Positions 1 through 32,000 of a DNA stretch of 32,000 nt are shown here, in pieces. The position numbers and the translations under genes were made by a program. Numbering within the stretch: position 1 is the stretch's first letter; every line of letters starts with the position of its first letter. The notes below the pieces were generated by a model, which did no database searches, was not told where the DNA came from, and saw only the letters and a list, made by a program, of their open reading frames with translations. The stretch is from an uncultured Nitrososphaerota archaeon. GTDB taxonomy: Archaea > Korarchaeota > Korarchaeia > Korarchaeales > Korarchaeaceae. Where the stretch lies: the NCBI GenBank assembly GCA_964480775.1, contig CAYZRF010000012.1:28119-60118 (forward strand). Reading direction: 5' to 3'.

Positions 1-538
1 GTTCTTCCAACCATCTCATCATGTATGGAGCTTCCATAGTAAGCGTTCTAACCAGCTGACGGTTATTCGTAAAGTGACCTCCACCTATTACATCCAAGAA
101 ATGTCTGGTCGGTGAGTCAGGAGGTCTGTCCGCTGCTTGAACACCACCTTGGCTCATTACAGAATTTGAGTCACCTAACCTAAGCTTTGTAACAATAAGT
201 ATGTCCTCAGGTGAAACGCCATTGTAAATAGCCCACAAAGCAGCCGTCATCCCCGCGCCGCCGCCCCCAATGATAAGAATGTCTGTCTCGTAGTCAACCT
301 GTGATAGATCTATTTGTTCTGGTTGAATTAACGGATGTGCCTCAAGTAAATCTATTACTTCATGCGGAGCTATCATACCTTTGTTTGGACCGATCTTTAG
401 TGGCCTCTTTGTGCCTTCTTTGTAATCTGGATGGTATTTCTTCAATAGTTCCTCTCTTTCTTCTAAGCTAAGACGCCTAATCTCCTCTTTTAACCTTCTT
501 TCTCTTGTTTCCTCAACTAGCTCAATACTTTCTCTCAT
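1..538 (-). CDS. SdhA/FrdA-family FAD flavoprotein, N-terminal ~179 codons only (rest lies beyond the left edge)
   Basis: Not in the ORF track because it is truncated; this is my own minus-strand translation from the ATG at 538-536, with an in-frame TGA 9 codons upstream. It reads MRESIELVEE...DYETDILIIGGGGAGMTAALWAIYNG...GDSNSVMSQGGVQAADRPPDSPTRHFLDVIGGGHFTNNRQLVRTLTMEAPYMMRWLEE. The GxGxxG motif, SQGG(V/I)xAA and H(F)xDT/V-type motifs are typical of the SdhA/FrdA/NadB/AprA family. Confidence 0.75.
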   Translation of the reverse strand, partial: MRESIELVEETRERRLKEEIRRLSLEEREELLKKYHPDYKEGTKRPLKIGPNKGMIAPHEVIDLLEAHPLIQPEQIDLSQVDYETDILIIGGGGAGMTAALWAIYNGVSPEDILIVTKLRLGDSNSVMSQGGVQAADRPPDSPTRHFLDVIGGGHFTNNRQLVRTLTMEAPYMMRWLEE

Positions 539-589
539 GTATCTGGGATAACCCCTTACTAGCTCAAATCCTGACACTTGGTATCACCC

Positions 590-1309
590 CTACTCCTCTA
601 TCCTTCCTCTGTTTTCGTAGAGCCTCTTCAGCTCCTCAACGCTCATCTTCATTAACTTCTCCATTTCCTCGTCATATTTTCCACTTTCGATCTCCTTGAT
701 CCTCTCTTGCAAATGTTTTGCTTTTGGCTGAATGTATTTCCCATATATTCTCCTTGCAAGTTGAAACACGTGATAATGGTGAATTTCTGCTGGACACCTT
801 ATGGTACAAAGCCCGCATTGAATGCAATCAAAGGTAAGATTGGCGACTTCTTCAAAATCACCTCTTATTGCCGCTTGAATAGCATACATGACTTCTATAT
901 CTTGAGGACACGCCTTTGTACATGTATTACAGCTCACACACCTTGCTAGTTCTGGATAATATCCCAACAAGATGTTTGGAGTTGGTTTGATCTCGTCTAA
1001 ATCGTAGATTGCCTTATTTGCTGGTACAAAGGGAAGTTGAGTTAGATACATTCCATCCTCCACTGTGGTCTGACATGCTAGACCTGTGTAGAGCTTGTAG
1101 TCATCAATAAATCTGTAAACAGTTGAGCAGGCCCCACAAAATCCTCCTCTGCAACCACAGCCTCTTATGAACCTGTACCCAGCATATTCCATAGCCTTCA
1201 TTATCGTTAGACCAGCAGGAACAAGGTACTCTTTCCCCATTATGTAGATTCTAACCATCTTGGTCTCTTTTTCCTTCTCTACGACCTCCATACCCTTTAT
1301 TTCTGTCAT
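590..1309 (-). CDS. SdhB/FrdB-like iron-sulfur subunit (2Fe-2S-like N-domain plus two Cys4 ferredoxin motifs)
   Basis: 239 aa. Motifs: CGCRGGFCGAC...LAC, then CVSCNTCTKACP and CIQCGLCTIRCP. It lies 5 nt after the previous stop and 51 nt before the flavoprotein gene. Confidence 0.7.
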   Translation of the reverse strand: MTEIKGMEVVEKEKETKMVRIYIMGKEYLVPAGLTIMKAMEYAGYRFIRGCGCRGGFCGACSTVYRFIDDYKLYTGLACQTTVEDGMYLTQLPFVPANKAIYDLDEIKPTPNILLGYYPELARCVSCNTCTKACPQDIEVMYAIQAAIRGDFEEVANLTFDCIQCGLCTIRCPAEIHHYHVFQLARRIYGKYIQPKAKHLQERIKEIESGKYDEEMEKLMKMSVEELKRLYENRGRIEE

Positions 1310-1314
1310 GTCAT

Positions 1315-2523
1315 CTACACCTCGAGATTTCGAGCCACAACCTCAACAAGGTCAACAACATTAATATTAGTATTAAGGACTTTGGCTCCCTCAGATAAGT
1401 TCATCTTGCAAGAGGGACATGCGGTTGCGAGGACGTCAATTCCCATTTCTAATGCTTGATTGACCCTAAGCTGGGCTACCATATTGCTTATTCTTTCATT
1501 TGTCACCTTTAAGAAACCTCCGCCCCCACAACACTGGGTTTCAGAGCCCCTTTTATCGAACTCTTTCAGGGTACCTAACTTAGTAAGTATAAACCTCGGC
1601 TCTTCAACCACACCCATCTGTCTAGCAAGCTCACAAGGGTCGTGATAAGCAACTTTTCCAATTTCTCCTCTAAGACTAAGCGCTCCATCTTTCAGATATG
1701 AAGAGATAAGTTGCGTAGCATGAATTACTTCAAAGGGAAGTTGTCTGCCTAAAAGCATGGGATATACTGTTTTTAACTGTTTAAAGCATGTAGGACACGT
1801 AGTTACAACCCTTTCTGCACCTAATCTCACAATGGCTTCAACATTTCTTTCGGCATTTTCTTTTGCTGAGTTAACGTCGCCTATCATAAGCCAAGGTGCC
1901 CCGCAGCATACTTCTTCATCGCCAAGCAATGTCCAATCTTCGCCTGCAGCATTAAGTATCTGAGTCATAGAAATAGCAGAAACTCTGTTTATTCTCGTGA
2001 ATGCGGTCGTGCAACCTACGAAATAGACGGTTTTTGACCTATGATTAATCGGAACCTTTTCCATTAATTTCCCTCTTTTAACCCAGTAAAGTCTCATTTT
2101 CTTTCCCATGCCATATGGATCTCCCTTTTCCTTGAATGCAGTGATAAGAGCTTTCATGCCTTCTGGTATAAACTTGTTCTCATACATTATCCTCCTGAAC
2201 TGGTACCACAAATCGTCAGGTCTTACATCAAACCTACATTGCTCTGTGCATGCTCCGCAAAGTGTGCACTCATATACCTTTGAAATAGAACTCTTTATGA
2301 AGTACTCTTTGAGAGGTACCTGCTCTTGTAACGAACTTACAATTCCCTGGGATCTTTCCACGATCCTTCTTAAAGCCCTTCCTTTGTTCACAGGCAAATG
2401 CTTTGAGTTGCCTGTAGCCTTGAATACAGGACACTCGACGATACACTCTCCACATGCGGTGCACAGCCTTAGTCTCTCAAGTTCTTCAGGCCCTAGTTCA
2501 GCTTTCACGTGTACAAGTCTCAT
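1315..2523 (-). CDS. HdrD/GlpC-like Fe-S protein (two 4Fe-4S motifs plus two CCG domains)
   Basis: 402 aa. Ferredoxin motifs: CTACGECIVECP and CTLCGACTEQC. CCG-domain signatures: VGCTT...CCGAPW...TTCPTC and HDPCE...CCGGGG...TACPSC. It overlaps the upstream gene by 26 nt. Confidence 0.8.
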   Translation of the reverse strand: MRLVHVKAELGPEELERLRLCTACGECIVECPVFKATGNSKHLPVNKGRALRRIVERSQGIVSSLQEQVPLKEYFIKSSISKVYECTLCGACTEQCRFDVRPDDLWYQFRRIMYENKFIPEGMKALITAFKEKGDPYGMGKKMRLYWVKRGKLMEKVPINHRSKTVYFVGCTTAFTRINRVSAISMTQILNAAGEDWTLLGDEEVCCGAPWLMIGDVNSAKENAERNVEAIVRLGAERVVTTCPTCFKQLKTVYPMLLGRQLPFEVIHATQLISSYLKDGALSLRGEIGKVAYHDPCELARQMGVVEEPRFILTKLGTLKEFDKRGSETQCCGGGGFLKVTNERISNMVAQLRVNQALEMGIDVLATACPSCKMNLSEGAKVLNTNINVVDLVEVVARNLEV

Positions 2524-3625
2524 CTAGGTTCCCCCCGTACTCCTCAAGCTCCTCTTCGTAGAACTCTCTTAGAGGAGGTTTCTCTTCTGGATCTCTTCCG
2601 GGTACGTAGTCAAATAAGGCCTGATTTTCTTCTGCCAAAAGAACGAAAAACTCGCTTAGCTTGATTTGCTTGGGACACGCTTGTTGACATAAGCCGCATG
2701 TTATGCAGGACGTTGACATGTGAAGAGCCCTTCCTAGATGAAACTGAATTTTCGCTTCTGGTAGAGGAAATGTTCCTTCTTTAGGGCTCCAATTAAGGAA
2801 TCGTCTTGTAACATATTCATACCTGTCAGCGTCGAAGAAGCACTCTTCGCAGAAGCAAATGGGACATACTTCCATACAATTGTGGCAATTAATACAATCC
2901 TGAAAGAACTCATTTATCTTCTCTGGACCAGCCAGATCTTGACGAGACTTCTCAAGAAATTCTTTCCTTCTCTCCTTTCTAATGTCAATAACCTCTAGAG
3001 CCTCGTCTTCTAATTCCTGAACTGAGAAACCAAGTTTCTCCATTAAATGATATCCCTTTTCACTAGAAGTCTCTACTACAAGACCCTTTCCTCCTAAACT
3101 AATGAAACAGAGGTTAAGATCTGAATATGGAGCCTTAGGGTACATGCATATCTTACAAGCTTCCCTAAAGGCATCATCTTCTCTGCTATAGTAGCTTTTC
3201 AACAAGCTCTCCTCTGGGGACTCTCCTCCCTCAATCATGTCAATGAAGTCCAGAACGTGATAAGTTCCCAGACATTCAACCGTCATGAGCAGAAGGTTCT
3301 CTAGGGAAACCTGATCAAACTTGCTGAGTTCTATTACTGCTCTTGTCTCACATGGCTTCAGCAGTACAGCAATCTTTTCACCGCTGTAACCATTTGTAGT
3401 AATCCAAGAGGAAAGAGTTGCCATGGAGTAACCTGAGATGACAGGAGAAATTGGTACGAGCTGAGAAAGCTCCTCTTTACTCGTAAAAAGACAGGGATAA
3501 ATAAGACCTGAGTTGTTCCTCCTATACCCCAATATCCCCCTTAGAAGCCCCTTTTCCATTGCTTGCCTAAGCACGAATCTGATGGCATCTCTTGGGTCCC
3601 TTTCAGGGATGAAAACTCCTTTCAT
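2498..3625 (-). CDS. 4Fe-4S dicluster (polyferredoxin-like) subunit; AsrA/sulfhydrogenase-beta-like or FrhB/FdhB-like, family unresolved
   Basis: 375 aa. The C-terminal half carries CINCHNCMEVCPICFCEEC and CITCGLCQQACP. The N-terminal half has an FrhB-reminiscent KIAVLLKPCETRAVIEL segment. ATGA overlap with mvhD at 3622-3625. Confidence 0.55.
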   Translation of the reverse strand: MKGVFIPERDPRDAIRFVLRQAMEKGLLRGILGYRRNNSGLIYPCLFTSKEELSQLVPISPVISGYSMATLSSWITTNGYSGEKIAVLLKPCETRAVIELSKFDQVSLENLLLMTVECLGTYHVLDFIDMIEGGESPEESLLKSYYSREDDAFREACKICMYPKAPYSDLNLCFISLGGKGLVVETSSEKGYHLMEKLGFSVQELEDEALEVIDIRKERRKEFLEKSRQDLAGPEKINEFFQDCINCHNCMEVCPICFCEECFFDADRYEYVTRRFLNWSPKEGTFPLPEAKIQFHLGRALHMSTSCITCGLCQQACPKQIKLSEFFVLLAEENQALFDYVPGRDPEEKPPLREFYEEELEEYGGNLDETCTRES

Positions 3626-4041
3626 CTTTCATTCCTCTTGAGGGGATTTGGTCCTAAGGCTTTGATCTGTTCTGTAAATTCTCTAACCACTCTAGCGAAC
3701 TTCGCTCCTTCAGACGTGCTGATGAATTCAAATCTAATCCTTTCGGGCTCTAGAGAGAGAGCCTTAATCGAATTCTTGATTATAGCTATCCTTCTCCTGG
3801 CTTTCAAGTTACCATCCACGTAGTGACAATCTCCAGGATGACATGCTCCAATTAGCACCCCATCAGCTCCCTCTAGCAATGCTCTAAGGATGTAAGATGT
3901 GTCTATGAAGCCGGAGCAGTTGACCATGATGGGCCTTAAGTTGGCGGGGTATTGAAGTCTAGAGGTACCAGCAAGGTCTGCAGCCGCTGAAGCACACCAC
4001 TTGCACAAAAAACCTATTATTACCGGTTCAAAATCGCTCAT
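3622..4041 (-). CDS. mvhD: MvhD-type (methyl-viologen-reducing hydrogenase delta / FlpD) 2Fe-2S electron-transfer subunit
   Basis: 139 aa. Motifs IIGFLCKWCASAAADLAG, MVNCSG and GACHPGDCHY are the characteristic MvhD pattern. It sits immediately downstream of hdrA with a 4-nt gap. Confidence 0.85.
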   Translation of the reverse strand: MSDFEPVIIGFLCKWCASAAADLAGTSRLQYPANLRPIMVNCSGFIDTSYILRALLEGADGVLIGACHPGDCHYVDGNLKARRRIAIIKNSIKALSLEPERIRFEFISTSEGAKFARVVREFTEQIKALGPNPLKRNER

Positions 4042-4045
4042 TTGC

Positions 4046-6004
4046 TTACCTCCTTACAAGAGTTGAAATGAGATCAAACAACTGTCTCTTGTCATAATTC
4101 ACTAGTGAGATAGCTCCTGCTGTGCAAGCTGCTGTGCAAGCTCCACATCCCTCACAAAGAGCTTCATCTACCTTTGCTACTCTTTCATCAGTTAATTCAA
4201 CAGCTCCATAAGGACAAAGGGCAACGCAATTCCCACATCCAGAGCATATATCTTCATCTACTCTTGCCACTAAGGGTTCCCTCTCAACATAACCCTTTGA
4301 TAAGAACGAAATTGCTTTAGCAGCTGCACCGCTGGCTTGTGCTACCGTATCGGTAATATCTTTTGGGTATTGAGCTGCTCCTGCGATGTAAACGCCTGAT
4401 GTCAAGGTTTCTACAGGTCTCAGCTTTAAATGAGCTTCTTTGAGCCAACCTCCCTCAGAAAGTTGAATCCTTAACTTCTTGGCTAGTTCCTTAACTCCAG
4501 GGCTAGGAACAGCTGCTGTAGCTAGAACAACTAGGTCTGCATTCACCTCAACTTTCTTTCCAGTAAGTGTGTCGACTGCAACCACTTTCAGCTTGCCCTC
4601 TTCTTCGTAAACCTTCCCCACTTTACCTCTTATGTAGACAATTTTGTGTTCAGACATAGCTCTATGAATGAACTCCTCATAGCCCTTACCGTCAGCTCTT
4701 ATGTCTATGTAGAAGACATAGGCCTGCCCATCTGGAACCGCCTCCTTGTAAAGCAATGCTTGTTTGGCCGTATACATACAGCAGATCTTTGAGCAATAAG
4801 GATTCCAGTTTTCAGGGTCCCTTGATCCAACGCACTGGATGAAGGCAACTTCCTTTGGAACCTTGCCATCAGATGGTCTAATCACCCGACCCCGAGTAGG
4901 ACCGCTCGGCGCAAGTAATCTTTCAAATTGCAGGCCAGTAATAACGTCCTTATACTTTCCATGGCCATACTCAGCGAAATTGGAGGCATCCATGACCTCA
5001 AGCCCCGTGGCTACTATGATAGCTCCTACCTCTAACTCCTCAAAACTCTCATTGTTTTCGAAACTTATAGCCCCAGCAGGGCACTCCTTTGCACAAAGAC
5101 CACAACCTCTACCATACTTTAATCTTAGACAGATTATCGGGTCTATGACTGCCTTGTTGGGTACTGCTTGAGGAAAGGGTATGTATATCGCTTTCCTGTT
5201 TGCGATCCCAGCCTCGTATTCTGATGATACCTCAACAGGGCATACTTGCATACATGAGCCGCATCCCACGCATTTATCCCAATTGACGTATGTTGCCTTC
5301 CTCCTCACCTTTACCTTGAAGTTTCCTGCAGAACCAGTAGCATCCTCAATCTCTGAATAGGTCAGCAACGTGACATTGGGGTGGTGGGCTAATTCAGTCA
5401 TTTTAGGGGTGAGAATGCATTGAGGACAGTCAAGGGTAGGGAATGTCTCTGAAAGCTGGGCCATCTTTCCTCCTATGCTAGGATCTTTCTCAACAAGGTA
5501 CACCTTAAGTCCAGCTTCTGCAATGTCCAAAGCAGCTTGTATGCCCGCAATACCCCCGCCTATGACTAAAACTGACTTCTTAACGGGGATTTTTATTGGT
5601 TGAAGAGCTACATCCGACCTAAGCTTAGCAACAGCGGCTTCCACCATCTTTATTGCCTTCTCCGTAGCCTTTTCCTTATCACCCCTGTGAGGCCATGCAA
5701 CCCACTCTCTTATGTTGGCAACCTCCACCAGATAAGGATTAAGGCCAGTATTCTTTGCAATATTTTGCCAGGTTTCCTTGTGAAGGAAAGGAGAGCATGC
5801 GGCTACAACTATTCCATCCAAGTTTTTCTCCTGAATTGCTCTCCTAATAAGTTCCTGCCCAGGATCAGAGCACATGAAAACATAATCCTCTGCGTACACA
5901 ACCCCAGCTAACTTAGCTGCCTCGTCTCTGACTTTCTCAACGTCGACGCTTCCGGCTATGTTCTGTCCACAGTGACAAACAAAGACTCCTATTCGTTCAG
6001 GCAT
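4046..6004 (-). CDS. hdrA: Heterodisulfide reductase subunit A (FAD, multiple 4Fe-4S)
   Basis: 652 aa. N-terminal GVFVCHCGQNIAG, FAD motif VIGGGIAGIQAALDIAEAG, CVGCGSCMQVCP, and C-terminal CSGCGNCVALCP and CEGCGACTAAC. Zero-nt gap to hdrB. Confidence 0.9.
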   Translation of the reverse strand: MPERIGVFVCHCGQNIAGSVDVEKVRDEAAKLAGVVYAEDYVFMCSDPGQELIRRAIQEKNLDGIVVAACSPFLHKETWQNIAKNTGLNPYLVEVANIREWVAWPHRGDKEKATEKAIKMVEAAVAKLRSDVALQPIKIPVKKSVLVIGGGIAGIQAALDIAEAGLKVYLVEKDPSIGGKMAQLSETFPTLDCPQCILTPKMTELAHHPNVTLLTYSEIEDATGSAGNFKVKVRRKATYVNWDKCVGCGSCMQVCPVEVSSEYEAGIANRKAIYIPFPQAVPNKAVIDPIICLRLKYGRGCGLCAKECPAGAISFENNESFEELEVGAIIVATGLEVMDASNFAEYGHGKYKDVITGLQFERLLAPSGPTRGRVIRPSDGKVPKEVAFIQCVGSRDPENWNPYCSKICCMYTAKQALLYKEAVPDGQAYVFYIDIRADGKGYEEFIHRAMSEHKIVYIRGKVGKVYEEEGKLKVVAVDTLTGKKVEVNADLVVLATAAVPSPGVKELAKKLRIQLSEGGWLKEAHLKLRPVETLTSGVYIAGAAQYPKDITDTVAQASGAAAKAISFLSKGYVEREPLVARVDEDICSGCGNCVALCPYGAVELTDERVAKVDEALCEGCGACTAACTAGAISLVNYDKRQLFDLISTLVRR

Positions 6005-6895
6005 CTAAGAGCCTCCCAACAACCCTTTCTCCTTAAGAACAGGTCTTGGGTCTACATAATGACTCTCAAAACCTAAGCTATCCTCAAGTCCAAATGCAAG
6101 GGCCATCAATTGAGTAAAATAAACGATCGGAACTTGTTTTATCTCAGGATGAAGCTTCTTGGCCTCCTTCTGCCTGTTGTCCAAGTTAAAGAAGCACAAA
6201 GGACAAGACGTTACCAATAACTCTGCTCCCCTTTCAACAGAGGCCGTTATAATTCTGTAGGCGTTATCAGCTACAACTTCCTTCCTGTCTATTGTTAGAT
6301 AGGACCCGCAACACGTGGCTCTCTCTGGAGTTCCAATTACATCAGCGCCAAGAGCTGACAGCAAATCCTCTAAAATCCTTGGATCTCTTGGATCGTCTAT
6401 TGCAACCCCCTTTGGTCTAATGAGAAGACAACCATAGTAAGGAGAGACCCTTAAACCTTTCAAAGGTCTAACAACCTTCTCTTTAATTGTCTCAAAACCA
6501 ATAATATCTTTTAGAACCTGTAAAAGATGAAGTACCTCGACACTTCCGTCATAATCTGGTTCATCGTCCATGAAGGAATTCAGTTTCTCCATCTTCTCTT
6601 TGTCAGCTCTGACGAGAAGGTTAGCCCTTGCGAGGGTATTGTAACACATTGCACATAGAGTCACAAGCTCATTTCTCCCCTTCTCCATTACCCTGATAAG
6701 AACTCTAATTGGGGCAACCTGCTTCATCAGATCATCTGTTGCAAGGGAGTATACGGTTCCACAGCAATTCCACTTATCAAGCTCATCCAACTCTATCCCA
6801 AGATACGCACACGCCTCTATAGCGGAGATCTCGAAGTTATTAGCCTGAGCCTTCAATGTGCAACCAGGATAGTATGGAAACTTCATGGAGATCAC
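6005..6895 (-). CDS. hdrB: Heterodisulfide reductase subunit B (two CCG domains)
   Basis: 296 aa. Motifs YYPGCTL...WNCCGT...LCAMC and YYGCLL...ATCCGS...TSCPLC. The start may instead be Met4 at 6886. Confidence 0.85.
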   Translation of the reverse strand: MISMKFPYYPGCTLKAQANNFEISAIEACAYLGIELDELDKWNCCGTVYSLATDDLMKQVAPIRVLIRVMEKGRNELVTLCAMCYNTLARANLLVRADKEKMEKLNSFMDDEPDYDGSVEVLHLLQVLKDIIGFETIKEKVVRPLKGLRVSPYYGCLLIRPKGVAIDDPRDPRILEDLLSALGADVIGTPERATCCGSYLTIDRKEVVADNAYRIITASVERGAELLVTSCPLCFFNLDNRQKEAKKLHPEIKQVPIVYFTQLMALAFGLEDSLGFESHYVDPRPVLKEKGLLGGS

Positions 6896-6900
6896 TTAAC

Positions 6901-7305
6901 CTAAGTAGTAAACTTCCTTGCGCCACTAACAAGTGCTATAGGTGGCAGTTCCTCTAAATCCTCTGTAGATATCTTATTTAGGTCAAGATGATCAATGTTT
7001 AGCCTTAACTGCATTAACCTTAACGCTTCGGCAAGACTAGCTATGTCTATACCTTTTGGACACTCTACACCACATGAAAAACAGGAAGAACAAATCCAAA
7101 TGGTCTTGGATCTGAGAACTTCTTCTCTGCCAAATTGTACCATTCTGACAAGCTGATTTGGAAGCAAATCCATCCTCTCCATCGAGGGACAAAGTGCAGA
7201 GCACTTTCCACACTGATAGCATGCGAAAACATCTTGCCCACTTAACTCTAAAATCCGCCTTACAAATTGTCCTTGAATATCTTCTCTGGAGAGTAGGAAA
7301 TTCAT
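6901..7305 (-). CDS. hdrC: Heterodisulfide reductase subunit C (2x 4Fe-4S)
   Basis: The track ORF runs to 7443, but HdrC-like sequence begins at the internal Met at 7305 (MNFLLSREDIQGQ...CYQCGKCSALCP...CSSCFSCGVECP). The upstream 46 codons look like translated intergenic sequence. Confidence 0.8.
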   Translation of the reverse strand: MNFLLSREDIQGQFVRRILELSGQDVFACYQCGKCSALCPSMERMDLLPNQLVRMVQFGREEVLRSKTIWICSSCFSCGVECPKGIDIASLAEALRLMQLRLNIDHLDLNKISTEDLEELPPIALVSGARKFTT

Positions 7306-7496
7306 ATCGATAGGCTTTCCTTCAACAAGGTAAAAAACTTTAATTACGATGGAATTGGTACGAATAGAAAAGTTGTGGGCTGAGACGCTAAATATTGTTG
7401 CTAACAGCCCCCATTGTATGGAACGAGTCGAGTCTATAGACAATTGTAATTTTTAGTTCCCATCTATCTGGAAGAAGAGATTAACTCTGGACTAAA

Positions 7497-9266
7497 TTAT
7501 TCACTAGATCTTGATTTACGACATAATCCTTTAATTAACGACTCTTTGAGCTTTTTCAAAAGATTCATTAATGGTTTGAAATAATTTGAGACAGGTGCTG
7601 TGAAAACAAAGCCCAAGACCGCTCCTAAGACCGCTCCTAAGATATCGTTGCTATATTTCTCCCAAAAGCTGATCTTTTTAATTAGGATGTTAGCTTTCCC
7701 CTCCACCTTCCCTCCAATAAACTCTACTTCTGCTTCTATTGAAAGTAGTTTACTTTCGTCTTTTAATTCCAATCCCTTAAGAACAATAGCACTACTTATC
7801 TTATCTCCTGGATCGAGCTTGTCTACTGAAAGATTCAAGTTGCCGCTCTTAATCTCTACTATCTTTGGATAAAATCGCATGGTATAGTTGAGAGAAAATG
7901 CTGGAGCTGTTCCAACGTTCTCTATCTGAAGATAGAGTGGAATATATTCTCCTTCCTCAATCTCCCCCTTTTCTGGCAATACCGATACCCTGATTTCAGG
8001 AGACCCTTGCTTCGTTACCCTAAACGCCATTCCAGAACTCCATGAAACAGGGTTTCCAAAGAAATCAACACCACTTAAGGTAATTGGAAGAGAAAGGCTA
8101 GCTTCTTGATCTGAAATCGCCGTAATCCTAAAAGAGATCTTGATAACATCTCCTGGGTATAGTCTTTTTAGATCGTTTAGAGGAGTCATGACTTCGTTGA
8201 TATAACCTACAACCGAGGAAACCGTCAAAAGCGGAGAAGAACCAATGTTCACCATTGGATTTAGTATGATTCCGTTAGAAATGGTGAAGGTCACGTTAAC
8301 AACAGAAGGTACTCCTTTTACGGCTATCACTGGATATGGAAGAACCTTAACATTCACTAAAGGTCTTAATGAAGAAATTGGAACTGACCCAGCTATTCTA
8401 TGGAGAAAGAACACAACAAGCCCTGTCTCCTCTAATGAATTCCAGCTACCATCTTCACTTTGCTCATCTTCGATCCAAGAAAGCGCTCTTGTAACTATCT
8501 GAGAGGTGGGATCTTCAGTAGCCAAAGCCCAAGCTAATATGGCGACGGTAGTTATGCTTAAATTTCGGTTCTCTTCCCCATTCGCCTTCTCTTCTAACCA
8601 TTGAATGACCTCATGCACACTTTCATTATATCTTCCAGATTCAGTTAGAGCTACAACTAAATAACTAGCTGTTTCCATCCAGTTTTGATCGTTCTCTATA
8701 TTCCAAGGCCAAGTTCCATTGATTCTAATACTAAACATGTATTTACATGCTTTTTCAATAGATTCAGCAACTTCTTTCAACTGTGAAGACTTGATCGCTA
8801 GTATTGAGATTGAGGTGAGAACTATGCTTTCGTCCCAACTACCATCATCCTTTTGCATCGAGATGAGATCTTGAAGAAGTGAGTTCAATGTAGCATCTGC
8901 CTTTTCAGCTCTTAGAAATGAATCGATTGCAAATGCAAGAGAAGCAGGTTCCCGAATAGAACGTCTATTTCTGGATATCCAAGAAAGGGCTTTTGCTATC
9001 CGTTCATCCTCTACCGACAAACCGCAGGAGAGCAAAGAATCTGCTATAAGGGGCGTCAGTCTCGATTGCTCTAACATACCGACACCCCAGCTACCATCAG
9101 CATTTTGATTTTCAAGCAACCATAGGCATGCTTTTTGAATAGATATGGCTGTCTTCAAGAGCGAGTCCATACTTTCAACTTTCACCATTTCTATAGACGA
9201 AGAGATGACCAATAACAATAAGAGAAATATTGTAGTCCTGTGAGCCAATGTAGGTCTCTCCTGCAA
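7497..9266 (-). CDS. Secreted, C-terminally anchored surface protein: alpha/alpha-toroid (prenyltransferase/terpene-cyclase-like DGSW repeats) plus beta-sandwich (CARDB-like) region
   Basis: 589 aa. N-terminal hydrophobic signal (TTIFLLLLLVISSS). Repeated NADGSWG, KDDGSWD, NGTWPW and EDGSWN motifs spaced about 50-90 aa apart. Beta-rich C-half, then TM segment ILGAVLGAVLGFVFTAPV and a basic tail. Confidence 0.6.
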   Translation of the reverse strand: MQERPTLAHRTTIFLLLLLVISSSIEMVKVESMDSLLKTAISIQKACLWLLENQNADGSWGVGMLEQSRLTPLIADSLLSCGLSVEDERIAKALSWISRNRRSIREPASLAFAIDSFLRAEKADATLNSLLQDLISMQKDDGSWDESIVLTSISILAIKSSQLKEVAESIEKACKYMFSIRINGTWPWNIENDQNWMETASYLVVALTESGRYNESVHEVIQWLEEKANGEENRNLSITTVAILAWALATEDPTSQIVTRALSWIEDEQSEDGSWNSLEETGLVVFFLHRIAGSVPISSLRPLVNVKVLPYPVIAVKGVPSVVNVTFTISNGIILNPMVNIGSSPLLTVSSVVGYINEVMTPLNDLKRLYPGDVIKISFRITAISDQEASLSLPITLSGVDFFGNPVSWSSGMAFRVTKQGSPEIRVSVLPEKGEIEEGEYIPLYLQIENVGTAPAFSLNYTMRFYPKIVEIKSGNLNLSVDKLDPGDKISSAIVLKGLELKDESKLLSIEAEVEFIGGKVEGKANILIKKISFWEKYSNDILGAVLGAVLGFVFTAPVSNYFKPLMNLLKKLKESLIKGLCRKSRSSE

Positions 9267-9318
9267 TTGTAATCCTCAAAACAGGTAAGATCTATTAAAA
9301 GCTTGTTAGCAAAGAACC

Positions 9319-9335
9319 TTTGTTTTGAAAACAAA
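9319..9335. repeat. Perfect 17-bp palindrome TTTGTTTTGAAAACAAA, about 50 nt upstream of the surface-protein start; function unknown (possible operator)
   Basis: Read directly: 8-bp arms around a central G. The surrounding sequence is AT-rich, so chance occurrence is not negligible. Confidence 0.5.
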
Positions 9336-9524
9336 TGATTTGATAAGCTAACTTGATTGTTTTAAGTAATAAATTAATCTCAGGCCTTTTAATATCCATA
9401 TTAATTGGCCTTGTAGAGATTTTTAGATGAAAAAGCTGTTTTATTATCAATTTGAGCGAGGAAGTGGCTCTATGGCTAGAAGATATACCACCAATATCTG
9501 ATAAGTGGCCCCGTTATTCATTAA

Positions 9525-9542
9525 TCTTGAATAAATTCAAGA
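9525..9542. repeat. 18-bp palindrome TCTTGAAT-AA-ATTCAAGA in the divergent intergenic region; function unknown
   Basis: Read directly: perfect 8-bp arms with a 2-nt spacer. Confidence 0.5.
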
Positions 9543-9719
9543 GTTCTCTAAAACATGAAAATAACACTTATATGAGCAGCGATGATATAACTCTCAAATG
9601 ACGGGTTTTTTAGCTTTGACCAAGCACTTTAAAGCACAGCAATTGAGGATTAGTGTGACCATTTTTATTGTTAAGCTTATGTATCTCAAATCTTCAGAAA
9701 TTGAATTGTGTAGCTGGAG

Positions 9720-10382
9720 ATGAAATTGTTAGGTGAAGTTCTTAAGGAAGTAATAGAAGCGTTGATAACTTTAGTGTCAAAGGGCTCATATCCAGCTATT
9801 ATCCTTACAATGGCTGGTGAGAGCGCGCTCTTACCAATACCAAGCGAAGTCGTAATGCCTTTGGCTGGGTTTCTTGTTTCTGTGGGAGAAATGAATTTCT
9901 TCTTAGCGACGGGTTCTGGCGTAATAGGAAACCTTTTGGGATCTTTGGTTTCCTATTACCTAGGTCTAAGATACGGAAGAGAAGTTTTAGAGAAATATGG
10001 TAAATACCTGTTTCTCAGAGACGACCACATTGAGAAATCTGAATTCTTATTTCAAAAGTGGGGGAGACAAGCAGTATTTCTTGGACGGATTTTGCCTGGC
10101 ATAAGGACAGTGATTTCCTTTCCAGCAGGAATATTCAAGGTTTCTATTAAGGACTTAGTCATATACACCGTGTTGGGATCGATTCCATGGAATGCAGCCT
10201 TGGTTGCGGCGGGTATTGTATTAAGAGAAAACTGGCAAATCATATCAGCCCATAGCCACCACTTGTTGGTGTTTGGAGCGATTATAATGGTTCTTTTTGT
10301 TATTCTCAAACTCAGGAGATCAAGAAAGTCCAATAATTGTGCCACCCCAGTAAATGCCGGCAGCAAGCACAAAGGCCAATAG
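9720..10382 (+). CDS. DedA/SNARE-associated family membrane protein
   Basis: 220 aa. GESALLPIPSEVVMPLAGFL and RILPGIRTVISFPAGI motifs, and multiple TM segments. Confidence 0.8.
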   Translation: MKLLGEVLKEVIEALITLVSKGSYPAIILTMAGESALLPIPSEVVMPLAGFLVSVGEMNFFLATGSGVIGNLLGSLVSYYLGLRYGREVLEKYGKYLFLRDDHIEKSEFLFQKWGRQAVFLGRILPGIRTVISFPAGIFKVSIKDLVIYTVLGSIPWNAALVAAGIVLRENWQIISAHSHHLLVFGAIIMVLFVILKLRRSRKSNNCATPVNAGSKHKGQ

Positions 10383-12503
10383 AAGCTGATAAGCAATTAT
10401 CATCAGTAGATACTTGGTGATCCTTAATTCTTGCTTTAGCACCCCTACCGTCGCTATGCACGGAACATACGTGGTCATCGCAATAGTTAAGGATACTGCT
10501 TGAAGGCTTGTCATACCAAGAGCTTCTATTGCTTGATTAACTCCTGCTGCGCCCGTTGCGGCCACTATCGTGCTAAGAACGCTCTCTTTAGCTATAAGAC
10601 CCGTCTCAAGAGCCAACATTATTCTCCAATCACCTAAACCCATTAGACGACCAAGAGGAACCAAAGCTCTCCCTAAAATAGCTGCAATTGTTTTCTCAAC
10701 GGCCAAAGCATTAGTTTCCATTATTTCTTGTGATATATATCCGTTAGGGCCAAAATGCAAGAGAAACCAAAGTAACACGCTAAGACTGAAGATTATAGTC
10801 CCAGCTCGTTTGATGAATTTCATAGTGTTCATCCTAGCGTACCACCAAATCACCTTCAAACTAGGCTTATGATAAGGAGGAACTTCTAAAACAAGTTCGG
10901 GAGGAACTTTGACCTTAAATATCAGCCTGTTGAGCAGGGCTGATGATAGAAGGTAAAGCCCTATTGATAACATGTAAATACCTAAAAGAAAGCTCGCTTG
11001 CCCTAAGGGGGAACTGAACATAACAGAAGCGATAGCTAACATGACAACCAGCCTTGCTTGACAAGGGATTAGCGGTACGGTCATAGCTGTAACCATTCTC
11101 TCCCTATCATCATCCATGGCTCTAGTGCTCATGACCGCAGGAACGCTGCAACCAAATCCAACTACTGCTGGAAATACGGCTTTTCCACTCAATCCAAATC
11201 GTCTAAAGAACCTATCAAGAGAAACAGCCACCCTAGCCATTAGACCGCTATCTTGAAGGGCACCCAGCACTAGATAAACCATTAATATCAGAGGAAGAAA
11301 TCCAAGGACCGATGCCACTCCTGATATCGCGCCATCTACAACAAGACCTACAAACCAAGAAGGATACCCCTTCAAAGCACCTTTAATGACTTCAGCAAGG
11401 AAGTCGAAGATTCCTACAAGAACATTTGATAGACTATAGCGTTCGATCAGTTCTGCCATGTTTTCCATGCCTAGATACGAGAAAATTAGGTTGAGAGGAA
11501 ATCCTACGTTTATGGCAAAGACCGTTAGAAACGAGCCTAATAGAACAAAACTAGCAAATAGCGGCCCAATTATGGGATGAAGAGCCACCTTATCCAGTTT
11601 TTCCTCGAATCCCGGGGAAATTAAATGAGTTTTAGTAATCTTCCCTTTGAGAAGGGAGTCGATGAAAGAGAACCTAGCTTGAACTGCCATTAAACCGAGA
11701 TCCATTCTTAAACTTGTTTTAGCTGACTGAATTATCTCTAGTATGGTTGAGGCGACTTCGGGTTCTTTCTCCCTAATCCTGCCAAATAAGACAGGGTCTC
11801 CTTCAATTAATCTAACCGCTACCCATCTTGGTGGATAGTCCTTTAACAGCCCCCCCTTTTTTATTAGATTCTCCAATCTTGCAATGTATGGCTCTAAGGA
11901 GCCATAATCAACTTTTAAAGGCTCTTTTCTGCCTTCTCTTCCTTCTGAAACGTCTAATACCCTATCCAACAGGACACCAATTCCTTCTTCTCTTAGCGCT
12001 GATATTCCTACAACAGGAACTCCGAGTTCTCTACTCAAAGCATCTAAATCTATGTGAATAGCTCTTTTCTCAGCTACATCCATCATGTTAATTGCTATTA
12101 TTACTCGCGGTGTCATTTCAAGAGCCATAATGGGTAAGTACATCGTTCTTTCAAGAGCTGTGGCATCAACAAGAACAACCACAACATCTGGCTTATGCCT
12201 TGCCACGAATTCTCTAGCTATGGCCTCTGCAGCATCTGAAGCCTCTGCAGATAGGCTATATGTTCCAGGCAGATCCACCACGATTATCTCTTTTTCGTGA
12301 TGTGTTAGTTTACCTTGTTTAATTGCAACAGTAACACCTGGCCAATTAGCTACGTGAGCTGTCTCTCCCGTAAGAACGTTAAAAAGCGTGCTTTTTCCAA
12401 CGTTGGGATTTCCAGCCAAAGCAAGAATAACCACTTTAGAATCATTTGCATCCTGAGCTTCAGTCATTGACTTTTTCTCAGAGTTGCTACTAGAATGGAT
12501 CAT
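10320..12503 (-). CDS. feoB: Ferrous iron transporter FeoB (N-terminal GTPase plus membrane permease)
   Basis: 727 aa. G1 motif GNPNVGKSTLFN, then VDLPGTYSL and NMMD, followed by a polytopic membrane domain. It lies 2 nt after the feoA stop. Confidence 0.95.
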   Translation of the reverse strand: MIHSSSNSEKKSMTEAQDANDSKVVILALAGNPNVGKSTLFNVLTGETAHVANWPGVTVAIKQGKLTHHEKEIIVVDLPGTYSLSAEASDAAEAIAREFVARHKPDVVVVLVDATALERTMYLPIMALEMTPRVIIAINMMDVAEKRAIHIDLDALSRELGVPVVGISALREEGIGVLLDRVLDVSEGREGRKEPLKVDYGSLEPYIARLENLIKKGGLLKDYPPRWVAVRLIEGDPVLFGRIREKEPEVASTILEIIQSAKTSLRMDLGLMAVQARFSFIDSLLKGKITKTHLISPGFEEKLDKVALHPIIGPLFASFVLLGSFLTVFAINVGFPLNLIFSYLGMENMAELIERYSLSNVLVGIFDFLAEVIKGALKGYPSWFVGLVVDGAISGVASVLGFLPLILMVYLVLGALQDSGLMARVAVSLDRFFRRFGLSGKAVFPAVVGFGCSVPAVMSTRAMDDDRERMVTAMTVPLIPCQARLVVMLAIASVMFSSPLGQASFLLGIYMLSIGLYLLSSALLNRLIFKVKVPPELVLEVPPYHKPSLKVIWWYARMNTMKFIKRAGTIIFSLSVLLWFLLHFGPNGYISQEIMETNALAVEKTIAAILGRALVPLGRLMGLGDWRIMLALETGLIAKESVLSTIVAATGAAGVNQAIEALGMTSLQAVSLTIAMTTYVPCIATVGVLKQELRITKYLLMIIAYQLLLAFVLAAGIYWGGTIIGLS

Positions 12504-12505
12504 AG

Positions 12506-12775
12506 TTAACCCACCAGCTCTACCAAGATTCTTGACGCTAATCCTCTCCCTAGCGCTAGTCTTACGCCTCTAACTTCTACTATCATAGGACCTAAAGAAT
12601 TTCTGACCACGGTAACCTCAGATCCGGGCGAGAGTCCCATCTCCATGAGCCTTCTTACCATTCCTCGGCCTCCAAATATGTCAATAACCCTTGCTTTCTT
12701 TCCTTCTTGGATGAATGCTAACGATAAGTGATTTCTAGCCTTAGCATTGCGTCTCGTTTTAGATCTCCCTCCCAT
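12506..12775 (-). CDS. feoA: FeoA (SH3-like ferrous iron transport protein A)
   Basis: 89 aa. GKKARVIDI...RRLMEMGLSPGSEVTVV...GPMIVEVRGVRLALGRGLASRILV is a typical FeoA pattern. Confidence 0.85.
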   Translation of the reverse strand: MGGRSKTRRNAKARNHLSLAFIQEGKKARVIDIFGGRGMVRRLMEMGLSPGSEVTVVRNSLGPMIVEVRGVRLALGRGLASRILVELVG

Positions 12776-12796
12776 GTGTCACAACAGATTGGACGA

Positions 12797-12815
12797 CAAT
12801 GTTAGGCAAACCTAA
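12797..12815 (-). promoter_or_regulatory. Candidate DtxR/IdeR-type iron box between a TATA-like element and the feoA start
   Basis: The minus strand reads TTAGGTTTGCCTAACATTG. By my count it matches the consensus TTAGGTTAGCCTAACCTAA at 15 of 19 positions (13 of the first 14). The core TTAGG-N4-CCTAA is an inverted repeat. ATAAAATTAAAA lies immediately upstream, and the ATG is 21 nt downstream of the box. Confidence 0.4.
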
Positions 12816-13116
12816 ATTTTAATTTTATCTGTTTTTATTTCATCATTACATTGACCAACAAAAGTTATGAAAAAATGAAGCACCATCCTTTTTCTTTAAG
12901 GAATTTCTCAGTGCTTCTTTCTGTTTTCTTATTATCTTTAGACGATGGCTGGAGCCCATAATAAGATAATGACAATGAGATGGATATTAACAGGGTTTTA
13001 AAAAGAAACCTCTAGGGAACTAGAATAGATCTGCTCAGATGTTCTACGTATTGCTTTAATGACTACGCTATAATACTCGCAAAACTTTTAGTAGGGTTTT
13101 CGTAGAATTAAATAAG

Positions 13117-13644
13117 ATGTCGGTTCTGAGACTTTCGCTTTCATTTATGCTGCTTTTCTTACTCCTACTTCCATCGGCACCAGCTATTTCTTCCATGGGT
13201 GTGGTTGTCATAATTTCTAATTCCGTTGACATAGAAGCTGCTCGTCAACTAAATAAAGCTCTCTTAAGAAATGGAATCTCCTGCTTCATATTAAGACCCA
13301 ACGAGCTTTGGAAGATGGATTACTATCAGATCGACTCAATTATCTTTTTAGGAGGACCACAAGCCTACGAGGGAGTCGGAGAGATAGTAGCAGGCTATCT
13401 AACCGAAGAAGAAAAGACGAGTTTGATGGAAGAAGGAGCAATGGGCTTCTTTGTAAAAGTTAAGGAAGGAAGAAAGGTTATAATCCTCGCAGGCAATACA
13501 AGAAACGAGACAAAAGAAGCTGTAACCTACTTTCTTGATAACCTTCTGAGAATTCTTAAAACTCCTCTAAGTGAAGGAAAAAAGGCCAATGTAGTAATGG
13601 TTGTAGTTGGTACCGAGTCATCCTCTACTCCTGTTGGAGGATAA
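13117..13644 (+). CDS. Hypothetical secreted protein (signal peptide)
   Basis: 175 aa. N-terminal LSLSFMLLFLLLLPSAPAISS, no recognisable family, Ser/Thr tail. Its 3' end overlaps the convergent CPBP gene by 27 nt. Confidence 0.5.
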   Translation: MSVLRLSLSFMLLFLLLLPSAPAISSMGVVVIISNSVDIEAARQLNKALLRNGISCFILRPNELWKMDYYQIDSIIFLGGPQAYEGVGEIVAGYLTEEEKTSLMEEGAMGFFVKVKEGRKVIILAGNTRNETKEAVTYFLDNLLRILKTPLSEGKKANVVMVVVGTESSSTPVGG

Positions 13645-14523
13645 TCTTCCTATCATGAACTTAGAGATAATCACAATAACTAGGACTTCTATTATAATCG
13701 GAAGAAGGCCCCCTTCTGGACCAAAATCTCCACCCGTGATCCATTTAGAACCAGCAAGTTCAGTTCTAAAGAGCCAACTTTCTGGATTTAATCCGCTTAA
13801 AGGCATTCCATATATTTTTTCTTCTGAAAAATTCCACATAAAATGTAACCCAATTGGAACCCAAATCTCATCGTATATCAAAAAGCTCACAGCTAGCAAA
13901 AATCCAGCCACAATTAGCCCTATTATAGCTATAGCATTGACGTTTGGATTATTTAGGTGAGCAAACCCGAAGGTTACTGAACTAACGATAAGAGAGGGCC
14001 ATAGCCCAGATTTTCTTACTGCGTTGAATATATAGCCTCTAAAGATTAATTCTTCGTTATAAACAATAATAAACGAGATAAAAACCTCTTGCAAAAGGAC
14101 TGGCATCTCTGGAAGTTCAGCACTTATTGAAACTCTAGCATATCCAAAACAGTAAAATGAGATGAAAAATGCTGAAATGATACAAAATCCTATAAATGCG
14201 CCCAAAATAAACTTTTTTGGAGCATTTTCAGAATCCTTAAAGCCCATACTAGTAAAATTCAAGCCGTTCCAGAACTTCATGAAGAAATACGTGAAAGCAG
14301 TCGGAAACCCTAAGAAATATAGTAAAAGAAGAACATCTCCGTAAGGTTTGTCGATTTTTAGAAGAAGATCTGATACAAATTGTATTAAAACCATAAAAAG
14401 GGCAAAGAATGTCAAAGCTTTTATTACAGGAACAATTCTAGCTCTTATATTGGCGAAACCTATCTTTCTTGCCATGGATGACTCTCTGCTTGAAGACAAT
14501 ATAATCTCCTTAAACACCCCCAT
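13618..14523 (-). CDS. CPBP (CAAX protease / bacteriocin-processing) family intramembrane metalloprotease
   Basis: Motifs EELIFRGYIF, FGFAHL and HFMWNF within a polytopic protein. The track ORF starts at a TTG at 14583; the first ATG is at 14523 and another is at 14475, so the start is uncertain. Confidence 0.75.
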   Translation of the reverse strand: MGVFKEIILSSSRESSMARKIGFANIRARIVPVIKALTFFALFMVLIQFVSDLLLKIDKPYGDVLLLLYFLGFPTAFTYFFMKFWNGLNFTSMGFKDSENAPKKFILGAFIGFCIISAFFISFYCFGYARVSISAELPEMPVLLQEVFISFIIVYNEELIFRGYIFNAVRKSGLWPSLIVSSVTFGFAHLNNPNVNAIAIIGLIVAGFLLAVSFLIYDEIWVPIGLHFMWNFSEEKIYGMPLSGLNPESWLFRTELAGSKWITGGDFGPEGGLLPIIIEVLVIVIISKFMIGRLSSNRSRG

Positions 14524-14747
14524 ATACAAAATGAATTTTCTGTTCGACTCGACTATTATGTATCTACCAATGTTCTTAGCCAATTTCTAAAAGATAGAAG
14601 CTTAATCACCCAACTTAAAATTATCTAAAAAGCTACAGACCCCTAATATATTATTTATACAGCTTGGTTAGGTATTTTAATGAGAAAATCTCCTAAACAT
14701 CGCTTAAAGATTCCTACTAGCCAAAATTCTGTATAAAGGGGGACGCT

Positions 14748-17012
14748 ATGAACCATAATGTCATCGAAGAAATATTTGATAGAATAACCTTTGAAGCCCT
14801 GAAAAGCGGGGAGAGAAGGCTACTTGCCTTAGCGGCAGAGGGAAGTCTTGATATCCTTTCACGACTAGTTAACAGATATGCAGAACTTAAAGAGGGAAAA
14901 ACCAAACTATTATATTCAAATACTAGCGTTGGAACGGAATTAATAGGATTAGATACGGTTCTAGGCAACATAGGAAAGAAGATTGAACCAACGGTTTTGA
15001 ATTTCGATGACAGCGAGGAGGCAATGGGAGGAACTTGGGACGTTTTACTGGCAGATTTTTCCTACCAAATGAGAGCAAACGATATCGGAAGGCTTGTAGA
15101 AACGATAAAGGGAGGAGGACTCGTCTTATTTGCTATACCAAGTTTGAAGGCTTGGTTTAACACTCTAACTCAATTTCAAAAGAAACTGGTGTCTCCCCCC
15201 TTTACTGAAAGGGATGTGAGACAGGCATTCAAGAGAAGATTCATCTCAAACCTGAAGGGTAGACCTGGAGTTTGGCTTGTAGATGTGGAGTCAGGAAGCA
15301 TCGAGGGAGTTAGTAGGGATGTGGCTCCAAGACTTTTGCCAAGAGCAAGAGCAAAAGGACCCATAAGGTCTCTTGCATTAACTAATGAGCAAATCAAAGT
15401 AATAGATTGTATTACTGACTTAGCTGAAGCCAAAGGGAAAAACACAATAGTGATAATAGCTGATAGAGGGAGAGGAAAGTCCGCTGCACTGGGACTAAGT
15501 CTAGCTCGTCTTGTCGCCAAAGGATTTTGGAGAAAGATTGTTGTAACAGCACCAACAATAAGAGGAGCCAAAACCCTCTTTTACTTCCTTAGACTTGGTC
15601 TCAAAGCCCAAGGATTAAAGATTAAAGAGATCTTTAGAGATGATACAACAGTTAAGATTTCATCTGGACAATGTTCTGTCGTCTATATGAGTCCAATAAG
15701 GGCTATAGAAGCTAAATCCAAAATAAAGGTAGTAGACGAAGCTGCTAGCATTCCAACTTATGTTTTGTTCTCTATTCTAAAGACATCGAAGCTGACCATT
15801 TTTTCAACGACCATACACGGATATGAGGGCGCAGGTAGAAGTTTCTCGCTAAGGTTTCTAGAGAGGCTGAGGAGGATGAAAGGGCTAAATCTCGCCGAAA
15901 TAAGGATGAAAACCCCAATACGCTATCCAGAAGGTGATCCTGTAGAGAAATGGCTGTATGATTTTCTTTTGCTGGACGCAGAACCAGTGAACATTAGAGA
16001 AAAAGAGATCGACAAGGAGAAAATTGAATTCTCTAGATTAGATATCGAGGAAACGCCTGAAGAGGTACTAAAACAATTTTACGGCATATATGTTCTTGCT
16101 CACTATAGAAACAGACCAAATGATCTAGCTTTGCTTTTAGATGCTCCACATCATTCTGCATGGGTTTTAATTCATAACAACAAGGTTCTTGTATCAGCAC
16201 AGCTTGCTGAAGAAGGAAAATTACTTCCAGTAATGGCGGAAGAGCTGCTGAAAGGCTGGGAGCCTCCAGGCCATATGATACCAATCAGAATGGTCCTTCA
16301 CTATGGTTTCAAGGACTTTGCAAGGCTTTGGGGATGGAGAATCGTAAGAATAGCAACACACCCATCCCTACAAGGTAGAGGCTTGGGTTCTCTTATACTC
16401 AAAGAGATCGAGCAAAAAGCCATAGAAAAGGGTATGGATTGGATTGGGGCTGGTTTTGGGGCTTCACCGAGGCTTCTTAATTTCTGGCTTAAGAACGGAT
16501 TTATCCCCATACATATAAGCCCTAGTAGGAATCCAACATCTGGGGAGTTCAGTGTTTTTGTCTTAAAGCCGTTGAACAAACGAACAAGTAAAATGGTTGA
16601 AGGTATGTCATTTGAGTTCAAAAACAGGTTACTTGGATCACTACACGATGTGTACTTTACCCTTTCTCCCTCCGTAGCCAGACTTCTATTAGCTTCTGGT
16701 TCCTTTAAGACTAGGTTGAGGCTGAGCATGTCGCAGAGGAGGAGACTAAAAGGTTACCTTCAAGGAACTCACACATATGAGATGGCCGCTGACGCTATAA
16801 AGGTCCTACTCCATCATTATTTCGTCAAAGGATGGGATGTGAGGCCTCTAAAACCTTGGGAAGAGGATCTTCTCGTTGCAAAAACTTTGCAGGGCAGAGG
16901 ATGGGAACAAATCAGAAGAATTTTCAAAATAAAGAAGCCTCTTGACCATTATAGAGGGATTATCGAAAGATTGGTGGGGTTCTATGTCCAAAAAGAAGGT
17001 ATTACACTTTAG
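14748..17012 (+). CDS. tmcA: tRNA/RNA cytidine N4-acetyltransferase (TmcA / archaeal Nat10 homologue)
   Basis: 754 aa. P-loop ADRGRGKSAALG, Walker B VVDEAASIP, GNAT acetyl-CoA motif RIATHPSLQGRGLGSLIL, and a C-terminal tRNA-binding-like region. AAGGGGGA lies 5 nt upstream of the ATG. Confidence 0.9.
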   Translation: MNHNVIEEIFDRITFEALKSGERRLLALAAEGSLDILSRLVNRYAELKEGKTKLLYSNTSVGTELIGLDTVLGNIGKKIEPTVLNFDDSEEAMGGTWDVLLADFSYQMRANDIGRLVETIKGGGLVLFAIPSLKAWFNTLTQFQKKLVSPPFTERDVRQAFKRRFISNLKGRPGVWLVDVESGSIEGVSRDVAPRLLPRARAKGPIRSLALTNEQIKVIDCITDLAEAKGKNTIVIIADRGRGKSAALGLSLARLVAKGFWRKIVVTAPTIRGAKTLFYFLRLGLKAQGLKIKEIFRDDTTVKISSGQCSVVYMSPIRAIEAKSKIKVVDEAASIPTYVLFSILKTSKLTIFSTTIHGYEGAGRSFSLRFLERLRRMKGLNLAEIRMKTPIRYPEGDPVEKWLYDFLLLDAEPVNIREKEIDKEKIEFSRLDIEETPEEVLKQFYGIYVLAHYRNRPNDLALLLDAPHHSAWVLIHNNKVLVSAQLAEEGKLLPVMAEELLKGWEPPGHMIPIRMVLHYGFKDFARLWGWRIVRIATHPSLQGRGLGSLILKEIEQKAIEKGMDWIGAGFGASPRLLNFWLKNGFIPIHISPSRNPTSGEFSVFVLKPLNKRTSKMVEGMSFEFKNRLLGSLHDVYFTLSPSVARLLLASGSFKTRLRLSMSQRRRLKGYLQGTHTYEMAADAIKVLLHHYFVKGWDVRPLKPWEEDLLVAKTLQGRGWEQIRRIFKIKKPLDHYRGIIERLVGFYVQKEGITL

Positions 17013-17319
17013 GAAAAAGTACGAAGATAGTATTCTATCAAGGAGAAAGAGAACAACGATCAGGCTAAGAACTGGGCTAAAAGAAGGCGATAATGTTGTG
17101 ATTAGGACAGGAAATAAGGATATAGCTGATGCTAAGATCACATCCGTTGTAACAACTAAGATTAAAGATCTTACCGAAGAACATGCAATTAAAGATGGAT
17201 TTAGTAGTAGACAGGAGCTTATAAAAGAGTTAGAATCTATCTATGGTAAGCTGGATGAAGATATAGAGGTAAAGATACTTGAATTTTCCCTTATAAGAAT
17301 GAGGTCGAAAAAAAGGTAG
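16984..17319 (+). CDS. ASCH-domain protein (PUA-like fold), YqfB-like
   Basis: About 111 aa from the ATG at 16984 (the track ORF starts at 16942). SILSRRKRTTIRL matches the ASCH signature seen in E. coli YqfB (recalled as ILAGRKTITIRD), followed by LTEEHAIKDGF...IYG...ILEF. GGTGGGG lies 4 nt upstream of this ATG. The gene overlaps the tmcA 3' end by 29 nt. Confidence 0.75.
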   Translation: MSKKKVLHFRKKYEDSILSRRKRTTIRLRTGLKEGDNVVIRTGNKDIADAKITSVVTTKIKDLTEEHAIKDGFSSRQELIKELESIYGKLDEDIEVKILEFSLIRMRSKKR

Positions 17320-17414
17320 CTATTTTCGTGTGATTTTAGGTTTATAGTCTGTTTCAGATAGTTTCACTTCATTTCTAAAACATTTCTTAAATCTAATCAC
17401 TCTATTGAGTTAAG

Positions 17415-18158
17415 ATGATGAACTTAAAGGGGTTAATAAAAGGGACTGCTCTCATCTTGATCGCAATAGCAGTCCTAGCCCCTGCTTTACAGTTAATAGC
17501 CGAAGATGAATCAGAAAATCTAGCCGAGATATCTCAACAGCTATTATCAATGTATTTTCAAGCCTATTCTTTCGTTTTGAACAGACTTGCTTCGTTCAAC
17601 ACAAGCCTTGAGACAAACCTATCGATCCGGGGCGTACACCGTTTTGAGAAAATAGAATTAAATGAGTCAACGAGCATAAGAGATTCGCTAAACCTAAGTT
17701 ATTCTCTAGTGACGCATGCTAACATGCTTTTAAGTGAAGGAAACTATTCAGGTGCTTGTTTATTTACAAAAGAAGCATTGAATATTCTGAGGTTTGTCCT
17801 TGCTGCTGTTTATAAGACCCAGAAACCCTTGAACCAGACAAATACATCTAGTATAACGATGATAAACCTTCAAGTTGCTTTCGAAAGACACAAAAGACTT
17901 CTTACAAGAATAAATCTTAGCATTCAAAAGCTACAAAACCTCACAAAAATAAACATAACTTTGGTAAATGATCTCTTCACGAACATATCCACGATGTTGA
18001 AGGAGGGATCTAGAATTGCAATATACAATGTGAGCCAAGCCCTTAAAATACTATCAGAAGCCAACAAAGCAATTATTCAAATAGAAAAAGAGGTTGCTAA
18101 ATCTTCTCAGATTGCCAAGGTAGAGGATCTTTTTAACAGAACTATATCAAAAGATTGA
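17415..18158 (+). CDS. Secreted or anchored helical protein extremely rich in N-glycosylation sequons; probably truncated by a frameshift
   Basis: 247 aa. N-terminal hydrophobic segment GTALILIAIAVLAPAL. I counted 13 N-x-S/T sequons. See the frameshift finding. Confidence 0.55.
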   Translation: MMNLKGLIKGTALILIAIAVLAPALQLIAEDESENLAEISQQLLSMYFQAYSFVLNRLASFNTSLETNLSIRGVHRFEKIELNESTSIRDSLNLSYSLVTHANMLLSEGNYSGACLFTKEALNILRFVLAAVYKTQKPLNQTNTSSITMINLQVAFERHKRLLTRINLSIQKLQNLTKINITLVNDLFTNISTMLKEGSRIAIYNVSQALKILSEANKAIIQIEKEVAKSSQIAKVEDLFNRTISKD

Positions 18159-18240
18159 TCTGGCAACAGCACCAGAAAATATTTCAACAGTAATCTCCAA
18201 TCTCACTGAGGAATTCAATAAACCAGAAGCTCAAGGAGAT

Positions 18241-18441
18241 GTGAAAAAAGCTAAAGAAGTTCTCAAGGAGGTCAAAAAGACCATAGCTCAAATGAAAAAA
18301 GATATAAAAGTTAAAACTGAGCACAAAGGTGTAAAAGAGCCAAAACCACCAGAAATAACGCCTCCACCAGAAGAAAACCCTTCAAAAGCTCAGGGCAAGG
18401 ATGATAGCGAAGACAAAAGCAAAGGTAAAGGTAAAGGCTGA
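18241..18441 (+). CDS. Lys/Glu/Pro-rich ORF; more likely the +1-frame 3' continuation of 17415..18158 than an independent gene
   Basis: The track start is a GTG only 2 nt after GGAG. The same frame is open back to 18124, overlaps the upstream stop, and continues the sequon-rich style (NIST, NLTE). Confidence 0.3.
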   Translation: MKKAKEVLKEVKKTIAQMKKDIKVKTEHKGVKEPKPPEITPPPEENPSKAQGKDDSEDKSKGKGKG

Positions 18442-18502
18442 AGAACCATTTCAAATTGAATAACAAAATTTTTTTGCAAGATGATTCAAGACTTCTTACA
18501 GA

Positions 18503-19384
18503 ATGAAAAAGCTATCACTCCTAATACTATTATTACTCATCACATCCCATTGCATGCCATGTAGTTCACAAGACACGGAAATAGAAGATTTAGTTCTTCT
18601 TGTTTTTGAAGATGGATACGTAGAGGTTTCTTACATAGCAAGACTTACAGGAGAAGAAATAGAAGTAGAACTTCCTTTAATAGGAGATCCTGAAGAAGGA
18701 TTTGTAATAGCCACAGACGAAGATGGTCTTCTATTAAAGTGCGAAATCAAAGATGAAAAGATAATAGTTGAGTCTCTTGGTGCCGAATTGGTGAACGTTA
18801 CATATCACACTAAGATGATTACTAAGATGGAGTCAGGGATATGGACGCTAAATATTACATCTCCATCCAATAGGACAACGATAATACTACCCCAGAATTC
18901 AATAATAATGGGTTTAAGTAGCATACCTTCTTCTATCTCCAAAGAGAATGGCAGAACTGTTCTGTTATTTGAAGTTAAGGGAGTCATCTGGACTAGCTAT
19001 GTAATTGAATTGAAACCCCAAACCTCTACTCCTGAAGGAACCTCTCCTTCCTCATCAGAACCAGGAACTCAAGAAGAAGGGTTCTTCACATGGTTTATAC
19101 CTGTAATCGCAGGGATAATCTTCATATCTTTTCTCCTTATTCTTAGTCTGAAGAGACCTAGGAAAATACCTGTTAGGATAGAGGAGCTGCCTTATGTTGA
19201 TAGACTCATAATAGACGAGCTTAAAACAAGAGGAGGATCTGCTTTTCAATCTGAATTAATAAAGGCACTTGATTTGCCAAAAACGACGGTTTGGCGCCAC
19301 TTAAAAGGTTTAGAAGAGGAGGGATTGATAGAAATAAAGAAAATTAGAGGCATGAACCACATAAGACTAAAAGAATTCAAATGA
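18503..19384 (+). CDS. Membrane-anchored winged-helix (MarR/ArsR-like) transcription regulator with an extracytoplasmic N-terminal domain
   Basis: 293 aa. Order of parts: signal peptide MKKLSLLILLLLITSHC; beta-rich ectodomain of about 150 aa; Ser/Thr/Pro linker; TM segment FFTWFIPVIAGIIFISFLLILSL followed by KRPRK; C-terminal LIIDELKTRGGSAFQSELIKALDLPKTTVWRHLKGLEEEGLIE. Confidence 0.7.
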   Translation: MKKLSLLILLLLITSHCMPCSSQDTEIEDLVLLVFEDGYVEVSYIARLTGEEIEVELPLIGDPEEGFVIATDEDGLLLKCEIKDEKIIVESLGAELVNVTYHTKMITKMESGIWTLNITSPSNRTTIILPQNSIIMGLSSIPSSISKENGRTVLLFEVKGVIWTSYVIELKPQTSTPEGTSPSSSEPGTQEEGFFTWFIPVIAGIIFISFLLILSLKRPRKIPVRIEELPYVDRLIIDELKTRGGSAFQSELIKALDLPKTTVWRHLKGLEEEGLIEIKKIRGMNHIRLKEFK

Positions 19385-19463
19385 AATAGCACCCTCTTTT
19401 TTAAGCAAAGAGATTCCTGTGACTTTATTTTAATGGGTTTTTAAGTTAAAGTCTCTTTATAGG

Positions 19464-19504
19464 CAGGAGCACTTCTCAGGTGCTCCTGTTTTGCTTCTAT
19501 TTTT
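19464..19504 (+). terminator. Hairpin plus T-tract between convergent genes
   Basis: CAGGAGCAC-TTCTCAG-GTGCTCCTG forms a perfect 9-bp stem, followed by TTTTGCTTCTATTTTT. It lies 80 nt after the regulator stop and 11 nt from the THUMP stop. Confidence 0.45.
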
Positions 19505-19514
19505 GGATTAAGGA

Positions 19515-20039
19515 TTAGTTTCGGAGTTCTTTCTCTGTAGAGAGTACATCTCCTTGTTCTAAAAGGGAGATCCCAGTTAGGGGTCCTATTATCTCAATTA
19601 GGATAATCTTGTCTGGGTTATCTAGGTCAACCTTTCTTTCTATCTTGGTCGCGGCTGCTTCTATGACCTCCATAGTCTTAAGATCAGTATGTCTTTTCTC
19701 CACCGTTATCCTAAATGTCTCATTCTTTCCAATCTTGCTGCCAAATTCGGCAGCAACTCTTCCTATTTCCTCTAGATCTGTTTTCACGATTTTTTGAATG
19801 GGAATGGCTCTCTTGATATACAGAAAGGCTACGGGTCTCTCTGTTAGAAATTTTTTCATTTTGTGAACGGCCTCTAAAGGATTCAAGTTGGTTTTTGCAG
19901 TGAGCAGACCTCTTACATTGGTTTTCTCCACAGCTGGAGTTGGATCTCCTAGCTGTTTCAGAACCGCTAGCGTCTCTATTCTAGCGTCTTCTTCTTGTCC
20001 TCGCGCACATGTGATTAGGAGGTTAAAATCCTCCAGCAA
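19515..20039 (-). CDS. Stand-alone THUMP-domain RNA-binding protein (Tan1/THUMPD1-like)
   Basis: 174 aa. The N-terminal FNLLITCARGQEEDARIETLAVL resembles the ferredoxin-like lead-in of THUMP proteins. The size and lack of a catalytic domain fit the archaeal stand-alone THUMP group. Confidence 0.7.
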   Translation of the reverse strand: MLEDFNLLITCARGQEEDARIETLAVLKQLGDPTPAVEKTNVRGLLTAKTNLNPLEAVHKMKKFLTERPVAFLYIKRAIPIQKIVKTDLEEIGRVAAEFGSKIGKNETFRITVEKRHTDLKTMEVIEAAATKIERKVDLDNPDKIILIEIIGPLTGISLLEQGDVLSTEKELRN

Positions 20040-20064
20040 CTAACTGCACCTACGGCTAAGACAG

Positions 20065-20829
20065 TCACATGACTTCCTCTAATGCTTCTCTAGCCAGTTC
20101 TATCATTCTCTGAGCAGCTCTTATGTTAGCTTTTACTTTGATTTCCTTTCCAGCAGAAAGCGCTTCTTCTGCTTCCTCTAAGAGTTTTTCAGCCCTCTCG
20201 AATCTGCTTTTAGCCTTGCTCACCTTCTTCCCTTCGCTCGCAGCAAGATCGATTTCCTCTCTAAGAACAGTTAATTCAGTGTAGACCTCTTCGAGTTCGC
20301 TTCTTAGCTCCCTAACGGCTTCTCTTCTAGCTTCCACAGAAGCTTCTTTTCCTCTCTTAATCTCTCTTAGCTCGTTTTCTACTGACTGGATGGCCTGCGC
20401 TAACATCCTGGAAAATTCGGTAGCCTCATTCATTGCTGTGTTAAAGCCATCGTATACCCCGCTTGCACCACCAGCAACCAACCCTCCAACCAAGCTTAGT
20501 AGCCTATCTTTGTTGCTTTCTTCGAAAAGACTGCTGACTATTGTGCTGAGTCCTCCTCCAGTTATGGCTCCCCAAAGACCTTTTCTCAGAATTCCACCTC
20601 CACTTACTTGGTAAACTGCCTTAATGTCTTTTCCTATCGGCATAATGATAAGATCACCTTTCTCATCCATGTACTTCACTTTGAACTTAGCTAAATCCGA
20701 TTCTACGTGCTGTTCGGTGATGGCCGTGCCTCTTAGAGCAAGTTGAGACATCAGTCTTTCTACGAAGTCATCAAAGTACTCTGAGAGGTCTTGTACAAAA
20801 TAGACAAATGACGAGACAGAGTATGACAT
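20065..20829 (-). CDS. Hypothetical protein: N-terminal globular part, two Gly-zipper segments, long C-terminal coiled coil
   Basis: Start taken at the ATG at 20829 (MSYSVSSFVYF...); the track ORF adds 18 upstream codons. Motifs: GLWGAITGGGLSTIV, LVGGLVAGGASGVYDG, then Glu/Arg/Lys/Ala heptad-like sequence. Confidence 0.55.
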   Translation of the reverse strand: MSYSVSSFVYFVQDLSEYFDDFVERLMSQLALRGTAITEQHVESDLAKFKVKYMDEKGDLIIMPIGKDIKAVYQVSGGGILRKGLWGAITGGGLSTIVSSLFEESNKDRLLSLVGGLVAGGASGVYDGFNTAMNEATEFSRMLAQAIQSVENELREIKRGKEASVEARREAVRELRSELEEVYTELTVLREEIDLAASEGKKVSKAKSRFERAEKLLEEAEEALSAGKEIKVKANIRAAQRMIELAREALEEVM

Positions 20830-20917
20830 ATGAACCTTTCTCCGTTTATCGTTAAAAGAGTTTTGTTTGGGACACTTAAGCAAATAGCTGATCTAAAAAA
20901 CAAGAAACTCCTAAGAT

Positions 20918-21796
20918 CTACGTCTCGGCAGCAACCTTGTTTCTAAGCCTACCAATTCCGCTTATTTCGATTTCTACTAAATCTCCTGGCTTTAAGAACC
21001 TCGGCTTTGGTTTCATGAAAACTCCTACGCCAGCCGGAGTACCAGTTGCTATTATGTCACAAGGTTCTAAAGTCATAACTCTACTTAGATGGTGAATTAT
21101 TTCAAACACGTTAAATACCATGTTACTCGTTGAAGAATTCTGACGTAATTCTCCATTAACCCATGTACGTATCTTGAGATCGCTGGGATCACTAATTTGA
21201 TCCCTGAATGTTATGCATGGACCCATGGGTGCAAAGGTATCAAAACTTTTTCCTCTCGTCCACTGCCTATCCTTGAACTGAATGTCCCGAGCGCTCACAT
21301 CGTTGAAGACCGTGTATCCAAATATGTATTCTTTCGTTTCCGATAGGGGTATGTATTTTCCTTTTTTACCTATTATCACAGCTAGCTCGCCTTCATAATC
21401 GAGTTTTTCAACGAAGGTGGGCTTTATTATGGGATCTCCTGGACCAACAATTGAGGTTCTTGGCTTCATGAATATTATTGGCTCCTCCGGTATTCTTGCT
21501 CCTTGTTCAGCTGCGTGATCACGATAGTTCAATCCTAAGCATATTATTTTAGGCGGGTTAAGTATTGGTGCGAGGAGTTTTACCTCGCTTAAGTTTATCA
21601 AGAATTCTCTTCTCTCTCTTTCAGAAATATCACTTAGTCGTTGCTCTACCTCTAAAATAGTCTCGGGTCCTGCGCTTATGAGATTTTCAGCCTTTTTTGG
21701 GAGCCAGTTAAAAATAAATTGCAGAACTAAGATTTTATCTCCATACAACAAGCCGTATAAGTCTTCTTCTCCGTAGAGAAAGCGAACCAATTTCAT
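20918..21796 (-). CDS. Fumarylacetoacetate hydrolase (FAH) family protein
   Basis: MKLVRF start. ICLGLNYRDHAAE, FMKP, DYEGELAVIIG, FNDVSARD, RGKSFDTFAPMGP and ATGTPAGVG are classic FAH-family blocks. The track start at 21811 is a GTG 5 codons upstream. Confidence 0.9.
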   Translation of the reverse strand: MKLVRFLYGEEDLYGLLYGDKILVLQFIFNWLPKKAENLISAGPETILEVEQRLSDISERERREFLINLSEVKLLAPILNPPKIICLGLNYRDHAAEQGARIPEEPIIFMKPRTSIVGPGDPIIKPTFVEKLDYEGELAVIIGKKGKYIPLSETKEYIFGYTVFNDVSARDIQFKDRQWTRGKSFDTFAPMGPCITFRDQISDPSDLKIRTWVNGELRQNSSTSNMVFNVFEIIHHLSRVMTLEPCDIIATGTPAGVGVFMKPKPRFLKPGDLVEIEISGIGRLRNKVAAET

Positions 21797-21896
21797 TTGA
21801 TAACCCAACACCTATTGAACATTCACTCCAAAAAAGATTGATCTTAGCGAATGTTAGATCTAATTTTCCTTAATCCAAAAATGCCGTGTCCTTTTC

Positions 21897-22961
21897 TTAG
21901 GTCAATTCTTCGCTAGCTTTCACTTTTATGGAAAGACCTAACAGGAAAGCTAAAAGAGAAAACACAAAGCCTACCAAAACTCCTAGGAGAAAATCAATTG
22001 TTACATATAAGTTACTTCCAAGAATCTTTTCGCCGATTTTAGCGTGAAGAGCTATCTTTAGATCTTTGTTTAGCCAAGCTAAATCTCCTTCATAAAAAAC
22101 AGCCGTAAACCATGCTTCTTCATCAAACAGATCTGTTAACCTTAGGTCTACTTTAGATATCTCTCCCAGAGAGACCTTGAATTGCACAGGTATCTCTTCT
22201 TTTTTGGACTCATAGTAAGCCACCTGCATGGAGGATTCGTAAAATAGTCTTTCATCCAACTTGTCTTTCGTTATTAGAAATAATGAAATTCTTGTATCTC
22301 CAGGAATTATACTAGAAATTTTCAAAGGATAGTAGAGGAATGGTGTCTTGAACTCGTAAACAATTGGTTCTACGCTCTTTTCATCGGACACCTCTATTAC
22401 GTCAAGGACAAAGTACCTAAATCCAGTCGAGGTGTATTCTTTTATCAATTGTTCAACCGAACTTAAGTCAAGAGCGGTATTCAAACCATTCTTCTTCAGG
22501 AAATTTCGAATCCAGTAAGATAGATCATCACAACTTTTTGTCTCAACAACAGTTATATCATGAACCCCTATCTTACTCTTGAACAGTACACTTATTCCTT
22601 CCGAACCTGGAGCAAGTGGGCTCTTTTCTCTATCACCTTGAATCTCGGGCGCGTGTTCAAATATTAGCTCATTTATGACTTCAAAAGATTCAAAACTTCC
22701 CATTTCAATACGTTCTGGCTTAGAAGGTAATGATAGAATCTCTAACACTTTTGTTCTCTGTGAAGAATAAACATCAGTCGATAGAATGAGGATCTCCTTT
22801 TCTCCATTCCACCCTATTATTGCCTTCTGGCCAGGTTCATACACTGAAATGTCTGGAATTATTGGTATCATGCCTTTATCGGCTTGTAGCTCACAATGCA
22901 AACTAGTAAGCAATATCGCTCCTAAAACAAATAATAAAAGAAATCTAACTCGCATCTCCAA
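21897..22961 (-). CDS. Secreted, C-terminally anchored hypothetical protein, DUF2330-like
   Basis: 354 aa. Signal peptide FLLLFVLGAILLTS. QKAIIGWNGEKEILIL...LSLPSKPE and WIRNFLKKNGL...YFVLDVI...YYPLKIS resemble the DUF2330 pattern as I remember it. C-terminal TM segment LLGVLVGFVFSLLAFLLGL. Confidence 0.5.
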   Translation of the reverse strand: MEMRVRFLLLFVLGAILLTSLHCELQADKGMIPIIPDISVYEPGQKAIIGWNGEKEILILSTDVYSSQRTKVLEILSLPSKPERIEMGSFESFEVINELIFEHAPEIQGDREKSPLAPGSEGISVLFKSKIGVHDITVVETKSCDDLSYWIRNFLKKNGLNTALDLSSVEQLIKEYTSTGFRYFVLDVIEVSDEKSVEPIVYEFKTPFLYYPLKISSIIPGDTRISLFLITKDKLDERLFYESSMQVAYYESKKEEIPVQFKVSLGEISKVDLRLTDLFDEEAWFTAVFYEGDLAWLNKDLKIALHAKIGEKILGSNLYVTIDFLLGVLVGFVFSLLAFLLGLSIKVKASEELT

Positions 22962-23016
22962 GAATTGGCACCTTTAAAGCACGATAAATCGTCCTATATT
23001 TAAATCAGGTTCATTT

Positions 23017-23036
23017 ACTTCAAAATTTTTTGAAGT
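23017..23036. repeat. 20-bp palindrome ACTTCAAAA-TT-TTTTGAAGT between the MFS stop and the DUF2330-like gene promoter; function unknown
   Basis: Read directly: perfect 9-bp arms with a 2-nt spacer. The TATA-like element ATTTAAATATAGG (minus strand) lies between it and the ATG at 22961. Confidence 0.5.
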
Positions 23037-23112
23037 GCTTTACGAACAAATCATTCGTGAACATCTGCGAAATCACATTGATGAGAAGAAGAATGCATCT
23101 AACTACCTAAAT

Positions 23113-24309
23113 TTAATCCCTTCTAGGCCTTGTCTCACTAATGACCAAGAAGCTAAGCCCAGATATTAATCTAATTAATGCTGAAAAGATCAGACCTAGT
23201 GAGAGAGCCCTATTAAACCGAACTAAGCCTGAAAGTAGCTTCACAAAATATCCACCCATTAAGGACCCTATGAAGGATCCTAAACCAAATGTAAAGCTGT
23301 TTGCTCCAGAATAAGTTGCTTTCCTTCCCTCAGGAGCAGAATCTAGCACAAAAACTGGCAAAGTCACAAATACTGCAGAGATAAAAGGACCTAGTAGAAT
23401 GTTAACCACAAACAGGTCGATCCAGCTCTTTGCTATAGCATAACCTAAGGGAAAAAGACAGAGTCCCGAGCTTCCAATCACCATAAAGGGCTTCCTACCG
23501 AACTTGTCCAATAGCCTACCAAATAGACCTTGAGTTGCGCTTGTCATAGCCCTCATTCCTGCATTTATGAGGGCAATTTGCCACAATGTCGCACTTACGA
23601 CCTTAACTGTAATGTATGGGAAGAGAGGCCATGCAAAACCCATAGAAAACCAAAACATTAGGCTTAAAATCAAGAACTTTCGAAAACCTTTATCTTTCAG
23701 AGCCAGAAAAATATCTTCAAGGTTAAAACCCATTTGACCTCTCTTCTCCTTTATTAAGAGAACTAACATAGCACCTACAAGACTCAAAGTAGCAGATAAG
23801 AGGAAAGGAAGAGAGTAAGAGGACCAAGCCTTGTATGTCAATACAGCTATTATTAACATAGAGATCAGACCAGAAAGCTCTCCTACAGTCCCAATTTTCC
23901 CCAATATTTTTCCTCTATTTTCTTTTATTGTATAATCTCCCAAAAGACCATTCCAAGAAGGTCCTGTCATGGAAAATAGAAGAGACCAGAAAAATATTAG
24001 AAGGACTAATTGGTACGGACTGTTCACTTTTATCAAGAGAGCCGTGCAAAATCCGCTGCCTAGCAAACCAATGAAAAGAAAAGGCCTTTTTCCAACTTTA
24101 TCAGCCAAGTTTCCCCAGAGAAGTTGAAGTACGCTTGAACTCAGGTTTTCCATGGATCTAAGCAAGCCCATAAGTGAAATTGGAGTGTCTATGGATGCGG
24201 CGAAGAGAGGATAAAACCTTCTTGTGATCTGATTAGAGAAGGACAGGGATGCAGAAACACCATAGAGCGCCCTTGGTATGCCTGTACTTTTTTCTCTGTT
24301 CTCTTTCAT
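23113..24309 (-). CDS. MFS transporter
   Basis: 398 aa, about 12 TM segments. LADKVGKRPF and LLDKFGRKPF are MFS loop 2-3 and loop 8-9 type motifs. Confidence 0.85.
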   Translation of the reverse strand: MKENREKSTGIPRALYGVSASLSFSNQITRRFYPLFAASIDTPISLMGLLRSMENLSSSVLQLLWGNLADKVGKRPFLFIGLLGSGFCTALLIKVNSPYQLVLLIFFWSLLFSMTGPSWNGLLGDYTIKENRGKILGKIGTVGELSGLISMLIIAVLTYKAWSSYSLPFLLSATLSLVGAMLVLLIKEKRGQMGFNLEDIFLALKDKGFRKFLILSLMFWFSMGFAWPLFPYITVKVVSATLWQIALINAGMRAMTSATQGLFGRLLDKFGRKPFMVIGSSGLCLFPLGYAIAKSWIDLFVVNILLGPFISAVFVTLPVFVLDSAPEGRKATYSGANSFTFGLGSFIGSLMGGYFVKLLSGLVRFNRALSLGLIFSALIRLISGLSFLVISETRPRRD

Positions 24310-24422
24310 CCTTCAATCTCCTTGATCTTAGAGAGTTCTCCTTTAAATGTTAAGGGTCTAAACTAGGCGGAAACCTCTTAGTAGCCCTTCTCCGGATAGA
24401 GAGAAATCGTCCTTCCAATAAA

Positions 24423-25628
24423 CTATCGTTCAGTAATTTCTTCTCCTTTAAACAAAAAATAAAACGTTACCACATATAAAGAGTAAAATGCAGATGTAAT
24501 GAAGATAGGAAGATCTAAACTCACAGAATCCATTAAGAACCCTCCAATTCGGTTGGAAAAGGCATTTGGGAGGTTCCAAGCCATTTGAGAGAGCGATGAT
24601 ACGGAACCTCTCTCTTCTTCAGGAGTCAGTTTCATCATTAGCGCTTGAATCAAAGGATTCGCCATGTTCATTAACATGGTTCTAGGGATGTACAGAGCGG
24701 CTGCTATAGTAAAGCTCTGAGTAAAAGGAATCAAGATAAGCAAGGGTATTGAGATGATCTGAGGTATCATCACTCCCTTTATTATACCTACCGCAGAAGA
24801 CAATGGAGCACTTGCTAAGAAAGCTGGGGCTCCAAGAATAGATGAGAGAGCATAAAGGGTGCCTATAGGGCCTGATTCAACCTTGAATTTAACACTTAAG
24901 TAATATCCAAATATTTGGATAGAAAAGCCAGCTCCAAAGCCTACAAGAACGTTAGTGATGATGAACTTAAGCGCTATCCTCCCAGCTCTCATTTTTAACC
25001 CTCTAGAAACGGGTTTAAATCTTTCATGCACGAAAACTAAAGGAATATTTGAGATCAATTGGACAGCAACAGGTAAGTATAAGAAGACTCTGTATGCGCT
25101 GAAATAAGTAAAACCAGCTTTTGATACCAAAAATTCTGGAACCCATCCCAAGATATTCCCAACGGCAAAACAAATGTTGCCAAGAAAGGCACTTAAACCA
25201 TATCCAGCCTCCATTCCAGATTCTTCAACAGTTTCAGCAAAGAGAGCATTCCATGCAGGCCCAGAAATAGCCCAGGAAACTCCTGCAATCAAGGCTGAAA
25301 CGAAAAGAGAGGTTATTGAAACTGATATTAAAATTATAAACGTTGAAATTACGCCTAAGAGCCCACCTAATATTAGCAAACCCCTCCTTCTCACTCTGTC
25401 AGCGATAAAACCGCAGGGAATGGTTAACAGGGTCATAGAAATGCTTTGCACTAAGGAATATGTTCCAATTTCTAATCCGCCATACCAAGCCGCCTTTAAA
25501 TAAAGCTGCCAAATAACTGCGTAAATTCCCCACGATATGCTCCACATTCCTGAGCTAGCTAAGAGAAGTCTGGTATCTCTGTTTATCGAGTAGTATTCTA
25601 ATAGAAAATTTTTTAGCCCCCTTACCAT
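24423..25628 (-). CDS. MFS transporter (divergent from its neighbour)
   Basis: 401 aa, polytopic. GFIADRVRRRGLL is a loop 2-3 motif. Confidence 0.8.
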   Translation of the reverse strand: MVRGLKNFLLEYYSINRDTRLLLASSGMWSISWGIYAVIWQLYLKAAWYGGLEIGTYSLVQSISMTLLTIPCGFIADRVRRRGLLILGGLLGVISTFIILISVSITSLFVSALIAGVSWAISGPAWNALFAETVEESGMEAGYGLSAFLGNICFAVGNILGWVPEFLVSKAGFTYFSAYRVFLYLPVAVQLISNIPLVFVHERFKPVSRGLKMRAGRIALKFIITNVLVGFGAGFSIQIFGYYLSVKFKVESGPIGTLYALSSILGAPAFLASAPLSSAVGIIKGVMIPQIISIPLLILIPFTQSFTIAAALYIPRTMLMNMANPLIQALMMKLTPEEERGSVSSLSQMAWNLPNAFSNRIGGFLMDSVSLDLPIFITSAFYSLYVVTFYFLFKGEEITER

Positions 25629-25881
25629 CGATGGCGACCACCTTTAAACTAAGACCCTAGAATTTAACTCCAGCACACAAGGATTGATCACAAGACGTGA
25701 GTGGTCTAAAAGAACTTACTTCAATATATAAGACAGGATAAGTTTTCCAAAACTAAGACTCTACTTTAATAATCGGTGAAAACAACTAACACTTCTTGAA
25801 TTATAAGAAGACATCACAGAAAATTATTCTTTCGTAATCCACTTTCTTTTTTGCATGATGATGTTTGGGGAGCCATAACCT

Positions 25882-27393
25882 TCAGGCAGTAGATGTGTGG
25901 TTGAATTCACTATACATTTCCCTCAAAAGCTGTGAGGCTGTCTTCGTAGCCTTTCTTGGATATTCCCACAACTCGGTTTCACAGAATACAGGGAACCAGA
26001 AAGGCGAGGCAGCACCCATCAAAAAGCCTACATGAGTCTCGAGGTTTGGTAAGATCTCCCTCAACCTCCATATCGAGTACCCTGTAACCCCGCTAACTTG
26101 ATCATGATCAGCGCTGCTCATTAATCTAAAACATATATGGGTGTTACATTGTGCTAGAACGGCTTTAGCCACATAAGCAGGTCTCTGAGTCATTACTATG
26201 AACCCAACATTGTATCCACCCAGCTGAGATACTCCCATTGAGAGAGCGGTAAGGGAACCGTTGCCCCAGGGATCTCCATATGTGGGCATCCCTCTCTCCG
26301 GGGCAAAGAACTGGGCTTCTTCGATGACATTTATGCAGGTGAACTCCTCCCCTCTTGTAGCAACAGCTCTTGAGAAAAGCTTGCCTAATATGTGCGAAAA
26401 AGCTATCTGCTGCCTTCCTATATCTGCATCTATACTGAAATCAATTACAACGACCGGATTCTCTTTTAGCAGCTTTATCAGGTTAGCTTCTTCCTTCTCC
26501 CCCCGAGACAAGACCTTCAGCTCTTTCCTGGCTCTTGGGGATTTCAAAATGTATTCCACTCTGCCTTTGACGTCTGACCTCATTTTTATCTCTTCAAGCT
26601 CTTCAAGAATGGTTTCTGGAGTGACTTCAGCGCCTTTATCCATTAAGGTCTCGATAGCGGTCTTAACATCTCTAAAAGCAGAAGATTTGGGGTCTAACCC
26701 CAACCTTAAAGCAATTTCATCCGGACTTATGGCACCAGACAGGAAGGAGTCATATCCAAGCCTAACCCCATATTCGGCGTCTATAAGCGGGGAATATTCC
26801 CCGTACCTATCGTATATTACGAACCTTGCCGGAGGATCGTTATCAACAGCAGATTTTATGAGCCTGAGGACAAAACTTGTTTTTCCACTTCTTGTCTGTC
26901 CATAAACCCCTAGATGGCCTTTTGTAATCCAATCAAGGCTTAAAGAAATTGGAAGATTGGAAAATGGATCCTTCCCAACGTGTATTTGAATTCCCTCCTG
27001 GGCCTGAAGAAAGGGCTTGATCCACTCCTCAGTACACCTGTAAACACGGGAATTTGGGGCTATTGGGAAATCAGGAGGTCTAAATTTTCCTTCCTTTATG
27101 TATCCCAGAACCTCAGCTTTCATGAGGGCGACTTCTTGCTCTTTTCCTATCTCAAAACCGCTTTTGGCAATTACTGCTCCGATTCCCTTTGGACTTACGG
27201 TTGGATTTTGAACAGAACCAGTTATCACTCTGCAAAGACAGAGGGTGTCTTCAAGAGGATGTTTTACAAGACAGTACTCCTTTGCTCTTATCTCTTTGTT
27301 TTCGTTTAACGCAAACGTAAATTCATCAACCTGAGAGGGACTTACAACCCTCCCCACAACCTCTAATTCACCACTATAGCTCAAATTCCTCAC
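25882..27393 (-). CDS. herA: HerA-type hexameric ATPase/helicase (DUF87, HAS-barrel N-domain)
   Basis: 503 aa. Walker A GVYGQTRSGKTSF, VVVIDFS, Walker B-like INVIEEAQFFAPE, and beta-rich N-terminus VVGRVVSPSQVDEFTF. Overlaps nurA by 20 nt. Confidence 0.85.
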   Translation of the reverse strand: MRNLSYSGELEVVGRVVSPSQVDEFTFALNENKEIRAKEYCLVKHPLEDTLCLCRVITGSVQNPTVSPKGIGAVIAKSGFEIGKEQEVALMKAEVLGYIKEGKFRPPDFPIAPNSRVYRCTEEWIKPFLQAQEGIQIHVGKDPFSNLPISLSLDWITKGHLGVYGQTRSGKTSFVLRLIKSAVDNDPPARFVIYDRYGEYSPLIDAEYGVRLGYDSFLSGAISPDEIALRLGLDPKSSAFRDVKTAIETLMDKGAEVTPETILEELEEIKMRSDVKGRVEYILKSPRARKELKVLSRGEKEEANLIKLLKENPVVVIDFSIDADIGRQQIAFSHILGKLFSRAVATRGEEFTCINVIEEAQFFAPERGMPTYGDPWGNGSLTALSMGVSQLGGYNVGFIVMTQRPAYVAKAVLAQCNTHICFRLMSSADHDQVSGVTGYSIWRLREILPNLETHVGFLMGAASPFWFPVFCETELWEYPRKATKTASQLLREMYSEFNHTSTA

Positions 27394-28504
27394 CTCTTAC
27401 GGGTCTTACAGCTCCAACAAGCTCAGGATTCTCCTTAATGAGCTTCGCGAGCATCTCTCCGTAAATTATTCTTAAGAGATCAGATCCGACCCCTGCCAAC
27501 TCATCGGCTTTGAGTATATGTATTGGTATCCCGTCAACCGGGTTCGCTTTAGAGGTCTCTAATACTACGCTGGAAACCTCTAGAGGATCAACCCAATAGG
27601 GAATTTCAAGCCTTATCGGTCCTCTAGCAGGAGTTGTTTTCAAATAAGCCACTTTTATGAATCCTTCTGTTGTTGGATCCTCTATTGAGAGGTTCTGCAA
27701 TTTTCTATATCTGGAGGCATAATGGAGGAGAGCTGGATGACCAACTCCTCCCCTTGGAGCGCCCCATAACCTTTTAGGGAGCATGGGGCCAGCTATTTCT
27801 CCAACCTTCATTAGCCTGTCTAAGATGGCGGCATCTCTCTTTGAAGGCATAATAAGTTGGGCTGCAGGTCTCTTAACTACGCCTGCCACCGCTATTCCTC
27901 TCTTATAACATTCATCTAGAAGGTATAGCAACGCATCTATACACGCATTTCTATCCTCGATGTAGTTTGCTCCCCTATCCAGGTCAATTTCTCCCTCTTC
28001 ACTCCCTTCACTCAAATAAGGGGGTCTAATTAGCAAGTTGCCATCTAGTAAAAGGACATCTGGCCCTCTTTTCTCTACAACAGAGAGCGCTATCTGATAG
28101 ACCAGACGTTGTTCCAGCAACGAGATCCAAGTAGGTCCTCTATATGACAAAAGCCTGAAAACATGCCCATCACATAAAGGGGAAGGATCCACAATGCTAT
28201 AGACCCTACCAGTGTAAGCAACTGCGGTAGCTATTCCAAAATAAAAACCTTCAAGTTCCTTCCCGTTGTGACCTCCGTCTACAGCACTAACTATGAGGTC
28301 TGGGCTAACTTCTTTCTCAACTTTTTTGAATGAGATGTCATTTAGGATCGAAATATCACCTTTTTCCTTTTCTTCTACAGCTAAAGGTAAAGAAGACAGC
28401 TGTTTAAGGAGTTTTTCAAAGAGCCTAGGGAATGGTTGACTAGAAATCTTCTCTCTCTCAAAGACTCCTGGCAGCCCAGAATTTAGTTCTTCTTCCTCTT
28501 CCAT
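27374..28504 (-). CDS. nurA: NurA-domain 5'-3' nuclease
   Basis: 376 aa. IVSAVDGGHNG and VLLLDGNLL acidic motifs are typical of NurA. It is paired with herA. Confidence 0.8.
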   Translation of the reverse strand: MEEEEELNSGLPGVFEREKISSQPFPRLFEKLLKQLSSLPLAVEEKEKGDISILNDISFKKVEKEVSPDLIVSAVDGGHNGKELEGFYFGIATAVAYTGRVYSIVDPSPLCDGHVFRLLSYRGPTWISLLEQRLVYQIALSVVEKRGPDVLLLDGNLLIRPPYLSEGSEEGEIDLDRGANYIEDRNACIDALLYLLDECYKRGIAVAGVVKRPAAQLIMPSKRDAAILDRLMKVGEIAGPMLPKRLWGAPRGGVGHPALLHYASRYRKLQNLSIEDPTTEGFIKVAYLKTTPARGPIRLEIPYWVDPLEVSSVVLETSKANPVDGIPIHILKADELAGVGSDLLRIIYGEMLAKLIKENPELVGAVRPVRGEEFEL

Positions 28505-28530
28505 TCTAGAAGATTGGATGCATAGAGCCC

Positions 28531-28539
28531 TTATAAAAA
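28531..28539 (-). promoter_or_regulatory. TATA-like box for nurA-herA (near-leaderless transcript predicted)
   Basis: The minus strand reads GTTTTTATAAGG. The box centre is about 31 nt upstream of the nurA ATG at 28504, so a start site about 26 nt downstream of the box would fall a few nt before the ATG. Confidence 0.4.
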
Positions 28540-28842
28540 CATCTTAGATCTTTGAAAGTATAGACGCAATTGAAGGATCTGCCTCCAAACCTCTCTAGAA
28601 CTAGTCTTCCTCTGTTATGCAATTGCTCATAATTTGGCTAATTTTTCCTCGAAATCTTTTACTACAAGCTTTCTTTTTGGCATCTTGCGTATCAAAGCGT
28701 CGACAAGGAGAAGTGTAGGAACTAAAATCCTTCCTCTTCCTTTTGGATCGTCGACTGTCTTAGGCTCCTTTTTTACCTCCAAGATTTCTTTATGGTCAAT
28801 ATTTCCAGTCCTCCGCCTTTAAAGGAGGAGAATCTTATTGTA

Positions 28843-29661
28843 TTAAGTCTTCTTGGATTCGAGTGCAATAGACTTTGGCCTTAGCTTGATTCCCTCGAAA
28901 ATGTCTTTGTATCCCAATTCTATCAGGCTAAGCTGTTTTGCAGAGGCTTTATCGTCAGGTTCAAAGCTATATCCCCTAACTATAGCTACAGGGATCTTCT
29001 CCTTTGTCTGACCTATTACGAGTTCAGCCGCTCCTGCAATCTCGTCTGCAACAGCTTGCATCTTGAACCTTAGCCTGTACCCATAAGCATCCATCCTTCT
29101 CTTGTAATCTTTGACTGGCTTCATACCTGAAACGCCTATGGCCATGTCTATCTGGGCATACCTGTGAGGTCTGCTGTAGGTATCACTGATTACAACAGCT
29201 AACTTTTTTCCTGTTAGTTTTTCTAGTTCTTCTCTCAGCCTTTTTGCTTCCTTATCCGGGTCTCTTGGAAGGGTCGCACATATCCGAGGGTTCCCGCATA
29301 CGTTGGATCTATCGATGCCAGCATTCAAGCAAATGTGGCCAAAACGCGTTTCAGTGATTATGTAGGGAGGTCTAACCTTAACAATCCTTCTTGCCTCTCT
29401 CAATATCAATTCGACGAATTCTGGATCTTTTCTCGTTTTTTGAGCGATTTCTCTTGCCTTTTCAGAGGGTTTAATCTTGTTAAGGTCGAACACCAAGCCC
29501 AGGGATTTGCTTACTATCTTGTGTGTTATTACAATGATATCACCGTTTTCTATGCCTACACCTTCCCTTATGGCAGCGTCTACTATGATCTTTGCCAAAT
29601 CATCTCCAGCTCTGATGTCTGGAATTGTTTCAAGCCCTATCACTTGCACCTTCTTTGCCAT
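28843..29661 (-). CDS. cofE: Coenzyme F420-0:L-glutamate ligase (CofE)
   Basis: Start taken at the ATG at 29661 (MAKKVQVIGL...), with GGAGGG 9 nt upstream. PDIRAGDDLAKII, ITHKIVSK, NAGIDRSN, LPRDPD and ISDTYSRPHR match conserved CofE blocks. The track ORF adds 18 upstream codons. Confidence 0.85.
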   Translation of the reverse strand: MAKKVQVIGLETIPDIRAGDDLAKIIVDAAIREGVGIENGDIIVITHKIVSKSLGLVFDLNKIKPSEKAREIAQKTRKDPEFVELILREARRIVKVRPPYIITETRFGHICLNAGIDRSNVCGNPRICATLPRDPDKEAKRLREELEKLTGKKLAVVISDTYSRPHRYAQIDMAIGVSGMKPVKDYKRRMDAYGYRLRFKMQAVADEIAGAAELVIGQTKEKIPVAIVRGYSFEPDDKASAKQLSLIELGYKDIFEGIKLRPKSIALESKKT

Positions 29662-29764
29662 CTTGCGGTGCCCTCCAATGGAATCTAAAAATATGAGCCA
29701 TCTAATTCCAAACAAAAATCAATCTTAAGAGCGTGTATCCTTATTAACATATTTTGCTAAGCAC

Positions 29765-31660
29765 TTAGGTGGATTTTGAGATCCAATCGGCCTTCTCCAA
29801 ATCATCTGCTATGGACATGAAGTCCTCCCACTTGCAACCTTTCACTTCCGATGCTACTAGCCTCCAAGCATCAGAAAGATCTCTCCTTCCATCTAAGACA
29901 AAGTAAAGTGTATCTGCTATTTCTGCAAGATCTCCTCTCAGAAGGTATTGCCTACCTCTGTCCTTAGGAAGTGCAGCTATGAACCTACGCCGATGCAAGG
30001 GACAAGCCTTATTCCTGGAGTAGATCAATCCAACCTTCTTCTTTGCTTCTGGTCTTGGTATCCCTGATTCTCTGACTCCATCCATCAGTTTGCTAAAAAC
30101 GGACTCAGCGGCCTTATCTATAGAATCACCAAACTCACTTCCAAGGATCTTGTTCAAACTGAATACCGCTCTTCTATAAGCATCTGGTAGAATCCAAGCT
30201 CTGTTTGAGCTATACTGCTTATCTTCTCCTAAAAGATCGGAAATCTCCCTGAAACCCTGTCTAACAGCTATAATGCTGACATATCTGATTAGAAACTCAG
30301 AATCAATCTTGTTAGAAACAAAGCTGGAGAGAAGAGCAACTGTAGCGACGGAAGCTGAGCTCACAACCGAAAGCGCAATGAGATCTAAGTTGTCAGCGAA
30401 GTCCATGTCTGTGTGGTAGAACTTGTCAACCCACTCTCCAATGGCTGTTTGTGGTACTGCTACCTCAGGATCGGCAAAAACATGATGATCACTTCCATCA
30501 GCATACTTCTCCATGAAGAGTTTCAAGCCCTTTGGAGCAAGCGATGCCATAACCCGCTCCATCATTCCAAAAGTTAACAAGGGCATGAAGGATGGAGAGA
30601 AAAATGGGAAGCCTATGACAGCAAGATGTCCACCTGTCTTCTCCTGGCTTGCTCCTACCATGTCAAGATTGAGGAGAGCAACAAGCTGATTTACCAATTC
30701 ATTATGAGATGAGAGGTGAGCTATTGTCCCGTAGAACTCTGGAACCCACCACAATCTAAAGCCAAATTTCGGAGTTATTCTGCCATCTTCTACCAATTTC
30801 TTCAGCGCAATGGCTATTTCCATGAGACATGCGCTTCCAGATGCGTTGTCATGGCCTCCTGGCTTGGGATGACAGAGATGGCCAACAAGAAGGATGTCTC
30901 TATCAGATTCTCCTGGAATTCTAGCTTCAAGGACCTCTAGATCTCCATCGAAGAACTCAGAATTAACTTTGTACCTCAAAACTACTTTAGAAGACCTCAT
31001 TTCTGACTTCAGCTTGTTTGCCCATTTCCTTGATATGGAAAAAGCTACTCCTAGACTCGTGATTTCCTTCTTCAGTGGCCATAGACCAGTATAAGGGTAA
31101 GCATCTGCTGGCGAAGTTTCATTGTAGTAAATCAAGCCCTTTGCTCCTCTTTCAACTACAGCCATTCTGTGAACCCATCCAACCCTTCCAGTTGCGAGTA
31201 CGAGCTTTCCTTCGACATCAACAGGGTACTCTTCATCAAGAATCCCTGAACCTACATTTACAACCTCTGCTTCTTCCCAACCATTCGTTGGTCTACAGTG
31301 AGCAACCACCATCGTTGGGTGATCAACGAACTTCGAAATCAGCTCCTCTTTTGGTTCTTTCACCCAAAGCTCTGCATCTTTAACGCTCCATCCTATGGGA
31401 GCTGGCCATCCACCTCCGTATAGTGTCTCTCCGTCTCCTGGATATGCATAGACTTTAGTTTCTATCCCAAACTCGTCTAAAACTCCCTTAACATACTCCA
31501 ATGCTTCATGATATCCTGGAGAGGCTTGTATTCTATGAAATTTCGATATACCTTGGGCAAACTCCTTTACACGCCGTCCTGAGACGGCTTCAATCGAATT
31601 TCTAATTAATTCCACAAAAGCTGATGAGAGAACCATGGTCGTGAATTGTTGATTCGGCAT
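29765..31660 (-). CDS. M28-family aminopeptidase-like protein (DUF2172/DUF4910-type architecture)
   Basis: 631 aa. Metal-ligand-type blocks GHLCHPKPGGHDNASGSA, NLDMVG and GSDHHVF, and a C-terminal region that may be wHTH-like. The start could instead be Met9 at 31636. Confidence 0.65.
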   Translation of the reverse strand: MPNQQFTTMVLSSAFVELIRNSIEAVSGRRVKEFAQGISKFHRIQASPGYHEALEYVKGVLDEFGIETKVYAYPGDGETLYGGGWPAPIGWSVKDAELWVKEPKEELISKFVDHPTMVVAHCRPTNGWEEAEVVNVGSGILDEEYPVDVEGKLVLATGRVGWVHRMAVVERGAKGLIYYNETSPADAYPYTGLWPLKKEITSLGVAFSISRKWANKLKSEMRSSKVVLRYKVNSEFFDGDLEVLEARIPGESDRDILLVGHLCHPKPGGHDNASGSACLMEIAIALKKLVEDGRITPKFGFRLWWVPEFYGTIAHLSSHNELVNQLVALLNLDMVGASQEKTGGHLAVIGFPFFSPSFMPLLTFGMMERVMASLAPKGLKLFMEKYADGSDHHVFADPEVAVPQTAIGEWVDKFYHTDMDFADNLDLIALSVVSSASVATVALLSSFVSNKIDSEFLIRYVSIIAVRQGFREISDLLGEDKQYSSNRAWILPDAYRRAVFSLNKILGSEFGDSIDKAAESVFSKLMDGVRESGIPRPEAKKKVGLIYSRNKACPLHRRRFIAALPKDRGRQYLLRGDLAEIADTLYFVLDGRRDLSDAWRLVASEVKGCKWEDFMSIADDLEKADWISKST

Positions 31661-31689
31661 CCTTTAATCCTAACACCTCTTTATAGCTT

Positions 31690-32000
31690 GTGCCAGATTG
31701 GGAGCATGTTGCTGGTGAAGTTGCAGATCTTCTGTCTAAGCTAATTAAAATTGATACAACAAATCCCCCTGGAAACGAGACTCAAGCAGCCGAATTCCTC
31801 AGGAACTTCCTCTTAAAAGAGGGTTTTGATCCAATATTGCTCGAGTCTTCAGAGAGAAGAGGTAACGTAATAGCAAAGCTTTCAGGAGATGGAAAGAAGA
31901 AGCTGCTCTTGCTTTCTCACTTGGATGTAGTTCCAGCAGACCCAAGAAAGTGGGAAGTGCATCCTTTCTCCGGTGAGATAAAAGATGGGTTTGTCTGGGG
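31690..32000 (+). CDS. M20-family metallopeptidase (ArgE/DapE/CPG2-like), N-terminal 103 codons; continues past the right edge
   Basis: My translation from the GTG at 31690 (in-frame TAG 2 codons upstream) reads VPDWEHVAGEVADLLSKLIKIDTTNPPGNETQAAEFLRNFLLKEGF...RGNVIAKLSGDGKKKLLLLSHLDVVPAD...W..HPFSGEIKDGFVW. This is a typical M20 N-terminus, including the HxDVVP motif. Confidence 0.75.
   Translation, partial: MPDWEHVAGEVADLLSKLIKIDTTNPPGNETQAAEFLRNFLLKEGFDPILLESSERRGNVIAKLSGDGKKKLLLLSHLDVVPADPRKWEVHPFSGEIKDGFVW

What the first reader, a model, noticed from the sequence alone, without database searches (positions are those of the whole stretch)
1..7443. Eight-gene operon joining a complete HdrABC-MvhD module to a split fumarate-reductase/Tfr-like flavoenzyme, with no hydrogenase partner in view
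Seen: eight consecutive minus-strand ORFs in the order hdrC, hdrB, hdrA, mvhD, 375-aa polyferredoxin, 402-aa HdrD-like, 239-aa SdhB-like, SdhA-like (runs off the left edge). The junctions are 5, 0, 4, -4, -26, 5 and 51 nt, which is operon-like packing. Motifs seen: CCG signatures (CCGT, CCGS, CCGAPW, CCGGGG); MvhD CKWC...CHPGDCHY; SdhB-like CGCRGGFCGAC plus two CxxCxxCxxxCP; SdhA-like GGGGAG...SQGGVQAA. Established: HdrABC-MvhD is the flavin-based electron-bifurcating module that normally docks to MvhAG hydrogenase or a formate dehydrogenase. Methanogen thiol:fumarate reductase TfrAB pairs an FrdA-like flavoprotein with a TfrB that fuses FrdB-like clusters to HdrB-like CCG domains. Type E succinate:quinone oxidoreductases also use a CCG subunit. 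Inference: here the Tfr/type-E-like parts are three separate genes inside the same transcription unit as a full HdrABC-MvhD set, and the 5' neighbour is a surface protein, not a hydrogenase or FDH. That suggests a soluble supercomplex in which a fumarate-reductase-type enzyme either consumes the thiols that Hdr regenerates or forms the high-potential arm of bifurcation. I am not aware of a characterised enzyme with this subunit set.
Basis: partly seen in the sequence, partly recalled or inferred. Interest (0 to 1): 0.7.

Follow-up and report, generated by a model that had tools for sequence, protein, structure and literature searches.

The report
Hdr-linked soluble fumarate reductase operon
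An uncultured Korarchaeota-type archaeon carries an eight-gene operon that joins an electron-splitting heterodisulfide-reductase module to a soluble two-subunit fumarate reductase; this linkage is common across anaerobic archaea and bacteria and has been proposed in genome papers, but I found no biochemical test of it.

Summary
Eight tightly packed minus-strand genes encode HdrC, HdrB, HdrA, MvhD, a 375-aa Fe-S protein, an HdrD-like protein, an FrdB-like protein and an FrdA-like flavoprotein. Two details need correction. The flavoprotein starts at GTG 577, so the last gap is 12 nt, not 51. The "polyferredoxin" belongs to the FdhB/ElpB/FrhB family and is the probable electron-input subunit.

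The flavoprotein keeps the full fumarate-reductase catalytic set but lacks the covalent-FAD histidine and the SdhA C-terminal domain. Its family occurs in at least 598 species genomes. Of 56 loci with enough flank, 44 carry HdrB and 43 carry HdrA. Donor modules vary (MvhAG, Flx-type, or none seen). Fumarase, malic enzyme, succinyl-CoA synthetase and 2-oxoacid:ferredoxin oxidoreductase are frequent neighbours. No SdhC/D-type anchor genes follow the flavoprotein.

Best reading: a soluble, flavin-based electron-bifurcating fumarate reductase, here probably driven by F420H2. The idea is already published for bacterial Flx-Hdr/tfrAB and Mvh-Hdr/TFR clusters; I found no biochemical study. This operon is a lineage-specific variant with an ElpB-like donor and an extra HdrD-like subunit.

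The parts
6901..7308 (-). hdrC: 135-aa subunit with two [4Fe-4S] motifs. The mechanical ORF extends to TTG 7443; the likely real start is ATG 7308.
   Evidence: Pfam Fer4_17/Fer4_8. NCBIfam CoB_CoM_SS_C 66 bits, below the 160 cut-off. Homologues in related loci are 134-137 aa.
6005..6895 (-). hdrB: 296 aa with two complete CCG cysteine motifs. Diverged from methanogen HdrB.
   Evidence: Pfam CCG x2. NCBIfam best hits are MFR SdhE 158 bits and HdrB 152 bits, both below cut-off. Only 117 bits to the solved HdrB 8rvu_b.
4046..6004 (-). hdrA: 652-aa bifurcating-type flavoprotein, colinear end to end with structurally solved HdrA.
   Evidence: PDB phmmer 8rvu_a 702 bits (residues 4-645 vs 13-648) and 5odc_A 698 bits. 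NCBIfam HdrA2 841 bits.
3622..4041 (-). mvhD (FlxD/ElpC equivalent): [2Fe-2S] connector subunit.
   Evidence: Pfam FlpD 168.9 bits against a cut-off of 22.3, full length 1-123/123.
2498..3625 (-). ElpB/FdhB/FrhB-family (FlxC-like) Fe-S protein and probable flavoprotein. Probable electron-input subunit.
   Evidence: PDB phmmer 9t1s_M 1.7e-26, 7bkb_E 4.9e-24, 8rvu_E 5e-17. AF2 model pLDDT 86.9. Foldseek 7bkb_E TM 0.68 and 8rvu_E (ElpB) TM 0.67. Fifteen invariant Cys in A2.
1315..2523 (-). HdrD-like / TfrB-C-terminal-like protein: ferredoxin domain with two [4Fe-4S] motifs plus two complete CCG motifs. Soluble.
   Evidence: Pfam CCG x2 94 bits plus Fer4_8. NCBIfam TfrB 151 bits over TfrB positions 128-486, below the 385 cut-off. 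No TM-like segments.
590..1309 (-). FrdB/SdhB-like iron-sulfur subunit: SdhB-type [2Fe-2S] motif plus two four-Cys [4Fe-4S] motifs.
   Evidence: Pfam Fer2_4 plus Fer4_9. Weak TfrB N-terminal match at positions 17-86. Adjacent to the flavoprotein in 74 of 80 loci.
1..577 (-). FrdA-like flavoprotein: N-terminal 192 of 552 aa. The rest lies left of the window; the full sequence is P0001.
   Evidence: GTG start at 577. P0001 is 100% identical. FAD_binding_2 covers residues 99-483 at 249 bits. Catalytic residues are mapped. Foldseek best match is E. coli FrdA 1kf6_A, E 1.9e-30.
7309..7496 (-). 188-nt intergenic region upstream of hdrC, with an A/T-rich TAATTAAAGTTTTTTA stretch about 25-37 nt before the ATG. 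Possible archaeal promoter; not tested.
   Evidence: Read directly from the sequence. Inference only.

Best explanation
The operon encodes a soluble multi-subunit fumarate reductase that uses an HdrABC-MvhD flavin-based electron-bifurcating core. A two-electron donor, most likely F420H2, is oxidised at the ElpB/FdhB-like 375-aa subunit. [quoted passage not shown] The low-potential electron reduces ferredoxin. The high-potential electron runs through HdrC and HdrB, in this lineage probably also through the extra HdrD-like protein, and then along the [2Fe-2S]/2x[4Fe-4S] chain of the FrdB-like subunit. It ends at the non-covalently bound FAD of the FrdA-like subunit, which reduces fumarate to succinate. 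What is shown: gene content, domain architecture, conserved catalytic residues, conserved synteny and the absence of SdhC/D-type anchors. What is inferred: physical complex formation, direct wiring rather than a thiol shuttle, the identity of the donor, and bifurcation itself.
For: (1) Architecture. HdrA is colinear with solved bifurcating HdrA at 702 bits, MvhD is full length, and HdrB and HdrC keep intact motifs.

(2) The flavoprotein keeps the residues that align with E. coli FrdA H232, R287, H355, R390, T244, E245 and R248. These are P0001 H329, R370, H443, R477, T345, E346 and R349, all invariant in 49 homologues. Its fold best matches E. coli FrdA.

(3) The covalent-FAD histidine is replaced by an invariant Asn138. 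By established knowledge, which I recall and did not verify here, non-covalent FAD goes with fumarate reduction rather than succinate oxidation.

(4) Synteny. Among 56 species loci with at least 7 kb upstream, the FrdB-like gene is adjacent in 53, HdrB is present in 44, HdrA in 43, and HdrB lies directly next to the FrdB-like gene in 33. Donor genes are MvhAG in 21 loci and ElpB/FlxC-like in 9.

(5) Neighbours point to fumarate and succinate. They include 2-oxoacid:ferredoxin oxidoreductase (33 of 81 loci), class I fumarase (15 and 12), malic enzyme (12) and succinyl-CoA synthetase (11 and 8). A DASS-type anion transporter lies just beyond the operon in a close relative.

(6) The 375-aa protein matches FdhB and ElpB in sequence and fold. 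ElpB-ElpC-HdrABC is a proven F420H2-dependent bifurcating enzyme (PMC12350162). The window also carries cofE, an F420 biosynthesis gene.

(7) Most canonical clusters carry only one CCG protein set, and it lies next to the FrdB-like gene. That arrangement fits direct wiring. HdrB here scores as well against the type-E/MFR SdhE model as against HdrB and is far more diverged from methanogen HdrB than HdrA is from methanogen HdrA.

(8) All eight products lack membrane segments.

(9) The same model was proposed independently for bacterial clusters, with operon-level co-expression data.
Against: There is no biochemical or structural evidence for any member of this flavoprotein family. ElpA is absent, and FlxC-like proteins in bacteria and Heimdallarchaeota come with FlxA/FlxB NAD(P)H modules, so an ElpB-like protein alone may not be a hydride entry site. 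Its Pfam FrhB_FdhB_C hit is weak (E 7.5e-4), and FAD/F420-binding residues were not checked. This operon has two complete CCG proteins, HdrB and the HdrD-like protein, which is exactly what a thiol/disulfide relay would need. In relatives L084 and L085 two unrelated genes separate the Hdr part from frdBA. Eleven of the 56 informative loci show no Hdr nearby. No transcript data exist for this organism.
Confidence: 0.5

Rival explanations
1. Thiol/disulfide relay. HdrABC-MvhD-ElpB-like is a complete bifurcating reductase for an unknown (hetero)disulfide. The HdrD-like, FrdB-like and FrdA-like proteins form a separate split thiol:fumarate reductase that re-oxidises the thiols with fumarate, as TfrAB does with CoM-SH and CoB-SH in Methanothermobacter.
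For: This operon has two full CCG-pair proteins, one for each half-reaction. The HdrD-like protein aligns to TfrB positions 128-486 and the FrdB-like protein to TfrB positions 17-86. The best flavoprotein model is TfrA. Published genome papers annotate such clusters as TFR plus Hdr.
Against: TfrA and TfrB cut-offs are not reached (331 vs 718 bits; 151 vs 385 bits). Family-wide, the HdrD-like gene is found in only 3 of 56 informative loci, so in most clusters a single HdrBC set would have to serve both half-reactions. No thiol-carrier gene (DsrC, TusA or lipoate protein) or CoM/CoB biosynthesis gene appears in the operon or window. In relatives the HdrD-like gene stays with the Hdr block rather than with frdBA.
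Confidence: 0.25
2. The genes are neighbours but not one machine, or the flavoprotein acts on a substrate other than fumarate (for example L-aspartate as in NadB, or another enoate or dicarboxylate). Hdr would then serve an unrelated acceptor.
For: NadB models score close to TfrA and SdhA models (285 vs 331 and 277 bits). Eleven of the 56 informative loci lack Hdr nearby. All functional links rest on synteny.
Against: An obligate adjacent FrdB-type Fe-S subunit (74 of 80 loci) is typical of Frd/Sdh enzymes, not of NadB. Recurrent fumarase, malic enzyme, succinyl-CoA synthetase and OGOR neighbours point to fumarate and succinate. Hdr linkage across more than a dozen phyla in two domains is unlikely without a shared function.
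Confidence: 0.12
3. Reverse operation. The complex oxidises succinate to fumarate, with electrons from succinate and reduced ferredoxin confurcated onto F420 or, in Mvh variants, onto protons. This was suggested for succinate oxidation in Culexarchaeia.
For: Culexarchaeia authors proposed succinate oxidation coupled to hydrogenase. Peptide fermenters produce succinate from 2-oxoglutarate.
Against: The covalent-FAD histidine needed for efficient succinate oxidation is replaced by Asn. From standard potentials that I recall (succinate/fumarate +30 mV, ferredoxin about -500 mV, F420 about -340 mV, H2 -414 mV), the mean potential of the donors would be more positive than that of the acceptor, so confurcation would be endergonic under standard conditions.
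Confidence: 0.06
4. An ordinary membrane-bound respiratory complex II (SQR/QFR) whose anchor genes lie just left of the window.
For: In 91%-identical relatives a 191-aa ORF with about four hydrophobic segments follows the flavoprotein after a 149-nt gap.
Against: That ORF has no histidine, has no Pfam match, and is absent from more distant relatives that keep the same operon (L084, L086). No small multi-TM gene follows the flavoprotein in any of 75 other loci. The flavoprotein lacks the covalent-FAD His and the PF02910 C-terminal domain and reaches no SdhA or FrdA cut-off. The FrdB-like subunit has two four-Cys motifs instead of a [3Fe-4S] site.
Confidence: 0.03

Closest known systems
Proposed Flx-Hdr (or Mvh-Hdr) coupled two-subunit fumarate reductase clusters: the 'succinate operon' of Pseudoclostridium thermosuccinogenes, the rTCA cluster of Ca. 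Endoriftia persephone, and Cloacimonadota Ca. Celaenobacter (PMC7282089, PMC11636981, PMC13147460, PMC8542988)
   Same: A two-gene soluble Frd/Tfr-like pair sits in one cluster with HdrABC and an MvhD/FlxD subunit. OGOR, fumarase and succinyl-CoA synthetase are often included. The proposed function is the same: fumarate as the high-potential acceptor of flavin-based bifurcation, yielding reduced ferredoxin. My survey shows matching architectures in Eubacteriales, Heimdallarchaeota and other loci.
   Different: Here the donor module is neither FlxABC (NADH) nor MvhAG (H2). It is a lone ElpB/FdhB-like protein. An additional HdrD-like CCG protein lies between the donor gene and frdB. The host is a Korarchaeota-type archaeon. 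I found no biochemical characterisation of any of these systems.
Thiol:fumarate reductase TfrAB of Methanothermobacter (Heim et al. 1998; cited)
   Same: It is a soluble fumarate reductase. TfrA is the best-scoring model for the flavoprotein. From memory of Heim et al., TfrB combines an FrdB-type [2Fe-2S] domain, two [4Fe-4S] clusters and HdrB-type CCG domains. Those same modules are present here as separate genes.
   Different: Scores are far below the TfrA and TfrB equivalog cut-offs (331 vs 718; 151 vs 385). The TfrB modules are split over two genes with an extra dicluster domain. The flavoprotein has a conserved extension of about 95 aa at the N-terminus and lacks TfrA's C-terminal part. 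The whole set is embedded in an Hdr operon. No CoM or CoB genes appear in the window.
Elp-Hdr complex (ElpABC-HdrABC) of Methanothermobacter marburgensis, an F420H2-dependent electron-bifurcating heterodisulfide reductase (Nature 2025, PMC12350162; PDB 8RVU)
   Same: Both have an ElpB/FdhB-type subunit, an MvhD-type connector and HdrABC. The 375-aa protein matches ElpB in fold (TM 0.67). HdrA is 702 bits to the HdrA of that very structure. This gives a precedent for a hydrogenase-free donor arm.
   Different: There is no ElpA homologue. The acceptor side is different: a diverged HdrB, an HdrD-like protein and FrdBA in place of CoM-S-S-CoB. F420H2 use is not shown here.
MvhADG-HdrABC and FdhAB-MvhD-HdrABC of methanogens (PDB 5ODC, 7BKB)
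   Same: The bifurcating core is the same. The commonest relatives of this operon carry MvhAG between mvhD and hdrC (21 of 56 loci).
   Different: The window has no hydrogenase or formate dehydrogenase catalytic subunit. The acceptor is probably fumarate rather than CoM-S-S-CoB.
Type E succinate:quinone oxidoreductases and 8-methylmenaquinol:fumarate reductase (SdhABE / MfrABE)
   Same: A CCG-domain subunit docks on an SdhAB-type pair. The window's HdrB scores best against the MFR SdhE model (158 bits).
   Different: Those enzymes are membrane- or periplasm-associated and quinone-dependent. Cut-offs are not met (158 vs 500; flavoprotein 187 vs 1100). There are no anchor or Tat features here.
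Soluble five-subunit NADH-dependent fumarate reductase FrdABCDE of Hydrogenobacter thermophilus (Miura et al. 2008; reference seen, paper not readable here)
   Same: It is a characterised soluble, multi-subunit, quinone-independent fumarate reductase of the reductive TCA cycle with extra electron-input subunits. My recollection is that some subunits are Hdr-like; I did not verify this.
   Different: It uses NADH and has not been reported to bifurcate. Its sequence relationship to this family was not tested.

Membership tests
HdrABC-MvhD electron-bifurcating core | HdrA with the full domain set, colinear with structurally characterised bifurcating HdrA | tested here: met
   8rvu_a 702 bits (residues 4-645 vs 13-648) and 5odc_A 698 bits. 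NCBIfam equivalog cut-offs are not reached (841 vs 1100; 645 vs 1400), so this is a homologue rather than a methanogen equivalog.
HdrABC-MvhD electron-bifurcating core | HdrB with two CCG motifs, HdrC with two [4Fe-4S] motifs, and MvhD (FlpD) with [2Fe-2S] cysteines | tested here: met
   Pfam CCG x2, Fer4_17, and FlpD at 169 bits. Motifs were read in the translations.
HdrABC-MvhD electron-bifurcating core | CoM-S-S-CoB reduction coupled to ferredoxin reduction | not testable with these tools
   This needs enzyme assays. HdrB is strongly diverged (117 bits to solved HdrB), and no CoM or CoB genes were seen in the window.
Thiol:fumarate reductase TfrAB | Flavoprotein reaches the TfrA equivalog score | tested here: not met
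   NF004900 scores 330.9 bits against a cut-off of 718 and covers only model positions 6-423 of 546.
Thiol:fumarate reductase TfrAB | A single TfrB polypeptide fusing FrdB-type clusters with CCG domains | tested here: not met
   The modules are split across two genes. The HdrD-like protein scores 151 bits (cut-off 385) over TfrB positions 128-486. The FrdB-like protein scores 31 bits over positions 17-86.
Fumarate reductase / succinate dehydrogenase flavoprotein superfamily (catalysis on fumarate/succinate) | Conserved His/Arg substrate-binding and proton-transfer residues (E. coli FrdA H232, R287, H355, R390; T244, E245, R248) | tested here: met
   They align to P0001 H329, R370, H443, R477, T345, E346 and R349 and are invariant in 49 sequences. 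Foldseek top hit is 1kf6_A. The same residues also occur in NadB, so this test alone does not exclude L-aspartate oxidase.
Respiratory complex II (SQR/QFR types A-E) | Covalent 8-alpha-histidyl FAD (E. coli SdhA H45 / FrdA H44) | tested here: not met
   The aligned residue is Asn138, which is invariant in the family.
Respiratory complex II (SQR/QFR types A-E) | SdhA C-terminal domain (PF02910), and SdhB with a [3Fe-4S] site | tested here: not met
   There is no PF02910 hit on full-length P0001. The FrdB-like protein has two four-Cys CxxCxxCxxxCP motifs.
Respiratory complex II (SQR/QFR types A-E) | Membrane anchor genes adjacent to sdhAB | tested here: not met
   No small multi-TM gene lies downstream in any of 75 loci, and none in L084 or L086. 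Only the closest relatives have a His-free 191-aa hydrophobic ORF after a 149-nt gap, and it is not conserved with the operon.
Proposed Hdr-coupled (Flx/Mvh) two-subunit fumarate reductase clusters | The frdB-like and frdA-like pair lies in one same-strand cluster with hdrBC, hdrA and mvhD/flxD | tested here: met
   True of the window and of 43-44 of the 56 informative loci.
Proposed Hdr-coupled (Flx/Mvh) two-subunit fumarate reductase clusters | FlxA/FlxB NAD(P)H module or MvhAG hydrogenase as donor | tested here: not met
   Neither is in the window or among the genes called in close relatives. FlxA and FlxB are present in Heimdallarchaeota loci.
Elp-Hdr type F420H2-dependent donor arm | ElpB/FdhB-fold subunit plus an MvhD/ElpC connector next to hdrA | tested here: met
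   (TM 0.67-0.68). The genes are adjacent and overlap by 4 nt.
Elp-Hdr type F420H2-dependent donor arm | ElpA subunit present; F420H2 oxidised at the ElpB FAD | tested here: inconclusive
   No ElpA/FdhA homologue is in the window. FAD and F420 site residues were not examined. cofE in the window shows only that the organism probably makes F420.

The most novel reading that the evidence does not exclude
In this archaeon, and by extension in the many non-methanogenic archaea and bacteria whose HdrABC acceptor is still called an 'unidentified heterodisulfide', the physiological high-potential acceptor of Hdr-type electron bifurcation is fumarate. On this reading the non-cubane clusters of HdrB act as an electron relay, hard-wired through an FrdB-like subunit to a non-covalent-FAD FrdA, rather than as a disulfide reductase. 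The window would then be an F420H2-driven, hydrogenase-free version with an extra HdrD-like relay: a new class of bifurcating enzyme (F420H2:fumarate/ferredoxin oxidoreductase).
Probability: 0.3. Interest if true: 0.8.

Novelty: new variant of a known kind. Interest (0 to 1): 0.5.

Why it matters
HdrABC with MvhADG or Flx genes are among the most often reported and most highly expressed energy genes in uncultured anaerobes such as Asgard archaea, Bathyarchaeia, Thermoplasmatota, WOR-3 and Cloacimonadota. These organisms make no CoM-S-S-CoB, and papers still call the acceptor 'unidentified'. The survey here shows that one very conserved flavoprotein family (57-80% identity across two domains) sits next to HdrBC in most loci and travels with fumarase, malic enzyme, succinyl-CoA synthetase and OGOR genes. 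That makes 'fumarate is the acceptor' a concrete, testable proposal. If correct, bifurcation would make reduced ferredoxin at the fumarate step and could feed OGOR directly. That would alter energy and carbon budgets for the reductive TCA branch and for succinate fermentation. The window adds a hydrogenase-free variant, probably dependent on F420H2, that could be expressed recombinantly as a defined eight-gene unit.

Tried and rejected
(1) I tried to extend the contig leftwards from P0001 itself. The exact look-up found nothing. I used close relatives instead, via P0002, P0004 and P0121.

(2) I first treated 'TTNHYGAT' His302 as the catalytic histidine. Residue-level alignment to E. coli SdhA and FrdA showed the catalytic set is H329, R370, H443 and R477, so the earlier assignment was dropped.

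(3) An ordinary complex II with nearby anchors is rejected.

(4) The 375-aa protein as a plain polyferredoxin is rejected in favour of the FdhB/ElpB family.

(5) A tRNA scan of the window found nothing. The rest of the window is unrelated housekeeping.

(6) I could not read Miura et al. 2008 or the Koendjbiharie 2019 preprint. Statements about them rest on citing papers or on memory.

(7) I did not build a flavoprotein phylogeny against TfrA, SdhA and NadB, because reference sequences could not be fetched. HMM scores against curated models served as a surrogate.

(8) Bacterial promoter and terminator scans were not run, because the host is an archaeon.

(9) My greedy ORF caller mis-called some genes in the loci, replacing them with antisense ORFs. 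Synteny counts therefore rest on tblastn.

Full report
**Observation**

The window carries eight consecutive minus-strand ORFs between 1 and 7443. Pfam and NCBIfam scans identify them as follows.

| Coordinates | Product | Key evidence |
|---|---|---|
| 6901-7308 | HdrC, 135 aa | two [4Fe-4S] motifs |
| 6005-6895 | HdrB | two CCG domains |
| 4046-6004 | HdrA | see below |
| 3622-4041 | MvhD | FlpD, 169 bits |
| 2498-3625 | 375-aa Fe-S protein | FdhB/ElpB family, see below |
| 1315-2523 | 402-aa HdrD-like protein | dicluster ferredoxin domain plus two CCG domains |
| 590-1309 | 239-aa FrdB/SdhB-like protein | Fer2_4 plus two CxxCxxCxxxCP motifs |
| 1-577 | FAD_binding_2 flavoprotein | runs off the left edge |

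The mechanical hdrC ORF reaches a TTG at 7443, but homologues are 134-137 aa, so ATG 7308 is the likely start. The last junction is 12 nt rather than 51. The flavoprotein begins at GTG 577, as in a short metagenomic contig that extends it and in the 100%-identical full-length protein P0001 of 552 aa. The residues before Met14 are conserved family-wide. All quoted motifs are present. The upstream gene (7497-9266) is a secreted or anchored protein with weak squalene-cyclase-type repeats. Nothing else in the 32 kb is a hydrogenase or formate dehydrogenase.

**The flavoprotein**

Full-length P0001 has FAD_binding_2 over residues 99-483 and no SdhA C-terminal domain, PF02910. It also has a conserved extension of about 95 residues at the N-terminus, which is confidently structured in the AlphaFold model (mean pLDDT 84.3). 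The best curated model is TfrA at 331 bits against a cut-off of 718. NadB follows at 285 bits and SdhA/FrdA at 277 bits. No cut-off is reached, so this is a distinct clade of the superfamily.

Residue-level alignment to E. coli SdhA and FrdA places FrdA H232, R287, H355, R390, T244, E245 and R248 on P0001 H329, R370, H443, R477, T345, E346 and R349. All seven are invariant in 49 homologues. The covalent-FAD histidine (SdhA H45, FrdA H44) aligns to an invariant Asn138. From established knowledge, which I did not verify here, loss of covalent flavinylation abolishes succinate oxidation but not fumarate reduction. This argues for the reductive direction. Foldseek's best structural match is E. coli FrdA (1kf6_A, E 1.9e-30).

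The FrdB-like partner has an SdhB-type [2Fe-2S] motif and two four-Cys motifs. That predicts [2Fe-2S] plus two [4Fe-4S] clusters, not the [3Fe-4S] site of respiratory SdhB.

**The 375-aa protein**

This is not a plain polyferredoxin. It matches the FdhB subunits of Hdr supercomplexes in sequence (9t1s_M 1.7e-26, 7bkb_E 4.9e-24, 8rvu_E 5e-17). A confident model (pLDDT 86.9) superposes on FdhB of the Methanospirillum Fdh-Hdr-Fmd complex (TM 0.68). It also superposes on ElpB of the Methanothermobacter Elp-Hdr complex (TM 0.67), followed by FrhB and other F420-dependent enzymes.

Elp-Hdr was shown in 2025 to be an F420H2-dependent, hydrogenase-free bifurcating enzyme. In it, ElpB oxidises F420H2 at an FAD and feeds HdrA through the MvhD homologue ElpC (PMC12350162). 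The window also encodes CofE, an F420 biosynthesis enzyme (28843-29715). So the "missing" donor module is probably present. F420H2 use remains an inference for three reasons: ElpA is absent, the Pfam FrhB_FdhB_C hit is weak, and related FlxC proteins elsewhere come with FlxA/FlxB.

**The Hdr core**

HdrA is colinear with solved bifurcating HdrA (702 bits to 8rvu_a, 698 bits to 5odc_A). HdrB is much more diverged (117 bits to solved HdrB). It scores as well against the type-E/MFR SdhE model as against HdrB (158 vs 152 bits). A conserved bifurcating flavoprotein paired with a diverged acceptor subunit is what a changed acceptor would predict. That last step is my inference.

**Comparative genomics**

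The flavoprotein family is very conserved (57-80% identity) and very widespread. A scan of one genome per GTDB species hit the 600-stretch limit, and 598 stretches encoded a relative. The hosts included these groups:
- Archaea: Bathyarchaeia, Thermoplasmatota, Asgard lineages, Methanofastidiosa, Theionarchaea and Culexarchaeia.
- Bacteria: WOR-3, Bipolaricaulota, Thermotogae, Chloroflexota, Spirochaetota and Firmicutes.

I mapped the window's proteins, plus MvhA and MvhG, onto 80 fetched loci by tblastn. Of the 56 loci with at least 7 kb upstream:

| Feature | Loci (of 56) |
|---|---|
| FrdB-like gene adjacent to the flavoprotein | 53 |
| HdrB present | 44 |
| HdrA present | 43 |
| HdrB directly beside the FrdB-like gene | 33 |
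| MvhAG present | 21 |
| ElpB/FlxC-like gene present | 9 |
| HdrD-like gene present | 3 |

Among archaea, 27 of 29 such loci have Hdr. The commonest order is hdrA-mvhD-mvhG-mvhA-hdrC-hdrB-frdB-frdA. Heimdallarchaeota loci carry a full FlxABCD set instead.

De novo clustering of neighbouring ORFs shows recurrent partners across 81 loci:
- 2-oxoacid:ferredoxin oxidoreductase in 33 loci.
- Class I fumarase subunits in 15 and 12 loci.
- Malic enzyme in 12 loci.
- Succinyl-CoA synthetase subunits in 11 and 8 loci.

This is the reductive branch from malate to 2-oxoglutarate. No small multi-TM gene follows the flavoprotein in any of 75 loci, and all eight window proteins lack membrane segments.

**The window's own lineage**

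NCBI names near-identical proteins as Korarchaeota/Thermoproteota MAGs. The exact eight-gene order recurs in relatives (L086, L087-L089). In L084 and L085 two unrelated genes, a PfkB kinase and a CDP-alcohol phosphatidyltransferase, lie between the HdrD-like and FrdB-like genes. The operon is 91% identical at the nucleotide level to L087, while the flank is 78% identical.

Left of the window, the 91%-identical relatives have a 149-nt gap and then a 191-aa histidine-free hydrophobic ORF with no family match. Beyond it lies a convergent DASS-family (Na_sulph_symp/CitMHS) anion transporter. The hydrophobic ORF is absent from L084 and L086, so it is unlikely to be a dedicated anchor.

**Mechanism**

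The best-supported model is a soluble electron-bifurcating fumarate reductase. The donor, probably F420H2, is oxidised at the ElpB-like subunit, and electrons reach the HdrA FAD through MvhD. One branch reduces ferredoxin. The other runs through HdrC and HdrB (here also the HdrD-like protein) and the FrdB-like subunit to the FrdA FAD and fumarate. Standard potentials that I recall make this strongly favourable: fumarate/succinate +30 mV, F420 about -340 mV, ferredoxin about -500 mV. The frequent OGOR neighbour would consume the reduced ferredoxin.

The main rival is a thiol relay, in which Hdr reduces an unknown disulfide and a split Tfr re-oxidises the thiols. This operon, unusually, has two complete CCG proteins and so could support that relay. 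Most family members have only one CCG protein set, which favours direct wiring. Reverse operation (succinate oxidation) is disfavoured by the missing covalent-FAD histidine and by energetics. An ordinary complex II is excluded by several failed membership tests.

**Prior knowledge**

The linkage has been noticed before:
- In Pseudoclostridium thermosuccinogenes, a 'succinate operon' contains fumarase, Flx-Hdr and a two-gene fumarate reductase. It was proposed to couple succinate formation to ferredoxin reduction (PMC7282089, citing a 2019 preprint).
- In Ca. Endoriftia, AB-type Frd/tfrAB genes sit with Flx-Hdr and OGOR and are co-expressed (PMC11636981; PMC13147460 citing Rubin-Blum 2019).
- In Cloacimonadota, TFR, Mvh and Hdr lie in one cluster (PMC8542988).
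- In Mnemosynellales, a 'thiol:fumarate reductase syntenic to an Hdr-like complex' is described (PMC9635834).
- In Culexarchaeia, SdhA lies near HdrBC (PMC9723716).

Other genome papers still call the Hdr acceptor in non-methanogens unidentified (PMC11291895; PMC8163825). I found no biochemical or structural characterisation.

**Verdict**

What is specific to this window is the donor and relay configuration: a lone ElpB-like subunit plus an extra HdrD-like protein, in a Korarchaeota-type lineage. I class it as a new variant of a known, hypothesised and uncharacterised kind, with an interest score of 0.5.

Noticed in passing
window 28843-29715 (-): CofE (F420-0:gamma-glutamyl ligase, Pfam F420_ligase 245 bits). 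This shows the organism probably makes coenzyme F420, which matters for the proposed donor of the operon.
   Followed up: partly
window 7497-9266 (-): A 589-aa protein with an N-terminal hydrophobic signal-like segment, weak squalene-cyclase/prenyltransferase-type repeats and a C-terminal hydrophobic tail. It is the operon's 5' neighbour. Its DNA is not alignable to the equivalent gene of the relative L087, although the operon next to it is 91% identical.
   Followed up: partly
L087 2797-4197 (+) and L089 3256-4197 (+); the corresponding place in the window is the 454-nt gap 9267-9719: Close relatives carry a 466-aa pyridine-nucleotide-disulfide oxidoreductase (Pyr_redox_2/Pyr_redox_dim) between the VTT-domain gene and the surface-protein gene. 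The window has no trace of it by tblastn. A disulfide reductase next to an Hdr operon could bear on a thiol-relay model.
   Followed up: partly
L087 14859-15434 (+); L088 10574-11149 (+) and 11122-12387 (-); all just left of the window's edge: After the flavoprotein gene, 91%-identical relatives have a 191-aa histidine-free ORF with about four hydrophobic segments and no family match. A convergent 421-aa DASS-type (Na_sulph_symp/CitMHS) anion transporter follows, possibly for dicarboxylates.
   Followed up: partly
L084 7709-9226 and L085 7661-9226: In relatives whose flavoprotein is 81% identical, a PfkB-family kinase and a CDP-alcohol phosphatidyltransferase are inserted on the same strand between the HdrD-like and FrdB-like genes. 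The Hdr-HdrD block and the frdBA block are therefore separable.
   Followed up: no
L031, L038, L062, L075 (Chloroflexota); L027, L036, L047, L082 (Thermoplasmata): The HdrA genes linked to frdBA in these loci are about 1000 aa and match the window's HdrA in three segments. This suggests an internal duplication or an inserted domain. I did not examine what the extra part is.
   Followed up: no
L024 and L081, next to frdBA: The weak 'HdrD-like' hits there sit beside a LUD-domain Fe-S protein (LutB-like). This resembles LutABC-type lactate utilisation genes rather than the window's HdrD-like protein.
   Followed up: no
window 25882-28504 (-): An adjacent HerA-like (DUF87) and NurA gene pair, the archaeal DNA end-resection module. 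It is unrelated to the finding.
   Followed up: no
window 14748-17012 (+): A NAT10/TmcA-type RNA cytidine acetyltransferase (helicase plus GNAT domains). It is unrelated to the finding.
   Followed up: no
window 9720-12503: A VTT/DedA-domain membrane protein (9720-10382, +) overlaps the 3' end of a convergent 727-aa FeoB ferrous-iron transporter (10320-12503, -) by about 60 nt.
   Followed up: no
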